In this document: positions 1 through 64,000 of the stretch, piece after piece
Numbering within the stretch: position 1 is the first letter of the stretch
Layout: every line of letters starts with the position of its first letter
Virus record (IMG/VR): IMGVR_UViG_3300042868_005134
Location: 310,001 to 374,000 of that record
DNA: 64,000 nt
Reading direction: 5' to 3' (one strand)
Translations under genes and position numbers: made by a program
Notes under the pieces: model-generated
The model's database searches: none
The model's input: the letters and a program-made list of their open reading frames with translations, nothing else
What the model was told of the DNA's origin: nothing

Positions 1-2352
1 CTTGGCGCCTGGTATGTTGGCAAAGTTTCCGCCCCAGATGCTTTCTAATGGTCTGTATGTTCTTGACTCAACATTGCTGAAATCATCCCAGCCGTCGTTG
101 TTCCATAAACTGCCTGTGGGAGTATTAGTACCGTGCTCTTCATCTTCTAATGCGTTATACAGCCAACCTTGATCGTCTTTAGTGATGTGTAGTCCTTCAC
201 TGATCTCGTCAATTTCGTCACCGTAGTCGGTTCTAGTAAATGTTATCAACGGACCTGCGTATGGATCACCTATGATGTTGATATGTGACACCGCATTGTC
301 AAAAGTCTGAGCGGCTATGTTTGGTCCATAGATATTACCGCTGATTATTGCGCTGCCAGAGTCTGGACCGCTACCACTAGTACCAATAGTAGTACTTGAG
401 TTGCCGGTAACAAACAATCCAAATATACTGTCTCGGTAAACAAAACTATATGATGATCCTGTGCCAAATGCTGCTGCACCGTCGACTACAGTATTTCCAC
501 CGTTATAGGCAATCTCATTTAGGTATGAACTGTTAATATAGTTGCCGCTGTCGTACTCATCTTCGCCACCATCACTGATATTGTTGTTTCTCCATACTAC
601 TGGAGCAGTTCCTGAACTGGTACTGCCATATGCTTCGCCGAGGCCGCTAATGCTGTTAACTGTTATAGTAATGTTGTTGGCAGGTGTTGTACCACCAGTA
701 ATGTTGGCTCCCAGCAAGGTTATCACATCACCTACTACATAGTTAGTTCCGTAACTGCTTATGCCGACATAAGTTTCATATTTGTACACAACGGCCACGC
801 TAAATCCGCTACCTACATTATAGTTGGTGCCTGTGACTGGTCCGTAAGTAAAAAATTCAGTACCTGCGGCTACGCCTTCCACACTCCAGTTCAATATCCC
901 TTCTGAATCAACGCTGTTTACAGTTATGATACAGTCGTTAACACCGTCAACGCCACCTAATGCACTACCTAAAATCTTGATCTTGTGTCCTGGTAGATAG
1001 TTAATGCCACCACTTATCACACCAGAACCGTTGTAAGTGCCATCGCCTAAGTCTTGAATCTCAAATATCGCACCACTACCTTCTCTAACTGTAGTTGGGC
1101 CGCCATCGATTACGTTTATATTATTTTCAAAGAATTCAAAGTTAGTGGCTACGCCGCCCACTGCTGTGACTAGGTCTGCGTAGGCAGCGTCAAATGCTGC
1201 CTTCATTTGATCCACTGTGCGGAATTCGCCTTCTGTCCCTTCAAACAAGATCACAGTATCTATAACTTCTTCGGCAAATGCTGTAATGTCGCTAAGTGGT
1301 TTAGCCCCGTTGACATCGCCTATGATGACAAACATTGCCAGTATATCACTAGAGCCTACACCTGACACTTGGAAGAAATCATCGTTGCTGTCATCTGTGA
1401 TAGTGGTAGTTGTGGCCGCTGGTTTGTGTATGACTACTTTGGTAACATTTCGTGTGCTACTTTGACCGGTGTTAGTATGGAAACCACCGTAGGAAACTTG
1501 TAGTCCCTTGTAATCTGTGCCAGTCTCTGCTGGTACTGTGACTGTGGGCAATCCTTCGCCGCCACCCAATACCGAGTTACCTGCGCTGTCTTTAATATCG
1601 CCGCCTACCGGTAATGTTAAATCACCATCTGCGCCAAACGTCCAACCGTGAGCAGTAGGAGTAGGACCACTGTAGGTATATATTTGAATATCTTTGTCAA
1701 CAGCACCGTCTATGATAAATGCATCTGTTCCGTCAGCGGTGGCAATTGTGGTGCCTTGTGGGAATGTTAATGCACCACTGTTGTTAAATGTCCAAGTATG
1801 AGCATCTGTACTGTAGTTTGTGGCAATAGTAGCGCCATTGTTGTCAACCCACACCCACGAATCTTCATCCTTGCCTGCTGGGCTTGCTGGGCCTGCTGTG
1901 ATACCAGCATAGTTGCCTGCTATGGTTTTTAGTGTAGCACCGTTGATGATACTCTGATCTGGCAATACAACAACACCTGTGGTAGTTAGTTCTAGTCTAT
2001 AATGCTGTGTTGGCTGTGTGATATCGCTACTGAATAGTTTATTAGTAACAACTTTGTCGTCGTCTGTTAAACTAAATCCTTCACCAAAGTCTCCAATAGA
2101 TATTCCACCACCACCGGTTACAGTACTGGTTAAGGTGTTAGTTGTTGAATCGTATGCGAATGTAATCCCAGTATGATTGCCATTGACAAACAAGGGCGCA
2201 ACACGATCCTGGGTTATGTTTTCAAGTTCCGGACCAGTGTATATGGTAGAGTTAACCATCCACTTTTCACCGTCCCATATATAAACAGCCCCATTAGGTG
2301 CTGTGTATAACTCACCATTAGCTGGATCTGTTGGAAATGTAATTGCTGTCAT
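1..2352 (-). CDS. Tail fibre/virion structural protein, 3' end runs off the window
   Basis: ATG at 2352 (MTAITFPTDPANGELYTAPNGAVYIWDGEKW...); WxFxxxGxLT repeats like the adjacent fibre gene; absent from the ORF track because it is truncated. Confidence 0.75.
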   Translation of the reverse strand, partial: MTAITFPTDPANGELYTAPNGAVYIWDGEKWMVNSTIYTGPELENITQDRVAPLFVNGNHTGITFAYDSTTNTLTSTVTGGGGISIGDFGEGFSLTDDDKVVTNKLFSSDITQPTQHYRLELTTTGVVVLPDQSIINGATLKTIAGNYAGITAGPASPAGKDEDSWVWVDNNGATIATNYSTDAHTWTFNNSGALTFPQGTTIATADGTDAFIIDGAVDKDIQIYTYSGPTPTAHGWTFGADGDLTLPVGGDIKDSAGNSVLGGGEGLPTVTVPAETGTDYKGLQVSYGGFHTNTGQSSTRNVTKVVIHKPAATTTTITDDSNDDFFQVSGVGSSDILAMFVIIGDVNGAKPLSDITAFAEEVIDTVILFEGTEGEFRTVDQMKAAFDAAYADLVTAVGGVATNFEFFENNINVIDGGPTTVREGSGAIFEIQDLGDGTYNGSGVISGGINYLPGHKIKILGSALGGVDGVNDCIITVNSVDSEGILNWSVEGVAAGTEFFTYGPVTGTNYNVGSGFSVAVVYKYETYVGISSYGTNYVVGDVITLLGANITGGTTPANNITITVNSISGLGEAYGSTSSGTAPVVWRNNNISDGGEDEYDSGNYINSSYLNEIAYNGGNTVVDGAAAFGTGSSYSFVYRDSIFGLFVTGNSSTTIGTSGSGPDSGSAIISGNIYGPNIAAQTFDNAVSHINIIGDPYAGPLITFTRTDYGDEIDEISEGLHITKDDQGWLYNALEDEEHGTNTPTGSLWNNDGWDDFSNVESRTYRPLESIWGGNFANIPGAK

Positions 2353-2381
2353 AATATTTTATCCTATTCTTATATTTATTG

Positions 2382-5300
2382 TTACCAAGTACCTGCGCCG
2401 TGTGCCGTACGTTTCCAGATGTCTGTGGTGTCATTAACATAGTTTGCTGTACAATAATAGATGTACGTGGAATCAAATGCCAACATACCTGCTTGATCGC
2501 CGGCTGCTCCATAACTGTGTGCTGGGACTGCTACTTTCTGATAAGCTGTGGTCTGTACTGTGGCGTCTGGGAATGTAATCTGCCCACCTGATGCCAAAAT
2601 CAATCTATCAGCATTGATATATTGAAAATAATCAATTGAGTTTGTACTTCCGCCTGTGCCTGAAGATGATGCCAAAGTTGAGTTTGGTTTATCAAACACG
2701 CAGTTGAAAATTGAATAAAACCCTGATAAAGAAACTGGAGCAACGGCAGTTAATGCTGAAGTTAATATTTGGCAATTGGCTAAACTGACCACAGTTGAGG
2801 CACTAGATGTGACAGCGTTTGTGACAGCTGCAATTACTACGGCATCTACAACATTTAATGTTCCTGCAATTACCGATGGGGCAATACAAGACATACTATT
2901 TTTGATAATTACACTTGCACCAGCATTATTCACTGTTACAAAAGATGGATTACCATCATTAATAGTCACAAGTCCATTGCCTGTTATATTACAAGCGGTG
3001 CCAATGTCACAGTTGTGTATATCAGTAAAAGTGGCATTTCCACTTTTAGTTAATGTTCCACTTATATTACAATTAATAATATTAGGAACTCCAACACCTG
3101 TACCAGCAGTAATGGTAAGATTTTCAATTGTTAATCCTGTAATTGTACAGCCCACAGATGTACTGACTGTTCCAATAATCGCAGTATTCCCACCCAATGG
3201 TTCAAATGTGGTTAAGACTGTGTATTGAACTGTTATTGTTGGGCTTTCAGTATAGGTGCCTGGGTGAATAATAATTGTTCTACGTTGCCCACTTATCAAA
3301 GTCAACGCCTTGGTGATGGATGCTACTGGTTTAAGCAGGTCGCCATTACCACTGGTGTCGTTACCGTCAGTTTGACTAACGTGGATTTCATAGTCATATC
3401 CAGTAAAGATACCTGGGTAGGCTGTGCTTTGAACTGTGTTGTCGGGGAATGTTAAACCGCCCGTTGTGCCAAACTGCCATTGCTTACCAACTGCTGTGCC
3501 TGTAATAGTAGTAGTCAATATCCCTCCACCACCGTTTATTGTGGCAACCGTGATTTGTATATCATTGGCAGGTGTAGTACCACCAAGTTCATTGCCTGGA
3601 ATTTTGAACCAGTTGCCCGGGTTAAACCCATTACCAATACCAGTGACATCAACAGTATAAGTGCCGTTTTGATTGGCTGTCACTGTACAGGCAAAATATT
3701 GTGCGTTGGACGAAGGTGTAAACATTCGTGTGACATTTGCATTCAATGCTTCCCAATAGGCTTGATTAAATGTGTAAGTTGTTGTTGAATGGGTTGCTAT
3801 GTTTAATGCTGTTTCATTTGTAAGAATAGAACTATCTGCGGGCAATGTTAATGCACCATCTGTGCCAAATCTCCAGAGCTTAAAGCTCTCAACTGAGTTA
3901 GCAAAAATAGAAAACTCTCGCTCACTGGTTATTGCTAACCCAGTTGCATTTTCCCCAATCGTTCCATTTGAATCTCCTGGTAGTGTTAATGTACCATCCG
4001 TGCCAAATCCCCAAGTCTTATAGTCACCGTCCGCCTGCTGTTTTGCGCGAATAACAACATCGCCAGACATTGTAATGCTACTGAGGCCTGGATTAGTTAG
4101 ACGTATATTATTATGCCACGATTCAATCAGCTGTAGAAAGGGCAGTTGTATAATACCCTTTCTATGAGTTGGATTGCCGGTGCCCTCTTCGATGTTGTCA
4201 AATGCCCATACGACTGGATAATCTGGTTGGGCAGGATCATTGGCCCAAATCCCAACACCGGTAGTACCCTCTATATTGCCTTGAGATAATACTAAGTGTC
4301 CGTAATTATCAAGAGTCGCTGTGTGAACACCGTTGACTAAACTATTTACACTGCCAGTCCATGCCGTAGTTTGAACTGTGCTATCTGGGAATGTCAATGC
4401 ACCATCGTTGCTAAATGTCCAACGCTGTAGTGTAGGGCCAGCAGGATCAATGTCGATGTTGATGTTGCCCAGGCTCCTGATGTCACCTGGGATTCGTAAA
4501 CTTCCATCTCCGGCGAATTGCCAACTATGGCTCACATCTTGGTCATTGAGTAATCCTATGTTAAGTCCAGTAACGCCAGCATATATGCCAGCAGTCTGTA
4601 CATCTTCTCCAACAGGAAGTTGATTATTTCCCGCAGTCCACTCCACGACTAATTGATTCAGACCAGTGTGAACTATATAAAGACTACCGTTGGGACTGGT
4701 GTTAGTAATCTCGGCGTGACCGTTAGCACCACCAAATCTAAGGCCGACTGGAGTTGTCAAATTACCATCTGTGTCAAACGTCCACTCATTCTCATTGGCA
4801 AGTATACTGATGTTGCTACTTGTTCTTGTTGAATAATTTGGACTCTCAACTGAATATGGTGCTGATTCTAGAGGAAGGTTAGCATCAAATGTTAATTCTA
4901 AAATTGTGTTGCCTTCTACATATTCGGCGGCAAGTACTGTGTAGTAATCGGTTGTGCCGTCAGGATTAAATTGCCAGTCAACTAGGCCTGTGGCATCCAT
5001 AGCGTCTTTCAAACTTTGTGGAGTAGTATCCATCCAGAACCCAGCTGTCTTAGCGTTGATGTCTGCACGAATCCATCCTGGGATATCAGTGAGTCTAGTA
5101 CCAACTTCTGGAGTTGTTAGCGTTTGAATAACACCGCCCACTGGTAATGTTAATTCACCGGCGTCACCAAAAGTCCAGGCGTCGTCAATTATGCCAGCAC
5201 CAGGGGTTGTGGTTTTTATCAGTACCTTACTATTGTAGCCATCAATCTCAACGACTGCGGTTTTCCCACCTCCACCATCTACGTTTAGTTGTAGGTTGTC

Positions 5301-6620
5301 AAATCCCTTAATGGCTTTGTTGCCGGGAACAGATAAATCGCCAGCATTACTAAAATTCCAAGTATGCCCCGCTACTTGAATATCTAAGTAGATTGGTTCT
5401 AGTGCTGACCCTAATGCCAACCATGCAGTTCGTACTGATTGAGCAAGCGGTATCCATTCTGGTCGTATAGCAGGATCAGTAGATAATAGCAATGCATTGT
5501 AAGAGTTTGGTCCTGCTGGCCAGCCATCGCCTTCATAGCTGTCTGCCGCAAATGCCGCGTTCAACTGTTCTCTACTATTATCATAGGCGAGTTCTAAATC
5601 TTGTAACACACTGATGTCACCAACTGCTACAGTTGCCGAGTCTGGCAATGTTAGTTTACCATCTGTGCCAAACTTCCAAGTGTATTGGTCAATGCCGCTT
5701 AGTGTACGAACGAATACAGATTTGTTTGATGAGCCTAACACTATACCAGGATCAGTATTGTCATTTAAAGTTATAACACCATCTTGTAATACTATAGTTC
5801 CCGGAACTGTTAGCATACCTATTTCATCTAATACAAGTTCTGAAGTACCGTTAACTAATCTATCAGTAATGCCGGTAATGCTAACAGCACTGACCCACTG
5901 ATTGTTATAGTACACATACAGGTTGCCGTCATTCATGTTCCACCAGACGTTACCTTCTGTAAGTGGATTTGGCGCACTTAAAGAAAATTGTACTTGCGTT
6001 CCTGGATCGCCTTGCGGCCCTGGATCGCCATTAGTGCCATTAATTCCAGCTAGCCCTCTAGGTCCTTGCTCGCCTTGTGGTCCCGTTTCACCGTTTGTTC
6101 CATTCGTTCCGTTTGTGCCAGGATCGCCTTGATCACCCTTAATGCCACGTGGTCCTTGTGCGCCAACTTCACCTTGAATTCCTTGTGCTCCGTCAAGGCC
6201 GTTTGCACCAGCATCTCCTTGATCACCTTTTAATCCACGTGGTCCAACTTCTCCTTGCGCACCAGTTTCTCCCGTAAACCCGCGAGGTCCAATATCTCCT
6301 GTGTTGCCTTTGAGACCTCTGATTCCGGCTGGACCTTCTAGACCTTGTGGTCCAATTTCACCTTGCGGTCCTTGTACTCCTGCATTCGCACTGGTCCACA
6401 CACCTGAATAGTAAACATACAGATTACCATCGGTTGTATCCCACCACAAATCGCCTTCGCCTGGCGATACTGGCGGACTTGCTGATGTACTAACTACGCC
6501 AGTTGCAATTACACTACTGTAAAGTTCAGTAAAGTTGTCATTTACTTTGTCAAAAGCTGTACGCAACGGATCGCCATTGCCACTATCTGCTGTACCTAAA
6601 TTTATTGATTGTTGTGACAT
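2382..6620 (-). CDS. Tail fibre protein with collagen-like repeat
   Basis: 1412 aa; T4 gp9/gp10-like N-terminus (GNGDPLRTAFDKVNDNFTELY); Gly-X-Y run; many WxFxxxGxLT(L/F)P repeats. Confidence 0.8.
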   Translation of the reverse strand: MSQQSINLGTADSGNGDPLRTAFDKVNDNFTELYSSVIATGVVSTSASPPVSPGEGDLWWDTTDGNLYVYYSGVWTSANAGVQGPQGEIGPQGLEGPAGIRGLKGNTGDIGPRGFTGETGAQGEVGPRGLKGDQGDAGANGLDGAQGIQGEVGAQGPRGIKGDQGDPGTNGTNGTNGETGPQGEQGPRGLAGINGTNGDPGPQGDPGTQVQFSLSAPNPLTEGNVWWNMNDGNLYVYYNNQWVSAVSITGITDRLVNGTSELVLDEIGMLTVPGTIVLQDGVITLNDNTDPGIVLGSSNKSVFVRTLSGIDQYTWKFGTDGKLTLPDSATVAVGDISVLQDLELAYDNSREQLNAAFAADSYEGDGWPAGPNSYNALLLSTDPAIRPEWIPLAQSVRTAWLALGSALEPIYLDIQVAGHTWNFSNAGDLSVPGNKAIKGFDNLQLNVDGGGGKTAVVEIDGYNSKVLIKTTTPGAGIIDDAWTFGDAGELTLPVGGVIQTLTTPEVGTRLTDIPGWIRADINAKTAGFWMDTTPQSLKDAMDATGLVDWQFNPDGTTDYYTVLAAEYVEGNTILELTFDANLPLESAPYSVESPNYSTRTSSNISILANENEWTFDTDGNLTTPVGLRFGGANGHAEITNTSPNGSLYIVHTGLNQLVVEWTAGNNQLPVGEDVQTAGIYAGVTGLNIGLLNDQDVSHSWQFAGDGSLRIPGDIRSLGNINIDIDPAGPTLQRWTFSNDGALTFPDSTVQTTAWTGSVNSLVNGVHTATLDNYGHLVLSQGNIEGTTGVGIWANDPAQPDYPVVWAFDNIEEGTGNPTHRKGIIQLPFLQLIESWHNNIRLTNPGLSSITMSGDVVIRAKQQADGDYKTWGFGTDGTLTLPGDSNGTIGENATGLAITSEREFSIFANSVESFKLWRFGTDGALTLPADSSILTNETALNIATHSTTTYTFNQAYWEALNANVTRMFTPSSNAQYFACTVTANQNGTYTVDVTGIGNGFNPGNWFKIPGNELGGTTPANDIQITVATINGGGGILTTTITGTAVGKQWQFGTTGGLTFPDNTVQSTAYPGIFTGYDYEIHVSQTDGNDTSGNGDLLKPVASITKALTLISGQRRTIIIHPGTYTESPTITVQYTVLTTFEPLGGNTAIIGTVSTSVGCTITGLTIENLTITAGTGVGVPNIINCNISGTLTKSGNATFTDIHNCDIGTACNITGNGLVTINDGNPSFVTVNNAGASVIIKNSMSCIAPSVIAGTLNVVDAVVIAAVTNAVTSSASTVVSLANCQILTSALTAVAPVSLSGFYSIFNCVFDKPNSTLASSSGTGGSTNSIDYFQYINADRLILASGGQITFPDATVQTTAYQKVAVPAHSYGAAGDQAGMLAFDSTYIYYCTANYVNDTTDIWKRTAHGAGTW
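5995..6380 (-). repeat. Collagen-like (Gly-X-Y)n coding repeat
   Basis: GVQGPQGEIGPQGLEGPAG...GPQGDPGTQ, about 40 triplets. Confidence 0.9.
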
Positions 6621-6634
6621 TGTTATTTCCTATA

Positions 6635-9600
6635 TTAAGCGAATGTAGCATCTAAGTTATACCAGTCGCCACCTACCCCACTAGTTGCTCCCAGTCCGCA
6701 AATGAATTCCAATCCAGCACCGGGGACAATGGGAGCTGCACTAGGATCATCGGCAGCGCCGCCATTAATAGTAGCGCCGGCTTCTGGGTATATTGCCAGG
6801 TCGTTTAATCCATTATTTCTAATAAAGATTTTATATCCTGCCACAGCCACAGGCAATTGAACCTTGCCGCCCAGCGGGCATACAGTAATTATGTTAATAT
6901 CTTTTGAGATTAACGTACCAGTGCCAGTAGTGATAGCTGTCACTGAACTATTAACACTAAATTGAGCGTGCCCACTTATGCTTAAACTGGTCAACGTGCC
7001 CACACTGGTCAAACTAGAATTTATCACAGTACTTGCCAATGTAGTTCCAGTTAGTGAATTAGCATCCCCATCAGGAATTACAAGTTCATTCCATACCGGT
7101 GGAAACCCGGTACCTTGACTTTTTAGATACCTACCCGATGTTCCAGGCGCTAAGAATGTGGTGGCATCAACAGCACTTTGATAAGGAATATAACCAACTA
7201 ATCCGCCTGCCAAGTTAGTGGCTGTTGTTGCTGATGAAGCTGTGCCAGTTAAATTGCCTATAAATGTAGTAGCATATACCGTATTGAATTTGTTAGCACT
7301 GTTACCTAAATTACTTGTTGCATCTGTTTTAACTATACTACTTGCTGCCGCTGTTTGACTTACACTTTGTACACCCAAGTACACAACAGTATCTATATTT
7401 GAAACTGTGGGACTAGTTGGTTCCACTGTAAATGACAAGTCGTTAGCGGGTGTTGCGCCACCCAATAACAAACCTGACACAAACAACTGATCACCTTCAG
7501 CATAACCCTGCCCGCCGTATGTCACCGCAACACCAGAATATGATCCGCCACTGCGACCCACAGTTACTCTTGCTCCAACACCACTGCCTGAAATACCGCT
7601 TACTGGAATATCCAAGAAATCTCCAGAGCCGCTTATGGCAACACCTGCTATGGTAATAAAACTAGATGACGTTTTTAAACTGTTGACTCGACGAGTCATT
7701 ACAAAAGCACCGTCATCCACTGCGGTAAACAAACTGTTAATACCATTCTGAACAATGCCACTGGCTGAAACTTCTTGAACAGATGCCGCTGAGCCAGTCA
7801 AGTTTCCTAAAATAGTACCTGCTGCAACGTCTTGTATTTCTGCGTAGACAATGCCTTTGTCTTTAATAGTAACAGCACCAGCTGTAACACTAAAGTTGTC
7901 TGTGCTAAAACTTGCTTTACCTAACGCACTATCTGTTGCAGTATCTACATAGGCAGTCACGTTGGTTAAGGCAAGTTTAGTTTGCTCAATAGCAGCAATG
8001 GCACTAACGTCAGCATTAACTATTACACCTGGTTGTATTTGTAAATTAATACTGCTATTGTCTAATCCAATTACCGTAGCACCGGTCAAATGATCTGCTG
8101 CCACTGTCAAGAACTTGGCTCGTGTCACTCCATCGAAACGGTTTGACACAGGAGTTGTTCCTGAATATTGAAATACTTCACTGTCAATTTTTATAAAACC
8201 TGAAATTGGAAATCCAGTGATGTCCACTATGGTAATAGTACTGGCAGTACTTGCAAGCAGATAATCAGCAGTTATGGTAGACATATTTGAACTGGTAAAT
8301 GTTCCTCCGATGTCTCCACTTAAACTGGTACTAACTACATGCTTGCCAGCACCAGTAAACGCCATGATGTCTCCAGCACCGGGAGTCATTAGATTAACTT
8401 CTTTCAGTTCTGTCAATTGATCGAATGCTGCAACCTGTAAGTCCACATAGGCTTTTGAAGTAGCTTCATCGTTACTTATTGGTGTAAGCGATAGATTGAA
8501 AATTCTGTGGTTTGAGCCACCGCCGCCCATATCCAAATCAGCACTCAGTTGTGGGCTGTTGTACACTGATAAGAATCCACCAGTCAATGTTGGAATTCTA
8601 TCAGCTGCAGGCACAATGGCACCACCGTGTGTGTAGCCTAATCTCTTGTCAATATAACTTCTAATAGCACTTTCTACGGGTACCGTATCGTCGGCATTGT
8701 CAGTCATGGTAGAATCCGTTGAGAATTCTTTCACAACCGTACCACGTTTGAACCCAATACCGTCTAAGTTACTCAAGGCAATACTTGCCGCAAATGTAAC
8801 TGTTCCAGTTCCTTGGTCAACAGTAAAGAACTTACCAACACGGAAAATACCAAATTGATCTGTACTTACGTAGAATACACGACCTGAAGTTTCTTCTACA
8901 GCTTCGTTAGCTCTTATAGGAGTTTGCGTTGGAGCACCCAACAAGTTATTTGGATAATTGGTGGTATTAAAACCACCACTACCTATATCTAAGAAGTCAT
9001 GACCTGTGGCACGACATGTACTGATATTAACAGTAACTTCACCCGGAGAGCTTGCTTGTAAACTTGCTCTCAATGTAGTGCTTCTTGTTTCTGTGAATAC
9101 AGTTCGTATACCAGTGGCAGTTGGATCAGTGGTTGGATCTATAATAGTTCCAGCACCCCATGCCTTGGGACTGGATTGAATGGTTATGTGTGCGGGTATA
9201 GGACCAGCTGCAACTACATATCCTGTAACAACGTGCATTCTACCATCCCAACAGAATACCTTATCTCCAGCATTCAGTTTGGCCTTGGTTGAATCACTGG
9301 TTATTTCTACCACAGCAATCTTTACATCGCCCACTGCACTTCCGTAACCACCTGTTAACATGGTAGGATCAGTTTGAATAATTACATGATCGAAACTGTT
9401 ATCAAATGATAGGATAGCCTGATCACCATAACTGATACTGCCAACCGCAGTCGTTCCAGCTGACACAGCAGTACCACTATTTAAATAACTAAATTCAGTT
9501 GGACTAACATATGTCACTGACACTGATGTAGTTGTGTTGAATGAGGTATTAGCAAGTCCATCCACTGTGGTTATGGTAATATTCACACTTGTACCGCTAG

Positions 9601-12600
9601 TCAAGCCATGAGGTGTAGTTGTGGTAATAGTTGCCGTACTTACCACACGCTCGACATATTGTACAGTTCGAGTTGTTAGTAAACTTTCGCCAGTGGGATA
9701 AGACAATTGATATGAAAGTGTTCTGTAAACAGTTCCTTGTAAATCAGCATTTGTAAATTCCAATGCCGTGCTGGGTCGCACTGGTCTAACTCTTTCAACT
9801 CCAGTAAACCTAAAGTTTTGTAGTCCACGTATTGTAACAATTTGATTATTGTCTAATGGAGCATTTAGTCCTGAACCACTAGCAGTGTTTAAATTTAATT
9901 TTACGACTGTTCTAGCTTCTTTCGCGGTACCAGTTCCACTACCTATTCCTGTGGCAATAAATGTTACACCAATAGTGTTAGTTGCTGCGCCGCTGGCTGT
10001 AAAGTTTGGACTAGCGTCCAGCGTTAAAATAGTATATCGATAGCCGATAACAAATGAGCCGGGTGTAACGATTGCGCCACTCGGCCCAACACCTTCACCG
10101 TAGTCTGTGGTTGTTTCTATATTGCTTATTTCGTAACGATCAATGTTGCCCAAGAATGTTCCTGTAATAGTACATAGTGTACCTGCACTTGGAGACTCTG
10201 CAGCCGTTGCCATGGCAACACCCTTAACTGTGGGCCACACACCAGCAGGACTTACACTGTATAATCCACCATCGGATACTGAAACACTAGTAACACCACC
10301 ACCACCGTTGACAGTTTCAATTCTTAGTCTTGCTACAGTACCACCTGGATATAATGTACCTCCAACTATGGTAATAAAATCTCCTGCGGCGTACCCTGAT
10401 CCAGCTGCTGCTATGGTAACGTTGTTAGGTAACGTAGTGGTATTGGCAATAAGGCTAGACTTTTTATTACTGTGATCCACTTCGAGTTCACTGACATTAT
10501 AGATGGAAGGCTGAATAGTTAGTCCAGCGTAGGTATAAAAATCAATATAGACGCTTTCTTCATCTGCTAAATTCTTACTGGCAAACGAACCTTCGGAATA
10601 TACCCTAGCATTTTGTACCATGGTATCACCGAGTACAACTGGATCAGGTACTTCATTTGGATCCGAACCTGCAGCACGTAATCCGTATTCTCCGTTACAG
10701 CTAGAGCCGTTTAAACTTCGAATTTGTCCACCATTAAGCGCATAGTAACTGGTCCAGTTATAGTATGTGAATACGCTAACTGCTTCAGCAATTCCGTTAT
10801 TGGTACAAACAAGTCCATAACCCAAGTCATTAACCTGTGTAAAGTCATTGGACAACATACTTCTATTACCAGCAGTTTCTATTATAATGCTAACAGGCAC
10901 GGTGTAGGCTGGTGAATAAGGAGTGGCAATGTCAAGCAGTACTGTACAAGTGCCGGTGCTACGATTGTAGCTTTCAACAGCATTGATTTGATAACGAGCA
11001 CCGTTAATATAAAAACTGTTAGGAACTTGAGGTGCTCTTACAATGAGTCCGTCCAACAATAGTTCTGTAACAGAATTCTTTCCAATAATTCTTGCTGGTA
11101 AGTTACCATTAAATCCGTCGATAAACATGCCGCCGCGGAATGCTTTTTTATTAACACTGCCACTTAGACTTGTTAAGGTTTGGAAATAAGGCGATTTAGT
11201 CTGTATTTGACCTTCTGGATCAAGTACACACATGAATCCGCCGTGTCCTTGAGCAGTGATGTTTCTCAAAATTGTTCCGTCATTCAACATGAACACATCC
11301 ATGTCTTTGTTCTGCTTTGGAGGATTATTAACACCCACAATGGTATTGATAATACCATTAACAAGATCTGCCACCTGTATGTTAGCACCAACTTCACTAG
11401 TGCCTCCACTGGTATTTTGTGTGATGGGAGTGACTATTCCGCCAACTGTTCCTGATATATTTCGTTTACCAACTGTGGCTCCACTGCCTGCCGGCACACT
11501 AGGAGTCGCAATAGTAGTTTTTGGCAGTATCAATTGAACAAGTTCGTTGATGTAATTGATACCATCAAGCGTTTCTGTCAATTGAGTTGTTATGGCAATT
11601 AAAGCACTGGCGTTTCTTCTATAGGCCTGTGCTGCCGCAATGGTTCTAGTAGTTCCACCATTGGTGATATCGTATACCAATGCGTCAACAATGTAGCCAA
11701 CATCGCGGGCACACAATGTTTGATTGTAACTGGCGGCAAATGTCGTGCCATATTTGGCATTGATATACAGTACAGTCTCTACTTGTATAAAAGATTTGTT
11801 ATTGTTTAACAAACTGGCAGCGTTGGTCCTACCTGAAGATTTTAAAATACTGTCATCAAAGATGCCACTAACACCACTAGGGTCTGTTAGGTAATGATAT
11901 CCGAAGTTTGTGTTGGTAGGAGCAAGTCCAGAACTATTTAATCCTCGTACTGTGGCACCTAAAAGTGTGACACTTGGAGCATGACCAATTTCAAATTCGG
12001 TGGTGCTTATAATTCTTGTCACGGTAGTTGCTGGAGAAAATGATCCTGTTCCAGCAGTAACATACATGTACATTCCAGTTTCTAATCCTGTTGTACTAGA
12101 CACTGTAACTTTGTAATAGGCAGGACTTCCCACATACTCTGTATTTGCAGGAACAAAGCTACTGGCCGCACTGGCCGCAGAAGTATACGTTCTGGTCATA
12201 GCGTCGAAAGTACTGTCTCTATAAAAATACATTGCTGCCCATGGGCTGGTACTTACACCTGGAGCTGGTCTGATAATTACACGTCGGAATTCGTCGCCTT
12301 TGATAGACACGTTGGTAGGCACACGAATAGGCATCTGTTCGTAGTAAATACCACTTTCTACTCTGACGGTAATTTGTAATTCAGGAACAGGCTGACCAAA
12401 TTCTAGTGGTTCGTCATCTAAAAATTCTAATGCTGTGCCGTTGCCGCTTAGGCCGTATTGTACAATATTTGTAATACTGGCTACTAGTCTAGTTATCAAT
12501 GTTCCGGCAGCTGCTTCTCCTGCTGTGCCTAGGGTGTTTTGTGTACTGGGCACAGCTCTAAAACCAAAACCGGTCGAAGTAGTTGCGACAGGAATAACAG

Positions 12601-14401
12601 TATTGGTGATAATCTGCTGAGCAAGCAAGTTGATATAATTGATACCATCGATAGTTTCAGTTACTTGTCCTGCCGGTAACACTGAAACTGCACCATTAAA
12701 GTAAGCTCTTGCGGCACGTATGGTCCTGGTGTTTCCGCCATACCTAGTATCAAATACTAGCGCATCAACAATGATCCCAGTATCTCTGCTGCACTTTATT
12801 TCGTCAAATATCAAACTAGGGTATTTGTCCTTGATGTATTCAACTACTTCGGCGGCAATAAATGCTCTATTATCTTCTAAATTTTGCGCGGCGTACTTGT
12901 AGTCTGATTGAAAATATGTAACATCATCTATGGTATGAAGCAACTCTACAAGATAAGAATCAGTAAGACTAACTGGAGCAGTATATGTGATAACACGACC
13001 TGTGGCACCACTACGTATGCCTTTAACAATACTGCCTTCTCTCAAATCTCTGTTATTGGCGTCTTTACTCTGATCCACTCCGCCGCCATTAGTATAAACA
13101 TTTAATGTTCTACGCACACCTGTGCCTGTACTAAAACTATCTAAATAGGCAAAGTTTGTGTTGTTGCCGTATGTTATTTGTTGTCTATATGGACCAGGTT
13201 CTGTGAGTGATTGATTTATTAAATCTTCAGCACGTTGACAGGCTCTATTTATGGTGGCAAACGCATAGGCAAATGCTCTACCTTGTTTTTCCAAAGGTAC
13301 ATTGTCCTGATCATCTATGCCTGAATTGGCCACAAACAAATTGGATTGGCTGGCAAAACTGGAACTGTCCACGTAGAATTTTGTAGCTGCCTGTAAATCA
13401 TCTGTTCCGTTGGGACTACCTTGTCCTGCAAATTCTCCAGGATGGTCGTGCAAATATAATGCGCCAGCCATGTGATCACCTTGTCTTCGCACAACTGATT
13501 TTCTAGGCAATGCTTCATTGCTGACCCAGAAACCGTCTAGTTCATATCCGTCCTCATCTTCGGTCATGTACATGGCATCAGTTAGATATTCTGTACCTCT
13601 GTCAATTGCGGGAACGTTGGGATCGTTCACTATAATTCTAGCAATATCATCAATGGCGTTGTCTCTAGTCAAGTAAACGCCCATTCTATCTTTGGTAATG
13701 TATCTTAAATAATATGTGTCACCGATAGTTAAACCTGTGGCAGGAGCACTTCCTGTAATACTGTATACATAGGCAATACCGTTGCTACCACTGTTAAATC
13801 CATGATCGGGGATACTGGCATAACCATTTACCCATAAATCTATAATGATTGTATATTCGGAAGCATTCAAAGGTTCGTCACGAATACGAATTTGACTGCC
13901 AGTACCGGGTCCACCATTGGCTTGTAGGTACCGTTGGTCAGCATAACCTTTGTTGATAACAAGGTCGTCTGCGGTAAGCGATGTGCTGTGTAAAGCATTG
14001 AATAACACCGCAGTTTCGTCTGTAGGTTCGGCCAAATTTCCAATTGTAAAATTTTGTGCGTTTAAGTGCCCGCCTAGATTGGGTCTAATATCATTACCAA
14101 CTTTACCACCAGTGCTGATAATACGTATTTGATTTTCATCAGTATGATCAACACTGATGCCTTCGCCGCCTACTAGTTCTTTAGCAACGAGACTGTCCCC
14201 TTCAGCATTGGAAACAATTACCTGATCGGCACCATATGTTTCAGGCGTGTCATCTAGATCTTTAAAGCTGATGGTATCACCAGCGCCAAAGATAGAAAAT
14301 AATTGTACAAAGTTTTCATTAACTTTACGGAAAGATTCGCGAATACTATCGCCGGTGCCGTCATTACCTTGTACACCAATATCAACGTTTTGTCTTGCCA
14401 T
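6635..14401 (-). CDS. Very large virion structural protein (baseplate/tail-associated)
   Basis: 2588 aa; gp9/gp10-like N-terminus (GNDGTGDSIRESFRKVNENFVQLF); internal duplicated C(S/A)RDxGxIVDALVxD motif; beta-rich, Gly/Thr-rich. Confidence 0.75.
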   Translation of the reverse strand: MARQNVDIGVQGNDGTGDSIRESFRKVNENFVQLFSIFGAGDTISFKDLDDTPETYGADQVIVSNAEGDSLVAKELVGGEGISVDHTDENQIRIISTGGKVGNDIRPNLGGHLNAQNFTIGNLAEPTDETAVLFNALHSTSLTADDLVINKGYADQRYLQANGGPGTGSQIRIRDEPLNASEYTIIIDLWVNGYASIPDHGFNSGSNGIAYVYSITGSAPATGLTIGDTYYLRYITKDRMGVYLTRDNAIDDIARIIVNDPNVPAIDRGTEYLTDAMYMTEDEDGYELDGFWVSNEALPRKSVVRRQGDHMAGALYLHDHPGEFAGQGSPNGTDDLQAATKFYVDSSSFASQSNLFVANSGIDDQDNVPLEKQGRAFAYAFATINRACQRAEDLINQSLTEPGPYRQQITYGNNTNFAYLDSFSTGTGVRRTLNVYTNGGGVDQSKDANNRDLREGSIVKGIRSGATGRVITYTAPVSLTDSYLVELLHTIDDVTYFQSDYKYAAQNLEDNRAFIAAEVVEYIKDKYPSLIFDEIKCSRDTGIIVDALVFDTRYGGNTRTIRAARAYFNGAVSVLPAGQVTETIDGINYINLLAQQIITNTVIPVATTSTGFGFRAVPSTQNTLGTAGEAAAGTLITRLVASITNIVQYGLSGNGTALEFLDDEPLEFGQPVPELQITVRVESGIYYEQMPIRVPTNVSIKGDEFRRVIIRPAPGVSTSPWAAMYFYRDSTFDAMTRTYTSAASAASSFVPANTEYVGSPAYYKVTVSSTTGLETGMYMYVTAGTGSFSPATTVTRIISTTEFEIGHAPSVTLLGATVRGLNSSGLAPTNTNFGYHYLTDPSGVSGIFDDSILKSSGRTNAASLLNNNKSFIQVETVLYINAKYGTTFAASYNQTLCARDVGYIVDALVYDITNGGTTRTIAAAQAYRRNASALIAITTQLTETLDGINYINELVQLILPKTTIATPSVPAGSGATVGKRNISGTVGGIVTPITQNTSGGTSEVGANIQVADLVNGIINTIVGVNNPPKQNKDMDVFMLNDGTILRNITAQGHGGFMCVLDPEGQIQTKSPYFQTLTSLSGSVNKKAFRGGMFIDGFNGNLPARIIGKNSVTELLLDGLIVRAPQVPNSFYINGARYQINAVESYNRSTGTCTVLLDIATPYSPAYTVPVSIIIETAGNRSMLSNDFTQVNDLGYGLVCTNNGIAEAVSVFTYYNWTSYYALNGGQIRSLNGSSCNGEYGLRAAGSDPNEVPDPVVLGDTMVQNARVYSEGSFASKNLADEESVYIDFYTYAGLTIQPSIYNVSELEVDHSNKKSSLIANTTTLPNNVTIAAAGSGYAAGDFITIVGGTLYPGGTVARLRIETVNGGGGVTSVSVSDGGLYSVSPAGVWPTVKGVAMATAAESPSAGTLCTITGTFLGNIDRYEISNIETTTDYGEGVGPSGAIVTPGSFVIGYRYTILTLDASPNFTASGAATNTIGVTFIATGIGSGTGTAKEARTVVKLNLNTASGSGLNAPLDNNQIVTIRGLQNFRFTGVERVRPVRPSTALEFTNADLQGTVYRTLSYQLSYPTGESLLTTRTVQYVERVVSTATITTTTPHGLTSGTSVNITITTVDGLANTSFNTTTSVSVTYVSPTEFSYLNSGTAVSAGTTAVGSISYGDQAILSFDNSFDHVIIQTDPTMLTGGYGSAVGDVKIAVVEITSDSTKAKLNAGDKVFCWDGRMHVVTGYVVAAGPIPAHITIQSSPKAWGAGTIIDPTTDPTATGIRTVFTETRSTTLRASLQASSPGEVTVNISTCRATGHDFLDIGSGGFNTTNYPNNLLGAPTQTPIRANEAVEETSGRVFYVSTDQFGIFRVGKFFTVDQGTGTVTFAASIALSNLDGIGFKRGTVVKEFSTDSTMTDNADDTVPVESAIRSYIDKRLGYTHGGAIVPAADRIPTLTGGFLSVYNSPQLSADLDMGGGGSNHRIFNLSLTPISNDEATSKAYVDLQVAAFDQLTELKEVNLMTPGAGDIMAFTGAGKHVVSTSLSGDIGGTFTSSNMSTITADYLLASTASTITIVDITGFPISGFIKIDSEVFQYSGTTPVSNRFDGVTRAKFLTVAADHLTGATVIGLDNSSINLQIQPGVIVNADVSAIAAIEQTKLALTNVTAYVDTATDSALGKASFSTDNFSVTAGAVTIKDKGIVYAEIQDVAAGTILGNLTGSAASVQEVSASGIVQNGINSLFTAVDDGAFVMTRRVNSLKTSSSFITIAGVAISGSGDFLDIPVSGISGSGVGARVTVGRSGGSYSGVAVTYGGQGYAEGDQLFVSGLLLGGATPANDLSFTVEPTSPTVSNIDTVVYLGVQSVSQTAAASSIVKTDATSNLGNSANKFNTVYATTFIGNLTGTASSATTATNLAGGLVGYIPYQSAVDATTFLAPGTSGRYLKSQGTGFPPVWNELVIPDGDANSLTGTTLASTVINSSLTSVGTLTSLSISGHAQFSVNSSVTAITTGTGTLISKDINIITVCPLGGKVQLPVAVAGYKIFIRNNGLNDLAIYPEAGATINGGAADDPSAAPIVPGAGLEFICGLGATSGVGGDWYNLDATFA

Positions 14402-14402
14402 T

Positions 14403-14756
14403 TTATTCCCCTACGTGATCGTAGAACTCATCTGCTACTGAAAAACTGCTTCCGCAACCGCATGTTGTTTGTGCGTTGGGATTTTTGATAGAAAACGTAG
14501 CGCCCATAAGATCTTCTTTATAATCTATTTCAGCATCGTTTAAGTATGTCATACTCATGCTGTCCACAAGCAAAGAAACGCCTGATTTTTCAATACTGAA
14601 ATCGTCATCGTTTTGTGCTTCGTCAAAGGTAAACCCATAGCTCATGCCGCTACAGCCCCCGCCTTGTACAAAAACACGCAATTTTAAGTTAGGATTGCTT
14701 TCTTCGGCTATTAAGTCTTTGATTTTTTCTACGCAAGAATCTGATAGTGTTAACAT
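14403..14756 (-). CDS. erpA: A-type Fe-S cluster insertion protein (ErpA/IscA, HesB family)
   Basis: [17 protein letters not shown] and [14 protein letters not shown] motifs. Confidence 0.92.
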
Positions 14757-14814
14757 GTTTTTCCCTTTATAGAATATTTATCGTATATTTTTATAACCTT
14801 AATGTAAATAGTGT

Positions 14815-15102
14815 ATGTACTTGAGTAAAGAATACCGAACAATAACCTATACCAGAACCAGTAAGTTAGGGCATGAGCATGAGTATACCCGCACTCGAAC
14901 TCTATTAATGTTTAGGTGTGACAATTGCGGCGAACTGTTCACTAGACTCAAAGAGAAGATGAGTCCGGCAAGATTAAGCAATAATTATTTTCATTGTTGC
15001 GAGCACTGCGATGTCAAACGATTCGCACAAAAGAAAGGCGCAGAGCGTAGGACTATATGGGATAAGCCAGCAAGTAGCCTTGATGATATTAGCAAGATAT
15101 AA
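14815..15102 (+). CDS. Hypothetical protein, putative Zn-binding
   Basis: CDNC...CCEHC cysteine pairs. Confidence 0.65.
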   Translation: MYLSKEYRTITYTRTSKLGHEHEYTRTRTLLMFRCDNCGELFTRLKEKMSPARLSNNYFHCCEHCDVKRFAQKKGAERRTIWDKPASSLDDISKI

Positions 15103-15127
15103 ATAAATCATTAAGGAGGAACACAGA

Positions 15128-15472
15128 ATGTTCAACACAATTAAAGAGTTTATTTTTGGAAAACCAGCACCAGTGGCTGATGTAGTTGCACCCGGTGGTG
15201 CACCATACAAAATCGATCCTGTTGTATCAGGTGAAGATAGAACTGGAGTTGCTAAGGAAACTCCAAGTCATATACAAAATGAACAACGTCAGCACACCGC
15301 AACAGTAGCAGAACACGTAGTTATTCCGGCCGGTACAGAAGCTTCAATTGCAGCACCTGTTAAGCAGCCACGTACTCCTAAAGCAGTTATAGAAAAGACA
15401 GTCGTAAAAAAAGCGGCCCCTGTTAAGAAGGCCGCCGCCATTAAAGCTGCCCCTAAGTCAAAGAAGGTCTAA
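15128..15472 (+). CDS. Hypothetical protein with Lys/Ala/Pro-rich tail
   Basis: Strong AGGAGG RBS; KKAAPVKKAAAIKAAPK C-terminus. Confidence 0.7.
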   Translation: MFNTIKEFIFGKPAPVADVVAPGGAPYKIDPVVSGEDRTGVAKETPSHIQNEQRQHTATVAEHVVIPAGTEASIAAPVKQPRTPKAVIEKTVVKKAAPVKKAAAIKAAPKSKKV

Positions 15473-16495
15473 TTCTTTAGCCCTGTTAGCTAGTGTAAAA
15501 CTAGCTAAGTTTTTGCCCTTAGATTCGCACATAATATCATGTGTGTCTAAAAAGCTCAAAGCCCAATCATTAACACTACTATTCCAGTAGAAGTTAGAGT
15601 GGGCTCTGAGCTTTTGTCTTTTATAACCAGATTCAATTAACTGTTTAAAGTCGGGCATAGTTTTGTCACAGTGATCAACAAGGCAATCTTCCCTACTCAC
15701 GCTATAATGAATAACAGGCCGGACACCGCGCCAGCTGTCAATTATGCGTAATACTCTATCATCGGAGGGTTGAATGTAACCTCCAGTATTGATCCAGTTA
15801 TGGTGTATATCAAGCACAAGGGCGCAGTGATTGACAAGTTCGAGACTGCTATCAACTCCCCAGGACATTTCGTCGTTTTCAATTGTGATAACGTTTCTTG
15901 CTTCGGGGGTAAGTCGTCCGAGTACATCTTTAATGCCTTGGGGACCTTTTCGACCCGAAATGTGTACGTTGACTTTAAAGTCCTGGAACGACTTACCGTA
16001 TCCCATCCACCGGGCCATATCCACATGATATTCAAACTCCTCTATACTTCTATTTACAATATCTGGAGTATCACTAGCAAGCACAGTAAACTGACCAGGG
16101 TGCATAGACAGGCGAACACCCATCTTGCGAGACAGATCTCCCACGATTCGAAATTCTCTTTCGCAATAGGCTCTAACGTCGCTAGTCCGCCAAAACCAAG
16201 CCCAATCACACTGAGTGTACACAGGCAGGATATCGCTGCTGAGTCGTACCATTCTAAGATTTTCATCAAGTGTTCCTACACGTTCAACAAGTTTGCGGAT
16301 ACTTTCGATGTTACCTTTCATGAGGTCCCACAGCTTTTCTACTGCCACATCCTTGTGCTGTCTATTTAACCAAGAAACTGTAGTGCTACCTGTGTTAAAG
16401 ATTTTACAGTCATCCTTGGGTTTAATGCCGTTAACTTGCTCGGGACGATCAATCCATTTACAAGCAAAACCAATACGCTTAATCATATTAACCAA
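15458..16495 (-). CDS. uvsE: UV damage endonuclease (UvsE/UvdE family)
   Basis: RIGFACK, RLSSDILP, RLSMHPGQF, IENDE, LDIHH, AHS motifs. Confidence 0.9.
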   Translation of the reverse strand: MVNMIKRIGFACKWIDRPEQVNGIKPKDDCKIFNTGSTTVSWLNRQHKDVAVEKLWDLMKGNIESIRKLVERVGTLDENLRMVRLSSDILPVYTQCDWAWFWRTSDVRAYCEREFRIVGDLSRKMGVRLSMHPGQFTVLASDTPDIVNRSIEEFEYHVDMARWMGYGKSFQDFKVNVHISGRKGPQGIKDVLGRLTPEARNVITIENDEMSWGVDSSLELVNHCALVLDIHHNWINTGGYIQPSDDRVLRIIDSWRGVRPVIHYSVSREDCLVDHCDKTMPDFKQLIESGYKRQKLRAHSNFYWNSSVNDWALSFLDTHDIMCESKGKNLASFTLANRAKELDLL

Positions 16496-16555
16496 TCAAA
16501 AAAATAGACATAGTGTATTGTAACATCTATGTCTATTAAAAGCAATCACATTGGA

Positions 16556-17110
16556 TTATTCAAACAAGTTTTCATTCCATTCTCTATGACCTTCTCGGAA
16601 AGCCATATTGCTTTGTGTCTCACGCACTTCAACACGATAACACCACAGCCGCTTGCTTTCGCCTTCACCCCACATCTCAGGAATGTAAACTCCGTTAACG
16701 TATTTGTAAAGCATATCGCTAAGACCTTCACAGCCTAGTTTTGGAAGAACAACAATTTTAGCCATGTTACGTTCTTGTAGCAGTTTGAATGTAGCCATTT
16801 CTGGATCATCTTGCGCCACAATAAGTGTATGATCAAATTGGTCTTCTAGGATCTTTTTAAGTTCTTTTAAACCACCATAGTCTGCCGCCCAATTACGAAC
16901 GTCGAGATCATTAGTTCCAAAATAAAACTTCATACTAAACGAGTAACCGTGAATTAAATTACAGTGACTGTCAGATCGCCATTGGCGATAAGCGCAAGGG
17001 AATGAGTCGTGATACTCTTTTGTGCTTGTGTACTTATACAACACCGGTTTAGTGTTTTCTAAGTTGTCTTCTAAGTGACGAATTAAGTCACTGGTTGATG
17101 ATATTGCCAT
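16556..17110 (-). CDS. queD: 6-carboxytetrahydropterin synthase / PTPS-like protein
   Basis: HCNLIHGYS, DYGGLK, FDHT, VEVRET motifs. Confidence 0.8.
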   Translation of the reverse strand: MAISSTSDLIRHLEDNLENTKPVLYKYTSTKEYHDSFPCAYRQWRSDSHCNLIHGYSFSMKFYFGTNDLDVRNWAADYGGLKELKKILEDQFDHTLIVAQDDPEMATFKLLQERNMAKIVVLPKLGCEGLSDMLYKYVNGVYIPEMWGEGESKRLWCYRVEVRETQSNMAFREGHREWNENLFE

Positions 17111-17118
17111 TATATTCT

Positions 17119-17180
17119 CCTATGTTAAATTATAGCATAGGCGGCAGAGTTTGTAAAGCGGGAGTGACGCCAAGACCGCT
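17119..17180 (-). promoter_or_regulatory. Candidate preQ1-I-like riboswitch/pseudoknot in the queD leader
   Basis: AGCGG/CCGCT stem; loop GGCG complementary to downstream CGCC; competing CCTATG/CATAGG hairpin covers the AGGAG RBS. Confidence 0.45.
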
Positions 17181-17190
17181 AGACTAATAT

Positions 17191-17757
17191 TTATTGTTTG
17201 CGTTCCCACACCCAATATAATCGTTCATTTCGCTGATTTTCAAATTCCACAACAGGTTGCGTATATAGTTCTAAACCATATAATTTACCTGCTTCTATTA
17301 TATCAGCTAAGTTCCATATATAAAATATGTCAGCTATGCCTTGCTTTCGACTGGCCAAGCTGGCTAGTGTCCTACATCGCATAAACAATCGTCCGTTAAC
17401 CTTAAGCCATTTACTAATGATACTTAATTGATTAAATGTATGAACTTTGTTGCCAAAATGTAAACTACCTAACGCAACTATTGCATCCGCAGATTCTGGC
17501 TCAAAATGAACAGTTTCTATATCTGCTTGTAAGTCAGCGGTAGGATAAGGTAGTCGATCAAACCCTATAAGATTTTTAACATGCGGTTTTAACTGATTGA
17601 AACCGCATCCAACATCGATCACTAACAACGGACTCATCGAATTTAACTCTTTAGCAAGGGTAAATAGCGTTCGACGATGATCTGGATTCGTAGGACTACC
17701 CGGCGGATTATTGATATCCGGCAGATAAGTCTTATCAATCTTATCTTGCAATGACAT
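17191..17757 (-). CDS. Class I SAM-dependent methyltransferase
   Basis: VIDVGCGFN motif I; ALGSLHFG; paralogue of 20148 and 60228. Confidence 0.8.
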   Translation of the reverse strand: MSLQDKIDKTYLPDINNPPGSPTNPDHRRTLFTLAKELNSMSPLLVIDVGCGFNQLKPHVKNLIGFDRLPYPTADLQADIETVHFEPESADAIVALGSLHFGNKVHTFNQLSIISKWLKVNGRLFMRCRTLASLASRKQGIADIFYIWNLADIIEAGKLYGLELYTQPVVEFENQRNERLYWVWERKQ

Positions 17758-18935
17758 TAACCTACCTTAAGCAACATAGTTTCTTCGTTAAGACGACCAT
17801 TCATCATGGTGTCTGTAGCATTGATTTCATCCAAGAACTTTCGAAGCGCAATCTTACCAGCTGCCTTAAACTCTTTGAGTTTTTCTTCCGGCTTTCGCAG
17901 TGTCTTACAAATGCTCTTGATTTGATCAAAGCCTGTGATTGTGGTTCCTTTAACACCGAGAGTATTAAATTCTGAGGCAACATACTTGCCCAATTTACGG
18001 CTCTTGGTATTATAGACCCACAATTCGCCTGCGCCGATAATGTCCACAGGGTTAACACTAACCAACTTTAAGGGTTCGTTAGTTTTCATGTACTTGAGCT
18101 TGGCAACGACCTTGCTGGTGTCTGTTGGCTTTTTGGCACGAGGCTTTTTGTTCACCTTGGCTTCTTGCATCAACATAGTACAGGCAGTTTGTACTTCAGT
18201 CAAAAACTGAATAAAGTTTTTAATCTGTTTGCGGCTACGATGCTTGTAGCCTTCTTTCAATTGTTCGTCGGCATTACCGCTGGCAAGTTCTTCAAGCTCT
18301 GCTAAGTCACGGGCATAAAAGTCTTTAATGATACGGGCATGTGCTGCCTTGGCCTGCTGACTCTTCAACAAGTTTAGAACCTTAAATGCTTTTGGATCAA
18401 ATGCGTCAGGATCAGTTTGAAAGCTTTCGTAGGCGTTTTCAATTTCTTCAGTCATTTTATATGCGGCATCTCGCACCCGTTCCTGAATCGAAGGAACATA
18501 TACATTAGTCTTGACTGCTTGCGCCGCAACCGCATCTTCGTCGATATCGTTCTTGCCTTCGTCGATAACTTTGGCAATTTCTTTACCTAACCAAGTGGCA
18601 GTATCGCGGCCATTGTTGAAGTCCGGTCGTGTGCTTTGCATACCACGAAGTAGGCAAGAGGCAATTGAACCCACTGTCAATGAGCAACGATTGTCTTTGG
18701 TTTTCTTAAAACTAGCAATGGTCTTTTTGTCGTAGCCGTTTTTACCCATCCAGTCAATAACTTTGCCTTTGAGTTCTTTACTGCTAGACTCCATACGGTA
18801 GTAGGCCATAGAGCTGTGAAAATAGCGAAGAAATTGATTTTCGTCCCACGCCTCACAACCAACCCAACTAGGACTGTAATCGCGTTTGGCTTTTTCGCGG
18901 ATTGCGATAGATGCTTTTTTAAGGTTAGTTGCCAT
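17757..18935 (-). CDS. Hypothetical protein
   Basis: 392 aa ORF with GGAG RBS and its own promoter; no recognisable motif. Confidence 0.75.
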   Translation of the reverse strand: MATNLKKASIAIREKAKRDYSPSWVGCEAWDENQFLRYFHSSMAYYRMESSSKELKGKVIDWMGKNGYDKKTIASFKKTKDNRCSLTVGSIASCLLRGMQSTRPDFNNGRDTATWLGKEIAKVIDEGKNDIDEDAVAAQAVKTNVYVPSIQERVRDAAYKMTEEIENAYESFQTDPDAFDPKAFKVLNLLKSQQAKAAHARIIKDFYARDLAELEELASGNADEQLKEGYKHRSRKQIKNFIQFLTEVQTACTMLMQEAKVNKKPRAKKPTDTSKVVAKLKYMKTNEPLKLVSVNPVDIIGAGELWVYNTKSRKLGKYVASEFNTLGVKGTTITGFDQIKSICKTLRKPEEKLKEFKAAGKIALRKFLDEINATDTMMNGRLNEETMLLKVG

Positions 18936-18965
18936 ACTTGCTCCAATGTGTTAAACAATATGTAT

Positions 18966-18994
18966 ATTATACAGTCAATTTATCTAGAAGTCAA
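18966..18994 (-). promoter_or_regulatory. sigma70-type promoter
   Basis: TTGACT-17 nt-TATAAT. Confidence 0.75.
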
Positions 18995-19054
18995 GGCTTT
19001 TTTAGCCAAAAGAAAACCCGCCTGTTTAGCTATGCCAAAGTGAGGTGGGCCAAA

Positions 19055-19300
19055 TTATTTCTTTTTAGCGTCTGCTGGAGGTGCCTCTTTTGGTTTTTCA
19101 ACTTTGGGCATTTCTTTTGAAGGCTTTTTACATTCAGTTTTGTCAGCATTGGCTTTGTCCTTACAATCAATCTTTGCTGATTTTGGAACTCTAGCTTCTA
19201 CTGTTTTATTACCAACTTTGATGTCTTTGGTTTCTTCTTTGGCTTGAACCGGACTGGCAAGAACTAATGCCAAACCCATAACAAAAATAATATTCTTCAT
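19055..19300 (-). CDS. Small secreted Lys-rich protein
   Basis: Signal peptide MKNIIFVMGLALVLASPVQA; two Cys. Confidence 0.7.
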   Translation of the reverse strand: MKNIIFVMGLALVLASPVQAKEETKDIKVGNKTVEARVPKSAKIDCKDKANADKTECKKPSKEMPKVEKPKEAPPADAKKK

Positions 19301-19321
19301 GTTTATCTCCTACGTAACTAT

Positions 19322-19612
19322 TTATCGTTGATAGCAGGTACGTTCACGAAGGATAGTACCATCTTGTTGTTGGACTTCTCTCCAAGAACTACACACCGTT
19401 TGTTGTTGTAAAATAATGGGTTGTTGTTCTATTACAACAGGTTGAGGAGTTGGTCGTGTTAGCACATAAGTAACTACACCTCCAATAATAGCAGGTGCCA
19501 TCCAATTGTTGGCACTGCCATGCCAGTGATGATGTCTTAGGCCGTGTCCATGATGCTGTGCCATGGCAGGAACAGAAATCATCAACATTAAAGCTAACAT
19601 AAATTTTTTCAT
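19322..19612 (-). CDS. Small secreted His-rich protein
   Basis: Signal peptide ending AMA; HHGHGLRHHHWHG; C-terminal Cys pair. Confidence 0.7.
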   Translation of the reverse strand: MKKFMLALMLMISVPAMAQHHGHGLRHHHWHGSANNWMAPAIIGGVVTYVLTRPTPQPVVIEQQPIILQQQTVCSSWREVQQQDGTILRERTCYQR

Positions 19613-19654
19613 ACCGAACTCCTAAACTAATATTTATTCTAGAAGTTTGGGGTG

Positions 19655-19894
19655 TTACCCCCAAACTTCGTAGTACTTCTTCATTGCTAACTGTCTAGCT
19701 AGCCATAATCTAAACTTTACATGATCTGATAGTTCATCATCTTGAACTAACTTACCAAACTCTGCACTTCGTCGATTACGACCAAAAGTGACCTCATCGT
19801 CTATTATGAGGTCACTGTGTTCTAGATCAAAATTACTTTGCTGGAACAGCAGGCTTTGCGTCTGCTTTAGATGCGTCTTTCTTAGCAGGCTCAC
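19655..19894 (-). CDS. Hypothetical protein, start uncertain
   Basis: Protein-like C-terminal part; the only usable start codon is a GTG inside the upstream gene. Confidence 0.45.
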   Translation of the reverse strand: MSLLRKTHLKQTQSLLFQQSNFDLEHSDLIIDDEVTFGRNRRSAEFGKLVQDDELSDHVKFRLWLARQLAMKKYYEVWG

Positions 19895-20054
19895 TTTTTG
19901 CAGGCTTCTTTTCGTCCTTCTTAACTTCTTTCTTTGCTTCTACTTTAGCTGGAGCACTTACGGCAGCGGCAGGAGCAGCCGGCGCCTTAGCTGGCTCAGC
20001 GGCGAATACAGTTGCGGCAAACATTGTTGCGATTAGAGTTGCGATCAATTTCAT
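19833..20054 (-). CDS. Small secreted Ala/Lys/Pro-rich protein
   Basis: MKLIATLIATMFAATVFA signal peptide; AAGGA RBS before ATG 20054. Confidence 0.75.
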   Translation of the reverse strand: MKLIATLIATMFAATVFAAEPAKAPAAPAAAVSAPAKVEAKKEVKKDEKKPAKSEPAKKDASKADAKPAVPAK

Positions 20055-20147
20055 TATAAAGTTTCCTTTTTGTTTAATATACAGAAAACTATCTGTATAC
20101 ATATATAACGCCTTAGCCTAACAAACAGTTGACACAGATTAATAAAA

Positions 20148-20687
20148 TTATTTTAAATTCCATTCTGCATATAATCTTCGAGGAGTATCAAAACAACATT
20201 CAATTAATACAGCATTAAATTTATCTGCTAATCGAACATGCTCATTGATAGTCCATGGATAAAAATTAATATTTTTACATTCTTCGTTGGCATGATCGTG
20301 AAGGCCTGGGTTACAACGCCAATAGATCCGTGCGTTAGGTTTTAATAAAGATATCACTTTGGCAATTTGCCGTTCGATATCATTGACTGTTCCAAAATTA
20401 ATACTACCTAGGCAGAAAGCAACATCAAATCTATCGTCTGTTTGGAACTCTTCGATTGTACATTTAAAGTCGGCTTGATCAAACGCAGGGTCTACTCCTA
20501 CAATATGTGGTATAAGATTTTTAAACGGATTTGTGCCACACCCCACGTCAATTACACGTTCACCTGGTTTAATTTTATCAGCTAACGATAGTCCTGTTTT
20601 ATCATATTTGTCTAAACGACTGTCTGTTTTATACCAAATTGTGCTAAAATAATTATTAAGATATTCTTGATTAACTTTTATGTCCAT
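20148..20687 (-). CDS. Class I SAM-dependent methyltransferase
   Basis: VIDVGCGTN; CLGSINFG; WRCNPG. Confidence 0.8.
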   Translation of the reverse strand: MDIKVNQEYLNNYFSTIWYKTDSRLDKYDKTGLSLADKIKPGERVIDVGCGTNPFKNLIPHIVGVDPAFDQADFKCTIEEFQTDDRFDVAFCLGSINFGTVNDIERQIAKVISLLKPNARIYWRCNPGLHDHANEECKNINFYPWTINEHVRLADKFNAVLIECCFDTPRRLYAEWNLK

Positions 20688-21514
20688 AACGAGTCTCTTG
20701 CCTTAATAAGGCGAATCATCATGGCTTCGTCCTCTTTTTCGTAGTCAGCTTCAATCTTTTGTAGAAGCTTGTGAGTTTTATTACTTAGTTTTTCTAGTTC
20801 GGGAGTTTTCTTGCTGCCGAACAATTTACCACCATTCAGTTCTCGACTCCGTTCACAGTACTCAGTCCAACCACTTGCGTCATATGGATCGGGACGATTT
20901 GGATAGACAGTAGTCCACCATGTGTAAAGCTCTTTGATTTCTTTCGCACGTATGGCCTGTCCAGTTGGCTTGTTGTAGTCAGGATGATCTGGCCCACACC
21001 AATCGCTGTTGGTCAATGTCATTGCCCAATCTAAGTGATCAAGGCCTGCTTGTGGGCAACGCCAGACCCGCCAACGGAACCAACCACTAGCCCAAAATGG
21101 AGGATCGTATTTTGCGCGAGCTTCTTTATCACCCCAAGCAATGTGACTCCACGCTGATTCTATCTCAACAAAATCAACCAGCTCATTGAATAAGCAAGGC
21201 AAAAAGCGGTTCCCCACGTCCTGCCATTGACCAGGCTTAATATCCCGGGCATGAGCGGTAAGACTATGAGTGCGACTAACCCAACGGTTGTTAATGTAGT
21301 ACTTGATATCATAAATTTTCCTTATAGGCCATGTTACAAAATCTTGGATATGCCCGAGTGCTTCTTCCGCCAACCAATAGCGGAAGTTATGTTTCATTTG
21401 GGCCGCAGTTGTCCATTCGTCCCATTCCTCGCTAGTCCCGGCGCCGAGTTTTTTAGTGCCGCGAATCCAGTCTGCGAACGGAGTACAACTCCAGTAACGT
21501 GTGTGTTGTGCCAT
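20678..21514 (-). CDS. Hypothetical Trp-rich phage protein
   Basis: 278 aa ORF coupled to its neighbours. Confidence 0.7.
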   Translation of the reverse strand: MAQHTRYWSCTPFADWIRGTKKLGAGTSEEWDEWTTAAQMKHNFRYWLAEEALGHIQDFVTWPIRKIYDIKYYINNRWVSRTHSLTAHARDIKPGQWQDVGNRFLPCLFNELVDFVEIESAWSHIAWGDKEARAKYDPPFWASGWFRWRVWRCPQAGLDHLDWAMTLTNSDWCGPDHPDYNKPTGQAIRAKEIKELYTWWTTVYPNRPDPYDASGWTEYCERSRELNGGKLFGSKKTPELEKLSNKTHKLLQKIEADYEKEDEAMMIRLIKARDSLWT

Positions 21515-22189
21515 TTAGTCCTTCTTTACGCCAAACAGTTGTAATAGATTGATGAATAGATTGATGAAATCCATATAGAGTGTTAGAGCTCCGATTACTT
21601 CTTCACGACCTGTGTTGTCATAACTAACCAATTCACGAATACGTTGTGTATCATAGGCAGTCAATCCCAAGAAGATAATAATTGCCAAAGCACTAATAAC
21701 CATTTGCATCACTGTACTGCCAATAAAGATATTAATGATGCTGGCAATGATAATGGCAATTAAACCAATAATCATAAATTGTCCAACTCCAGATAGATCT
21801 CGTTTGGTAAAGTAGCCATACCCACTCATAACGCCAAAAAGTACACCAGCACCCATAAAGGCACTTACAATACTACCCATAGTATAAATGGCAAAAATTG
21901 TGGCAAAACTCAGACCCATCAAGGCCGCAAAGCCGTGTAAAAATAGCTGTAGCCCACTCTTGCTAAGTCGTTCACTAGCAAATGTAAAGGCAAAAATTGC
22001 TACCAGTGGGGCAAAGATTACAATCCATTTCAATACGCCTGTAAAGAAAAATGCCAGTAGTTCAGGACTGGATCCTACAAAGTAACTAACAATCATGCTA
22101 GTTATAACAGCCAAGCTCATGTGACCGTAGACACGTCCCATTGCTGAATTAATCTCGCTTGCTGAGCGGTACATTGATGTTGTGTACAT
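21515..22189 (-). CDS. Bax inhibitor-1/YccA family membrane protein
   Basis: About 7 hydrophobic segments; AYDTQRI and ALTLYMDFINLF motifs. Confidence 0.9.
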   Translation of the reverse strand: MYTTSMYRSASEINSAMGRVYGHMSLAVITSMIVSYFVGSSPELLAFFFTGVLKWIVIFAPLVAIFAFTFASERLSKSGLQLFLHGFAALMGLSFATIFAIYTMGSIVSAFMGAGVLFGVMSGYGYFTKRDLSGVGQFMIIGLIAIIIASIINIFIGSTVMQMVISALAIIIFLGLTAYDTQRIRELVSYDNTGREEVIGALTLYMDFINLFINLLQLFGVKKD

Positions 22190-22218
22190 AAGTTTCTCCT
22201 TGTGTGTACTATATTTAA

Positions 22219-22443
22219 TTATCTTAGTGCGTCCATGGTAAGTTCTTTACCATGGACATGTGCTACAGGTTTAAGCCATCCATACTCAATACATTCAGCA
22301 AGAACTTTTGCGTAATTTGTAGGACACTTTTCACTGATTTCAAATCCTGCTCTAGGGCATATCATTAGACCGTCCTGAAGCATAAACTTAGGGTCACCCT
22401 GACGTATGGTTCGAATATTAGTTGTTCTAGCACTTATCTTCAC
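22219..22443 (-). CDS. Hypothetical protein
   Basis: 74 aa ORF overlapping the ligase stop (GTGA). Confidence 0.6.
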   Translation of the reverse strand: MKISARTTNIRTIRQGDPKFMLQDGLMICPRAGFEISEKCPTNYAKVLAECIEYGWLKPVAHVHGKELTMDALR

Positions 22444-23762
22444 AGTTTCTCTCCTACTTCAAATCCTCTGAACCGTAGGAACCGTGGAAATCGCAAACTG
22501 TATGTTCCGTCTTGGTTTTGTGTGACTGCGTCTGCTCGCACTTCCACGATCTGACCAAGTAAGGAATCACGTGAACTCCAATAACTATCACGATCACTAT
22601 CACTAAAACCACTGCCAACATTGACTTGAATAGTTTTTCCGTCATCGACTCCCTGGCATACAATCGCTCCAAGTCGTCCAATATTTTTTCCTGTGCCTTC
22701 TTCAACATCGATTACCTCTAAACTTACTTCGATAAACGGCTTCAGCTTGAGCCATGCTACACTGCGTTTACACTTATATCCAGCATCAGCATCTTTAAGC
22801 ATGATGCCTTCGTAGCCGCCCTTGATAGCCAATGCGTTAATCTCTTTGTAACGCTTTTGTCCTGCTTCAGTATCCAAGTCCACAGTTTCCTGTGCCACAA
22901 CTGTTATGTTGGGAATTTTATCTTCCCAAGTTCCATGCCAAACTTTGAGCAACATACTGCGTTCTGATTGTGTGCGGCCACACACGCCTGTTTCAAAATC
23001 TTCAAGCGGAATAATGTCAAACAAGTTAAGCACCGCATCGTTGGCTTGAGCACTGCTCTTGCGATGAATCTGTTTCATCAAGTCTTGAAACGAGCCACTC
23101 ATAATCTCACCGTCAAAAACAGTAGGCTGACTGATGCCACCTTCTGCCGCTACAGCTTCAAACTGTGCCTTAACGTGCGGAAAGTTTACAAGTTCCTTGC
23201 CATTACGACTAAACTGATCCACGCGACCATCGGGATACACAATAGTGATGACACGCACTCCGTCTAACTTAACTTCGATAATTTTTTTGCCTGTAACTTT
23301 TGCTTCGTGATTAGCACTATCGTGAGCAAGCTGACAGCTAAACACAGGAACAGCATATTGCGGGTACTGTTTTTCTACAACTTTGTTAACTGTGTTTTCA
23401 CTAAATCCGGCTCGCATGTCTTTAATAAGAATTCTGCGATACCATCCGTTCCATTCGGCCTTAGTGGCCGTCTTCATCATGTTCGCAACAGTGTCACGAG
23501 CAAGGTTGCCTGTGAATGAGCGATTGACAAAGCCAGTAATAATGAGACTAAAACTATCCCAATCCAAGCCAACACCATCTTCATCTTTTTTCTCCGGAAT
23601 TTGTTTAAGCCCAAATGTAATCATGGAATCGTAGCAAAGGCGCAAACCTTCAAAAAATTCTTGATTACCTGCTTCCGCTTGAGCTTGAATAATAGCTTCT
23701 TTATTCAAACGGCTAGGATGGTCCTCCAAAGAGGAAATAACGCTGTAACATGGGTCTGACAT
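22440..23762 (-). CDS. ATP-dependent DNA ligase
   Basis: EVKLDGVR, FDGEI, YEGIMLK, WLKLKP, SLRFPRF motifs. Confidence 0.95.
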   Translation of the reverse strand: MSDPCYSVISSLEDHPSRLNKEAIIQAQAEAGNQEFFEGLRLCYDSMITFGLKQIPEKKDEDGVGLDWDSFSLIITGFVNRSFTGNLARDTVANMMKTATKAEWNGWYRRILIKDMRAGFSENTVNKVVEKQYPQYAVPVFSCQLAHDSANHEAKVTGKKIIEVKLDGVRVITIVYPDGRVDQFSRNGKELVNFPHVKAQFEAVAAEGGISQPTVFDGEIMSGSFQDLMKQIHRKSSAQANDAVLNLFDIIPLEDFETGVCGRTQSERSMLLKVWHGTWEDKIPNITVVAQETVDLDTEAGQKRYKEINALAIKGGYEGIMLKDADAGYKCKRSVAWLKLKPFIEVSLEVIDVEEGTGKNIGRLGAIVCQGVDDGKTIQVNVGSGFSDSDRDSYWSSRDSLLGQIVEVRADAVTQNQDGTYSLRFPRFLRFRGFEVGEKL

Positions 23763-23792
23763 TTGGGCTCCTATATCTTTTACAATACAAGT

Positions 23793-23821
23793 ATTATAGC
23801 ATCGAACGGTCAGTAGGTCAA
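23793..23821 (-). promoter_or_regulatory. sigma70-type promoter for the ligase
   Basis: TTGACC-17 nt-TATAAT. Confidence 0.6.
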
Positions 23822-24541
23822 GTGATTTGTTGTTCGAAATGGTTTACCAATTTGGGCGTAGGGCAAGTTTCGAATTATTTTCTTTTTCATGGAGCGTATG
23901 ACAGGATGGTTATGATTCCAATCAAACGTCTTTAAATACTTATGATAGCTGGATTTTTTGGCACGTTTTGCCAAATTGCTGTCTAAATATCGTTTGGCTG
24001 CGTCAAAATCGTCGCCAAATTTATCGTACAATTCACAGGCAATGTTAAAACTAAATGCGCCCATTTCGTCTTTGTGCCCGTAATACTCTTGCTCTTTGCG
24101 ATCTCTCGCATAATAGGCTGTGCTTTCGTAACCTGGAATATCTTTAAATGTTCTAGTACGATATTGCCTCACGTGTATTATTTCGTGTAGCATGGTATCC
24201 GCAAACAATTTACACATTCTATCCCATCTGCTGTCCGATAGTTTGATGGTAGCATTGGTATCTTTATAACTAAACGTTATTTCAACATGCCGACGATTTT
24301 CAACATCATTATCAGAATAATATGCGCCGCCAATATAGACCAGCCCTTTTTCGTGAGTGAGATCCCGTTTCAAGGTAACTTTAATGGGTAAGTGCCATTT
24401 GATATGCGCTGCCAATAACTTTTGTAAGTCTTTGATGGCGATACGGCGCCCCACAACAGAGGGCTTCAATTCGTATAGCATAGTATACAAATTGGTTCTG
24501 TCCAATACTGACCAGTTAAATGGTTTCCTATTCATTGCCAT
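23810..24541 (-). CDS. HEXXH zincin-like protein
   Basis: MLHEIIHVRQ plus downstream DEMGAF; paralogue of 30626. Confidence 0.6.
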   Translation of the reverse strand: MAMNRKPFNWSVLDRTNLYTMLYELKPSVVGRRIAIKDLQKLLAAHIKWHLPIKVTLKRDLTHEKGLVYIGGAYYSDNDVENRRHVEITFSYKDTNATIKLSDSRWDRMCKLFADTMLHEIIHVRQYRTRTFKDIPGYESTAYYARDRKEQEYYGHKDEMGAFSFNIACELYDKFGDDFDAAKRYLDSNLAKRAKKSSYHKYLKTFDWNHNHPVIRSMKKKIIRNLPYAQIGKPFRTTNHLTY

Positions 24542-24592
24542 TCCCCTATAACATATTTATATTATACAGGGAATACCAATTAACTGCGTAGT

Positions 24593-25183
24593 TTACGGAC
24601 GTTTTGTTATGATTTCGTCAATCAATCCATAATCCAGTGCTTCTTGTGCGCTCATAAACTTGTCACGTTCCATATCAGCACTAAATTGAGCAAAGGTTTT
24701 ACCTTTACTATTGTGGGCAACATAGATTCCGGTTAGCTCTTTTTTCATTTTCAAAATCTCTTCCACTTGAATCTGCATATCTGTAGCTTGTCCACGGGCG
24801 CCGCCACTGGGCTGATGAATCATGTGTCTAGCAAACGGCAACATCTTACGCTTGCCTTTCGCACCCGCTGTGGCTAGCAAACTGCCCATACTACAGGCCT
24901 GCCCCATAACCACAGTACAAACATCGGGTTTGATAAACTGCATTGTGTCGTAGATGGCCAAGCCCGCCGTAACTACACCCCCAGGGCTGTTGATAAAGAA
25001 TGTGATATCTTCATTACCTTGGCTTTCCAAAAACAGCAACTGAGCCACTAGTAAACTGGCACTATGCTCATTCACGTCCGTGTCTAGCATCACAATACGA
25101 TCTTTAAGTAGTCGACTATAAATGTCGTAACTGCGTTCTCCTCGAGCTTCTTGCTCGATTACCATAGGCACTAAATTAGGCAT
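24593..25183 (-). CDS. clpP: ATP-dependent Clp protease proteolytic subunit
   Basis: [39 protein letters not shown] motifs. Confidence 0.96.
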
Positions 25184-25191
25184 TTGTTTCC

Positions 25192-25992
25192 TTATTTTCC
25201 GTTAGTTTGTACAGTGGGAGTTACAACACCATTGATGACTAAAGTCTGGCCCTTGAAGTTGGCAATAGCATCTGGCAACTTACGCATGGCTTCTGCTTGG
25301 GCTTCCGCCATCAGCAACGGAATTGCCATCGGGTTGGCCTGCATCGACTCGTTACGCTTACGTGCTGTAGCCACTTTGACTTCTTCAGTCTTGAATTCGT
25401 TCTTGGCCTTGACCAATTCGTTAGCACTTGCCACAACTGAATCAGCTGGCACAATATTACGAATCAATACTTGACTAATACTGATACTACCGTCCAATTT
25501 TTCTTCGGCAAGATTGCGAACAATTTCTTCCTTAATAAAAGTTTCCATGTCGCTACGAGCATCTGCCATGTCCAATGCTTCGTACTTTCGTGCCGCCTTG
25601 TAGATAGCGTTACGAGCATTTTGTACAATGTAGTTGTACATTACAAATGTATCACCTTTGAACTCGGCGTGGAAGCTCTTGTTCTTAGTTGAATACAATT
25701 CAGAGACTTGCTGGGGGTTAATGTTGTAGACAACCACTGCATCAAAGTCTTTCATGGTCGAGTTGTCTTTGGCAACAGGTGTCATGTCGTTAAGAGTTAC
25801 ATTCACATCCTTGATAGGAAATGTAAGTACTTCTCCAATGATGGATTGGTTGAAAGAACCAGGAAGCAGTTCACCACTTTGAACTTGTTTGTCGAATCCA
25901 ACTCGAACACCGACTTCACCAGTTTCAATACGAGTACAACCTGTTGCCAGCACAGCCGCGGCAAGAACGGAAAGAGTCAAAATACGTTTCAT
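25192..25992 (-). CDS. SPFH/Band 7/prohibitin family lipoprotein
   Basis: Lipobox-like LATGC; IETGEVGV; SPFH-like body; start reassigned to ATG 25992. Confidence 0.8.
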
Positions 25993-25993
25993 T

Positions 25994-26080
25994 TTAAATA
26001 ATACCTTGTGAAAAAAGAAAAAAGCAAACAGCAAAACCCAAAGCAAAATACAAAGGGCGAAGATAACGATCATTGATCAT
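25994..26080 (-). CDS. Small membrane peptide (28 aa)
   Basis: AAGGA RBS; MINDRYLRPLYFALGFAVCFFLFSQGII. Confidence 0.45.
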   Translation of the reverse strand: MINDRYLRPLYFALGFAVCFFLFSQGII

Positions 26081-26088
26081 ATAAATCC

Positions 26089-26265
26089 TTAAAATAAAAT
26101 AACAATTATAGCCATCACTAGAACAGCTAGTAATGCGACAATTATACTATACGCAATGGACTTTGTCAAGGTCCAACGTTCCTTACCTTCCATCTTTCTC
26201 CAGGCAGTAATGCCAAAGTGAATGATAACAGCAAGGATGGCAAATGCTAACCAAAGTCTAATCAT
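26089..26265 (-). CDS. Small two-TM membrane protein
   Basis: MIRLWLAFAILAVII...; AAGGA RBS. Confidence 0.65.
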   Translation of the reverse strand: MIRLWLAFAILAVIIHFGITAWRKMEGKERWTLTKSIAYSIIVALLAVLVMAIIVILF

Positions 26266-26266
26266 T

Positions 26267-26947
26267 TTATTCCTTTGTAAAATTAAATTGGAATAGAGTG
26301 TAATAGTACATATTATCAATTCTATTTGGTTTGTAGTAGGTTGTAAATTTACAAAGTTTACCAGGCTCAATCATGGTGTTAAACATTTCTAAAAACGGAT
26401 TGTCGTCTAACACTTCAATGTTAAACAGGTGGGTACTATCGGTAAACCAAAATCTAACTAATTTTCTCTTTTGTTGTCTACTAAGTGTACTTTTCAAATA
26501 GGTTAATTCTAAATTTTGTTTAGCAGAATTATTACCGTGAACTAAGCCTGTGGTAGTGTTATATTGTTTTTTAAATTCGTCGTAGATCATATCTTCGTTA
26601 TAGAACCATGGTAATTTATAATATATACCAGAATCCTTTTCCATACACTCGCGAATTCGTCCTTCTAACAAAACACAAACTCTTCGCCTATAATCACTCA
26701 TGTGATTGCTATTTTTCAACGACTGCCAAAGAAACTTTCGCGTGTAATACTTACGAACAGCTTCCGAATATGTACGGGTGTCGTCTGTAATATTATCCAG
26801 TACTTCTTGACTTTCCAGTTGGCGATACTTGCCGGGTTCTTTTTTACCAAGCTCGTATAATGAACAAGCAAGCACTAAGGGATCTTCGGTGTACTTGGTT
26901 GCGCTTTCCTGATAGCTTGTAGTGATCCAATCTTGAATAGCGTTCAT
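26267..26947 (-). CDS. Hypothetical protein
   Basis: ATGA-coupled to the upstream ORF; similar to 29900 (LACS/LACA, AEEIRKFFR/SEAVRKYYT). Confidence 0.65.
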   Translation of the reverse strand: MNAIQDWITTSYQESATKYTEDPLVLACSLYELGKKEPGKYRQLESQEVLDNITDDTRTYSEAVRKYYTRKFLWQSLKNSNHMSDYRRRVCVLLEGRIRECMEKDSGIYYKLPWFYNEDMIYDEFKKQYNTTTGLVHGNNSAKQNLELTYLKSTLSRQQKRKLVRFWFTDSTHLFNIEVLDDNPFLEMFNTMIEPGKLCKFTTYYKPNRIDNMYYYTLFQFNFTKE

Positions 26948-27369
26948 TGGTATGTGTCGTCTAAGTTTACGTTGGTTAATCCTGCTACAGTTTGGAACTT
27001 TTCCCAAGCCTTCTTGGCTGTAGGATTCTTAGCAAGTTCTTCGCTGGGCAATACAGTCTCTAGCCAAAACTCCGGACGACGTCGAGGATGAGCACCAAAT
27101 TGCCGAGGCTGATGCATTTTGCCATCTGTGTAAAGCATGGTGCTCACACTGCGAAATTTGTCCTCATCGTCTTTGCTGTTGAAATCGTAGTGACCCCATT
27201 CAGTATTACTCATACCTCCTAGGCAGTAGCCTGACCAAATACCACTCCATTGGACATCGTCTCGTGGGTCGAAATTTGTACGAGTAATCAACACTAGTAC
27301 ATCTTCCATGTCTACACGGCCTTCTACAATGTCCAAAATGCAACGACTATAGCTTAATCCGATTTTCAT
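26944..27369 (-). CDS. Hypothetical protein
   Basis: 141 aa ORF in the operon. Confidence 0.65.
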   Translation of the reverse strand: MKIGLSYSRCILDIVEGRVDMEDVLVLITRTNFDPRDDVQWSGIWSGYCLGGMSNTEWGHYDFNSKDDEDKFRSVSTMLYTDGKMHQPRQFGAHPRRRPEFWLETVLPSEELAKNPTAKKAWEKFQTVAGLTNVNLDDTYQ

Positions 27370-27371
27370 TT

Positions 27372-27599
27372 TTATCTACCTTGTCTGTATGTGCTAACTG
27401 TTGGACCGTCTGTGCTAAAGTTAAGACCGGCCACACCGCCTTCGTAAAACTTACCATTCCATTGTAACTGAACTTTGACCTTCTTGTCAACACTCACTGA
27501 CAAGTACTGTCGATCTTTAAAGTCCAAAACGTCAGCTACCATTTTGCGACCGTTTGATTCGCAAAGGATTTCGCAAGTGTCTTCAATATATTGTCTCAT
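27372..27599 (-). CDS. Hypothetical protein
   Basis: 75 aa ORF in the operon. Confidence 0.6.
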   Translation of the reverse strand: MRQYIEDTCEILCESNGRKMVADVLDFKDRQYLSVSVDKKVKVQLQWNGKFYEGGVAGLNFSTDGPTVSTYRQGR

Positions 27600-27901
27600 A
27601 GTGTTAACCTTATTTGTTTAATACTATCCCATCTAAAACTTTTCCATGCCCGTGATTCAAGATCGTAAACTGGCATGATATCTTCGCTAACTTTACGTTC
27701 TTTCTTGGCAACAGGAAAGTCAATAGGGTTGTCTGTGTTTGTCTCATGTAACACTTGGGGAACAAGTGATGTATTAGTTGTACATTCCATCACTCGTTCC
27801 GAGCCGTCTTTCTTGGTGAAAATAACAGTTACAGGACCATAGTTGAGATGACTTCTCAACCACTTCTTGAATAATTTCAAGTCTTGTTCACTTAAGGTCA
27901 T
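27596..27901 (-). CDS. WYL_2/Sm-like SH3 beta-barrel protein
   Basis: VIFTKKDGSERVMECT...VYDLESRAWKSFRWD pattern. Confidence 0.7.
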   Translation of the reverse strand: MTLSEQDLKLFKKWLRSHLNYGPVTVIFTKKDGSERVMECTTNTSLVPQVLHETNTDNPIDFPVAKKERKVSEDIMPVYDLESRAWKSFRWDSIKQIRLTL

Positions 27902-28046
27902 CTTGATGTAACTCTAGTTTGCGTTTAAGTTCGGCATTTTCTGCCTGTAGCTTTTCAATATGAGTTGACAGTTCCATCAACATCTCATACATGTTTTTGG
28001 CAGTCACTCTTGTTAAGTCAACAATGTTAATTTTTTCTTCAATCAT
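27888..28046 (-). CDS. Small coiled-coil protein
   Basis: MIEEK...IEKLQAENAELKRKL. Confidence 0.55.
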   Translation of the reverse strand: MIEEKINIVDLTRVTAKNMYEMLMELSTHIEKLQAENAELKRKLELHQDDLK

Positions 28047-28047
28047 T

Positions 28048-28902
28048 TCAAATCTCCAATACAATGTCAGGATTCCAGCCAGTGTCTTCGCTGTATCCGT
28101 CGCCTTCATAACCACGAGGGTTACATACAACTCTAGTCTCACCAATTACATAATCAAACGGATAATGGGTGTGACCATGTGTCCACAGTTTGACCTGTGG
28201 GTGATCCATGATAAACTCGCTCAAGTCACTATGATAGCCACCGTTCATCAAGTACTGCGACTTGTAAGACTCATGTACACTTTGATAGCTGGGACTGTGA
28301 TGCCCAACTACCACGCACTTTTTATCTTTGTTATCTGCCAACACCGATTTAAAGTATCCAAGTGTACGAGCATGACGATCCGCAACATCTCTAGCACTCA
28401 TTGAAGCATAGTTACGCTTGTCGTTTTTAATGATACGGAAGTCGTTCATCATACCTTCAATAGCATGCATGGTCAAAGGATCACCTTTATTCATGTCAGT
28501 CCACAACGTGCCGCCCACGAATGTTACATCGTCAATTACCTTGGTATCTTGTTCCAACATATAGATGTTGGGATACTTAGCAATTTCTTCACGCATGTGA
28601 TCGATGCTAGCAAAGAATTTACCGTGGTAAAATTCATGGTTGCCCATAACGTAGATCACATGCGGAAACTGGAACGAACAACGCTTCAAAAAATCACGGA
28701 AGCGAGCAACACGTTGCATTTTTCGGCTAAGGTCTGCCAAGGCACCATTACTGTAAGGATTAAAGTCTGCGGCATGATGGTCGTGGAGATCCTGAGCAAC
28801 CATGATATCGCCTCCGAGAATCAAGACATCGCAGCCTTGATCATTTTTAATATTGATATCGGAAAACTCTAAATGGAGATCCGATACTAGTTTAATTTTC
28901 AT
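28048..28902 (-). CDS. Calcineurin-like metallophosphoesterase
   Basis: SDLHLE, GGD, GNHE, GHH, HGHTH, CNPRGY motifs. Confidence 0.9.
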   Translation of the reverse strand: MKIKLVSDLHLEFSDINIKNDQGCDVLILGGDIMVAQDLHDHHAADFNPYSNGALADLSRKMQRVARFRDFLKRCSFQFPHVIYVMGNHEFYHGKFFASIDHMREEIAKYPNIYMLEQDTKVIDDVTFVGGTLWTDMNKGDPLTMHAIEGMMNDFRIIKNDKRNYASMSARDVADRHARTLGYFKSVLADNKDKKCVVVGHHSPSYQSVHESYKSQYLMNGGYHSDLSEFIMDHPQVKLWTHGHTHYPFDYVIGETRVVCNPRGYEGDGYSEDTGWNPDIVLEI

Positions 28903-29105
28903 AATCTTTCGCTTAATAATATTCTACATAAGTCAGCATCTTTTGTTGACTTAAATGTAAACGTCATAAAATCTTCGCTAGGCGTGTATACAAATCTGTG
29001 TCCTGGCAAGCCAAACACTTCAAGTACAAGAGCACAAGTGTCGTTCCACCAAGTCACACCTTGCATGTGCCAATCTACAATTACTTCATGATCGCTGGGC
29101 GTCAT
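28899..29105 (-). CDS. Hypothetical protein
   Basis: MTPSDHE... fills the gap between neighbours. Confidence 0.5.
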   Translation of the reverse strand: MTPSDHEVIVDWHMQGVTWWNDTCALVLEVFGLPGHRFVYTPSEDFMTFTFKSTKDADLCRILLSERL

Positions 29106-29679
29106 ATTCTGCCATATCTTTGGCACGTTTAACTTCACGTGCTTGTTCACAAGGTTCGCAAATAGTACGAATCCACCCAGGTCCATGTGTTTCAGCTGGT
29201 GCGCTACATTCTTCACAGGTAACGCCACTCATGCTTTCTGCCATACGTACCATACCACTAATCTCATCATCACCACCTGTGTAATAAAATCTCAGTGTAC
29301 CAAACTTTTCTTTAACTTGATCCAATGTCACTTGCGGAATGCTTTCTGGAATCTGTCTAAAATCTCCAGCAATAATTTCTGCCAATCTTTCATCTTTGTA
29401 TGCTTGATTGGTAATAGAACTATTTTGTTCAAAAAATAATTTACAATCACCAGCCTTGGCTTGTGCGGCCATTTCATTATATTCCATAGCCCACTTACGC
29501 TGTTTCTCTTTCCAATCAATGTGATGTTGGATATTACCCATAAGTTGATCCAGTATATTGAACCAACCATCACCACATTCGAATCCCCAACACATACAAG
29601 TTTCCTGCATGTTCTTGTTGCGGTTCACCATCATCTTTGGATATTTCTTACAAAGCAGTTCGTCTAGTTCTTGTTTCAT
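29086..29679 (-). CDS. Hypothetical phage protein with Zn-ribbon-like end
   Basis: CGDGW, QVKEKFGTLRFY, CEEC...CEPC. Confidence 0.7.
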   Translation of the reverse strand: MKQELDELLCKKYPKMMVNRNKNMQETCMCWGFECGDGWFNILDQLMGNIQHHIDWKEKQRKWAMEYNEMAAQAKAGDCKLFFEQNSSITNQAYKDERLAEIIAGDFRQIPESIPQVTLDQVKEKFGTLRFYYTGGDDEISGMVRMAESMSGVTCEECSAPAETHGPGWIRTICEPCEQAREVKRAKDMAEYDAQRS

Positions 29680-29903
29680 TATTCTTTTCCAAAGTGTTTG
29701 ATAACCAAATTCAATGCTTCTATAGTTCGTATGTTACCACTTACGTCTTCAGGGTGTAGCCAGTATCCGTCTGGGTTAGAATCCGTCCTGGGATTCTTTT
29801 TCCATTGCGCCAATTCTTTTTTAAGGTAGGCACGATAATCTTGTAGATTAAGCACCGTAATACGGTCTGCCGCTTCACCATCCAATTCAATTTTTCTACT
29901 CAT
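29679..29903 (-). CDS. Hypothetical protein
   Basis: 74 aa coupled ORF. Confidence 0.6.
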   Translation of the reverse strand: MSRKIELDGEAADRITVLNLQDYRAYLKKELAQWKKNPRTDSNPDGYWLHPEDVSGNIRTIEALNLVIKHFGKE

Positions 29904-30622
29904 TGTGCTGCCTTTACATAGTTAAGACGTGTTTCAATTTTCTTAGTGTGCCAATTTTCGCCGATTGTTTTTACTTTGGCCTTGACAACAACGCAAGGTC
30001 CAGTTTTCAATTCTACTTTGCTGAACCAGCTGACTATCCTGTTGTTAATTATAGCACAGATGTTCCAAGCGTCAAAGTTTTCCGAGCGTCTTGCTGAAAC
30101 AATTTCGCAATCCAAATCGGTAAACACATCTCCTGGCATACCCAACGGCTCATTGTCTGCCGACTTGAGACTGCGTGTTTGGTTAAGTCTTTGTTTATCT
30201 CTTTCCATGACGCTGGGCAAACAGGCAATAAACCCAAATTTATTCCGAGCAACAGTTTCTGAACTCAAAATAGAGTTAACTTCTGTTTGAAACTCATTGT
30301 CACCTGCTACAGCACCAAACATATAACGTCGAAAGAATTTTCGAATTTCTTCTGCTTGTTCTCTATCTGCTTGTATAACATTCAAGGGCTCGGGCCTAGT
30401 CTGTTCATCGTAGGCTTTTTCTAGTCCTAGTGTAAACAACATTAGATACTTGTTTGCTTCTTTTCGGTATAATGGTTTCATTTCCGAATCGTAAACGAAT
30501 TCGGTTTGCTTAATATAGGCATTGTTAATGCGCTGTGCCGCGCAGGCCAAATCTAACACTTGTTCCAAAGTAAACTCAGGGTGTGACATTTCAAACTTTC
30601 CGTTATCGTTTGCGAGTATCAT
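29900..30622 (-). CDS. Hypothetical protein, possible C-terminal OB-like fold
   Basis: 240 aa; beta-rich C-terminus ending ETRLNYVK. Confidence 0.6.
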   Translation of the reverse strand: MILANDNGKFEMSHPEFTLEQVLDLACAAQRINNAYIKQTEFVYDSEMKPLYRKEANKYLMLFTLGLEKAYDEQTRPEPLNVIQADREQAEEIRKFFRRYMFGAVAGDNEFQTEVNSILSSETVARNKFGFIACLPSVMERDKQRLNQTRSLKSADNEPLGMPGDVFTDLDCEIVSARRSENFDAWNICAIINNRIVSWFSKVELKTGPCVVVKAKVKTIGENWHTKKIETRLNYVKAAQ

Positions 30623-30625
30623 ATT

Positions 30626-31288
30626 TTACACGAATATATGTCGTTTGTCAAGCACTTCTAAATTTTTATAGACCTTTTTGGCTAATCGATTGAGTAATGG
30701 ATTGTTGCGAAAATGCGACACGTAGGCTTGTAAATTGGTACTAACGTAAACCGGACCAAATCGCATTTTGGCTAATACCGTTAATCTACTCATGTATCGC
30801 TTGGCCCGTTCAGCAGTCATAACTCTTAGCAAATCTACAGCTATACTAACCGCATAGGCATCTAGCTCGTCAGGATCTGCTAGATATTTGTCATAAGGAG
30901 ATTCAGCATGATCGCTGAAATTTTCATATTTACGATGTTTACTTTGCTGTTGATGACGTAGCTCGTGTACCGTAGCATCATATATTTCTACTAGAAGTTC
31001 TGTAGTTTGACTGTCTTTAAACTTTAGTAAGTCATCAAAGTTGTGATGAATAATAACTTCGATTGGCGTTTCATTATTGAAATCGCTGTCAGCATCGTAG
31101 TATGCTAACACGTAAAAATTAGATGGTTCTAATTTCTTATCTTTTTTGGTTTTTAGATCTATATCTAAATCCTGTTCCTTGAATTCTTTTCTTACACTGC
31201 CCACTAGTTTCTTAAAACTAATTGAGTCACAGTTAATGTCTCGAACATTTTTACATACTGTATTCACACGCCCGAGCAAAGAATTCAT
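30626..31288 (-). CDS. HEXXH zincin-like protein
   Basis: VHELRHQQQ plus DELDAY. Confidence 0.6.
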   Translation of the reverse strand: MNSLLGRVNTVCKNVRDINCDSISFKKLVGSVRKEFKEQDLDIDLKTKKDKKLEPSNFYVLAYYDADSDFNNETPIEVIIHHNFDDLLKFKDSQTTELLVEIYDATVHELRHQQQSKHRKYENFSDHAESPYDKYLADPDELDAYAVSIAVDLLRVMTAERAKRYMSRLTVLAKMRFGPVYVSTNLQAYVSHFRNNPLLNRLAKKVYKNLEVLDKRHIFV

Positions 31289-31289
31289 C

Positions 31290-31511
31290 TTACATCCTAT
31301 AAGTTATTCTACCCTTGGTTAAATCATAAGGGCTCATTTCTATCTTAACCTTGTCTCCAAGTATAATTTTAATTTTATGTTGCTTGAGTCGTCCACCTAT
31401 GTAGCACAAAACTATCTGTCCTACATTGTCAACCTTAACTCTAAAAGTGGTATTTGGCAATACTTCATCTACTACACCAGTGAGCTCTATTAACTCTGAT
31501 TTTTTACTCAT
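31290..31511 (-). CDS. infA: Translation initiation factor IF-1
   Basis: [14 protein letters not shown]...[21 protein letters not shown]. Confidence 0.95.
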
Positions 31512-31671
31512 GTTTTGTCACAACTATTGCTCCGTTTTCCAGTTTGATGTCGAGTGTATCACCAGTCTTCCATCCTGTTTGTTCAATAATTTCCGGAGGA
31601 AATTTTAATAACACATTGTCGGGATCTCCTGGAATGTCTTCAAATATATCTTCTACGTTAAATGTTGGCAT
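31504..31671 (-). CDS. AbrB/MazE/SpoVT-like small protein (55 aa)
   Basis: Hand translation: ...[34 protein letters not shown]; AGGA RBS. Confidence 0.6.
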
Positions 31672-31737
31672 ATTGGTCCTGAAATTTCTTACTAGTATTT
31701 ACATTAATTAAATACAGTATACACTTTTTATCAACCA

Positions 31738-32487
31738 ATGTCAAACGCAATAATGCCAATCGATTACGAAAACATTTTAACAAATGGGATTACCATTTGT
31801 AGTTCAGGAACAAGCGGTCGACCATCTGCTTATTTTCAAACTCCAAAAAAACTCAAATGTGCCAATGACGTAGCAATCAATGTCCAACAATTAACCAAAG
31901 ATAGTAGAGTATACACTTGCTGTAGTTTGGAACATGCAGGTGGCCTTCTTGCTCAAACATTGCCAGCATTGAGTATAGGGGCAACAGTCGATGTAGTAAA
32001 GTTCAGTGCTTATGATTTTGTACGCGATGTTAACAAATATACGCATACTCATATAACACCGTTACATGCTAAAGCAATAATGCTTACTAAAGGATTCGAT
32101 ACCTTAGACCTACATGGCGTATGGGTTACATGTGGCGCAGATCCGGTTACGTGGAATATCATCGAAGCATTTGTACAGCGCGGTGCGACATTCATGACTA
32201 ATTGGGGAATGAGCGAAGTGGGTCCTATAGCTATTAATACTATTTTCGACAGTATGGAGAAAATTAATAAGTATAAAACACTCGCGCCCACTAATGCCAC
32301 TATTATGGGTGACCAATACTGGTGTAGCATAAATGTAGTTGACAACGAATTACGGGTCAAGGGTGACATTTGTATATTCGATAGTTGGTTTGAAACTAAG
32401 GATAAAGTGTGTATGATTAACGGCGTCATGTATTACATGGGCAGAACTAATAAGGAGGTAGACTTATGGTCTCCGAAGAAAGGTTAA
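31738..32487 (+). CDS. Minimal adenylate-forming (AMP-binding) enzyme
   Basis: SSGTSGRP loop, WGMSE, WFETKD, MGR; only 249 aa. Confidence 0.75.
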   Translation: MSNAIMPIDYENILTNGITICSSGTSGRPSAYFQTPKKLKCANDVAINVQQLTKDSRVYTCCSLEHAGGLLAQTLPALSIGATVDVVKFSAYDFVRDVNKYTHTHITPLHAKAIMLTKGFDTLDLHGVWVTCGADPVTWNIIEAFVQRGATFMTNWGMSEVGPIAINTIFDSMEKINKYKTLAPTNATIMGDQYWCSINVVDNELRVKGDICIFDSWFETKDKVCMINGVMYYMGRTNKEVDLWSPKKG

Positions 32488-33056
32488 AAACAGTCCAATA
32501 CTCTCCAGAGCATTTGGAATCATTAAAAATATTTTGCGAAAAGTGTAGGCTTGAGGGCAATTTAAATAATAGCTCATTAAAAGCTATGCGATTAGAATGG
32601 GCATTAGAAACCGGGGGACAGTTTTTCTTGACTTATTTAGACGATGAACTTATCAGTGTCAGCGGCTGTCATCCATTGCCAGCGGCAGGCCCTGGAATAT
32701 TTAGAGTCTTATTTAGAGGTATAGAACTTGCCGAGTACCGCAATGTATTCGATATTGTTAGTAAGTCCCATATGTCATCTATTCCATTTTATTACCATTT
32801 ACCATTACAGCGTGAGTGGGCTAAACAACAGGGTGCTGAAACATTAGTTATTACTACTAATAAACAAAATCCTGACGGTATTGTTTCAATGGATCAAAGT
32901 CATAGGGTATTTCAATTACTAGAAAAACAAGGCATGGTAACTTGCTTAACAGAAAGTATTATGCTTTTTGATACTGAGCAATCTATATGGGGTATAAATT
33001 TAGATTATTACGATACTGCCCGTGAAGGATTCCGAGAAAGAAATGGATTACGCTAA
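32466..33056 (+). CDS. GNAT-like acyltransferase
   Basis: FFLTYLDDELISVSGC...FRVLFRG...YR...WAKQQG pattern. Confidence 0.55.
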   Translation: MVSEERLKTVQYSPEHLESLKIFCEKCRLEGNLNNSSLKAMRLEWALETGGQFFLTYLDDELISVSGCHPLPAAGPGIFRVLFRGIELAEYRNVFDIVSKSHMSSIPFYYHLPLQREWAKQQGAETLVITTNKQNPDGIVSMDQSHRVFQLLEKQGMVTCLTESIMLFDTEQSIWGINLDYYDTAREGFRERNGLR

Positions 33057-33852
33057 CAGTGATAAATTAATTTTTATTTTAGCAAGCCCCGGTGGCAGCG
33101 GCCACCGCCTTGGCAGAATAGTGTCCTGTTTTGACAATGTCTATTGGTATAATAATAAGACTCACAACGGAATCACTCCCTGGGATGTTTTTCATACTAA
33201 CTTAGTAAAGGGAAAAACAATCAGTCCTCATCATTTTGATAGACGTACTACTAAGAACATGATCCCATTAATGGGAGAACGAATTGAAAAGTTTTGGGCT
33301 GACGAATTTGTACATATTTTATACGAAACACGTTGGCCAGACGCAATGGCAGCGGCAGGTGCAGATGAAATTCTCAACGAGGGTAAACATTTAGTCTGGG
33401 TATTACATGATATAGGCGATTATCTGCTGACTCATTTCCCTAATGCTAAGATTATTAATCTAATAGATCAAAATGTTGAATACATAGTTGACAGGTACAT
33501 TAACACAACAGCACTATTTCCAATTAACATAGAAAACAAAAGTTTAAAACCTATCGCAGGTAAGGAAAGCAAGTTTGCATTATCGTTAGCCAAGTTGCTG
33601 GATATAAATCCAATCCCGACACATCGCGATTATTGGGCATGGTCGACACACGGAGACACGGTGTATTCTTCCGTGTATGATTCCGAGTATTACGATTATG
33701 TGGCAACAATTTTGACCACACAACACATTGAGCGTATAAAGAAAAATCCCAAGTACATTAATGTAACTTGGGATAATCTAGATTTAGAACTTATAAAATC
33801 TTTTATAGGCGCAACATCGATAGATCTTAATTATAAAAATCTTATGAAATAA
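33043..33852 (+). CDS. Sulfotransferase-like/P-loop protein
   Basis: IFILASPGGSGHRL; FPNAKII. Confidence 0.5.
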   Translation: MDYANSDKLIFILASPGGSGHRLGRIVSCFDNVYWYNNKTHNGITPWDVFHTNLVKGKTISPHHFDRRTTKNMIPLMGERIEKFWADEFVHILYETRWPDAMAAAGADEILNEGKHLVWVLHDIGDYLLTHFPNAKIINLIDQNVEYIVDRYINTTALFPINIENKSLKPIAGKESKFALSLAKLLDINPIPTHRDYWAWSTHGDTVYSSVYDSEYYDYVATILTTQHIERIKKNPKYINVTWDNLDLELIKSFIGATSIDLNYKNLMK

Positions 33853-34444
33853 TTTCCCAACACATTGCTTCTATATTACTAGTTAGAGGAGCATTCCCTC
33901 CGTTAAATAATTCTGCGTTAAATGGTTGCCAGTCGTGTACAATATGAAGGTTATTTATAGCGTTAGCTTGATTTGTAAGTTTGCCCATTCTAATTTCTAC
34001 AAATTTCAATGCTTGTTCTATAGTAGTTATTGAATCGCCGTATTCTTCAATAATTCTATGGTTACCGGCTTGGGAACAGTTATTAGACATATCGATTAAA
34101 CATTCAGCAGTTACTCTTGTATCGGTTGGTCTAAAAAACCATAATCGAGATCCTATCGCCGCTTTTTCCATCACCGTTTTAGTTGTATTTTTAAATCCAA
34201 AGAATCCTAAATTACATACTGTTTTATTGTCGACTATATTAAACATTTTGGACAATACAGTATCTAGTGTATCTGCTCTGTTTAATGGTTCTCTCATTAA
34301 GGGGCCCGTGATCATCTGTATATTAGTAAGAGCAAGTTCTTGTTGTAACTTGTTATTATTTGGTAACGCAATGGAAGGTCCTCCTACCATATCATCAACT
34401 AACTTATGTGTCCCTTCTATACCTACAAATATATTAATTTTCAT
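33842..34444 (-). CDS. Hypothetical protein
   Basis: 200 aa ORF coupled to the upstream gene. Confidence 0.55.
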   Translation of the reverse strand: MKINIFVGIEGTHKLVDDMVGGPSIALPNNNKLQQELALTNIQMITGPLMREPLNRADTLDTVLSKMFNIVDNKTVCNLGFFGFKNTTKTVMEKAAIGSRLWFFRPTDTRVTAECLIDMSNNCSQAGNHRIIEEYGDSITTIEQALKFVEIRMGKLTNQANAINNLHIVHDWQPFNAELFNGGNAPLTSNIEAMCWEIIS

Positions 34445-35306
34445 GTTTTTCCTTTATTATACGATTATAATGCTCTAACTTTTCGATACCGAACTCATCT
34501 ACAATCTTTTGTTCAACTGCGGACCATTCATATTGTCTTTGAAATTGATAAGCACATTTAATAAGTGAATGATCAAACTCTTCTGCGCTGTTAAATTTAG
34601 TGGAAATATTTTTATTATAAATTCCAATAGCCGATACAGAAGCTTTAGAATGGAATTCATCTGCTTGCTTAACTATATCGTAAATTAAGTCATAGTCTGC
34701 CTGAGTTAATTTATCAAAATATTCAATCTCATCAGTAAACGCTAAATCTTTTATTAATGAATCGTAGTTTTCATGAAATTTAAATTTTATCAAGTGACGT
34801 CTTGCGAAATCTGTGATGGTCTTATTATTCTCTTGAATAACGTCGTACATATATTCATCATTTTGATACCATTGATACGATGGAAATGTTATATCGAACC
34901 CACCATTATACATCCACCATTTGTAAGAGGCGGCGTCACCGTTATAAAACAACATAATACTAGCATCTGGAAAATTAGATACTAACCAATCTAGATTTTT
35001 ATTATGGCAGAACCAATGCGATTTGATTATCTTTACACCAGTGTCCCAATTTGAGAATGGCTTTTTAATTTCTGCCAAGAACTCTTCTTTAGTTAGCTTT
35101 GATAAGTCTTCAAAGTTTTCGCCGATTTCGTTGTACGGTCCAAAGTATGCACCAAAGTGATGTACTGCCCTAGTAAAGTTTTGTTTTTTTACATTGGCGG
35201 CGTCGGAGTTATTTATTGCGGGGTGAAGTGATAATAAAGATAACACTCTAGTCCATCTGGATCCAGGTGCCCCTGCCGCAAAAATTAAATCGTGTCCGTT
35301 ACTCAT
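34434..35306 (-). CDS. Sulfotransferase-like/P-loop protein
   Basis: IFAAGAPGSRW, HFGAYFG, IKSHWF, FPDA; paralogue of 59551. Confidence 0.6.
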   Translation of the reverse strand: MSNGHDLIFAAGAPGSRWTRVLSLLSLHPAINNSDAANVKKQNFTRAVHHFGAYFGPYNEIGENFEDLSKLTKEEFLAEIKKPFSNWDTGVKIIKSHWFCHNKNLDWLVSNFPDASIMLFYNGDAASYKWWMYNGGFDITFPSYQWYQNDEYMYDVIQENNKTITDFARRHLIKFKFHENYDSLIKDLAFTDEIEYFDKLTQADYDLIYDIVKQADEFHSKASVSAIGIYNKNISTKFNSAEEFDHSLIKCAYQFQRQYEWSAVEQKIVDEFGIEKLEHYNRIIKEKHEN

Positions 35307-35307
35307 A

Positions 35308-35976
35308 TTATACTTCAAATGTATGTTTATTTTTGGCAGCAGATAAAAATTCAATTGTTTTTGTTGTCAGTGTGCCCGTTGTTAGTAAACTAACTCGCGG
35401 AGTCAATCCTGCGTTAGCGGAAGAGTGCGGAACATTATGCCAGTCAAATGTATGAATGTCACCTGCTTTCCAACCTTGATATGTAAAGTTTCCGTACTGA
35501 CTGAAATGTCCTTGATCCCAATCTGTTAATTGTATCATGATTCTCATAATTTTACTAGGATCTTCAGGATTAAACTTTTCTAATTTATCTAGGTGTTTAT
35601 TGAATACTTGCCCTGGCATTTGAACATGTATTCTGTCCATCCTATTAGCCAATCCAATAACGTCACACATCTTTTTAAATATGTCAGGTAGCTTGTAATC
35701 GAAATTGCTAATAATCAGTTCAGGATTAGCGCCTGCTACTTCTAAGTCATATTCTTCAGAAGCAAGTTCTTCTTCGGGGCGAGACGGCTTGTTAGGATCC
35801 CCGCGTGTTCTCCAAGATACTGGTTTAGATGTTTCTTTGACAACTTCTAACTCTTTACTCCAGTCTCCTGCAAATTTTCCTAACTCAATTATACAGTCCC
35901 ACTTAGGGTCTATTACTGTGGTATCGAAATGATATTGTGATTTAACTTTTAATTTTTCCCAGTTACTATTATTCAT
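35308..35976 (-). CDS. 2OG-Fe(II) oxygenase-like (Asp-hydroxylase-like)
   Basis: PGQVFNKHLD...WKAGD...PHSSANAGLTPR (HxD...H...R). Confidence 0.7.
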   Translation of the reverse strand: MNNSNWEKLKVKSQYHFDTTVIDPKWDCIIELGKFAGDWSKELEVVKETSKPVSWRTRGDPNKPSRPEEELASEEYDLEVAGANPELIISNFDYKLPDIFKKMCDVIGLANRMDRIHVQMPGQVFNKHLDKLEKFNPEDPSKIMRIMIQLTDWDQGHFSQYGNFTYQGWKAGDIHTFDWHNVPHSSANAGLTPRVSLLTTGTLTTKTIEFLSAAKNKHTFEV

Positions 35977-36592
35977 CTTTATTTTCCCATATTGCGTATT
36001 GTTCGTATTTCTTAAGACTACGTGCTATTAAATTTTCATGTTTGACCGGATCAACCCATCCATGACAAAATAATATATATCGATCCTTTGGTATCCCTGT
36101 ATTAGTATGTAATGTTGTTGTGTGTCCTAACACATAGCAGTCGGTGTCCTCTGGCATAGTTGGACGAAGTATATCGTCTTTGACTCTTACTTCTAATTCG
36201 CCAGAACGCGATCCTTGTATCACAATCCTATATCCGCAAGGTTCGAATTGTTGATTGTGTGTGTATAATTCTGGATTACGATCTGGTGATCTAAAATCAA
36301 TATGCCACGTAGATTCTTTAATAACATTATGCATTTTGATAGTTACCAGTTTTGTAAACGGAAGATACAAGTCCACATATTCTTTTAATTTTTGCTGACT
36401 ATATGTTAGGTCGTTGCGCCAAGTCGCGTCTTTATAATTATGATAATCTTCATTTGAGTCACACACTGTCAACCGCTGAGCAGCGAATGCCAACGCCGAT
36501 GGCGGGATAAATTCACATTTAAAATCTTGGACTATTTCTTTACAATATTCAAACTTAGGAATATCTATAGGTAGCCAGTGTAGTCTTTTCAA
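35969..36592 (-). CDS. 2OG-Fe(II) oxygenase-like protein
   Basis: WHID...LH...R pattern. Confidence 0.5.
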   Translation of the reverse strand: MKRLHWLPIDIPKFEYCKEIVQDFKCEFIPPSALAFAAQRLTVCDSNEDYHNYKDATWRNDLTYSQQKLKEYVDLYLPFTKLVTIKMHNVIKESTWHIDFRSPDRNPELYTHNQQFEPCGYRIVIQGSRSGELEVRVKDDILRPTMPEDTDCYVLGHTTTLHTNTGIPKDRYILFCHGWVDPVKHENLIARSLKKYEQYAIWENKDE

Positions 36593-37209
36593 AATTTATA
36601 TCCTATTAACATGAATCGTTTATATTGATCTAAGTCTAATGTACCTGCGTATAAAATATCCAGCGGATACTTTGTTTTCATTTCTTCTACATTGTCGCAT
36701 AAATTAGCGTGATCTTCCGCTGGCATATTTGTACTGTGTAATATAACTAACGAACCAGTTCCTATACCGTCGAACCACGTATTATTTATAATATGCTCAG
36801 AACTAGGGTTAATTATCAACTCGTAATCGTTAAGATTTATGTCATTGACATCTGCGGTAACATGTTTAAATTGTTTATTAAATCTATTTAAATGTTTAGC
36901 AAACACTGTTAATCTACCATCAGGATCTACTTCTGTTATATTGGTGAATCCTAACTTCCATAAGCAGAAAGAAGTAAATCCAAACCAGGATCCTATAACT
37001 AATACGGGTACAGTTTTGTCTAGGCAATAATTTTTTAACTCATCTAGCAACCACGTTTTCCCCTGCATTTGTTTTATTCTAAATGCGTCTCGCATTTCTG
37101 TTAACGATGTTGAAGAAAATGCGTCTGGGTTATAAAGAGAATTCATAACTTCGGGAATATACGAAGCAACTAACGAGTAGTCTAAATCTGATCCTTTTAA
37201 ATTATTCAT
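36589..37209 (-). CDS. Methyltransferase-like protein
   Basis: GKTWL, VLVIGSWFG, INPSSEH, RFMLIG. Confidence 0.6.
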   Translation of the reverse strand: MNNLKGSDLDYSLVASYIPEVMNSLYNPDAFSSTSLTEMRDAFRIKQMQGKTWLLDELKNYCLDKTVPVLVIGSWFGFTSFCLWKLGFTNITEVDPDGRLTVFAKHLNRFNKQFKHVTADVNDINLNDYELIINPSSEHIINNTWFDGIGTGSLVILHSTNMPAEDHANLCDNVEEMKTKYPLDILYAGTLDLDQYKRFMLIGYKF

Positions 37210-37894
37210 GTTGTCTAGAATTAAAATGAGTAATTAGCCATTTATAATCATTTATTTTATACAATAAATCTAAATCGTCATTACACAAGTTTACATACTG
37301 TTCTGCATCAAGGTAACCTCTATAGCACCATATCGCATTGTTTGTGCCGTTATCTAAATGTTGGTATGATTTCCATATGTCTAAATATTTTTCAACGTTT
37401 ACTGCTAATGGACGATCTCTAAAGATCTTAGATAATAACTTAACGCAATGCCTAAAAGAAGTTTTCCAAGCATCGTATGGTATAGTGTTATATCTAGTAA
37501 TTGATAAAACTTTATCCGGACTAATTTTTGCAGCAGTTGCAGCAACAGAAAAATCTCCCTGGCTCATGTCAGTATTAACAAAACAATCTTTTCGCCATAG
37601 TTTAACTCCGCCATTTTTTACACGTATATCGAGTACCGGATCCAGAGCGTAGAACCATAATAAATCTCTCGCAGGATCTGGCTCCCAATCTAAGGTTTCA
37701 GTTAGCCAGTTATCTCCGTCAATAGTCCAGAAATGTTCAGTCGTTGATAACGCATTACATGCCATATGTGCTTTATCAATTCCCAAGATACCATGTATTC
37801 TTTTTGCGGCTGGATGAAGTTCAAGTACACGTAACCAATTTTCTTCTTGATTGGCTTCATTAAATGTAATATGAAAAATATCAAACGTAGTCAT
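37202..37894 (-). CDS. Glycosyltransferase-like protein (GT-A)
   Basis: GIDKAH...FWTIDGDN (DxD), GGVKLW, AWKTSFR. Confidence 0.6.
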   Translation of the reverse strand: MTTFDIFHITFNEANQEENWLRVLELHPAAKRIHGILGIDKAHMACNALSTTEHFWTIDGDNWLTETLDWEPDPARDLLWFYALDPVLDIRVKNGGVKLWRKDCFVNTDMSQGDFSVAATAAKISPDKVLSITRYNTIPYDAWKTSFRHCVKLLSKIFRDRPLAVNVEKYLDIWKSYQHLDNGTNNAIWCYRGYLDAEQYVNLCNDDLDLLYKINDYKWLITHFNSRQHE

Positions 37895-38478
37895 TCATCG
37901 TCCTTTAAGTCAGCAACCAACCAACCGATTTTAAATAAGTCATCGGTTATCTCGTCAGTAACTACACTTTCAGGAACATAGGCAGCAACTTTCTTACGAA
38001 TTATTTCTTGTTCTATAGTTAGTTCTTGTCCGTCATCTTGATCATCTAGGTACCCGTCATTGCGTATACCGCTACAGTACCAATCAATATAATCACCTTC
38101 TTCTCTCATATCGGCAATTATGCCACCGGCATGTCTCCAACTACAACTCCATCGTTCGTCTTTCAAAATAGGCCACATCTCGCGTTTAGTGAATTCATTA
38201 TTACACATGGCAGCATATAGATGTTGGGCATATACTTGATCTCCTCGAACTTTTTCTAACATCCATTCACAAGTTCTTAAATCGTACTCCATATTATGTT
38301 TTTGCCATGCTGGATTATCTTCCTGTTCCTCGGCTTGCTCTGTCCAGCTATTGTAAAATTTAATCATGCTTACTACATCTGGATCTTGGAGACTTGTGCC
38401 TTTTTGTTCTATTCGAGCAATATAATTATTACGTTGAAAAGTGAATCGCTCACTGCTTTTAGATATTTTTTTTGACAT
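37891..38478 (-). CDS. Hypothetical phage protein
   Basis: YAQHLYAAMCNN...WSCSWR...GDYIDWYCSG. Confidence 0.7.
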   Translation of the reverse strand: MSKKISKSSERFTFQRNNYIARIEQKGTSLQDPDVVSMIKFYNSWTEQAEEQEDNPAWQKHNMEYDLRTCEWMLEKVRGDQVYAQHLYAAMCNNEFTKREMWPILKDERWSCSWRHAGGIIADMREEGDYIDWYCSGIRNDGYLDDQDDGQELTIEQEIIRKKVAAYVPESVVTDEITDDLFKIGWLVADLKDDE

Positions 38479-38483
38479 ATACT

Positions 38484-38512
38484 ATTATATAGCATACATA
38501 AATTTTAGTCAA
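38484..38512 (-). promoter_or_regulatory. sigma70-type promoter
   Basis: TTGACT-17 nt-TATAAT. Confidence 0.65.
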
Positions 38513-38539
38513 AAAAATAGGCACCAAAGTGCCTATTTT
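38511..38539 (-). terminator. Intrinsic terminator
   Basis: AAATAGGCAC/GTGCCTATTT hairpin followed by a T-run on the minus strand. Confidence 0.8.
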
Positions 38540-38541
38540 AA

Positions 38542-39258
38542 TTATTGTTCTAGGAAAGATACTACTGCTCGCCTGGCTTCTGCTGAAGATACAGTTCCGT
38601 GTCCTTGTCCGTTTAATAGAACTAATTTACCATTTGTCCTGTCACCCCACTGTGAATCGCATTGAAAGCCTCCGTTAGCAAAATACGGATCGTTACCCCA
38701 AGATATAGCTATGATTGGTGTATTAGCACTAGCCATCACACCTAAGCTACATACAAATCCAGACACAATGACGCCTTTAAATCCCATATCGGGAGTGCGT
38801 GTCGCGGCCATAGCACCTTCGCTATGTCCCATTAAAAAAATACGTTTTTTGTCTGCCCATTTCATAGTTTGAAGTTGAGACATGGCATACGCTACTTCTG
38901 CTGGCCTAAGCCTGTTAACAGGTACTAATCTTAAATTGTTAATTCTCTCTGTGGTAGAGCAGTTAACAACTCGATTAGGTATTGCGAAAGAATCAGGTAA
39001 CACTACAATATATCCATTATCTTTCAGCAAACGAGCCCACTGTGTTTCCTCTTGTGTAATGCCTGTACACCCGTGCATCAAGACAACAACAGGCAGTGGA
39101 CTGGTTACTTCCACAGTACTAATTTGTTTGGTAAAGAAATTTCCAGGAACATGTACTTCGGCCTTTTCCCAGGATTTACTAATGTCGTAGGCTTCTAACG
39201 GCAATGCGTTAACAGAACTAGCTAATAAGAATAACAATGTAGCAATAATTTTAGACAT
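38542..39258 (-). CDS. Secreted alpha/beta hydrolase (dienelactone hydrolase-like)
   Basis: Signal peptide; MHGCTG; GHSEG nucleophile elbow; C-terminal GHG. Confidence 0.8.
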   Translation of the reverse strand: MSKIIATLLFLLASSVNALPLEAYDISKSWEKAEVHVPGNFFTKQISTVEVTSPLPVVVLMHGCTGITQEETQWARLLKDNGYIVVLPDSFAIPNRVVNCSTTERINNLRLVPVNRLRPAEVAYAMSQLQTMKWADKKRIFLMGHSEGAMAATRTPDMGFKGVIVSGFVCSLGVMASANTPIIAISWGNDPYFANGGFQCDSQWGDRTNGKLVLLNGQGHGTVSSAEARRAVVSFLEQ

Positions 39259-39712
39259 ACCAAATTTCCTTAAATCCTTCTTCTTCTGTTGGATCTTCCC
39301 AGCTAGCAATCATGCTGGCAATAACATGATCCGGAATCTCTTTGCCAGGGCGGCCCATCAATCGTCGCATTAGTTCCGTATGCTCAGGTGTCTTAAACAC
39401 CACGGCAATATGCTCATAGTCTGTTAACATGTTAAACTTGCGAGCACGACTTTTAACGGTAGTGCTTGTTTGATCCCAAATGATGTCGCGATTCATTTCA
39501 CGAGCCACAACAACTTCTTTTGCCATAAGGTCTACGGCAGTGGGCATAAAGTCTACAAACACTTCACTGTAGGTGCGTCCTACTTCCTTTGCGTAGATTT
39601 CAACCCATTTGTCTGTACTAATATGGGCACAGGTTAACGCCCAGTCTTGTTCAGCTACCCAGGTAGATTTTCCGCTACCTGGGACTCCAATTAGTTGATA
39701 ACACTTTGGCAT
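39251..39712 (-). CDS. P-loop kinase (AAA_33, polynucleotide kinase-like)
   Basis: GVPGSGKST, ISTD, IIWDQT. Confidence 0.8.
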   Translation of the reverse strand: MPKCYQLIGVPGSGKSTWVAEQDWALTCAHISTDKWVEIYAKEVGRTYSEVFVDFMPTAVDLMAKEVVVAREMNRDIIWDQTSTTVKSRARKFNMLTDYEHIAVVFKTPEHTELMRRLMGRPGKEIPDHVIASMIASWEDPTEEEGFKEIWYV

Positions 39713-39720
39713 AATACTCC

Positions 39721-40323
39721 TTACATTGTTGGGCCGTTGCCGTTTTTAAAACCTACACTGCCACCTTCGGCTTCGATACGAGCAATAACATCTTCGAACA
39801 AGATAGGTTCAAAGTCAGTTTGCTCCACGCAAACACAATGATAACGAACATCGTTCTCATCGCTGTATAAAACTTCGCCAGTTCTAGCATCAACACCGCG
39901 AGCCTTCTTCACACGGTTGGCGTGAGTGTGTCCGTGAATGTTAACTCCAAAACGACCCATGCTATCACTATGTAACGGGATATGGCTCAAGATCATTCCG
40001 TTCATAACATGATATGCTCGTAATTCACGGAAGTAAGTCCTATACTCGTCATCACGGAAGATGTCGTGGTTACCGCGGATTAAGACCTTGTCACCGTTTA
40101 AGCGACCTAATGTCTTTAATGCCTTACGGTTAATGACCGCATCACCTAAGTGATAAACTTTATCAGTTGGCTTAACTTTGGCGTTCCATTTAGCAACCAT
40201 GGCTTCGTCCATTTCCTCTGGACTGTCCCATGGCCTTAACTTGGTAACACCGTCGTTACGTGTGAAGCGACATACACCCATGTGACCAAAGTGTGTGTCG
40301 CTTACTAAAAATACACTAGGCAT
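39721..40323 (-). CDS. Calcineurin-like phosphoesterase
   Basis: SDTHFGH, HLGD, GNHD, SHIP, HGHTH. Confidence 0.9.
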   Translation of the reverse strand: MPSVFLVSDTHFGHMGVCRFTRNDGVTKLRPWDSPEEMDEAMVAKWNAKVKPTDKVYHLGDAVINRKALKTLGRLNGDKVLIRGNHDIFRDDEYRTYFRELRAYHVMNGMILSHIPLHSDSMGRFGVNIHGHTHANRVKKARGVDARTGEVLYSDENDVRYHCVCVEQTDFEPILFEDVIARIEAEGGSVGFKNGNGPTM

Positions 40324-40338
40324 ATTGCCCTCCTTTCT

Positions 40339-40509
40339 TTAATAAATTTCTTTTACAATTTTAAATTCTGTTCCTGGATACTTTGCTTTGAATTCGTCAG
40401 TTTTAACATAGTCGTTAAACTCTTTTGCGTTAAAAAACACTCGATGAAAAACTGATTTGTGATCCAGAGTAGTTACTGTGAGGTAAACTGATTTTGCTTT
40501 GCCAGCCAT
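40339..40509 (-). CDS. Hypothetical protein (56 aa)
   Basis: AAGGA RBS; MAGKAKSVYLTV...IVKEIY. Confidence 0.55.
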   Translation of the reverse strand: MAGKAKSVYLTVTTLDHKSVFHRVFFNAKEFNDYVKTDEFKAKYPGTEFKIVKEIY

Positions 40510-40521
40510 TAAAGTGTCCTT

Positions 40522-40923
40522 TTATTCAATTGCTTTTCTAAAAACTATCTCTTGTCGGGCAAAAGCATCTTGTTCCCAAGGCTGATCCAGATATTTTGTT
40601 CGTTTAGTGTAGCGTTTGCCGCACCAATAATTTACACCATTCTTTACTTTAAGAATGCCTTTGGCAAATTGGCGTACATGGACCATCTCGTGTGCCAGCG
40701 TAACTCCGATAGACTTGATAGACATAGTGGGTTTAATAACTATTACATAGCTATCCAAAATGTCCACAGGAACAGTATAACCCATTCCTTCACAATCTTG
40801 TTCTAATCGAATAACCAGCGACTTCCTAGTGTTGGTTAAGCCCAATTGCTCAACTATCGAAGGAAGAATAGCTTCGATAAACTTTTTCTTCGTTCGACTA
40901 CGTGCTTCTACAAGATAATCCAT
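40522..40923 (-). CDS. HEXXH metallopeptidase-like protein
   Basis: TLAHEMVHVRQ...QPWEQDA. Confidence 0.75.
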   Translation of the reverse strand: MDYLVEARSRTKKKFIEAILPSIVEQLGLTNTRKSLVIRLEQDCEGMGYTVPVDILDSYVIVIKPTMSIKSIGVTLAHEMVHVRQFAKGILKVKNGVNYWCGKRYTKRTKYLDQPWEQDAFARQEIVFRKAIE

Positions 40924-40948
40924 GCTCGCTCCTTGTTAGTGTAAATGT

Positions 40949-40977
40949 ATTATAACACAGAACTCGCGGTCAGTCAA
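40949..40977 (-). promoter_or_regulatory. sigma70-type promoter
   Basis: TTGACT-17 nt-TATAAT. Confidence 0.7.
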
Positions 40978-41437
40978 CCGATCTAAAAGTTCTCCAGTCG
41001 TCTAAATTAGGCTTTTCGTCCGAATCGTATGTCCAGCCGAGGGCTTTCATCATACGATGCTTGACCAAAAGATTTGGACTACGGAATCGACCCGTATCTT
41101 CAAAACCCAACATGACTCCAAGCTCACAAACCGCACCCGATCTGCAAACGCCGGCGTAGCAATGAACTACAACGTTCATACGGTTAGCCAAAGCGTGTTG
41201 TAGCAGTCGAACAAGTTCAGCGGCCTGCTCATGACTACACCGCATGGCTTCGTCTAATGCAAAGTCCTTTTCTTCTATGTCTAAAAATTCAAAGTTATGT
41301 TGTTCTTTGAACTTGTGTGCGGGTACGGGGCGCCAGCTGGCTGGATCAACAATGCTGATCAGCATACTGTTCTCTCCGGCTTCGTGATGGAACCTTGTGG
41401 GTATATCAGCAGCCGCTACGTTTTCAATCCATGGCAT
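40970..41437 (-). CDS. Cys-based (tyrosine/dual-specificity) phosphatase-like protein
   Basis: VHCYAGVCRSGA = HCX5R. Confidence 0.85.
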   Translation of the reverse strand: MPWIENVAAADIPTRFHHEAGENSMLISIVDPASWRPVPAHKFKEQHNFEFLDIEEKDFALDEAMRCSHEQAAELVRLLQHALANRMNVVVHCYAGVCRSGAVCELGVMLGFEDTGRFRSPNLLVKHRMMKALGWTYDSDEKPNLDDWRTFRSVD

Positions 41438-41446
41438 ATATGCCTC

Positions 41447-41653
41447 CTAAGTTTCTATGTCGATGTGTCGACCTTTGTCTAAATCTAGACGAAGATTCCT
41501 TGCCACTCGTTCTGCTATTATTTGATCAAGTCTGCGCTGTTCAATCTGCTTGCTGTAATCTTGTTCTCGTTGTTTTTCCAATCGAGACTGATCCAGACGA
41601 TACTGTTCTTGATTATATTTTATAACACTTTGTTCTGCTCTTGATATTTCCAT
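41447..41653 (-). CDS. Hypothetical coiled-coil protein
   Basis: 68 aa; KGRHIDI end. Confidence 0.55.
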   Translation of the reverse strand: MEISRAEQSVIKYNQEQYRLDQSRLEKQREQDYSKQIEQRRLDQIIAERVARNLRLDLDKGRHIDIET

Positions 41654-41880
41654 TACACTCGTTCCTTTTTAACACGGCCGATGCGACTCGCCTTGTTCCA
41701 ATCATAAACAACACCATCTGGGCATAGTCCGTTTTTAACGCTGTCAACACCAAACATGCCCACAATTTCAAAATCTGGACCTGTGATAGAGACAAACTCA
41801 TTCATTGCCTTGGCAGTGCTCATTGCTTCATCCAATGTTGTTACATCGAATGTTACTACCGATCCTTTTACCTTATACAT
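41653..41880 (-). CDS. Hypothetical protein
   Basis: MYKVK...; coupled to its neighbours. Confidence 0.55.
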   Translation of the reverse strand: MYKVKGSVVTFDVTTLDEAMSTAKAMNEFVSITGPDFEIVGMFGVDSVKNGLCPDGVVYDWNKASRIGRVKKERV

Positions 41881-42283
41881 TTTTTGTTCTATCTTCAAAA
41901 TTTTCATCATTACATAACGGATCAAATATCAACATCATTGCGCCTTCCAAATATGTGCGATCAACTGCTTTTGAGCATTCAAAATATTCGATAGTCCATG
42001 ATACAGGATCCCACCATTGTTCTTCTCGGGTCGCTTTCCAACCCTTACCGTGGCTAGTGCCTTCTTTCAGAATGGCATACGCCTTATTGTGGTGATGTTC
42101 AAAACGAGCACGGATGCCTGAACCACCACCGCCTTGTCCTACATAAATGCAAGTATCACCTTGCCAAATGCTGTACAGTCCATTACTTTTTGGTAACGAT
42201 TTAAACTCGTTAAAAGAATGGGTTTGGATAGCTGGGCTAATGCCGCAACGCTGAAAGTCGGGTTGTAGTTTTGCTAATTTCAT
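41873..42283 (-). CDS. GIY-YIG-like nuclease
   Basis: GLYSIW...IYVGQ...IRARF...LE...PLCN; ATG immediately after the -10 box (leaderless). Confidence 0.7.
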   Translation of the reverse strand: MKLAKLQPDFQRCGISPAIQTHSFNEFKSLPKSNGLYSIWQGDTCIYVGQGGGGSGIRARFEHHHNKAYAILKEGTSHGKGWKATREEQWWDPVSWTIEYFECSKAVDRTYLEGAMMLIFDPLCNDENFEDRTKNV

Positions 42284-42289
42284 ATCATT

Positions 42290-42318
42290 ATTATAACAGC
42301 ATCTGACTATCTTGTCAA
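42290..42318 (-). promoter_or_regulatory. Consensus sigma70 promoter
   Basis: TTGACA-17 nt-TATAAT. Confidence 0.85.
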
Positions 42319-42328
42319 TAGCCAAATG

Positions 42329-42346
42329 TGTTGTATATTTACAACA
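42329..42346. promoter_or_regulatory. Palindromic operator-like site TGTTGTA-N4-TACAACA
   Basis: Perfect inverted repeat just upstream of a -35 box; recurs at 55295 and 55475. Confidence 0.55.
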
Positions 42347-42457
42347 TTTATGACCCATTTAAATGCCCTACAAGCGTCGATAACGGTTCTAAGCAGGTCA
42401 ACATTGCCCTAGCTGTTTTAAACTCAGTGTAGGGCTGTATTTTGGGTAACAACAGCC

Positions 42458-42484
42458 AAAAAAATAGCACCCGAAGGTGCTATT
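42458..42484 (-). terminator. Intrinsic terminator
   Basis: AATAGCACC-TTCG-GGTGCTATT plus T-run. Confidence 0.85.
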
Positions 42485-42501
42485 CAAAACTAAGTTTTTG
42501 C

Positions 42502-43602
42502 TTAAAAAGCATCGTAGTAGTGGAAGTTCTTTTCTTTCACTTTGGTAAGTGTAAGAGCATGACCATCCTTGTTCATGAAGATAAACATGCCACTTTGTGG
42601 ATCAATCTTTTGGATTTCAGCTGGCGTAAAACTAGCTTCTTCCCAGTTCCAATCTGCATCTTCCTTGTCGTCGTCTTTGTCAGTCCAGGGTAGGCCTGCG
42701 TTAGACACTTTGAACGACAAGTGGATCTTGCTTTGGAGTGGATTACCTTTCCATTCGCGAGACTCCAGATGCTTTTGTTCAACAGGAATACCTTTGAAGC
42801 TCAGTTGAGTTGAATACTTGTTGCCGTCATCAAATTCTGGTTTGGCATTCAACATCTTCAATGCTTCTTCAGGAGATTCATTGTAGCGATTCATTTCTTC
42901 AACTAATGCTTTCAGCATGTCAAAGTTGAACTGGTTAAACAACATGGCAATTGAGCAAATCTTAGCAATGTGTTCCTTGGCATTCAAGTTGTCCTCACAG
43001 TACTCGATGATAAAGTCCTGTGTCAAGCCTGTGTAGTCCAGCATGTAGTAGATACGACCTGGACGATTACGCATGTGGCTATCCACACGCCACTTGTCGT
43101 TACAGGTAATCACAAACATTTTCTTGCTGGGGAATACACCGTCCAACAAAGTCAGCATGGCTTCTTGCTCTTGTGCGTCGTAGACTTTTTCAAACTCGTC
43201 AAACAACACAACACATGGTTGCTCGATAGCCTGAATCAAGGCATTGAACTTATCACCGGTCCACGCATTGTTAATAACAATGGTAGGATGGCCTTGATTG
43301 GCTGCATGAATTGACAAGGCTTTTGCCAGCAAACTTTTGCCGCTACCTTTCTCACCAGTAAGCATTACGCCAGTGCTGGCACTACGATCCATGAATGTAT
43401 TAAAAATACGATTTGTATTTTTGTCTAAGTCGCCGTACCGCTTGCCTTTGATCTCAAACGAATCAATTTGTTCAAGATACAACTCACCACTCATTGGATT
43501 TTCTTTAATGGTAAAATTAGCCGCTGGTAGTGCCTCGTGTAGGTCCATGGCTTCTTTTGATGTTACACGAAACGAGATTCCTGATTTTAAAAAATATGAC
43601 AT
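42502..43602 (-). CDS. AAA+ ATPase
   Basis: Walker A GEKGSGKS, Walker B VLFDEFEK, NRPGRI. Confidence 0.9.
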   Translation of the reverse strand: MSYFLKSGISFRVTSKEAMDLHEALPAANFTIKENPMSGELYLEQIDSFEIKGKRYGDLDKNTNRIFNTFMDRSASTGVMLTGEKGSGKSLLAKALSIHAANQGHPTIVINNAWTGDKFNALIQAIEQPCVVLFDEFEKVYDAQEQEAMLTLLDGVFPSKKMFVITCNDKWRVDSHMRNRPGRIYYMLDYTGLTQDFIIEYCEDNLNAKEHIAKICSIAMLFNQFNFDMLKALVEEMNRYNESPEEALKMLNAKPEFDDGNKYSTQLSFKGIPVEQKHLESREWKGNPLQSKIHLSFKVSNAGLPWTDKDDDKEDADWNWEEASFTPAEIQKIDPQSGMFIFMNKDGHALTLTKVKEKNFHYYDAF

Positions 43603-43693
43603 GTTAGTCTTTTGATGTAGTGTAGTACAATTACTATAGGTTAATTATAACATCTAAAATGTTTCTAGTTGCCTACTTTGACAGAATTAATAT

Positions 43694-43721
43694 AAAAAAA
43701 ATAGCACCCGAAGGTGCTATT
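43694..43721 (-). terminator. Intrinsic terminator, identical hairpin to 42463-42484
   Basis: AATAGCACC-TTCG-GGTGCTATT plus T-run. Confidence 0.85.
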
Positions 43722-43735
43722 TAAAAACAATGTTT

Positions 43736-45151
43736 TTACAGCTTGTAACGATCACTCATTACAGTCTTAAGCATGATGCCTTCTGGAGTGAACTGATCCA
43801 AGTCAGCGGCTAGCAAGCTAGTCATTATACTTGGGCTGAATCCACTTACCAATGCGGCACCACTCTTGTCAGCCTTAACAGGCACGTTGTCTGAACTGTT
43901 TAGGTTCCAGAAAACAACTTGTGGCATGCTGTAGCCTGCGGCTTCGAACTTGCGTTCGATCATTTCCATTGCGCTGTCGTCGTGCTTGGCGCATTGGTCA
44001 AACTGCATGTCACTCAAGATCAGCAACATGGCTGGCATGTCGCTGGCTGGTACTGAACCCTTAACCGCTACGTCTAGAATCTTGTTCATAGCCGCGTTTA
44101 GGTTAGTGCTCATGTCCCAATCACTCTTGCTCATTTGAGCAACCTTGTCAACAATGTTACCCTTTAGAGTAACAAGTTCTGGCTTGCTAGAGAAAGTCAA
44201 GAAAGTGTCCTTGAACACACCCTTGTTCTTGTCTGCTAGGTACAGGCCCAAGCTGATTGAAACATCCATACAAGTCACATTAGTGTTCTTTCCTGCTGGG
44301 CAAGACATAGAACCGCTAACGTCTACGATTGGCATGATGCTGGCATCTCCCACATAGTTTGGCAAAGCATCCCACTGTGCCACGATGTGGTCAGTGGCTG
44401 TCTTGTCCAAAATTGCACGGTTGTAGCTTCCGATAACACCCTTCAACACGTCATGTGGGAAGATTGCGCTGGCGTTAACCTTGACAGTCTTGTCACCACT
44501 TACCAACTTGGCCACATACTCAGCGAATGCTGGTGTGTGACGGCTGAATGCCTTCTTGTAGTTGCGTGAAGCAACACTTGGCACGTGACTGAAGTTGATG
44601 TTGTCCCAGTCGTTGGCACACATTTGTGTTTCCACAACTGTGGTCATTCCCACTAAACTCTTACGATACTGCTTTGGAGTCATTCCAAAGAATGCTCGTA
44701 CTTCAGCCGCAATCTTGCCCTTACGAGGAGTCCACTTTGCGGCCAGACCGTTACGGGCACGTAGGGCATCGCCCAACATGGTATAAGCGGCTGACTTCAA
44801 GTCAGGGTTAGTGAAGACAAAGATGTCATCCCAACGGCCAACTTCAGGGATCTTGCGTAGCAAAGCCAAAGCGGCGTCTGGGTCACGCTTTTCTAGATGT
44901 ACTAGAATGTCGCGGAACAATTGACGTTCACCTGCACCACCACGGACATCACGTGCCCATTGTGCGATGCGTAGTGCTACGTCACTGTTTTCTACATAAG
45001 CGGCAGTGAAGTCGCCTACAATGTTCTTACCACGGCTTGCGCCGATCTTGTAGAACAGGTCCACAGTGGCCTTGGCTGTGCTCTTACGTGCCTTCATGCC
45101 ATTGGCAGTACGGGCTTCTTGGTTTGCTATTGCTGTTACAAATGCGTTCAT
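43736..45151 (-). CDS. TROVE/Ro60-like RNA-binding protein with vWA domain (DUF2828-type)
   Basis: ARDVRGGAGER, GRWDD, AAKWTPR helical region; MIDAS DVSGSMS; STN; ILSDMQFD; VFWNL; LVSGFS. Confidence 0.8.
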   Translation of the reverse strand: MNAFVTAIANQEARTANGMKARKSTAKATVDLFYKIGASRGKNIVGDFTAAYVENSDVALRIAQWARDVRGGAGERQLFRDILVHLEKRDPDAALALLRKIPEVGRWDDIFVFTNPDLKSAAYTMLGDALRARNGLAAKWTPRKGKIAAEVRAFFGMTPKQYRKSLVGMTTVVETQMCANDWDNINFSHVPSVASRNYKKAFSRHTPAFAEYVAKLVSGDKTVKVNASAIFPHDVLKGVIGSYNRAILDKTATDHIVAQWDALPNYVGDASIMPIVDVSGSMSCPAGKNTNVTCMDVSISLGLYLADKNKGVFKDTFLTFSSKPELVTLKGNIVDKVAQMSKSDWDMSTNLNAAMNKILDVAVKGSVPASDMPAMLLILSDMQFDQCAKHDDSAMEMIERKFEAAGYSMPQVVFWNLNSSDNVPVKADKSGAALVSGFSPSIMTSLLAADLDQFTPEGIMLKTVMSDRYKL

Positions 45152-45162
45152 TTTATTACCTC

Positions 45163-45220
45163 ACAGAATGTGTTTTTTTTCGATATGCGTGAAAATTTAA
45201 AGTTGCTGTTAACATTCTAA
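45163..45220 (-). ncRNA. Family-1 element, copy 0 (in the 5' UTR of the TROVE-like gene)
   Basis: AGAATGT-TAACAGCAA...ACATTCT-GT, abutting the GAGGT RBS. Confidence 0.7.
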
Positions 45221-45226
45221 AACTTT

Positions 45227-45472
45227 AACAGGATGATCGTGCCAATTTGTTTAGTATTCTGGTCTGACCAATTACGGCACTCAGACCCTATCAACATTCA
45301 TGTTGACTATTCACACTCGGCTTTCTGTAGTGAACACATAGTATGTCTTTCCATACTGTCGTCTATTCCATCTGCGTACATGGTATTTCACATGTATAAA
45401 CTTTTCAGTCCACCCTTACGGGGCACATTCTATAGCATTAAGCGTTAGTTTAAATTGCTGTAGTCATCCAAA
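45227..45472 (-). ncRNA. Family-1 Y-like RNA, copy 1 (about 240 nt, multi-hairpin)
   Basis: GGATGA-CTACAGCAA...TCATCC-TGTT enclosing at least 5 hairpins. Confidence 0.7.
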
Positions 45473-45475
45473 TAT

Positions 45476-45650
45476 AACAGGATCGTTTTCTACTTTTTGT
45501 TTTTATCGAGGAGACTTATCGAAACTCCTCTATCTTCACTGTCCTTGCTTGCGCATTGTCTTTAACCTTCAAAGCCCCGAAAGGCTCCAGCTAATAACAG
45601 GGTAAGTGAAGCAATCCATAGTAATATGTAGTTGCTGTACCGATCCTAAA
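45476..45650 (-). ncRNA. Family-1 Y-like RNA, copy 2 (about 170 nt)
   Basis: AGGATCG-GTACAGCAA...CGATCCT-GTT; internal CTTCACT/AGTGAAG and GAGGAG/CTCCTC stems. Confidence 0.7.
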
Positions 45651-45684
45651 ACTGTCCACAAGCATTATTGCTTGCTATGTGACT

Positions 45685-45713
45685 ATTATAACAGTATTGC
45701 GCTGTCTTGTCAC
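45685..45713 (-). promoter_or_regulatory. sigma70-type promoter for family-1 copies 2, 1, 0 and the TROVE-like gene
   Basis: GTGACA-17 nt-TATAAT. Confidence 0.65.
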
Positions 45714-45744
45714 TACATTTTGGCTAAACTGCTAAAATATAAAT

Positions 45745-45821
45745 TGGTCGGAGTACAAGGATTCGAACCTTGGACCCCCTGGTCCCAAACCAGGTGCGCT
45801 ACCAGACTGCGCTACACTCCG
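45745..45821 (-). tRNA. tRNA-Pro(TGG)
   Basis: Cloverleaf; loop TT-TGG-GA; CCA. Confidence 0.95.
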
Positions 45822-45823
45822 AA

Positions 45824-45976
45824 TTAACTTGCTACAATATGCGGTATATATGGAACTGCTCTTGGACCACCATACAGTTGCTCGAAAAGTTTTTTAGCCT
45901 CTTGCGGTGTATCCGCATAGATACGTTTCTTTTCTTCACCTTGAGGTGTTCTTACAGTTGCTTCATACATTGGCAT
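45824..45976 (-). CDS. Hypothetical protein (50 aa)
   Basis: AAGGA RBS; MPMYEATVRTPQG... Confidence 0.55.
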   Translation of the reverse strand: MPMYEATVRTPQGEEKKRIYADTPQEAKKLFEQLYGGPRAVPYIPHIVAS

Positions 45977-45990
45977 ATTGTATCCTTAAA

Positions 45991-46066
45991 TGGTACCTGG
46001 TGTCAGACTCGAACTGACATCGTTCTCCGTGTAAAGGAGATGCATAACCTCTCTGCGCAACCAGGC
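45991..46066 (-). tRNA. tRNA-Val(TAC)
   Basis: TCTCC-TTTACAC-GGAGA; CCA. Confidence 0.9.
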
Positions 46067-46075
46067 ATTAAATTT

Positions 46076-46149
46076 TGGAGCGGGATGGGAGAATCGAACT
46101 CCCGACATTAGATTGGAAATCTAAGGTAATGCCATTTTACGAATCCCGC
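46076..46149 (-). tRNA. tRNA-Gly(TCC)
   Basis: TTAGA-TTTCCAA-TCTAA; CCA. Confidence 0.92.
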
Positions 46150-46488
46150 ACACTTTATAGGTGCTCTCTGTGGCGCTTGAATCCACGGCAGCCCTTCTCT
46201 TCATGGCCGGTCCTTGCTTTGGTCGACGTTGGCAAGTTTCTCGGTGTTCCATTGTAGCTACTCAGAAAGCACGTATAAAGTGTCCGGCTACTCACACCAC
46301 ATGAGCCCCGGACTGAGCAGTTACTCTGTCCATAACATTTTCTTCTTCTGGAAAGGCTGTTAATCCTCACCCTAGGCAGTTTCCAGTATCCCTTAAATGG
46401 GGACTGTGAGGTCAGGTCCTAGTGTACCCTCTGGTCTATCGTTACAGAGACGCTATTTCGTTACGTAGAAATAGTAAGACGGGTTTTT

Positions 46489-46610
46489 AACAGGATAGGC
46501 TTTGCCTTATTTTTTATTTAAAACTTGACAAAGCGAACAAGTTCGTCCGGGTCGCCCCAGACCTTTGATACGGTTATTCACCGTTAGTGGTTTGCTGTCT
46601 CTATCCTAAA
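46489..46610 (-). ncRNA. Family-1 Y-like RNA, copy 3
   Basis: AGGATAG-AGACAGCAAA...CTATCCT-GTT with internal hairpins. Confidence 0.7.
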
Positions 46611-46612
46611 AC

Positions 46613-46687
46613 TGGTGCCCAATGTCTGATTCGAACAGACGACCTACCGCTTACAAGGCGGTTGCTCTACCCCTGAGCCAATCGGGC
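46613..46687 (-). tRNA. tRNA-Thr(TGT)
   Basis: ACCGC-CTTGTAA-GCGGT; CCA. Confidence 0.95.
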
Positions 46688-46693
46688 TATATG

Positions 46694-46876
46694 TTACTTA
46701 TTTGTTGCTGTCTGTATATTATAATTGATTTGACTTTGTTTGTCAAGTCTTTCAAATTCTTCATCTTCAAGTTTGGCTTCTTCTAGACGCCTAGGATCAG
46801 GCTTTCGAAAAATAGTATCATAATTCGAACCAAATGCTTTCAAATCTGTTGGACGTTGTTTACTGCCCTTACTCAT
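46694..46876 (-). CDS. Hypothetical protein
   Basis: AGGAG RBS; MSKGSKQRP...NYDTIF. Confidence 0.55.
   Translation of the reverse strand: MSKGSKQRPTDLKAFGSNYDTIFRKPDPRRLEEAKLEDEEFERLDKQSQINYNIQTATNK
46718..46746 (-). promoter_or_regulatory. Consensus sigma70 promoter
   Basis: TTGACA-17 nt-TATAAT. Confidence 0.8.
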
Positions 46877-46895
46877 AATAAACTCCTACTATTCT

Positions 46896-46971
46896 TGGTG
46901 GAGGTGACAAGGATCGAACTTGCTACATCCTGCTTGCAAAGCAGGCGCTCTCCCAAATGAGCTACACCCCC
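46896..46971 (-). tRNA. tRNA-Ala(TGC)
   Basis: G3:U70; CCTGC-TTTGCAA-GCAGG; CCA. Confidence 0.95.
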
Positions 46972-46977
46972 AAATAT

Positions 46978-47053
46978 TGGCTCCACAGCCTGGGCTCGAA
47001 CCAGGGACCAATTGATTAACAGTCAACTACTCTACCAACTGAGCTACTGCGGA
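46978..47053 (-). tRNA. tRNA-Asn(GTT)
   Basis: GTTGA-CTGTTAA-TCAAT; CCA. Confidence 0.95.
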
Positions 47054-47060
47054 ATAATTC

Positions 47061-47282
47061 TTAAACTTGAGTACTTGCTGTACCCGTATCATTTGTTTGG
47101 TAATTTGCGGCACCCTGTGGACGCTTGTTATCTCGCGGTTCACGTTTTGGAACAATGGCAGCGGCTAATTCTGCTTGGATCATTGCTCTCTTAAATTCGT
47201 TACGCTCATGTGCGTCAACGATAGTACACATGAATCTTTTTGACTGCTTACTGAGCTTGAATGTCTTGTTTGGTTTTAACAT
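47061..47282 (-). CDS. Hypothetical protein
   Basis: AAGGT RBS; MLKPNKTFKLSK... Confidence 0.6.
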   Translation of the reverse strand: MLKPNKTFKLSKQSKRFMCTIVDAHERNEFKRAMIQAELAAAIVPKREPRDNKRPQGAANYQTNDTGTASTQV

Positions 47283-47302
47283 AATTACCTTTTTAAAAAA
47301 CT

Positions 47303-47392
47303 TGGCGGAACGACTGAGACTCGAACTCAGAACCCGGATTACGCCGAGCGACAGATTAGCAATCTGCTCTAATACCATTATAGGACCGTTCC
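47303..47392 (-). tRNA. tRNA-Ser(GCT)
   Basis: GCAGA-TTGCTAA-TCTGT; long variable arm; CCA. Confidence 0.9.
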
Positions 47393-47402
47393 ATATATAC
47401 TA

Positions 47403-47512
47403 TGTAGCTGGGAGGCTTCGAACCTCCATGGAATCCTGGATTATATCCTGACCCGTCCCCTGACCTATGCTATGAGCATAGCGGGAGCTTTGCCTATTTG
47501 CTTACAGCTACA
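47403..47512 (-). ncRNA. tRNA-like RNA with extended CAT anticodon arm, no CCA
   Basis: GTAGCTG/CAGCTAC acceptor; GGAGG-TTCGAAG-CCTCC T-arm; CTATG-CTCATAG-CATAG stacked on an extra CCCG/CGGG helix. Confidence 0.65.
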
Positions 47513-47517
47513 CAGTA

Positions 47518-47546
47518 ATTATACAATCTAGCTGTGAGTATGTCAA
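47518..47546 (-). promoter_or_regulatory. Consensus sigma70 promoter
   Basis: TTGACA-17 nt-TATAAT; predicted start coincides with the 5' end of the tRNA-like RNA. Confidence 0.8.
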
Positions 47547-47552
47547 GTGTTT

Positions 47553-47627
47553 TGGCGGGTCTTGAGAGGATCGAACTCCCACCCTCGGTTTCGAAGACCG
47601 AGATGATATCCATTTCACCAAAGACCC
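47553..47627 (-). tRNA. tRNA-Arg(TCG)
   Basis: TCGGT-CTTCGAA-ACCGA; CCA. Confidence 0.88.
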
Positions 47628-47631
47628 TAAC

Positions 47632-47706
47632 TGGCCTCGCCACCCGGAATCGAACCAGGATCTACTCTTTAGGAGAGAGTGGTTCTATCCATTGAACTAT
47701 GGCGAG
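47632..47706 (-). tRNA. tRNA-Arg(CCT)
   Basis: ACTCT-CTCCTAA-AGAGT; CCA. Confidence 0.92.
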
Positions 47707-47714
47707 ATATAAAT

Positions 47715-47806
47715 TGGTACCAGCGGAGGGAATCGAACCCTCTCAAGAACGCTAATCTGGCGCTAAAAGGCTTATAAGACCTCTCTGACTTCCAAGTCTC
47801 GCTGGC
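47715..47806 (-). tRNA. Atypical tRNA, anticodon TAT (Ile by anticodon)
   Basis: Short D-arm GACT-TGGA-AGTC; loop CT-TAT-AA; long variable arm; CCA. Confidence 0.7.
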
Positions 47807-47817
47807 ATAAAAATGAA

Positions 47818-48036
47818 TTTGTTAAAGATGTTCCACCACATTATAGGAACCATTCACCCGAATTAACAAGCTCGAGCGGGATTCGGTAAGTTACTTGGAA
47901 TACTTGTCCAGCTTGCAACCGATCTGCCCGCGGACACTACGTGCCCGGGTGGGAGTCGAACCCATTACCTTCTACTATATCAGTCCTTCGAAGAAACCTA
48001 GATAGCGTGACTTTCTCTTGCTAACACTCTAACAAA
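47818..48036 (-). ncRNA. Structured RNA with internal T-arm and loop-closed stem
   Basis: Terminal TTTGTTAGAG-TGTT/AACA-TCTTTAACAAA pairing; TGGG-TTCGACT-CCCA followed by CGGGCAC-GTA-GTGTCCG. Confidence 0.5.
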
Positions 48037-48039
48037 ACT

Positions 48040-48113
48040 TGGAGCGGGATAGGAGAATCGAACTCCTGACTAAACCTTGGCAAGGTTTCGTTTGACCATT
48101 AAACTAATCCCGC
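48040..48113 (-). tRNA. tRNA-Gly(GCC)
   Basis: AAACC-TTGCCAA-GGTTT; CCA. Confidence 0.93.
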
Positions 48114-48120
48114 ATTATAT

Positions 48121-48197
48121 TGGTGCCCAGGGCGAGACTCGAACTCGCAAAATTTGGCTTCTAAGACCAACACGTATACCAATTCCATCACCTGGGC
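48121..48197 (-). tRNA. tRNA-Leu(TAG), short variable loop
   Basis: TTGGT-CTTAGAA-GCCAA; CCA. Confidence 0.88.
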
Positions 48198-48203
48198 TTA
48201 ATT

Positions 48204-48277
48204 TGGATGCGGGTGACAGATTCGAACTGCCGATGCACCTGGCTTATGAGACCGGTGTGGTAACCACCCTACCCGCG
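48204..48277 (-). tRNA. Atypical tRNA-Met(CAT), initiator-like C1:A72 mismatch
   Basis: CGCGGGT/ACCCGCA; loop CT-CAT-AA; reduced D-arm; CCA. Confidence 0.7.
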
Positions 48278-48287
48278 TAACTATTTA

Positions 48288-48518
48288 TTATCTGACTCTT
48301 CGCAGATAATCTGAATTGATTTTTCCACTCTGTATTTCTAACAGAGCTGTAACCGGAGCATTCAATTGCTCAGGACTTTCACTTAATCTGTGTTGCCTTG
48401 CCAATTCTCTTGCTCGAATTGCGGCAACAATAACAAGGTCGAATCTGTTGCCTATGTTGCTAACACAGATATCGGTATTGATATCTGTTCCCCGACTTGC
48501 TATATTATTACGTTTCAT
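48288..48518 (-). CDS. rpoZ: RNA polymerase omega subunit homologue
   Basis: IGNRFDLVIVAAIRAREL...PVTALLEIQSGKI. Confidence 0.85.
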   Translation of the reverse strand: MKRNNIASRGTDINTDICVSNIGNRFDLVIVAAIRARELARQHRLSESPEQLNAPVTALLEIQSGKINSDYLRRVR

Positions 48519-48538
48519 AAGTTTCCTATTAAAAAAAT

Positions 48539-48612
48539 TGGCGTACCCACTAGGACTCGAACCTAGACTGACGGTTTTGGAGACCGCGATGCTGCCATTA
48601 CACTATGGATAC
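48539..48612 (-). tRNA. tRNA-Trp(CCA)
   Basis: GCGGT-CTCCAAA-ACCGT; CCA. Confidence 0.92.
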
Positions 48613-48766
48613 ATATTGAATTTGTCTATCGTCACACAATGTCCAAGTCGTGCGCTGAACCCTACTGCTATTACGTTCGGGCTTGCTACGGGCTTCGAGT
48701 ACATACACAAGTGTCTTGGGCGACTCGCGTATCACATAAGGGTAACCGTACACACATAAACAAAAC

Positions 48767-48843
48767 TGGCGCCCCGCAGGGGACTTGAACCCCTGACCCT
48801 CGGCGTGACAGGCCGATACTCTAACCAACTGAGCTAGCGGAGC
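48767..48843 (-). tRNA. tRNA-Asp(GTC)
   Basis: TCGGC-CTGTCAC-GCCGA; CCA. Confidence 0.95.
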
Positions 48844-48850
48844 AGAAACT

Positions 48851-48928
48851 TGGAGCAACGAGAGGGATTTGAACCCCCGGTTTTACGGATTTGCAATCCG
48901 TTGCATTGGGCCACTCTGCCATCGTTGC
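48851..48928 (-). tRNA. tRNA-Cys(GCA)
   Basis: ACGGA-TTGCAAA-TCCGT; U73; CCA. Confidence 0.92.
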
Positions 48929-48934
48929 ATAAAT

Positions 48935-49019
48935 TGGTGGAGATTACTGGGATCGAACCAGTCGTGCCCGAAGGCGGCGGATTTACAGTCCACTGCATCA
49001 CCATTGATGCTTCATCTCC
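48935..49019 (-). tRNA. tRNA-Tyr(GTA)
   Basis: GTGGA-CTGTAAA-TCCGC; variable arm; CCA. Confidence 0.9.
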
Positions 49020-49020
49020 A

Positions 49021-49090
49021 TATAGAAACACACTAACACCGCTGGCAAAGTAATTATATTACTTGATACGATACCTAATGTATTTCTATA
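49021..49090 (-). ncRNA. Family-2 long-stem element
   Basis: TATAGAAATACATTA/TAGTGTGTTTCTATA stem; inner AAGTAAT-ATA-ATTACTT. Confidence 0.5.
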
Positions 49091-49166
49091 TGGCGTCCCT
49101 ACGGGGATTCGAACCCCGGTACTCACCGTGAAAGGGTGATGTCCTAGGCCTCTAGACGATAGGGAC
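49091..49166 (-). tRNA. tRNA-Glu(TTC)
   Basis: TCACC-CTTTCAC-GGTGA; CCA. Confidence 0.95.
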
Positions 49167-49219
49167 AAAATTCACAATTGATTTTTTAAAGAACAGTGTT
49201 AATTTCTTAACATGTACTT

Positions 49220-49248
49220 ATTATAGCGTCTTCTGAGGTTGCTGTCAA
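49220..49248 (-). promoter_or_regulatory. Consensus sigma70 promoter heading tRNA array A
   Basis: TTGACA-17 nt-TATAAT. Confidence 0.85.
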
Positions 49249-49260
49249 CTACTTTTTGAA

Positions 49261-50679
49261 TTATTTTAAATTATATTCTAAATAATTCTTAAAAAATTCT
49301 TTATTTTTTTCAGCAAGTAACTTATAGTCTAGGTCTTGTTTGTTTGTATTCATTATTTCAGAAAACTCAAAACCCGCACTCGCATGTTCTCCCAAACGCC
49401 AAGACGTTGGCTTACCAATATGGTCCATTATAGAATTTAGTGACTTAGAAAATTCTGTTACTGTTTTTGCGTCCCAGTAATCGTTTTCCCAAAACTCTGT
49501 CTGTAATGGTTTCATAAATCTGTAACCGTACTGGCTATAGTTCTCATCAAACTTACTTTTGTAGGCCGAAGCTGGATCTCTAGATATCCCTAATGGATTA
49601 AATCTCCAATCATACATTTCATTGTCCAAACACCACTGATGAGTAGCGTATAAATCTTCTCTAGTTTCACCAGTTAGCCCAGCAATAAAACTCAATTCAA
49701 ATGTTATTTCGTCTTTCCATGTTTGCTTTAATGTTTGTAAAAATTCTTTTCCGTGTACGCCATTCCAACCTTTACCTACAATTTTACAAGCATCCTTATG
49801 AAAACTTTCAATTCCAAAGTATGCGCTTTTGAGTCCTGAGTCTTTTAATTGCTGTATTGAACCTGGTCGAGATCCTATCAAATCTAATCGATTGTAGCCA
49901 ATCCATTCTAACTTAAATGGTAAATTTTGTACTATTTCAGTTATAGCTTCCATTTTTTCCTGACTCTCGTTAACTGTATCATCAATGAAAAAATATCTAG
50001 TTGTACCAAACGTTTCGTAATTGTACATAAGTTCTTCCTTAACCAAGGAATAATCTCTTAGATAAGTATTTTTCTTTTTACCTAGATTAGGATATCTGCA
50101 AAATGAACAAGAAAACTGACAGCCCCGACCTAATTCAATTGGCAACACTTCGTACGATTGAACAAAGTCATCTTTCACAAAAGCAGGACTAAGTGTTTTA
50201 ATATCAAAAGGTGTCCGCGTTAACGATACATTAGATTCCTGATCTAGAAATTTTAATAAATCATTCTCAGCATTTCCGTGCAGCTTAATCCAATCTAAAT
50301 AGCAATTTTTTGCGTATGAATTAGAGCCTCCTAAAATCCATTTTAACTGAGGGAACTTATTTTCAAGTAGTGGCCTCGAGTTTAAAATCCATTCGGGTTC
50401 GCTCACTACCATAGATAGTCTGCCAGTCGTTGTTGCTTTGCGTAATGCCCCGTCGTGCCAAAATGTAGAACTTACACCTATGCCTATAGTTGTAGAGTCT
50501 ACAAATTTCGAAGTTACTTCAACTAATTCATTAGTAGTAAATTTCTGACAAAAGTCTATTACTTTAACAGTATAGCCATGTCTCCTTAACCATGCGGCTA
50601 ATTGATACGGACCCAGTGGTCTCGTATGTCCCGATTTATCTGGTAGATAAATCGAATTCCAAATTATAAAATGTGCCAT
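49261..50679 (-). CDS. B12-binding-domain radical SAM protein
   Basis: RPLGPYQLAAWLRRHG N-terminus; ELGRGCQFSCSFC; FIDDT; GIES. Confidence 0.88.
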   Translation of the reverse strand: MAHFIIWNSIYLPDKSGHTRPLGPYQLAAWLRRHGYTVKVIDFCQKFTTNELVEVTSKFVDSTTIGIGVSSTFWHDGALRKATTTGRLSMVVSEPEWILNSRPLLENKFPQLKWILGGSNSYAKNCYLDWIKLHGNAENDLLKFLDQESNVSLTRTPFDIKTLSPAFVKDDFVQSYEVLPIELGRGCQFSCSFCRYPNLGKKKNTYLRDYSLVKEELMYNYETFGTTRYFFIDDTVNESQEKMEAITEIVQNLPFKLEWIGYNRLDLIGSRPGSIQQLKDSGLKSAYFGIESFHKDACKIVGKGWNGVHGKEFLQTLKQTWKDEITFELSFIAGLTGETREDLYATHQWCLDNEMYDWRFNPLGISRDPASAYKSKFDENYSQYGYRFMKPLQTEFWENDYWDAKTVTEFSKSLNSIMDHIGKPTSWRLGEHASAGFEFSEIMNTNKQDLDYKLLAEKNKEFFKNYLEYNLK

Positions 50680-50712
50680 GAGATATTTATTGTACTATCG
50701 ATCTCATGAAAA

Positions 50713-51378
50713 TTAACTAATATGTAGGACAGGAATAGTTACTTTCGGTTTTGCTGGATATTTTAAATCTGGTTTTGTATGATGAATCCGTCTGTTTCTA
50801 TTAATATCTTTATAACCAACTCCTAAAATTATCATAGGCTGTCCCTGGATATTTAACACTGTCTGAAGACCGGCTATATCAAAGCATCCGCAATAACCTG
50901 TTGAGTATCCTAATTGATGTGCTAATAGATTCAAGTATCCACTAGCTATACCTATGGACATGTGAATGTCGATTAACATACGTTTCTTTGCCGTATCCGA
51001 CACTAAGCCTGCTGGATGTCTAAACTCTTCAAAGTACGTATTCAAATACGGCCTGTCTGAATTAGCTGTAAGTATATCTGCTAGTGTTAACTGTTCGAAT
51101 ACTACTAACATGTTTGCCAATGTTTGTGAATTATTTTCTATGCTCATTGAGGGTGGAAAATCGAAACCACTTGTATTGTTGTAAACTTGTTCTATTACAG
51201 TCCGATTAGTAATAAAATGGCATCGATAAAATGCAGCATTTTGTTTACTGGGGCATTGGGTTACTGCTTCAACTAATAAGTCGATATCTTCTTGCGGAAT
51301 TGATCGTGTTAAATCCCAATTTCGTTGGCAATGTTGACTTTTTTGAATAGTAATTTTTACTGCTGATTTATCGATCAT
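50713..51378 (-). CDS. Nitroreductase family protein
   Basis: QRNW...IP...CPSKQN; IGIASG...LGYSTGYCG; GVGY. Confidence 0.8.
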   Translation of the reverse strand: MIDKSAVKITIQKSQHCQRNWDLTRSIPQEDIDLLVEAVTQCPSKQNAAFYRCHFITNRTVIEQVYNNTSGFDFPPSMSIENNSQTLANMLVVFEQLTLADILTANSDRPYLNTYFEEFRHPAGLVSDTAKKRMLIDIHMSIGIASGYLNLLAHQLGYSTGYCGCFDIAGLQTVLNIQGQPMIILGVGYKDINRNRRIHHTKPDLKYPAKPKVTIPVLHIS

Positions 51379-51411
51379 AATTTCTCTTTAGTTAAAAAAT
51401 TATTTATCGTT

Positions 51412-51485
51412 TGGTGCTCCTAGGAAGGATCGAACTTCCAATTACACTATACCAAAGTGTCGGTATTCCATTTACCTATAAGAGC
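51412..51485 (-). tRNA. tRNA-Thr(GGT)
   Basis: ACACT-TTGGTAT-AGTGT; CCA. Confidence 0.9.
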
Positions 51486-51487
51486 GT

Positions 51488-51562
51488 TGGTACCGCTTAG
51501 TGGAATCGAACCACTATTCACACTTTAGAAGAATGTTGTCCTATCCATTGAACGAAAGCGGT
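51488..51562 (-). tRNA. tRNA-Arg(TCT)
   Basis: ACATT-CTTCTAA-AGTGT; CCA. Confidence 0.9.
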
Positions 51563-51569
51563 AAAATTT

Positions 51570-51645
51570 TGGCAGGGGAGATGAGATTCGAACTCATGAT
51601 GACGATTTCAAAGACCGTTGCCTTAGGCCACTAGGCGACACCCCA
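51570..51645 (-). tRNA. tRNA-Gln(TTG)
   Basis: ACGGT-CTTTGAA-ATCGT; CCA. Confidence 0.88.
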
Positions 51646-51653
51646 ACAAATAA

Positions 51654-51776
51654 AACAGGATACGTTTTTTACGAAGGGCATGGAGCCCTTTGCTCAACCG
51701 CTGAGCGAATCTGCCATAAGGCAAATGTTGGAATCGAACCAACGTGTCATAAATGACTTTGCTGTGCGTATCCTTA
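51654..51776 (-). ncRNA. Family-1 copy 4: YrlA-like circularly permuted tRNA mimic
   Basis: AGGATACG/CGTATCCT helix + ACAGCAAA enclosing T-arm, loop-closed acceptor stem, D-arm and anticodon-like arm, in that order. Confidence 0.8.
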
Positions 51777-51779
51777 ACT

Positions 51780-51899
51780 TGGTGTCGTTGCTGGGATTCG
51801 AACCCAGATCTCTTCCTTTAGAGTGGAATTTTGATTGTGCTGACTGTATCCTTAACAGGATAACCTTTTATAAGCGTCCTACCATTAGACGACAACGAC
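51780..51899 (-). ncRNA. Family-1 copy 5: 120 nt tRNA-like RNA with internal family-1 helix and CTA loop
   Basis: GTCGTTG/CAACGAC-ACCA; D- and T-arms; insertion TATCCT-GTTA-AGGATA-CAGTCAGCA; TTCC-ACTCTAAA-GGAA. Confidence 0.7.
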
Positions 51900-51904
51900 A
51901 TGAC

Positions 51905-51981
51905 TGGTACCCCTAGGCAGATTCGAACCGCCATCCAGCAGATTTTAAGTCTACCCGCACTACCAATTAGCGTACAGGGGC
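51905..51981 (-). tRNA. tRNA-Leu(TAA), short variable loop
   Basis: GTAGA-CTTAAAA-TCTGC; CCA. Confidence 0.88.
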
Positions 51982-52158
51982 ATAAATATTTTTGTGAAAA
52001 CTTACGATCACTTAACACCGCAAGGATTACAGTTTCACCTTTGTTTGTACCAAGGTGTGTGCTGTGTTATGGTACACGATATATACGACAACACCTACTT
52101 CGAATTACAATACTTCACTGACGTTAACAAAGCACTTCGCTTTGTCAACAATTTATAA

Positions 52159-52235
52159 TGGTACCCCTTGTCTGATTCGAACAGACAGCCAACTCCTTTT
52201 GAGAGAATCCGCACTACCAATTAGCGTAAAGGGGC
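52159..52235 (-). tRNA. tRNA-Leu(CAA), short variable loop
   Basis: Loop CT-CAA-AA; CCA. Confidence 0.88.
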
Positions 52236-52238
52236 ATA

Positions 52239-52315
52239 TGGTACCTTCGGGCGGGTTCGAACCCCCAACCAACAGTTTCTAAAACTATCCGCACTCCCAA
52301 TTAGCGTACGAAGGC
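52239..52315 (-). tRNA. tRNA-Leu(TAG), short variable loop
   Basis: Loop TT-TAG-AA; CCA. Confidence 0.85.
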
Positions 52316-52326
52316 ATTTAAATTTT

Positions 52327-52401
52327 TGGTAGTCGATGCTGGGTTCGAACCAGCGACCTACACGATGTCAACGTGGTGCTCTACCACTGAGCTAATCGAC
52401 T
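52327..52401 (-). tRNA. tRNA-Val(GAC)
   Basis: Loop TT-GAC-AT; CCA. Confidence 0.92.
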
Positions 52402-52402
52402 A

Positions 52403-52477
52403 TGGTACCCTTGGACAGTTTCGAAATGTCGACCCTCGCCTTATCAAGACGATGCTCTTCCTCTGAGCTACAAGGGC
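52403..52477 (-). tRNA. tRNA-Ile(GAT)
   Basis: TCGTC-TTGATAA-GGCGA; CCA. Confidence 0.9.
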
Positions 52478-52491
52478 ATAAACTACTTAGG

Positions 52492-52562
52492 GGTGACTAT
52501 CGGGGCTCGAACCCGAACTACCAGAGTCACAGTCTAGGTTGCTACCATTACAACATAGCCAC
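52492..52562 (-). tRNA. tRNA-His(GTG), no encoded CCA or G-1
   Basis: CTAGA-CTGTGAC-TCTGG; C73. Confidence 0.85.
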
Positions 52563-52574
52563 ACCTAAATAGTC

Positions 52575-52648
52575 TGGTCCTCTCGACAAGAATCGAACTT
52601 GTAATGGCCGGTTATCAGCCGACTGTTATACCATTTAACTACAAGAGG
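52575..52648 (-). tRNA. tRNA-Ile(GAT)
   Basis: GTCGG-CTGATAA-CCGGC; CCA. Confidence 0.88.
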
Positions 52649-52654
52649 AATAAA

Positions 52655-52720
52655 AACAGGATAGCATTTTTTGGCTTTTTTTACAGAAAAGATTTTTTTG
52701 ATTTGCTGTTGCTATCCTAA
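52655..52720 (-). ncRNA. Family-1 copy 6: mini RNA with GTA (Tyr) anticodon stem-loop
   Basis: AGGATAGCA/TGCTATCCT; ACAGCAAA; CTTTT-CTGTAAA-AAAAG. Confidence 0.75.
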
Positions 52721-52722
52721 AC

Positions 52723-52812
52723 TGGCAGTGAGTAAGGGATTCGAACCCTTGGGCCCCTAGCGGAGCCGACAGTTTAGCAAACTATTGGGTTAAGCCACTC
52801 CCCCAACTCACT
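52723..52812 (-). tRNA. tRNA-Ser(GCT)
   Basis: ATAGT-TTGCTAA-ACTGT; variable arm; CCA. Confidence 0.9.
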
Positions 52813-52974
52813 ATATAGGTTTTCCCGGCGACCAACTATCTTTCTTAAGGACTCGCTGGCTTGTCTCGTGTGAAAGAGTTTATACAGACCTTGTACAATT
52901 CTACTGGCGTGTCATGCTCAAGAAATAGGGCACTAGAATACAAGGGACTCATCTCAACGTCTAGCTGGGAAACT

Positions 52975-53066
52975 TGGCGGAAGACGGAGGAGTCGAACCC
53001 CATCCCATTTCTGAGAACCCAGTTTTCAAGGCTGGTCGGCGCACCAACGCACCTGCATCATCTTCC
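52975..53066 (-). tRNA. tRNA-Ser(TGA), 8/4-type cloverleaf
   Basis: 8 bp acceptor GGAAGATG/CGTCTTCC; 4 bp T-stem; 6 bp D-stem; loop CT-TGA-AA; CCA. Confidence 0.8.
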
Positions 53067-53072
53067 ATAACT

Positions 53073-53147
53073 TGGTGCTCCCTCACGGACTCGAACCGCA
53101 ATAACCGGACTACAAAACCGGTATAATAGCCTTTATATTAAAGGAGC
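53073..53147 (-). tRNA. tRNA-Thr(TGT)
   Basis: Loop TT-TGT-AG; CCA. Confidence 0.85.
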
Positions 53148-53152
53148 AAATT

Positions 53153-53227
53153 TGGCGCCCACATATGGAATCGAACCACAATCCCCGGTTTCGTAAACCA
53201 GTATATTATCCATTATACTATGCGGGC
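53153..53227 (-). tRNA. tRNA-Arg(ACG)
   Basis: CTGGT-TTACGAA-ACCGG; CCA. Confidence 0.9.
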
Positions 53228-53232
53228 AAATT

Positions 53233-53307
53233 TGGTGGTAATAGTAGGATTTGAACCTACACCTTGCTCCGTATGAAGGAGGTGCACTACCGTTATGCTA
53301 TATTACC
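53233..53307 (-). tRNA. tRNA with CAT anticodon (Met or Ile2)
   Basis: Loop TT-CAT-AC; CCA. Confidence 0.85.
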
Positions 53308-53308
53308 A

Positions 53309-53402
53309 TATAGAAACACACTAGAGTTTTACGATAAACTACGCTCCTGAGTTTCTGCCCAAGAGCTCATAGGTCTGCCTATGTTTCTAATGTGTTTTTA
53401 TA
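53309..53402 (-). ncRNA. Family-2 long-stem element with three inner hairpins
   Basis: TATAAAAACACATTAGA/TCTAGTGTGTTTCTATA; CATAGG/CCTATG; GCTCTTGGG/CTCAGGAGC; AGTTT/AAACT. Confidence 0.55.
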
Positions 53403-53477
53403 TGGTAGGGGCACAGGGAATCGAACCCTGATAGACCGGTTAAAAGCCGGATATTCTAGCCGTTGAATTATACCCCC
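53403..53477 (-). tRNA. tRNA-Lys(TTT)
   Basis: Loop CT-TTT-AA; CCA. Confidence 0.9.
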
Positions 53478-53480
53478 ATA

Positions 53481-53556
53481 TGGTCCACAGCGTCAGATTC
53501 GAACTGACACCTCATCGGTTAAGAGCCGAGTACGCTACCGTTAACGCCAGCTGTGG
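53481..53556 (-). tRNA. tRNA-Lys(CTT)
   Basis: Loop CT-CTT-AA; CCA. Confidence 0.88.
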
Positions 53557-53641
53557 ATGGATCGTAAATATTTTCTTTTACGTGCCATCCAGGACCATAC
53601 GGGATCCGGGATGACACTACAGTTTACCTGTACGTTTCATG

Positions 53642-53770
53642 TCATTCTCCTTTGTTGATATTTCTCTTTTGTGCTTGGCGTTCTGATTTCCAGAACACTC
53701 GTTTCCAATCTTTCAAATGCTTCCACCATTGTGGAGGCGCAGTTAGGTTACCTTTTTTGACATTTGCCAT
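53642..53770 (-). CDS. Small basic Trp-rich protein (42 aa)
   Basis: AAGGA RBS; MANVKKGNLTAPPQWWKHLKDWKRVFWKSER... Confidence 0.55.
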   Translation of the reverse strand: MANVKKGNLTAPPQWWKHLKDWKRVFWKSERQAQKRNINKGE

Positions 53771-53786
53771 AGGATTTCCTTTATAA

Positions 53787-53846
53787 AACAGGATGCTTAT
53801 TTTTCAATTAAAAGTTGAATTTTTGAATTTGCTGTTCGCATCCTAA
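53787..53846 (-). ncRNA. Family-1 copy 7: mini RNA with TTT (Lys) anticodon stem-loop
   Basis: AGGATGC/GCATCCT; ACAGCAAA; TTCAA-CTTTTAA-TTGAA. Confidence 0.75.
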
Positions 53847-53848
53847 AA

Positions 53849-53924
53849 TGGTACACCCTGTTGGAATCGAACCAACTTCAACGGCTCTTCAGACCGCCGC
53901 TATGACCACATCAGCTAAAGGTGC
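53849..53924 (-). tRNA. tRNA-Phe(GAA)
   Basis: GCGGT-CTGAAGA-GCCGT; CCA. Confidence 0.88.
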
Positions 53925-53932
53925 ATTATACT

Positions 53933-54008
53933 TGGTCTCCCTACCAGGATTCGAACCTGGACCACACGGCCCCAAACCGTGTACGCAACCTGATAACGCT
54001 TTAGAGAG
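53933..54008 (-). tRNA. tRNA-Pro(TGG)
   Basis: CACGG-TTTGGGG-CCGTG; CCA. Confidence 0.88.
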
Positions 54009-54015
54009 ATAAAAT

Positions 54016-54090
54016 TGGTGGAGGCCGAGGGAATCGAACCCTTCTAGTCACGATGCTTGCAAGGCAACGCCGTAGCCCACTACTGCCCCC
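54016..54090 (-). tRNA. tRNA-Ala(TGC), reduced D-arm
   Basis: G3:U70; GTAG-TGGG-CTAC; loop CT-TGC-AA; CCA. Confidence 0.8.
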
Positions 54091-54160
54091 AATTACAAAG
54101 CATACTATTCTAACTCGTCAAAAGAGTCTGCGTTATACGTCTTTAGTATACTTTGTAATT
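54091..54160 (-). ncRNA. Family-2 long-stem element
   Basis: AATTACAAAGTATACTA/TAGTATGCTTTGTAATT; inner GACTC-TTTTGAC-GAGTT. Confidence 0.5.
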
Positions 54161-54237
54161 GGCTGTCCGACTAGGGATCGAACCTAGCTCATTCTTCGTT
54201 AACAGCGAAGCGCCTACACCATGCTTGCTCTCGGACA
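54160..54237 (-). tRNA. tRNA-Asn(GTT)
   Basis: CTTCG-CTGTTAA-CGAAG; CCA. Confidence 0.85.
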
Positions 54238-54244
54238 ATAAAAT

Positions 54245-54320
54245 TGGCGCCATGGACGGGACTCGAACCCGCCTGGTACGGATAGACAATCCGCTGCCCT
54301 ACCCCGAGGACTACCATGGC
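54245..54320 (-). tRNA. tRNA-Asp(GTC)
   Basis: GCGGA-TTGTCTA-TCCGT; CCA. Confidence 0.88.
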
Positions 54321-54324
54321 ATGT

Positions 54325-54399
54325 TGGTATCGCGTACGGGGATCGAACCCGCCTGAGTAAGTTGAAAGCCTACGGACCTCACCAGAAGTCAAACGCGAT
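54325..54399 (-). tRNA. tRNA-Glu(TTC)
   Basis: GTAGG-CTTTCAA-CTTAC; CCA. Confidence 0.85.
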
Positions 54400-54406
54400 G
54401 TAATAA

Positions 54407-54468
54407 AACAGGATAGCATCTTTTTTCCATTAAAAGTGAAATTAGAATTTTTGCTGTTGCTATCCTAA
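54407..54468 (-). ncRNA. Family-1 copy 8: mini RNA with TTT (Lys) anticodon stem-loop
   Basis: AGGATAGCA/TGCTATCCT; ACAGCAAA; TTTCA-CTTTTAA-TGGAA. Confidence 0.75.
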
Positions 54469-54471
54469 AAT

Positions 54472-54559
54472 TGGTGGAGGCTGATGGAATCGAACCACTT
54501 GACAGCCACCCTGCTTAATATGTCTACCGGGTTACAGCCGGCAACAGGGAACAACCTCC
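54472..54559 (-). tRNA. Atypical D-armless tRNA-Tyr(GTA)-like gene
   Basis: GGAGGTT/AGCCTCC-ACCA; GCCGG-CTGTAAC-CCGGT; normal T-arm; no D hairpin. Confidence 0.65.
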
Positions 54560-54817
54560 AATTTGTTAACACACTCACGACCGGTAATTACCAATCCATA
54601 AGCAAACTATGTTCACTTATAAAGAATGTGTATATTAAAAGCCACTAGCAGGAAGAACTATGTTCCACTAGCCTCCAAGGACTAGCCCAACACCAATTGC
54701 TTTTAATATGACAGATTTTTCGCTCTAGAAGAAGAGTTTCATCCTTGCCACCGCCCGTTTGCCCATGTTTTAAGTGCGGGCCAGGACCTCGTTTCCTGTA
54801 TGTTCACACTTTGCGGT

Positions 54818-54970
54818 CTACAACTGCCCTTGAGCAATCTCGCGCTTTCCAACAGCTTTGTGGTATAGTTTAGCTCTTGCTAACTTGTTCACAATCAATT
54901 GCTTGAACTGTTCTTTAGTTAACTCGTACTGCCTAGTCCACTCTGCTTCTTTAATCTTTTTTTCTATCAT
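54818..54970 (-). CDS. Hypothetical basic protein (50 aa)
   Basis: MIEKKIKEAEWTRQYEL...; first ORF after the attenuator. Confidence 0.4.
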   Translation of the reverse strand: MIEKKIKEAEWTRQYELTKEQFKQLIVNKLARAKLYHKAVGKREIAQGQL

Positions 54971-54980
54971 TCTTCTTGCG

Positions 54981-55018
54981 AAAAACAAAAAACCCCAGGA
55001 GTGTTAATCCTAGGGTCC
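54981..55018 (-). terminator. Intrinsic terminator (attenuator) upstream of tRNA array B
   Basis: GACCCTAGGA-TTAACAC-TCCTGGGGTT followed by TTTTGTTTTT. Confidence 0.85.
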
Positions 55019-55041
55019 TTGGAGTGAGCGTGTAATTTGTG

Positions 55042-55188
55042 TTACACAATGTCCTCCCGGACCCTTGAAATCTCTGGTGTACGATCATATGATAGACTTC
55101 CGCCATTAATCGATAACCAAGCGCAGGCTATTACACCTGCCTGTTTGGGCATCGTATTAAACAGTTGATGTCTATTGGACAATTGCAT
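55042..55188 (-). CDS. Candidate attenuator leader peptide (48 aa)
   Basis: MQLSNRHQLFNTMPKQAGVIACAWLSINGGSLSYDRTPEISRVREDIV; its last codons carry AGGGTCC, complementary to the terminator 5' arm. Confidence 0.7.
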   Translation of the reverse strand: MQLSNRHQLFNTMPKQAGVIACAWLSINGGSLSYDRTPEISRVREDIV

Positions 55189-55245
55189 TTTGTTTCTCTT
55201 TAAAACCTTGTTTACTTAAACAGCACCATTGCTGTCTATGTGTTA

Positions 55246-55274
55246 ATTATAACGCCTTTCAGCGTCCCTGTCAA
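55246..55274 (-). promoter_or_regulatory. Consensus sigma70 promoter P1
   Basis: TTGACA-17 nt-TATAAT. Confidence 0.88.
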
Positions 55275-55345
55275 CAACTTTTGGAATCTTTCTTTGTTGT
55301 ATTTTTACAACACTCGCAGACTACATTGTTTGCTAACTTGTTTCT

Positions 55346-55374
55346 ATTGTACTACTAATTAGTCTCTGTGTCAA
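55346..55374 (-). promoter_or_regulatory. sigma70 promoter P2
   Basis: TTGACA-17 nt-TACAAT. Confidence 0.8.
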
Positions 55375-55431
55375 CAACTTTTTGTCTTTTTGGACAAATT
55401 GTTTTAACAGCGAATCTTTAACAGTCTTTCT

Positions 55432-55460
55432 ATTGTATGTTTATTTAGTCTCTTTGTCAA
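55432..55460 (-). promoter_or_regulatory. sigma70 promoter P3
   Basis: TTGACA-17 nt-TACAAT; spacer similar to P2 (AGAGACTAA). Confidence 0.8.
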
Positions 55461-55529
55461 GAGCCATATGATAATGTGGCATTTTTACAACAAAATAAAA
55501 AAGCCACATCGTTATTTAAAATGAACAGT

Positions 55530-56555
55530 CTAGATTACATGTTTAGTTACCATAATTTCGTCAACTGTTAGACACTGTGATCGTCTACATATAGTTGGAA
55601 TTGTGTTGAAAACTATTTCATCGTTGAACACATTGCCAATCTTGCCATCGTTCTTACAAATGCCAAAGTGCATGTCGCCGTTGGCATCTATAGCAAGTTT
55701 TTTCATTCCTACATTACAACTCCAGCCTTTGAACTTGTTTAAGTCTTTCATTATAATAGAGTATGCACTTGCCTGTGTAGTTTTAATTATGCCATCTTCT
55801 TCTACAGTTAAGTTTATCTTAAAATTTTTTCGATTGTTAGTGGGTGCTGCGTTTTTACGCTCATCCTCTATTGATTTAATAATAGCTTTTTCGTCTTCGG
55901 AAAAATAATCAAGAGTTAAATCAGACTTTTGTGTGTAATCTTCAAGGTGTCTACTTGTTTGGAATGGCAAATTAATGTGCTGGGTAGTAGTGTTTACTAA
56001 TGGGAATATAATAAGTTTGTTAATGCCAATCGAGTGCGGTTTTAACTTTTCTTCTAACACATTCACTCTATCGAACAGCGTAGGCACCAGCATGGCCCGT
56101 ACTTCAACTTTGCCGCCATTTTCTTTTAGACGCACTGCAAGATTAACAAATTTTTCAATATCTGCGGTTTCTGGATGAAAACTAAGAAATATGTTAACAG
56201 ATTTTAAAGCTTCGCTACAACGCTCGTACATCTTTGCGGGCATACTACCATTAGTAAAAATAAAAATCTTAAACTTGTGTTCTACTAATCGTTGTAAGAA
56301 TAACTCAAAATTTGGTATGAGAAAAGGTTCGCCGCCAGTTAGTACTACTAACACAGTTTTATCTTCCGGCACTGCTGCCTTTATCTTGTCCGATACTGCC
56401 ATTAAGTCTTCGACTTTTGGCATTGTGTTAACATCTATAGTTCTGTGATTGTAAGGCTCGCAATAAGAACAGTCGTAATTACACATATCAAGTGGCTTCC
56501 AATGTACAATGTAATCAGTTAACCAATTGTCTTTTTCAATTCTTAGGAGATTCAT
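55530..56555 (-). CDS. Radical SAM protein with SPASM/twitch-like C-terminus
   Basis: CNYDCSYC; TGGEP; TNGS; SFHP; C-terminal Cys residues. Confidence 0.88.
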   Translation of the reverse strand: MNLLRIEKDNWLTDYIVHWKPLDMCNYDCSYCEPYNHRTIDVNTMPKVEDLMAVSDKIKAAVPEDKTVLVVLTGGEPFLIPNFELFLQRLVEHKFKIFIFTNGSMPAKMYERCSEALKSVNIFLSFHPETADIEKFVNLAVRLKENGGKVEVRAMLVPTLFDRVNVLEEKLKPHSIGINKLIIFPLVNTTTQHINLPFQTSRHLEDYTQKSDLTLDYFSEDEKAIIKSIEDERKNAAPTNNRKNFKINLTVEEDGIIKTTQASAYSIIMKDLNKFKGWSCNVGMKKLAIDANGDMHFGICKNDGKIGNVFNDEIVFNTIPTICRRSQCLTVDEIMVTKHVI

Positions 56556-56614
56556 ATTTTGTAGCATAAAAAACAATGTGGCCGAAGCCACATTGTTTAT
56601 AAATCAATTTGTGT

Positions 56615-57208
56615 TTAGATTGATTCAATCCAATCTGGTATGTGATTTAAAACGTTCTTGTTAATTCCTAACAGTTCGTTAACTTCATTGGGCAGTACAG
56701 GAACTTCCATCATTTCAGGATGCCACACTAAACCCCAGATTGGTTTAGTCTTATGTTTAAACCCTTCGATGTTGCCATCTAAGTCTACTGCAATTGCGTC
56801 ATAATCAGTACCTACAGTAACAATGTTAGAACCGTGGAAGCTATTAACTAACACATTATGTCCTTCCATTGTTACTACATGTTCTGTTCCTCTATGATTT
56901 TCAATATCATCACACACTGCTCCAGATATCTCTGCTAGAAAAAATGCCCCATGACAAATACCAAGAATAGGAATATTGTGTTCTATAGCATAGTTATATA
57001 ACTTTAACTCAGTGTACAAACGTGTCATACTAGAATTCCCGCCACTTAATATTAACATATCAAATTCGTAAATCTTACCAGTATCCACATTTGGTATGGG
57101 CATAACATCATGTTTCTTCAAGAAGGTATGCCATACATGACTTAAACAATCATGTGTGAGACCGCTGTTTCCAACAATCTCTTCACGTTGACTAATTGCA
57201 ATTTTCAA
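56615..57208 (-). CDS. Class I glutamine amidotransferase-like (peptidase C26) protein
   Basis: ILSGG; LGICHG; VNSFH; WHPE. Confidence 0.85.
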   Translation of the reverse strand: MKIAISQREEIVGNSGLTHDCLSHVWHTFLKKHDVMPIPNVDTGKIYEFDMLILSGGNSSMTRLYTELKLYNYAIEHNIPILGICHGAFFLAEISGAVCDDIENHRGTEHVVTMEGHNVLVNSFHGSNIVTVGTDYDAIAVDLDGNIEGFKHKTKPIWGLVWHPEMMEVPVLPNEVNELLGINKNVLNHIPDWIESI

Positions 57209-57209
57209 C

Positions 57210-57989
57210 TTATACCTGCTCTTGTGTTAACGGGCGAGTAGTTTTGCCATAAGCAGCTTCGATCATTTCACGAGTGCCTGGTAATTCCACTGTACCTTTA
57301 CAGTTAACTTCGAACAAATCTAAACGCATCTGTTTTGCCAACTCAACTACGCGAGCTTGCTTTTCAGGTGTGTCACAGATTTGTAAAAGTTTACGACGTC
57401 CCATCTTGCTATGAAATTTTTCATCACGAGCAATCTTAGCATAAGTGGTTGCAATGAAAGAATCTTCAACACAAGTTGCCATCATGGCCCAGTTACGTGC
57501 AGCACGGCCTTCGCCGATCAACTGATATAACGCCATGGCTAATTCGTCTGTGTCGCAATTATATTCTGTAAGAATCTTTGCGCCACGAATTGCTTTGTTA
57601 TTTGCCATGTCAAACTCAACTGCTGCAGCAACATCGATAGGACCTTGATTTAGATATTCAACAACATCTTTAACCATACGGAAGTGATTGGCTTCGTCCA
57701 GGGCCTGCTTGCTCAACAACTGAAGTTCTTTTGGATCCATGTCGACTGGAGCATTAGCCACTTGGCCAGCAAGTTCAATCATGTTCATGCGTTCATTAAC
57801 CATGCGGCCAGTGAAGTGCTTGACTAATTCTTCTCTTGTTCTGCCTTTGTAGTATGCTTCAACTTGACGCTCCGAAGCTGCAAACAATGTTTCATTTTCC
57901 GCTTCGATTTGATCTACAAATGAAGTTACTTGCTTGCTGCCGACTTCTTCGGCTACCATTTTTTCTAATTCTGCTGTATCAAATTTCAT
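57210..57989 (-). CDS. Ferritin-like di-iron protein
   Basis: NERMN...DEANH...GEGRA...DEKFH (two ExxH motifs). Confidence 0.8.
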   Translation of the reverse strand: MKFDTAELEKMVAEEVGSKQVTSFVDQIEAENETLFAASERQVEAYYKGRTREELVKHFTGRMVNERMNMIELAGQVANAPVDMDPKELQLLSKQALDEANHFRMVKDVVEYLNQGPIDVAAAVEFDMANNKAIRGAKILTEYNCDTDELAMALYQLIGEGRAARNWAMMATCVEDSFIATTYAKIARDEKFHSKMGRRKLLQICDTPEKQARVVELAKQMRLDLFEVNCKGTVELPGTREMIEAAYGKTTRPLTQEQV

Positions 57990-58004
57990 AGTTAATTCTC
58001 CTGA

Positions 58005-58760
58005 TTAATAAATTTCTGCCACTGCTGTGGTTTTATGTTCGCCGCGAGCATCTAATGCCCAGTCAGCGCCATAGAAATCTTCTACCATCTGACGGCTTTC
58101 TTCAATTCGCATTGTGCCGTTACAGTTAACTTGGAACATATCTTTACGCATCTGATCAGCGATTGTACGTGCGTACTGTTGCTTTTCTTCTGTGTCAAGT
58201 AATTTCACTAACTGTGTTTTACCTATTTTACTGTGGAAACGCTCATCAGCTGCGATCTTTGCGTATGTATTAGCAAGGAACGGATCTGTTAGGCAGTCTG
58301 CCATCATTTGCCAGTTACGGCTTGCTTGCCCTTCAACAATTGCTTGGTATAAAGCAAGAGCGATAGGATCGTTTTCGCAATTGTATTTCTTTAAAAGTTT
58401 AGCACCTTTAACGAATGTGTCTTCTAGTTCACGTGTAACAGTTGATCCAATGTCGACTTTTTCTTCGCCGATATATTCAACTACATCACGTACCATACGG
58501 AAGTGATTGGCTTCGTCAAGAGCTTGTTTACATAGGCTCATGAGTTCTTTTGGGTCTGCGCTTGCGTCTGAATTTGCTACAGATTTCATAATTTCTGTTA
58601 AATTCATTCTTTCGTTAACCATTCTACGTGTAAAGTTTTTAACTAAATGCTCTTTAGCTGGCTTACTGTCGTAAAATGCTTTGATTTGTAATTCACTTGC
58701 TCTGTAAAGAACTTCCGTATCTTCCCAGATTTGATCTACTACTTGTTCTGATGTTGTCAT
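58005..58760 (-). CDS. Ferritin-like di-iron protein (paralogue)
   Basis: NERMN...DEANH...VEGQA...DERFH. Confidence 0.8.
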   Translation of the reverse strand: MTTSEQVVDQIWEDTEVLYRASELQIKAFYDSKPAKEHLVKNFTRRMVNERMNLTEIMKSVANSDASADPKELMSLCKQALDEANHFRMVRDVVEYIGEEKVDIGSTVTRELEDTFVKGAKLLKKYNCENDPIALALYQAIVEGQASRNWQMMADCLTDPFLANTYAKIAADERFHSKIGKTQLVKLLDTEEKQQYARTIADQMRKDMFQVNCNGTMRIEESRQMVEDFYGADWALDARGEHKTTAVAEIY

Positions 58761-58794
58761 GGTTGACTCTCCTTGGTTGTCTATTGTATTTATT

Positions 58795-59514
58795 TCAAAT
58801 TTTAATATTTGGAGTGTTTGACGCTTTCCATAAGAATTCGTCAGTTTCAGGAGTACGTAATCCTGTAATTAACAGCATTGCTCTTGGTGTAAATGCTGCG
58901 TTAGCGGAGTAGTGCGGTGTGTGTGCGTGACGTAGAGTGTTGAAATCGCCAGCTTTCCACCCTTGATGTATATAATTTCCGTATCCAATCAAGTGCCCAG
59001 GGACCCAATCTGTAAGCATAACCATTACACGCATTAGCTTAGTTTGATCCTGTGGCGCAAATCTAGTTCTTCTTTGGAAGAAATCAATATGATACGGAAA
59101 TACTTGACCCGACATTTGGATATGGCAGGTATATTGGAAAGGTTCTGGTTCAAATTTAAAAGCATTAACCATCTTCATGATAGTTGGGCCTAATTCTGCT
59201 GTTTTATTGATAATCTCATATTTTTCATATGAAAAATCAGTCGACTCGTTAAAGAAATCTTTTTCTTGATTGTAATGTTCTATTACATTACCTTTTGGTG
59301 GGAAGTATTGTTGAGTTAGTGATTTCCCGTCAACTGTACTATGTGCCCTATTGGCCATAGTAGTTGGTTTAGATACAGCTATTGCATCTTGTAGTTCTTT
59401 TGCCCAATCACCTTCAAACTTACCCAATCCGATTACTCCGTCAAATCTTGGATCAATTCTGGTTGGGTCAAAGTGATATGCACTGTGCGAAACACATTCT
59501 TCTAGTAAATTCAT
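58795..59514 (-). CDS. 2OG-Fe(II) oxygenase-like protein
   Basis: GQVFPYHID...GWKAGD...PHYSANAAFTPR; paralogue of 35308. Confidence 0.7.
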   Translation of the reverse strand: MNLLEECVSHSAYHFDPTRIDPRFDGVIGLGKFEGDWAKELQDAIAVSKPTTMANRAHSTVDGKSLTQQYFPPKGNVIEHYNQEKDFFNESTDFSYEKYEIINKTAELGPTIMKMVNAFKFEPEPFQYTCHIQMSGQVFPYHIDFFQRRTRFAPQDQTKLMRVMVMLTDWVPGHLIGYGNYIHQGWKAGDFNTLRHAHTPHYSANAAFTPRAMLLITGLRTPETDEFLWKASNTPNIKI

Positions 59515-59550
59515 AAAAACTCCATTATATATTAACTATATTTATCATAG

Positions 59551-60240
59551 TTACTTGACGTTCCAGGGATTTATTACGGCTACTGTTAAGGTTTCAGGAA
59601 GACCCTTGCTAATTCCGTCCGTGTGCTCTAGTAGTATTCCGGAGCCGCGGTTTGCGTTTTCGAATCTAGGACACACAGTGGGGAAGTTTTCTTTAATCCA
59701 TTCTAGTGTAAATTGAGATGTTTCTAAATTATGCCGCTTGATAAAATCTTTACTGGCAACTAATTCTTTGTTTATTTCGTCCCATATAGCATTGTAGTCA
59801 CCGTTGTACCAATAGTAAGCATCGTACACAGTCTTATGTCCACCTGAAAATTCCCACCATACATAACACTTGTGAGGTTCTTGTAATACAATTACAATAG
59901 CATCATCTGGAAACATTTCTTTAATCTTGTCCAGATGGTACGCAAATAAATGAGATTTGTGTATTCTCACTAATTCCGTCACACCTTCTTGATTAACAAA
60001 TACTGAGTCAACAGTCTCAATGATATGTTCTTTAGTGTAGGTGTTGAAATTCAGAATCCACTCTCCAAATTCGTTACCTAGATTAAAGTAGGCACCGCGG
60101 TGTCCTCTGTGACTGCGAGCAGGTGTTACGTCAGTATTATCACTTGTTGGAATTGCTGCTCTTAGCTGGCGGTCTACACCTGACCACATAGAACCCGGTG
60201 GTCCTGTTAAGAAAATTCTTTTTATTTTTACTTCTGCCAT
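59551..60240 (-). CDS. Sulfotransferase-like/P-loop protein
   Basis: IFLTGPPGSMWS; HRGAYF; HKSHLF; FPDD. Confidence 0.6.
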   Translation of the reverse strand: MAEVKIKRIFLTGPPGSMWSGVDRQLRAAIPTSDNTDVTPARSHRGHRGAYFNLGNEFGEWILNFNTYTKEHIIETVDSVFVNQEGVTELVRIHKSHLFAYHLDKIKEMFPDDAIVIVLQEPHKCYVWWEFSGGHKTVYDAYYWYNGDYNAIWDEINKELVASKDFIKRHNLETSQFTLEWIKENFPTVCPRFENANRGSGILLEHTDGISKGLPETLTVAVINPWNVK

Positions 60241-60722
60241 ACAAATACAAACCTTTTATTATCGTTTAATGTAATAGGCTTCACAAACAGTAGATTATGT
60301 TTGTTTGCCAAATACTCTATCTCTTCTTTTTTCCAGTAATACGTGCCAGGTGCACCATCCCCCGGATTTACACGCATATATATTTTGCCGCCTGGCTTTA
60401 ACCAAGACAGTGCTTTTTCAACTTGTCTCTCTATTAGTTTGAATGTGCCTAGATTAATAGAACCTAAAATTAATAATATGTCAAAGGATTCTGCTTCACA
60501 TTCAAAATCCATCATGTCAACAACATAATCGGCAGCATTATTATATTTGTCAATGCCTATAAGGTTTTTAATGCGACCTTTAAACTGATTAAATCCACAA
60601 CCAATATCTAACACCTTTGCGTCATCGGGAATTTCCGATACTATAACTGCGTCACTTTCAACATTTCTATCTTTCACAAAATTTTCAAAATAAGTTGATA
60701 GTGCTGAATCGTAATCAGTCAT
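60228..60722 (-). CDS. Class I SAM-dependent methyltransferase
   Basis: VLDIGCGFN; LGSINLG; LKPGG; RVNPG. Confidence 0.82.
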   Translation of the reverse strand: MTDYDSALSTYFENFVKDRNVESDAVIVSEIPDDAKVLDIGCGFNQFKGRIKNLIGIDKYNNAADYVVDMMDFECEAESFDILLILGSINLGTFKLIERQVEKALSWLKPGGKIYMRVNPGDGAPGTYYWKKEEIEYLANKHNLLFVKPITLNDNKRFVFVWQK

Positions 60723-61410
60723 CTTTCTTCCTTAAGGTATAGCGATAGCTTTCGCCCACTTGTCCGTGAAATTTTACAACTTCTTTCATATGATCATCTA
60801 ACCAGTGTGTTTCTACAGGCGTAATGTACTTAGCATTTGCGTTATCTTGTAAAATTAAATCTAATCTGTCCTTAGCCACATCGATAGGAAAGTCTAACAG
60901 TTGCGAGAGCTGTTCCAAGTATCGATGTTTATACAAATATAGAGTTTCAGTACTTACAAAAATTGGTTTATACTTATCTAAGAATTCATCGTAGGCATCT
61001 AAGAAAATTGGAGTTGTTATTTTCTTACGTACTCTGCTTTGTTGACACTCTAAAATATTTCTATCTCTAGCGATTACTCCTAACTTGACTTCAAATCCTG
61101 CTAATTCTGCTGCGCTAATAAATTCATCAAATTTAGGTGTTCGTAGAACTATAGTATCGTCAATCTCCGGACCACCTCTATTGATATAAGGGCATGAGAT
61201 ACTAGTGTAGTAGTAGTCATGTGGCCAATCTAATTTTTGAAATAAGCTCGGGTCTTCCCATACTTCGGCAAATGGTTCGTCACCGTGTCCTATCCAATAG
61301 TCTTTAGTCAGCTGATGCCATCCTTGTACAGTAGGAGTTTCGCTGAATATTTTTGCCCACATATGATTGCCCGAACCTTGCGGGCCTGTTAGAATTAAAA
61401 GTTTTTTCAT
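60715..61410 (-). CDS. Sulfotransferase-like/P-loop protein
   Basis: LILTGPQGSGNH; IARD. Confidence 0.55.
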   Translation of the reverse strand: MKKLLILTGPQGSGNHMWAKIFSETPTVQGWHQLTKDYWIGHGDEPFAEVWEDPSLFQKLDWPHDYYYTSISCPYINRGGPEIDDTIVLRTPKFDEFISAAELAGFEVKLGVIARDRNILECQQSRVRKKITTPIFLDAYDEFLDKYKPIFVSTETLYLYKHRYLEQLSQLLDFPIDVAKDRLDLILQDNANAKYITPVETHWLDDHMKEVVKFHGQVGESYRYTLRKKDD

Positions 61411-62474
61411 TTTGCTTTATATACAATTTCTGGCTTATACACTGCGTCCAAACCGATACCCTCTGTGGTAAATTTGTGTAGATTTTTTAAATTCTTTTCT
61501 GTTACCTGTTTACGAATAACGTCATAAGCACGAGTCATATCTTTACCTACAAACCATTCGTAGTCGCCGCTGTCTTCTTCGATAGCTTTCATAGCAACCG
61601 GGTCATTTAATACTGCCACAATTGCTCCTCGTAGTTTGGTAGCATTGGGATTATCTTTGCCCATCCACAACGACTTTTGTAAAACGTCACGATAATTCTT
61701 TACTAACACATAGCTGTCATAAAATTCACCTTTTGGTTGAACTTTCCACTTTGCTTTATATGCTTGTTCAAAAGTAGGAAGATTAAAATTTTTGTCATTT
61801 ACAATCTTGCCTGTTTTTAAATCAAGTACTCCATGATTGAACCAATCTACAATTTTGCCCTCTTTGATAGCGGGCATTATAAACTTCTTGTGACTTACGA
61901 ACGTTTCTCTGCTCATGTTTAATTCACCACGTAGCATTGCCAATCTAGCATCTGCCGGCTTCATTCCTTTTACAAAAGTAACTCGTTGATTGTAACAAGC
62001 GATGTACGCATCTACTGTGGGTTTAGGGCCGCAAGCCATCATTACAATTGCCATCAAGTCGGGTCTACGACCTGAAGTACTTCCAAAGTTGATATGATCT
62101 TTGTATGGATCCATGCCTTTAGCATGACTCACTACAATATTTAAATTCACAAGAGCAATGGGTTCATACAAATCATAGTTGTAATCAACTTTATCTGTTA
62201 AGAAACTTTCAGCATTGCCGCCGTGTGCTACCATAATAACTTTAGGATCAGTTCTTAAGCTATTATGAAACTTATTAAATCCCGGAACGTCATTGGCGCC
62301 TGGAATGTGTTCAATGATAACAGGCTCGCCTAGAACTTTGGCAATGTGTGGTGCTACTACGTGTGCCCACACACTAGTGCCGCTGCCAGGCGTTTGTGGC
62401 ACTATCATTCGATAGTCTGCCATGGCTAATGTTGAGATTAAACTGGTTAAAAGAATTGACAGAAATCGTTTCAT
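61407..62474 (-). CDS. TctC/Bug-like periplasmic substrate-binding protein
   Basis: Signal peptide; MIVPQTPGSGT...VIIEHIPGA; adjacent to TctA. Confidence 0.7.
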   Translation of the reverse strand: MKRFLSILLTSLISTLAMADYRMIVPQTPGSGTSVWAHVVAPHIAKVLGEPVIIEHIPGANDVPGFNKFHNSLRTDPKVIMVAHGGNAESFLTDKVDYNYDLYEPIALVNLNIVVSHAKGMDPYKDHINFGSTSGRRPDLMAIVMMACGPKPTVDAYIACYNQRVTFVKGMKPADARLAMLRGELNMSRETFVSHKKFIMPAIKEGKIVDWFNHGVLDLKTGKIVNDKNFNLPTFEQAYKAKWKVQPKGEFYDSYVLVKNYRDVLQKSLWMGKDNPNATKLRGAIVAVLNDPVAMKAIEEDSGDYEWFVGKDMTRAYDVIRKQVTEKNLKNLHKFTTEGIGLDAVYKPEIVYKAK

Positions 62475-62484
62475 TTGTGGTTCC

Positions 62485-63945
62485 TTAAATATATGAAATT
62501 TTTGTTTTGTTAAAAAATATGCCGTACACTATAACCGATAATGTTATTACAAATAAGGTAAAACTTATCGGTCGATAAAATACATGATCCCATGCGTACA
62601 ATGTATTGTATTGTAGTAGCATCTTTTCCAATTGATCACTGAGTGCAAAACCCACAATTAAGGCGGCACGGCTCAGTTTGAGATATTTAATTACTATGCC
62701 TAATATACAACAAATTGCGAACATGAGGTAATCTTCCCAGTAGCCTGTATATTGTACACTACTCCATAACAACAAAGCTATAATAGGCCAGAAGTAATAT
62801 TTAAAAGGCATAGCCATAAATTTTATTGCGTATCGTATAAACAATATTGAAATAATAAACGTTAGTGTCATTGACAACATGTAACTATAAGTCAACATGT
62901 TGAAAAATTTAGCATCGGTTAATAACGTAGGAGTACCTAGTTCAAGTCCCACTAGTACAAACAAACTCATTAATACAACTTCAAACGGAGCTCCTGGAAC
63001 TCCAAACAATATAGTAGGCACATAGCTTGTTGCTTTTTGTGCGTTGTTTGCGCCTTCGCTACCCACGACTCCTTTGATATTACCTTCACCAAATGGAATT
63101 TTTTCATTCTTATTTAGGGCAACTGTTTGACCGTATGCTAACCAATCTGCGATACTGCCGCCGATGCCCGGTATAACACCTACTATAGCACCAATAGCGC
63201 CGCCGCGTAACCCGTCCCATTTATGTTGCCAACTATCAACGAACCCTTGCCAAATTTGTTGCCATGGCCGCTCAGAATTTGTTACAGGTGCTTCGTACTG
63301 TTTTTTGTATGCTTCAACTAATTCCGGAAATGCTAATATTCCAGCTAACACCGGAATTAGTTGTATACCGTTGGCTAAGTAATCCCAGCCGCCTGTTAGT
63401 CTAGAGCTTCCACTAATTGGATCGATACCCACAAGTCCAGCAAATATGCCTACAACTAGGGCAATGATTCCCCTGAACCAATATTCACTGTTGATAAAAC
63501 ACACACAACTGAATGCCAATAATAAAAACATCAACATTTCAGGTATACCAAATTTTAATATCAACGTAGCGTATAATGGCAAAAATACAAATACCATGGC
63601 ACCCCAAATAAATCCGTTTACTGTGGAGGTAACAATACTGGCACTGAGAGCTCTGCCAGCTTCGCCACGTTTTGCCATAGGAAAACCATCTACCATGGTG
63701 GCGGCACTGCCGCCCGCACCTGGTATGTTTAATACTACACTGCTAAAGCTGTCTCCGATTGTGCTGGCCACAACAATAGCTGTGGAAAAAACTACCAGTG
63801 TGTAAGGATCTGCTCTGAACACATCTAAAAAACTAAAGATTGTAATTAATGCAGTAGCAGTACCTGCAACAGGCACAATACCAAAGAAAAAGCCATACAA
63901 GGTACCTGATAGTAACCAGGGCAAATATTGTACTACTAGATCCAT
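62485..63945 (-). CDS. tctA: Tripartite tricarboxylate transporter large subunit (TctA-like)
   Basis: LNIPG...ATMVDGFPMAKRGEAGRAL; GVIPGIGG; EGANNA; PTILFGVPG. Confidence 0.9.
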   Translation of the reverse strand: MDLVVQYLPWLLSGTLYGFFFGIVPVAGTATALITIFSFLDVFRADPYTLVVFSTAIVVASTIGDSFSSVVLNIPGAGGSAATMVDGFPMAKRGEAGRALSASIVTSTVNGFIWGAMVFVFLPLYATLILKFGIPEMLMFLLLAFSCVCFINSEYWFRGIIALVVGIFAGLVGIDPISGSSRLTGGWDYLANGIQLIPVLAGILAFPELVEAYKKQYEAPVTNSERPWQQIWQGFVDSWQHKWDGLRGGAIGAIVGVIPGIGGSIADWLAYGQTVALNKNEKIPFGEGNIKGVVGSEGANNAQKATSYVPTILFGVPGAPFEVVLMSLFVLVGLELGTPTLLTDAKFFNMLTYSYMLSMTLTFIISILFIRYAIKFMAMPFKYYFWPIIALLLWSSVQYTGYWEDYLMFAICCILGIVIKYLKLSRAALIVGFALSDQLEKMLLQYNTLYAWDHVFYRPISFTLFVITLSVIVYGIFFNKTKISYI

Positions 63946-64000
63946 TTATTTCTTTTTGTCCTGAAGTTCACGTTCCAACCGTGCCATGGCAGTATAATCG

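What the first reader, a model, noticed from the sequence alone, without database searches (positions are those of the whole stretch)
51654..51776. Complete circularly permuted tRNA held in the family-1 handle
Seen (minus strand, 5' to 3'): handle AGGATACG-CACAGCAAA; hairpin GTCAT-TT-ATGAC (variable-arm-like); T-arm GTTGG-TTCGATT-CCAAC; 7 bp acceptor stem closed by a loop, ATTTGCC-TTAT-GGCAGAT; TC; D-arm GCTC-AGCGGTT-GAGC; A; anticodon-like arm AAGGG-CT CCA TG-CCCTT; handle CGTATCCT. Established: bacterial YrlA Y RNAs have a T-arm, loop-closed acceptor stem and D-arm in this order. Unusual here: an anticodon-like arm (CCA) is also retained, so all four arms are present. This is the strongest support for reading family 1 as Y RNA-like.
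Basis: partly seen in the sequence, partly recalled or inferred. Interest (0 to 1): 0.8.

Follow-up and report, generated by a model that had tools for sequence, protein, structure and literature searches.

The report
Phage tRNA-shaped Y-RNA-like small RNA
A lake-water phage carries, inside its tRNA gene array, a 118-base RNA folded like a tRNA whose ends have been moved to a clamp stem; it most likely partners a Ro60-like ring protein encoded nearby, a new variant of the bacterial "Y RNA" tRNA mimics.

Summary
Window 51657-51774 (minus strand) folds as described: an 8-bp handle, a variable-arm hairpin, a T-arm, a 7-bp acceptor stem closed by a loop, a D-arm and a fifth hairpin in the anticodon-arm position. 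When the halves are rejoined, ARAGORN calls it tRNA-Trp(cca).

It is a conserved structured RNA. In 12 homologues from related phages, 99% of cells pair and 11 of 23 pairs show compensatory changes. Metatranscriptome contigs cover it, while the neighbouring protein genes have no depth.

It is not a tRNA gene:
- It has no encoded CCA.
- The "anticodon" varies between close variants and the loop length is not fixed.
- Most homologues lack that arm.

The architecture (V, T, closed acceptor, D) is that of YrlA-type Y RNAs. The 471-aa gene at 43736-45151 (Pfam DUF2828+DUF7788) is predicted to have the Ro60 fold (Z 21). "Family 1" RNAs (stem, 3 nt, CAGCAA) sit beside such genes in coliphage, Listeria, mycobacterial, rhizobial, Vibrio and cyanobacterial phages.

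It fails Rfam's YrlA threshold (20.8 against 69 bits) and lacks the GNCGAA motif. I therefore call it a new variant of a known kind. Protein binding and function are inferred, not shown.

The parts
51657..51774 (-). The element: a 118-nt family-1 RNA with a tRNA-like body (open handle, closed acceptor)
   Evidence: MFE fold. Covariance model R1 scores it 74.8 bits, E 2.6e-14.
51767..51774 (-). Handle 5' strand AGGATACG
   Evidence: Pairs with 51657-51664. The handle covaries between family-1 copies and between phages.
51758..51766 (-). Single-stranded CACAGCAAA, containing the family-wide CAGCAA motif 3 nt after the handle
   Evidence: Invariant CAGCA(A) in alignments A2 and A5. The same motif and spacing occur in cultured phages.
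51746..51757 (-). Variable-arm-like hairpin GTCA-TTTA-TGAC
   Evidence: It corresponds to the YrlA 'V' stem-loop.
51727..51743 (-). T-arm GTTGG-TTCGATT-CCAAC
   Evidence: Aligned to the YrlA T stem-loop.
51709..51726 (-). 7-bp acceptor stem ATTTGCC/GGCAGAT closed by the loop TTAT; no CCA
   Evidence: Six of its 7 pairs show compensatory changes in 12 homologues.
51692..51706 (-). D-arm GCTC-AGCGGTT-GAGC, preceded by U8-like T at 51708
51674..51690 (-). Fifth hairpin in the anticodon-arm position, AAGGG-CUCCAUG-CCCUU
   Evidence: Specific to one clade. The stem covaries (AAGGC/GCCUU, ACGGC/GCCGU, AUGGC/GCCAU), while the loop length and sequence vary.
51657..51664 (-). Handle 3' strand CGTATCCT, preceded by A-rich CGTAAAAAA (51665-51673) and followed by GTTTTAT
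   Evidence: The 3' flank is G in 155 of 156 family members.
51780..51899 (-). Adjacent topological isomer. It is a tRNA-shaped RNA with an open 7-bp acceptor and an encoded ACCA end. Its anticodon arm is replaced by a closed handle hairpin TATCCT-GTTA-AGGATA followed by CAGTCAGCA.
   Evidence: Seven homologues; 9 of 30 pairs covary.
54410..54466 (-). Family-1 copy, short (57 nt)
53790..53844 (-). Family-1 copy, short (55 nt)
52658..52718 (-). Family-1 copy, short (61 nt)
46492..46607 (-). Family-1 copy, 116 nt, with a different structured insert that is not tRNA-like
45479..45647 (-). Family-1 copy, 169 nt, behind a promoter-like site at 45713-45685
45165..45218 (-). Family-1 copy, 54 nt, ending 13 nt before the start codon of the Ro60-like gene
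   Evidence: The same position is conserved in related loci at about 9931-9985, before a gene start at 10001.
43736..45151 (-). Gene for a 471-aa Ro60-like protein (Pfam DUF2828 + DUF7788; helical-repeat ring plus vWA domain with a DxSxS MIDAS motif)
   Evidence: Pfam and PHROG hits. AF2 model with pLDDT 92.7. The top 10 Foldseek hits are all Ro60/TROVE. VIA-align Z is 21.1 to 1yvr over 410 residues. MIDAS residues are invariant.
42502..43602 (-). AAA+ ATPase gene directly downstream of the Ro60-like gene; membership in the system is uncertain
55246..55274 (-). Perfect sigma-70 consensus promoter-like site (TTGACA-17-TATAAT) upstream of the array segment that holds the element
   Evidence: This is a consensus match only.

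Best explanation
The element is a stable small RNA of the Y-RNA type, the counterpart of bacterial YrlA for a divergent Ro60-like protein family (DUF2828).

Proposed steps:
- It is transcribed on the minus strand as part of the long tRNA-array precursor. It is released by the processing that frees the flanking tRNAs.
- Its two ends pair into an 8-bp handle. The handle, the adjacent single-stranded CAGCAA motif and the opposing A-rich strand form the module shared by all seven family-1 RNAs of this phage. I infer that this module is the docking site for the phage's Ro60-like ring protein, as the terminal stem and conserved motif of Y RNAs are for Ro60.
- The rest of the RNA is an effector module that copies the L-shape of a tRNA. 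This copy is unusually complete, because a hairpin also fills the anticodon-arm position.
- I infer that the tRNA-like module lets the RNP be recognised by proteins that handle tRNAs, such as modification enzymes and RNase P. The 7-bp acceptor makes cleavage in the acceptor loop plausible, as shown for M. smegmatis YrlA. Nucleases and repair enzymes are other candidates. This would tie the Ro-like ring to tRNA surveillance or repair during infection.

Shown here: the sequence, the fold, covariation, the family, presence in RNA libraries, and the Ro60 fold of the neighbouring gene.
Inferred: protein binding, processing sites and biological role.
For: - Structure: the MFE fold equals the described cloverleaf.
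- Covariation: in 12 homologues 99.3% of cells pair and 11 of 23 pairs have double changes. No shuffle of 500 reaches this, and slid controls pair at 34-43%.
- Covariance model: true members score 75-132 bits, while real tRNA-tRNA junctions score about 30 bits.
- tRNA likeness: the de-permuted sequence is called a tRNA. U8, A14, the G15:C48 pair, G18G19, T54-T55-C56 and A58 are present.
- YrlA architecture: the order V, T, AS, D matches Chen 2014. The best Rfam hit is YrlA over the T/AS/D region.
- Protein: the gene at 43736-45151 has a predicted Ro60 fold. Mycobacteriophage homologues are annotated 'Ro-like RNA binding protein'.
- Family 1: 156 of 183 distinct 5' motifs have an exact complementary arm downstream, against 2 in each control, and there are 11 different handles.
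- Strand bias: the strict pattern occurs 7 times on the gene's strand and 0 times on the other strand in the window. In six cultured-phage loci it occurs 16 times against 0, always next to the DUF2828 gene.
- Bridge to YrlA: phage Zaria's copy scores 39.8 bits on Rfam YrlA over the full model length.
- RNA evidence: metatranscriptome contigs cover 51568-51766 (1 difference), 51649-51784 and 51648-51778. The coding stretch 49284-51307 has zero depth in all four runs.
- Context: RNA end-healing-like genes lie nearby, and an RtcB gene lies near the Listeria phage homologue.
- Precedent: M. smegmatis YrlA has a 7-bp acceptor stem, is cleaved by RNase P and receives CCA.
Against: - No binding data exist for any DUF2828 protein and these RNAs.
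- The element fails Rfam's YrlA gathering score (20.8 against 69 bits).
- It lacks the GNCGAAN0-1G motif thought to contact Ro60. It has CAGCAA instead.
- It lies 6.5 kb from the Ro-like gene, further than the 4 kb typical of YrlA, although other family-1 copies lie much closer.
- Pfam does not place the protein in TROVE, and no PDB sequence match exists.
- The RNA evidence comes from assembled contigs of metatranscriptomes. It gives no ends, no strand and no proof of a discrete 118-nt species.
- Short family-1 members could be processing spacers.
Confidence: 0.7

Rival explanations
1. The element is a tRNA mimic that works on its own, for example as a decoy or competitor for host anticodon nucleases, tRNA-modifying enzymes or other tRNA-binding defence proteins. 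In this reading the handle is only a clamp and processing signal, and the Ro60-like protein is not its partner.
For: The body is a very complete tRNA copy with an anticodon-position hairpin whose loop always begins Y-U. It sits in a 38-tRNA array of the kind phages carry. No binding evidence links it to the protein.
Against: The same handle and CAGCAA module is shared by RNAs with quite different, non-tRNA inserts. The module follows the DUF2828 gene even in a phage locus with no tRNAs nearby, mycobacteriophage Zaria. Most homologues lack the anticodon-position arm that a nuclease decoy would need.
Confidence: 0.15
2. The family-1 elements are cis-acting sites, either autoregulatory binding sites or processing or termination signals in the tRNA precursor. 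The tRNA-like insert would then be a passenger without its own function.
For: One copy ends 13 nt before the Ro-like gene's start codon, in this phage and in its relatives. The elements lie between tRNAs, are flanked by U-rich spacers, and are followed by GUUUU.
Against: The tRNA-like insert is conserved, with compensatory changes and invariant T- and D-loop residues, across phages whose handle and acceptor sequences differ. Two topological isomers of the same body are both maintained.
Confidence: 0.07
3. It is a true circularly permuted tRNA gene. [quoted passage not shown]
For: The de-permuted sequence is called tRNA-Trp(cca). The acceptor stem is 7 bp. Permuted tRNA genes with intervening sequences as short as 1 nt are known (PMC3978253).
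Against: - No CCA is encoded, while 37 of 38 array tRNAs encode it.
- The 'anticodon' differs between near-identical variants (CCA, AAA, CAA), and many variants have 6-nt loops.
- Position 37 is a pyrimidine in the window copy.
- Most homologues have no such arm.
- The termini form an 8-bp stem next to a 9x9 internal loop, not a bulge-helix-bulge.
- Known cases are confined to algae and one archaeon.
- The array already has a tRNA-Trp, and the element is no closer to it than to other tRNAs.
Confidence: 0.03
4. It is a chance or decaying remnant: the 3' half of one tRNA gene next to the 5' half of the next.
For: The covariance model of the family also picks up genuine tRNA-tRNA junctions at about 30 bits.
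Against: The two acceptor strands are complementary to each other and covary. The element scores 75 bits. It is conserved in many contigs and is present in RNA libraries.
Confidence: 0.02

Closest known systems
YrlA (Y RNA-like A) of Salmonella, Mycobacterium smegmatis and TROVE-encoding mycobacteriophages (Chen et al. 2014, PMC4201824; Rfam RF02553)
   Same: - The 5' and 3' ends pair, with a conserved single-stranded motif just inside the 5' strand.
- Inside lie V, T, loop-closed acceptor and D stem-loops in that order, with tRNA tertiary-contact residues including G15:C48.
- It is encoded on the same strand as a Ro60-fold protein, together with shorter sibling RNAs that share the protein-binding end (like YrlB).
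- The 7-bp acceptor matches M. smegmatis YrlA, which RNase P cleaves.
   Different: - The motif is CAGCAA, not GNCGAAN0-1G.
- It scores 20.8 bits against the 69-bit threshold on RF02553, and only over the T/AS/D region.
- The partner is a DUF2828-type protein, not a Pfam-TROVE protein.
- There is an extra hairpin in the anticodon-arm position.
- There are seven family members per genome, interleaved with tRNA genes, and a co-existing isomer with an open CCA acceptor.
Deinococcus radiodurans Yrn1
   Same: It is a Y RNA with a T-arm and a stem-loop modelled as an anticodon arm, with a 5-bp stem and a 6-nt loop. Many variants of the present clade also have a 5-bp stem and a 6-nt loop.
   Different: In Yrn1 the hairpin between the T and D elements takes the anticodon position and there is no closed acceptor or V arm. 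Here the acceptor, the anticodon-position hairpin and the V hairpin are all present.
Yrl1 and Yrl2 of Thermus phage phiLo with phage Ro60 (PMC12135203; PDB 9KOP, 9L5Y)
   Same: Phage-encoded Ro60-fold protein with several small RNAs encoded just upstream on the same strand. Each RNA has a 5'-3' stem flanking an internal loop with a conserved motif. The phiLo protein is among the best structural matches of the window's protein.
   Different: The phiLo RNAs carry the CGAA motif, and that paper does not describe a tRNA-like domain. The protein there is a recognised TROVE protein.
Circularly permuted tRNA genes of Cyanidioschyzon merolae, green algae and Thermofilum pendens (PMC3978253)
   Same: [quoted passage not shown]
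   Different: Those genes have a bulge-helix-bulge at the termini, mature through a circular intermediate into aminoacylated tRNAs, and have fixed anticodons. Here there is no BHB, no CCA and no conserved anticodon, and most relatives lack the arm.
tmRNA and other tRNA mimics, including two-piece permuted tmRNA
   Same: A T-arm and acceptor mimic embedded in a larger RNA. Permuted gene order also occurs in some tmRNAs.
   Different: No mRNA-like reading frame and no open aminoacylatable acceptor in this element. Rfam tmRNA models give only noise-level hits.

Membership tests
YrlA / bacterial Y RNA (Chen 2014; Rfam RF02553) | tRNA-like domain with V, T, loop-closed acceptor (AS) and D stem-loops in this 5'-to-3' order | tested here: met
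   MFE fold. Consensus fold and pair counts on 12 homologues. Alignment to RF02553 positions 30-81.
YrlA / bacterial Y RNA (Chen 2014; Rfam RF02553) | Conserved tRNA tertiary-contact residues, including the 15:48 Levitt pair | tested here: met
   T8, A14, G15 with C48, G18G19, T54-T55-C56-G57-A58 and C61 are read directly from the sequence. Position 21 is T in this copy, while most homologues have A.
YrlA / bacterial Y RNA (Chen 2014; Rfam RF02553) | GNCGAAN0-1G motif near the 5' end (the presumed Ro60 contact) | tested here: not met
   The 5' region reads AGGATACG-CACAGCAAAG. The family-wide motif is CAGCAA.
YrlA / bacterial Y RNA (Chen 2014; Rfam RF02553) | Score at or above Rfam's gathering threshold (69 bits) on RF02553 | tested here: not met
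   20.8 bits, E 0.036 in a 271-nt search, model positions 30-81 only. There was no hit when 10 kb or 64 kb were searched.
YrlA / bacterial Y RNA (Chen 2014; Rfam RF02553) | Encoded near (typically within 4 kb) and on the same strand as a Ro60 (TROVE) orthologue | tested here: inconclusive
   It is on the same strand, but 6.5 kb from the gene. Sibling family-1 RNAs lie 13 nt and 0.3 kb from it. The protein has the Ro60 fold (Z 21.1), but it matches Pfam DUF2828/DUF7788, not TROVE.
YrlA / bacterial Y RNA (Chen 2014; Rfam RF02553) | Bound by the Ro60 protein in vivo, and carrying tRNA-type modifications (pseudouridine 55, dihydrouridine) | not testable with these tools
   Needs immunoprecipitation and modification mapping.
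Circularly permuted tRNA gene (PMC3978253) | The 3' half lies upstream of the 5' half, and the rejoined sequence forms a canonical cloverleaf | tested here: met
   ARAGORN calls the de-permuted sequence tRNA-Trp(cca) with three different own-letter variable regions.
Circularly permuted tRNA gene (PMC3978253) | Termini form a bulge-helix-bulge motif for the splicing endonuclease | tested here: not met
   The termini form an 8-bp perfect stem followed by a 9x9 internal loop. There is no 3-nt bulge / 4-bp helix / 3-nt bulge.
Circularly permuted tRNA gene (PMC3978253) | Yields a decoding tRNA with a conserved anticodon loop and a CCA end | tested here: not met
   The loop sequence and length vary among 11 close variants. 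The arm is absent in most homologues. No CCA is encoded, against 37 of 38 array tRNAs. The maturation pathway itself cannot be tested here.
Canonical tRNA gene | Recognised by tRNA gene finders in genomic order | tested here: not met
   Not called by ARAGORN or by Rfam RF00005.
'Family 1' handle-CAGCAA RNAs (defined here) | A 7-9-bp terminal stem, a 1-3-nt spacer, CAGCA(A) after the 5' strand, an A-rich stretch before the 3' strand and G after it; on the strand of a DUF2828 gene | tested here: met
Ro60 / TROVE protein family (for the gene at 43736-45151) | Helical-repeat ring plus a C-terminal vWA domain with a MIDAS motif | tested here: met
   AF2 pLDDT is 92.7. Foldseek's top 10 hits are all Ro60/TROVE, E 2e-7 to 6e-5. 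VIA-align Z is 21.1 over 410 residues against 8.8 for the best unrelated chain. D277, S279 and S281 are invariant. This is a predicted structure, and sequence-level membership in Pfam TROVE is not met.

The most novel reading that the evidence does not exclude
Family 1 may be the first glimpse of an undescribed and very widespread class of phage small RNAs: a terminal stem, 3 nt, then CAGCAA. These would be the Y-RNA equivalents for the DUF2828 branch of Ro60-like proteins.

That protein family matched 706 cultured phage records by tblastn, including Felix O1-like, Listeria Pecentumvirus-type, staphylococcal, mycobacterial, Vibrio and cyanobacterial phages.

In this class the same protein-docking module carries interchangeable effector modules, among them a tRNA body in two topologies:
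- Open handle with a closed acceptor (this finding).
- Closed handle with an open acceptor and an encoded CCA end (the neighbouring element), which could be charged or could engage CCA-dependent enzymes.

The RNP would link phage tRNA arrays to an RNA surveillance or repair machine.
Probability: 0.45. Interest if true: 0.85.

Novelty: new variant of a known kind. Interest (0 to 1): 0.66.

Why it matters
Y RNAs and Ro60 are conserved from bacteria to humans, but what the tRNA-like module of bacterial Y RNAs does is still unknown.

- **A more complete mimic.** This element is a fuller tRNA mimic than any YrlA described in the papers read here. It has natural variants that differ in informative ways: with or without the anticodon-position arm, and with the chain ends at the handle or at the acceptor.
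- **A function for a DUF.** It gives a testable function to a large domain-of-unknown-function family (DUF2828) present in hundreds of cultured phages, including well-studied laboratory phages. The question therefore becomes experimentally tractable.
- **Unannotated gaps explained.** It suggests that many unannotated gaps in phage tRNA arrays encode partner RNAs of a Ro-like RNP. This bears on current work on phage tRNAs and tRNA-targeting bacterial defences.

Tried and rejected
- **Rfam at gathering thresholds and at E up to 10** (64 kb and 10 kb). Nothing was found at the element. Only when 271 nt were searched did a weak local YrlA hit appear.
- **DNA similarity to 50,697 cultured phage records**. 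Only the neighbouring tRNA-Gln matched, so there is no close cultured relative.
- **Sequence search of the protein against PDB**. No hit, so a fold comparison was needed.
- **Pfam at E up to 10**. No TROVE hit.
- **Literature search for DUF2828**. Only unrelated plant papers.
- **Searches for phage Y RNAs**. These found YrlA, phiLo and jumbo-phage papers, but none describing a CAGCAA-handle RNA or a DUF2828 partner RNA. The library lacks most subscription journals, so this is not proof of novelty.
- **Origin from the phage's own tRNA-Trp**. Rejected. The de-permuted element shares 47-50 identical positions with its best-matching tRNAs (Phe, Thr, Ala, Val), and tRNA-Trp is not among the top eight.
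- **ARAGORN on the whole closed circle with the handle kept as a giant variable arm**. No call was made, as expected from the size limits.
- **Metagenome-wide pattern scan for more variants of the fifth hairpin**. The 65 hits were all chance matches without family context.
- **Fixed-column pair counts on the fifth hairpin.** Not feasible, because hairpin lengths differ, so covariation there was read from the sequences.
- **Terminator reading of the handle**. The scan flags only the T-arm as a weak terminator-like site and finds no terminator at the handle.
Full report
**What is in the sequence**

The window is phage-like and has 40.8% G+C. Near-identical DNA is held by lake-water metagenomes. 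A minus-strand array of 38 ARAGORN-called tRNA genes runs from 45.7 to 54.4 kb.

The flagged stretch lies between tRNA-Leu(taa) and tRNA-Gln(ttg).
- handle AGGATACG
- CACAGCAAA
- hairpin GTCA-TTTA-TGAC
- AC
- T-arm GTTGG-TTCGATT-CCAAC
- acceptor ATTTGCC-TTAT-GGCAGAT
- TC
- D-arm GCTC-AGCGGTT-GAGC
- A
- AAGGG-CTCCATG-CCCTT
- CGTAAAAAA
- handle CGTATCCT

The exact element is 51774 to 51657. An unconstrained fold gives all of these helices (-45.2 kcal/mol, z -4.87). Neither ARAGORN nor Rfam's tRNA model sees it in genomic order. When the 5' half is placed before the 3' half with the element's own linker letters, ARAGORN calls tRNA-Trp(cca).

**It is a conserved, structured RNA and not a remnant**

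The Ro-like protein described below brought in 80 related viral contigs. BLAST, a regular-expression scan and a covariance model built here (R1) find homologues of the element in many of them.

In a 12-sequence alignment the handle, T-arm, closed acceptor and D-arm are all kept:
- 99.3% of cells pair.
- 11 of 23 pairs have changes on both sides, including 6 of the 7 acceptor pairs.
- None of 500 column shuffles reaches these values.
- Structures slid by 1-3 columns pair at only 34-43%.

True members score 75-132 bits on R1. The model's false positives are genuine junctions between two adjacent tRNA genes and score about 30 bits. This rules out the idea that the element is merely such a junction.

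Four lake-water metatranscriptomes hold contigs that cover the element: 51568-51766 with one difference, 51649-51784 and 51648-51778. All four have zero depth over the 2 kb of protein-coding DNA next door (49284-51307). This argues for RNA rather than carried-over DNA. These are assembled contigs, so they give no ends or strand.

Perfect sigma-70 consensus sites on the minus strand lie upstream of the array segments, for example at 55274-55246. This fits polycistronic transcription, but it is only a consensus match.

**The fifth arm**

Most homologues go straight from the D-arm through a short A-rich linker to the handle. They have the four YrlA-type stem-loops and no anticodon-position hairpin.

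Two exact-pattern scans of the viral collection found the clade that does have the hairpin: 11 distinct sequences in about 18 contigs.
- The stem is real. It occurs as AAGGG/CCCUU, AAGGC/GCCUU, ACGGC/GCCGU and AUGGC/GCCAU, so two of its five pairs covary.
- It always starts one base after the D-arm, as an anticodon stem does.
- The loop is not a conserved anticodon loop. With a 5-bp stem it has 6 or 7 nt (CUCCAUG, UUAAACA, CUAAACA, CUCAAAA, UUCCAA, UUUCAA, UUCACA, UUCAUC).
- In several variants, including the window's, one more pair can form.
- Only the initial Y-U is constant.

Other points against a tRNA gene:
- The acceptor loop holds no CCA, whereas 37 of 38 array tRNAs encode it.
- The rejoined sequence is no closer to the phage's own tRNA-Trp than to other tRNAs.
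- The termini form a plain 8-bp stem, not the bulge-helix-bulge that defines permuted tRNA genes.

So the copy in the window has a complete tRNA shape, but it is a mimic and not a permuted tRNA gene.

**Family 1**

The handle belongs to a repeat family with seven copies in the window, all on the minus strand and none on the plus strand of the 64 kb.

The consensus is: UUUU, a 7-9-bp stem, 1-3 nt, CAGCAA, a variable insert, an A-rich stretch, the complementary stem strand, then GUU. Inserts range from about 35 nt to about 150 nt, and only this copy is tRNA-like.

Across the related contigs:
- 156 of 183 distinct 5' motifs have an exact 7-nt complement 30-267 nt downstream.
- Only 2 do in each of the upstream and shuffled controls.
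- Eleven different handle sequences occur, so the stem covaries while CAGCAA does not change.
- One copy always ends a few bases before the start codon of the gene at 43736-45151.

**The neighbouring gene is Ro60-like**

The 471-aa protein matches Pfam DUF2828 and DUF7788 and PHROG 850 'RNA-binding protein'. It has no PDB sequence match and no Pfam TROVE hit.

An AlphaFold model built on 70 diverse homologues has pLDDT 92.7.
- Its ten best Foldseek matches in the PDB are all Ro60/TROVE structures: Xenopus Ro60 with and without RNA, human-type complexes, Deinococcus Rsr and the Ro60 of Thermus phage phiLo. E-values run from 2e-7 to 6e-5 over the full length.
- VIA-align gives Z 21.1 over 410 residues. 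The best unrelated chain, which matches the vWA domain only, gives 8.8.
- The DxSxS MIDAS residues are invariant.
- Homologues in some mycobacteriophage records are already annotated 'Ro-like RNA binding protein'.

**The RNA-protein association is general**

tblastn finds the protein family in 706 cultured phage records. I looked at six loci. In each, handle-NNN-CAGCAA elements sit on the gene's strand and never on the other strand (16 against 0 with a strict pattern). In five of the six they lie within about 2 kb of the gene.
- Cyanophage BUCT-ZZ01: three directly upstream of the gene.
- Listeria phage AG20: three directly upstream of the gene.
- Mycobacterium phage Zaria: three in the gap directly downstream of the gene, in a locus with no annotated tRNA genes.
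- Escherichia phage wV8: four among the tRNAs that follow the gene.
- Sinorhizobium phiM12 and Vibrio phage K575: single copies. The K575 copy lies about 3.7 kb upstream of the gene.

The handles all differ (AGACCAA, TGAGCGC, AGGAATC, AGGTTGC and others). Zaria's middle element contains a T-arm, a closed acceptor and a D-arm. It scores 39.8 bits over the whole Rfam YrlA model, which is below threshold but has E 1.5e-7 locally. BUCT-ZZ01 has two tRNA-like members detected by R1.

**Comparison with YrlA**

Chen et al. 2014 define YrlA by several features:
- V, T, AS and D stem-loops in this order.
- tRNA tertiary residues, including the 15:48 pair.
- A GNCGAAN0-1G motif near the 5' end.
- Location within about 4 kb of a TROVE gene, on the same strand.

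They also show that M. smegmatis YrlA, which has a 7-bp acceptor stem, is cleaved by RNase P and receives CCA in vivo.

The window element meets the architectural and tertiary-residue criteria and has a 7-bp acceptor. Its best Rfam match is YrlA, but only 20.8 bits against a 69-bit threshold, and only over the T/AS/D region. It has CAGCAA instead of GNCGAA, and its protein partner belongs to a different sequence family. I therefore say that it works like a YrlA but is not a member of the Rfam family.

Phage Ro60 with Y-like RNAs is itself known. Examples are mycobacteriophages, CcrColossus, Bacillus phage G and phiLo, with a RYPER-like complex containing host PNPase in phiLo.

**A topological isomer next door**

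Directly upstream on the minus strand, at 51899-51780, lies a 120-nt RNA gene with a normal open 7-bp acceptor, an encoded ACCA end, a D-arm and a T-arm. Where the anticodon arm should be, it has the handle closed into a hairpin (TATCCT-GTTA-AGGATA). This is followed by CAGTCAGCA and a V-like hairpin.

It is colinear with the finding after circular permutation. Seven homologues exist, with compensatory acceptor, D and T changes (9 of 30 pairs). The same two modules, docking handle and tRNA body, are thus maintained with the chain ends at either place. This supports the view that the handle is a self-contained functional module.

**Mechanism, and how sure**

I commit to the Y-RNA model with confidence of about 0.7:
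- The RNA is cut out of the tRNA precursor.
- The handle-CAGCAA module docks on the Ro60-like ring.
- The tRNA-like module presents the RNP to tRNA-handling proteins.

The genomic context fits a link to RNA end-healing and repair, like the Salmonella rsr-yrlBA-rtcBA operon cited in the papers read. A polynucleotide-kinase-like gene and a phosphoesterase gene lie 3.4-4.5 kb downstream. An RtcB gene lies near the Listeria phage homologue.

Binding, processing sites and role are all inferences. The main rival, at about 0.15, is a free-standing tRNA decoy.

**Novelty**

This is a new variant of a known kind. The kind, Ro60 with tRNA-mimicking Y RNAs including in phages, is established. The new features are:
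- the docking motif
- the protein branch
- the multi-copy modular family interleaved with tRNA genes
- the fifth arm
- the pair of isomers

No Rfam family and no paper in the searchable library describes them. That library is incomplete, so this is not proof.

Noticed in passing
window 51780-51899 (minus strand): A tRNA-shaped RNA gene with an open 7-bp acceptor and an encoded ACCA end. Its anticodon arm is replaced by the family-1 handle closed into a hairpin (TATCCT-GTTA-AGGATA), followed by CAGTCAGCA. It is a circular permutation of the finding, and it is conserved in at least seven related contigs with compensatory changes.
   Followed up: yes
L093 5719-6493; L096 5416-5663; L097 3664-3926; L081 11651-11978; L095 2047-2127; L094 74-264: Handle-NNN-CAGCAA small elements lie on the gene's strand, and in five of the six phages within about 2 kb of DUF2828 (Ro60-like) genes. 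The phages are cultured and unrelated: Escherichia wV8, Mycobacterium Zaria, Listeria AG20, Synechococcus BUCT-ZZ01, Sinorhizobium phiM12 and Vibrio K575 (the K575 copy is about 3.7 kb from its gene). Each has a different handle sequence. This looks like a broad RNA class that is not in Rfam.
   Followed up: partly
window 49261-51378 (minus strand): Two protein genes are embedded in the tRNA array: a B12-binding radical SAM enzyme similar to methyltransferases (472 aa) and a nitroreductase-family protein (221 aa). They might be RNA- or base-modifying enzymes. They have no depth in four metatranscriptomes in which the flanking array RNAs are covered.
   Followed up: no
window 39251-41437 (minus strand): A P-loop kinase (AAA_33; weak PHROG match to polynucleotide kinase), a calcineurin-type phosphoesterase and a dual-specificity-phosphatase-like protein lie 2.3-4.5 kb downstream of the Ro60-like gene. 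They may form an RNA end-healing set. An AAA+ ATPase (42502-43602) lies directly after the Ro-like gene.
   Followed up: partly
window 55246-55274, 49220-49248, 47518-47546, 46718-46746 (minus strand): Four perfect 12-of-12 sigma-70 consensus promoter-like sites (TTGACA-17-TATAAT) all face into segments of the tRNA and small-RNA array. The site at 46746-46718 overlaps a CAGACAGCAA sequence that the repeat finder listed as an eighth family-1 copy, but that sequence has no handle.
   Followed up: no
window 54321-54409, 54467-54620, 52813-53072, 48929-49090 (minus strand): Several non-canonical tRNA-like genes are missed by ARAGORN. They have acceptor and T-arms with CCA ends but odd D-arms or long insertions, and Rfam scores them as weak tRNA or tRNA-Sec matches. 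The one at 48938-49019 looks like a class II tRNA with anticodon GTA.
   Followed up: no
window 47807-48039 (minus strand): This unannotated gap contains a T-arm (TGGG-TTCGACT-CCCA) directly followed by a long closed stem (CCCGGGCAC-GTAG-TGTCCGCGGG). It has no family-1 handle. It may be another kind of tRNA-derived structured RNA.
   Followed up: no
window 51649/52653 junction: Metatranscriptome contigs of related phages join 51649 to 52653, skipping 1003 bases. These are relatives whose array lacks this block, including the finding. In them the short family-1 copy is followed directly by tRNA-Gln, as in locus L019. This is array-content variation between strains, not splicing.
   Followed up: partly
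L054 159-271; L064 1375-1486; L071 3164-3280; L072 317-427: A second subfamily of tRNA-like family-1 RNAs, with a short 4-bp closed 'acceptor' (AGCC-GAAA-GGTT) and a different T-arm. Some phages, such as L054, carry both subfamilies.
   Followed up: partly

Follow-up and report, generated by a model that had tools for sequence, protein, structure and literature searches.

A likely ribosome-mediated attenuator with an amino-acid-complete leader peptide at the head of phage tRNA arrays

For fifty years it has been disputed why phages carry tRNA genes, the main proposals being codon compensation, host shut-off and escape from anticodon nucleases, and the regulation of these genes is to our knowledge essentially unknown. 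The stretch of 64,000 nucleotides analysed here (the window), which is part of a 383-kb IMG/VR contig, contains a short open reading frame followed by a terminator in front of a tRNA array. Does this leader control the tRNA genes, and if so, to what does it respond? The original prediction, made from the sequence alone, was that the leader peptide gates the array by attenuation and samples nearly every host isoacceptor. We consider it likely that the element is a ribosome-mediated transcription attenuator heading the phage tRNA array and that its leader has been selected to contain every amino acid. Translation of the leader, the direction and size of the response and its trigger are inferred.

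Anatomy of the leader locus and its relatives

The promoter, the 48-codon reading frame, the terminator, the alternative hairpin and the tRNA array that had been predicted were all confirmed on the minus strand, and we regard this anatomy as shown (Table 1). In the direction of transcription the order is three tandem promoters, the ORF, the competing hairpin and terminator, a 50-aa ORF, a second structured RNA (element 2) and the tRNAs. The leader between promoter P3 and the ATG is about 50 nt long. Its Shine-Dalgarno-like site is weaker than usual; AAGGAG-type sites are found at other genes of the phage.

Table 1. Positions of the features of the leader locus in the window
Feature	Coordinates	Strand	Remarks
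Upstream tandem promoter P1, TTGACA-17-TACAAT	55432..55460	-	11/12 consensus matches
Tandem promoter P2, TTGACA-17-TACAAT	55346..55374	-	11/12 matches; spacing kept in relatives
Promoter P3, TTGACA-17-TATAAT, 57 nt 5' of the ATG	55246..55274	-	12/12 matches, perfect sigma-70
Weak purine-rich Shine-Dalgarno-like site AGAGA in A-rich leader	55195..55199	-	consensus A.AA.AAACAAAATG
Leader ORF, ATG, 48 sense codons + TAA	55042..55188	-	20 amino acids, 40 distinct codons
Short mid-ORF hairpin GCAGG/CCTGC, tentative RNA polymerase pause hairpin	55123..55140	-	
Antiterminator, three-tier hairpin	55012..55065	-	base AGGGTCC/GGACCCT, middle GGAG/CTCC, apical GTGTAA/TTACAC
Intrinsic terminator, CCCTAGGA-loop-TCCTGGGG then T-run TTTTTTGTTTTT	54981..55015	-	-12.3 kcal/mol
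Optional 50-aa ORF (MIEKKIKEAEW...), between terminator and tRNAs	54818..54970	-	
Element 2, second conserved structured RNA, just 5' of the first tRNA	54685..54810	-	function unknown
tRNA array B, presumed regulated target	51412..54560	-	about 23-24 genes

The array had been predicted to hold 24 tRNA genes. ARAGORN reported 21 (51412-54320) and missed two further ones (54560-54475 and 54399-54328), so that the claim holds as about 23-24. A promoter search of the window revealed no strong minus-strand promoter from the terminator to the array, and we therefore conclude that the array depends on read-through.

Neither the 50-aa ORF nor element 2 was part of the original prediction. The 50-aa ORF is present in roughly two thirds of the related loci, as judged from the spacing, and is missing in the diverged copy L011 described below, where the next conserved block follows the terminator after a mere 15 nt; we place it outside the core switch. 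Element 2 was found in 46 of 69 loci with compensatory changes at 9 of its 11 predicted pairs, and has no Rfam match.

Searching positions 54300-55600 against Rfam 15 with the E-value limit relaxed to 10 gave nothing significant except tRNA-like matches, and the whole window at gathering thresholds gave tRNAs only. A freshwater-2 match in the 5' UTR reached 18.8 bits against a cut-off of 49.9 bits and was treated as chance. The leader has radical SAM and nitroreductase genes in its vicinity, and the window also encodes a Ro/TROVE-like protein (43736-45151). The idea of a Y RNA, which this protein had prompted, was rejected because Rfam returned no match and in view of the conserved ORF.

A blastn search of the leader against loci containing radical SAM genes returned, by chance, a diverged copy at the head of the tRNA array of another phage (L004/L011). 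Two promoters precede its 43-codon ORF, which likewise encodes all 20 amino acids, and both the AGGGTCC/GGACCCT pairing and the terminator are those of the window. Between the window and L011 the AGGGTCC arm is read in different frames, owing to a 4-nt and a 1-nt indel, and both ORFs are open.

With a pattern describing the terminator only we retrieved 100 IMG/VR stretches, which reduce to about 75 unique loci after removal of one chance match. In these loci an ATG-initiated ORF of 42-50 codons ends 26-35 nt before GGACCCT. One to three tandem near-consensus promoters are located about 57, 157 and 245 nt 5' of the ATG, the one at about 57 nt being present in most homologous loci. The link to tRNA arrays is invariable, and we regard it as shown: wherever a locus includes at least 600 nt of downstream sequence, as 64 loci do, a tRNA array on the same strand begins 200-1211 nt past the terminator, and none of these 64 loci has a tRNA on the opposite strand. 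Since no tRNA precedes the module in 67 of the 75 loci, we conclude that the module heads the array; it does so in about 75 distinct phage contigs of IMG/VR of up to 383 kb. The module is a feature of a large group of uncultured giant phages.

A profile search with the peptide among 1.84 billion cluster representatives yielded 148 clusters at 50% identity. A genome scan added one more family member, on a 6.2-kb contig of a Polynucleobacter MAG; a Corynebacterium match of the same scan was attributed to chance, as was L019 from the viral scan. Among the cultured phages of INPHARED there was neither a near nor a distant DNA match, and we therefore conclude that no model phage carries the element. 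Following synteny through the upstream radical SAM gene led to relatives at 40-50% identity in phage tRNA regions with different neighbours, and a scan of metagenome contigs for close relatives found nothing.

Reading frame, amino-acid composition and codon diversity of the leader

Related phages should, as the original prediction had it, keep the ORF, its length and its diversity and let the peptide drift. Of 73 unique ORFs, all 73 are open in this frame, compared with 2 and 0 in the two other frames. The ATG is invariant, the length stays at 42-50 codons, and the indels that occur among the relatives preserve the reading frame.

The evolution of the peptide is near-neutral. The pN/pS ratio is 0.78 overall and rises to 1.31 where the ORF overlaps the hairpin arm, and the entropies at the three codon positions (0.67, 0.59 and 0.69) reveal no excess at the third position. 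In an alignment of 23 sequences only M1 and W24 are nearly invariant and the mean column identity is 38%. There is some amino-acid constraint in the middle of the peptide, where pN/pS is 0.40 and the Trp is fixed in position; this Trp and a DRTP motif are fairly conserved. The 3' part of the element is highly conserved at the nucleotide level.

What the relatives do keep is the amino-acid inventory. All 20 amino acids are present in 65 of the 73 unique peptides (89%), and the remaining peptides lack one or two. The corresponding background is 1.6-5.4% when residues are drawn at random from the phage proteome composition, 1.2-3.7% in windows cut from real phage proteins, about 2% (12/578) for mechanically defined small ORFs of the same loci, 0/73 when the same DNA is read in its other two frames and 5.5-8% for stop-free shuffles of the same nucleotides. 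We regard the amino-acid completeness of the leader peptides as shown.

The rare amino acids are kept in number and not in place. Cys occurs in 95% of the peptides at a mean of 0.97 per peptide, and its position wanders: the best alignment column accounts for 25% of the sequences, and it takes 14 columns to reach 90% of them. His, Tyr, Phe and Lys behave similarly. When residues were shuffled within the alignment columns, completeness fell from 89% to 18.5%, and the maximum of 2000 shuffles was 37%. Among 23 representatives less than 80% identical to each other, 20 have exactly one Cys, and only 8 amino-acid cells are empty where a Poisson expectation gives 68. From the single Cys at a wandering position and from the deficit of empty cells we infer selection for the presence of each amino acid. 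Selection can thus act on the composition of a peptide instead of on its sequence.

As the sequences are related, these statistics overstate their independence, which a broader sample of less than 50% mutual identity corrects in part. This sample comprises those 118 representatives of the 148 clusters that are at most 55 aa long; 64% of them possess the full set, and 92% reach at least 19 amino acids. The 36% that lack at least one amino acid most often lack Cys. We also considered separately the first ~36 codons, in which a stall would keep the ribosome clear of the hairpin. At least 19 amino acids are already present there in 59 of the 73 peptides, against a background of 3-5%, and the usual exception is Glu. 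The Glu codon is usually so near to the hairpin arm that a stall at this position may escape sensing.

The original prediction rested on codons. It had counted 40 distinct codons among 48, all 20 amino acids, four different codons each for Leu, Arg and Ser and three each for Gly, Ala and Val, and it had estimated about 33 distinct codons for uniform sampling and fewer for biased usage. These numbers held. Uniform sampling of 48 codons gives 33.4 ± 2.3 distinct codons, and the 23,152 stop-free 48-codon windows in the six frames of the window contain 29.2 ± 2.8, three of them reaching 40; no 48-codon window inside long ORFs does so. Given the peptide, however, synonymous-codon diversity is only mildly raised (mean z +1.5). 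The codons in excess, which are G+C-rich and rare in the phage genes (GGG, GCG, AGG, GTC and CCC), coincide with the G+C-rich stems, and the excess could derive from these. We therefore retain a pan-codon or pan-isoacceptor property as a weak signal only. The statement that the data support is that at least one codon per amino acid is selected, that is a pan-amino-acid and not a pan-isoacceptor leader.

Measured against the relatives, the original prediction fared as follows: conservation of the ORF and its length held (42-50 codons, 73/73 open), conservation of diversity held for amino acids (65/73; 64% of 118), and the peptide is indeed not conserved (pN/pS 0.78, equal variability of the codon positions). 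The sampling of nearly every host isoacceptor held in part, strongly for amino acids and weakly for isoacceptors. The idea would have been refuted by homologues without the ORF or the AGGGTCC/GGACCCT pairing, or by a codon diversity typical of 48-codon windows of this genome; none of these sequence-based refutations applies, and the codon diversity is atypical.

Antiterminator, terminator and ribosome footprint model

In the window the arms of the base stem of the antiterminator are AGGGTCC (55065-55059) and GGACCCT (55018-55012), and the stop codon (55044-55042) lies within the apical 5' arm. Four nucleotides, CCCT, are common to the 3' arm GGACCCT and to the 5' arm of the terminator, and the two structures compete for them. 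The transcript from 55240 to 54975 is much more stable than its shuffles (z -5.6), and its minimum-energy fold is the long hairpin and not the terminator. The predicted hairpin which sequesters the 5' arm of the terminator was accordingly confirmed, with 4 nt of the arm being used.

The three-tier hairpin is present in 60 of 60 unique versions of the element, at -18 to -30 kcal/mol compared with -10 to -13 kcal/mol for the terminator. Across these versions the stop codon lies 21-28 nt into the hairpin and always keeps its position at the apex. Hairpin covariation and the competition of the hairpin with the terminator are conserved across the relatives. The 5' arm of the antiterminator, though outside the search pattern, is complementary in 94-100% of the sequences, and one pair of the middle stem occurs as GC (26 sequences), AT (AU; 21 sequences) or GU (21 sequences). 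The apical helix exists in 33 distinct versions among the relatives, the inner segment having a mean z of -3.5 against shuffles. The expectation that the antiterminator covaries in related phages was thus met by compensatory changes and by these 33 helices.

Further support comes from three members found through the peptide (L117-L119). They have different terminator arms, for example CCCTGGA/TCCAGGG, which are still complementary, and they share with the other members the overlap of terminator and antiterminator, the promoter position and the downstream tRNAs. The base stem of L119 carries a compensatory change from A-T to G-C.

RNAalifold applied to the whole alignment returns the terminator and the middle stem only. 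It misses the apical helix because MAFFT misaligns this variable helix, and per-sequence folding was used for the antiterminator in place of the consensus. RNAalifold indicated no conserved structure in the first two thirds of the ORF. We could not find a convincing anti-antiterminator (1:2) or pause hairpin. The only candidate, the mid-ORF hairpin, is partly conserved: 80-90% of the sequences of alignment A1 retain three core pairs, but one pair is broken in half of the sequences. Its support is too weak to regard it as a trp-like 1:2 element.

A ribosome on the transcript was mimicked for 40 members by forcing the positions A-15 to A+12 to be unpaired. About 97% of the members adopt the antiterminator when there is no ribosome or when it is stalled at least 12 codons short of the stop. 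Once the A site is at codons -10 to -2, 100% of them adopt the terminator, the switch between the two states being at codon -11. If the A site coincides with the stop codon, this naive model yields the terminator in only 35%, and in 65% the arms pair around the ribosome; in our opinion, for which we have no calculation, such pairing is sterically unrealistic. The window's own copy does adopt the terminator with the A site at this position.

Proposed mechanism, rival explanations and known systems

The mechanism which we regard as likely is the following. Host RNA polymerase would start at one to three strong sigma-70 promoters and transcribe an ORF of 42-50 codons, the last third of which is the 5' arm of an antiterminator whose 3' arm overlaps the 5' arm of the terminator. 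If no ribosome follows closely behind the polymerase, the antiterminator would form and transcription would proceed into the tRNA genes, this being the putative default state. A lead ribosome on the last ~10 codons or on the stop codon would hold the 5' arm open, so that the terminator forms and transcription stops. Slow decoding of almost any amino acid in the first ~36 codons, which encode 19-20 kinds, would delay the ribosome and lead to more tRNA transcription; scarce, uncharged, cleaved or poorly matching tRNA are possible causes. The new phage tRNAs would then restore the speed of the ribosome and shut the switch, which would constitute a negative feedback.

Translation of the leader, stall-dependent read-through and the trigger, for which the original prediction had named tRNA cleavage by the host or starvation, thus remain inference, and its interpretation is otherwise supported. 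The attenuator model does not explain how polymerase and ribosome are synchronised, given that there is no convincing pause hairpin and that the Shine-Dalgarno-like site is weak. A bolder reading, toward which we lean by a small margin, is that the leader acts as an omnivalent translation speedometer: any shortage or destruction of tRNAs or any mismatch with the tRNA pool of a new host would de-repress the whole array, and the tRNAs produced would close the loop.

Of the alternatives, the one that survives best is a translation-coupled attenuator which reports the general availability of ribosomes or their coupling to transcription, as for host shut-off or infection time, and which senses neither individual amino acids nor tRNAs. 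Completeness would then be a side effect of an unconstrained ORF of high complexity. The anatomy of the switch and the footprint model are compatible with a ribosome that lags for whatever reason, the peptide is almost free of constraint, and completeness is imperfect in 36% of the distant representatives. An unconstrained ORF, however, predicts that about 2-8% of the peptides are complete and not 64-89%, and it accounts neither for the single wandering Cys nor for 8 empty cells where 68 are expected. We therefore consider this explanation unlikely.

We have still less confidence in a functional micro-protein, either the precursor of a RiPP modified by the neighbouring radical SAM enzymes or a small regulator, with the hairpin and terminator being merely the end of its transcription unit. 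In favour of it are the conserved open frame, the radical SAM and nitroreductase genes in the vicinity and the fairly conserved Trp and DRTP. Against it stand the pN/pS ratio of 0.78, the absence of an excess at the third codon position and the mean column identity of 38%. The ORF is always beside tRNAs, whereas adjacency to radical SAM genes is not conserved, the ORF and the radical SAM gene of L011 being more than 5 kb apart with tRNAs between them. Nor would a micro-protein give a reason for the completeness of the peptide, or for the fixed place of the stop codon at the apex of the hairpin with which the terminator competes.

It is likewise very unlikely that the terminated transcript of about 260 nt is in essence a small regulatory RNA for which gating of the array is secondary or absent. 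Strong tandem promoters and a terminator do bracket a very stable RNA (z -5.6), and attenuator-derived sRNAs are known, as for rnTrpL (PMC6614838). An sRNA, however, needs no open frame, no invariant ATG and no complete amino-acid set, and the array has no strong promoter of its own downstream of the terminator. Such a function could coexist with attenuation. Finally, a non-coding structured RNA with an incidental ORF, which the very stable fold and the high nucleotide conservation of the 3' part might suggest, is all but ruled out by the 73 of 73 open frames against 2 and 0 in the other frames, by the frame-preserving indels including the 4-nt and 1-nt pair between the window and L011, and by the absence both of an Rfam match and, in the first two thirds of the ORF, of a structure found by RNAalifold.

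If the leader is indeed an omnivalent speedometer, no earlier attenuator would sense all of a cell's decoding capacity, and viral tRNA genes would have their first dedicated regulator. With a pan-amino-acid leader, classical attenuation would be extended from one to three amino acids to all of them. Expression of the array would be tied to decoding performance, so that the competing ideas about phage tRNAs would become directly testable through the stresses that open the switch. The element could double as an alarm against host defences that target tRNAs, and with about 200 nt and sigma-70 promoters it would be a compact natural part reporting translation elongation capacity. In the literature searched we found no earlier description of such an element; this coverage is incomplete and is no proof of novelty. 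We propose that it represents a new version of the known leader-peptide attenuation, with a strong pan-amino-acid and a weak pan-codon signal.

The closest known systems are the attenuators of amino-acid operons (trpL, hisL, leuL, thrL and pheL; the Yanofsky model). They have the same order of promoter, leader ORF, overlapping antiterminator and terminator, and genes, and the same logic, in that the terminator is favoured once a ribosome gets to the end of the ORF, and the antiterminator if the ribosome stalls sooner. Their hallmarks, a short ORF, a terminator and a mutually exclusive antiterminator, are present in the phage element, its translation being inferred. Their leaders, however, contain a run of regulatory codons for one amino acid, whereas the phage leader has no codon runs and represents every one of the 20 amino acids by a single codon or a few, most of the rare amino acids occurring once. 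Their targets are biosynthetic enzymes and not tRNA genes. As no clear 1:2 anti-antiterminator was found in the phage element, its untranslated default would be read-through. In multivalent attenuation one leader likewise responds to several amino acids (Leu, Val and Ile for ilvGMEDA, Thr and Ile for thr), but these are two or three related amino acids in clustered runs; the phage leader presents 20 over about 36 codons, typically with a single Cys, Trp, His and Tyr.

In the leaders of ermC, bmrB-bmrCD, vmlR and msrD a stalled ribosome likewise remodels the RNA and switches on downstream genes, and these systems report a general problem of translation. They need a specific conserved arrest peptide and a drug, whereas the phage leader keeps only its composition. 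A conserved nascent-peptide arrest motif was not met with in the phage leader (pN/pS 0.78; only M1 and W24 nearly invariant), and since the peptide is unconstrained we conclude that it is not an arrest-peptide leader.

T-box riboswitches also link tRNA charging to antitermination of translation-related genes. They bind one uncharged tRNA directly and need no ribosome, and Rfam gave no T-box match in the leader region. In the pyrBI leader and in EF-P-dependent attenuation (PMC5021804) it is, as in our model, the distance between the polymerase and the lead ribosome that decides. The variable in these systems is the speed of the polymerase (UTP) or stalling at polyproline, whereas the composition of the phage ORF suggests that here it is the speed of the ribosome over all amino acids.

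Elements between the leader and array B

The stretch separating the attenuator terminator from the first tRNA gene of array B, the tRNA array downstream of the leader module (promoters, leader ORF, antiterminator and terminator), contains a conserved structured RNA which we call element 2. It is carried by 46 of the 69 loci, and in L011, another locus with the leader module, its counterpart lies at 2965-3090. The blocks GGAAACGAGGTCC, GCACTNTAAACA, AACGGGCGG, GGATGG and GTATTAAAGC are invariant and the helices show compensatory changes. No Rfam family matched element 2. Possibly it represents a second regulatory or processing element.

The 50-aa ORF of this stretch is preceded by a good ribosome-binding site. 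Judged by spacing, this ORF or a similar one (M-K/E-x-I-D-Y...) occurs in roughly two thirds of the loci. L011 lacks it, and it has the look of an optional insertion. Upstream of the leader ORF, the hairpin at the start of the transcript predicted from P3, the promoter closest to this ORF, might stabilise the 5′ end of this transcript.

Features in and around the leader module and the tRNA arrays
Feature	Position in window	Strand	Description
Hairpin	55220-55235	(-)	6-9 bp, ACAGCAATGGTGCTGT; extreme 5′ end of predicted P3 transcript
50-aa ORF	54818-54970	(-)	charged, MIEKKIKEAEW...; between terminator and element 2
Element 2	54685-54810	(-)	structured RNA, ~120 nt; between attenuator terminator and first tRNA
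tRNA gene	54475-54560	(-)	missed by ARAGORN; long variable arm; weak tRNA-Sec-like Rfam score only
tRNA gene	54328-54399	(-)	missed by ARAGORN; 38.9 bits as tRNA
Two radical SAM genes and one nitroreductase-family gene	49261-50679, 50713-51378, 55530-56591	(-)	within or flanking tRNA region
Three further sigma-70 promoters	49220-49248, 47518-47546, 46718-46746	(-)	perfect, 12 of 12; inside or ahead of array A
Ro60/TROVE-like RNA-binding protein	43736-45151	(-)	DUF2828 plus DUF7788, phrog_850, E 3e-142

tRNA arrays and neighbouring genes

The anticodon of the tRNA gene heading array B (54475-54560) was read by eye as GTA (Tyr), and the first array gene is likewise a tRNA-Tyr in all three other loci looked at (L011, L117 and L119). 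Another array of the window, array A, has no copy of the leader module; given the three perfect promoters inside or ahead of it, array A has promoters of its own. It is adjoined by the Ro60/TROVE-like gene; a Y-RNA-like partner for the product of this gene did not come to light.

In other large phage contigs (L004, L005 and L008), the 353-aa radical SAM protein has homologues that are likewise encoded among tRNA genes, which suggests a tRNA-related role. This role, of which base modification is one possibility, is inferred from gene position and remains tentative.

A hint at the host

The family member L116 (JBBAKF010000113.1), which encodes a 48-aa leader with all 20 amino acids, is a short contig of 6.2 kb binned to a Polynucleobacter MAG. 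This binning gives a weak hint that the phages with the leader module infect freshwater Burkholderiales.
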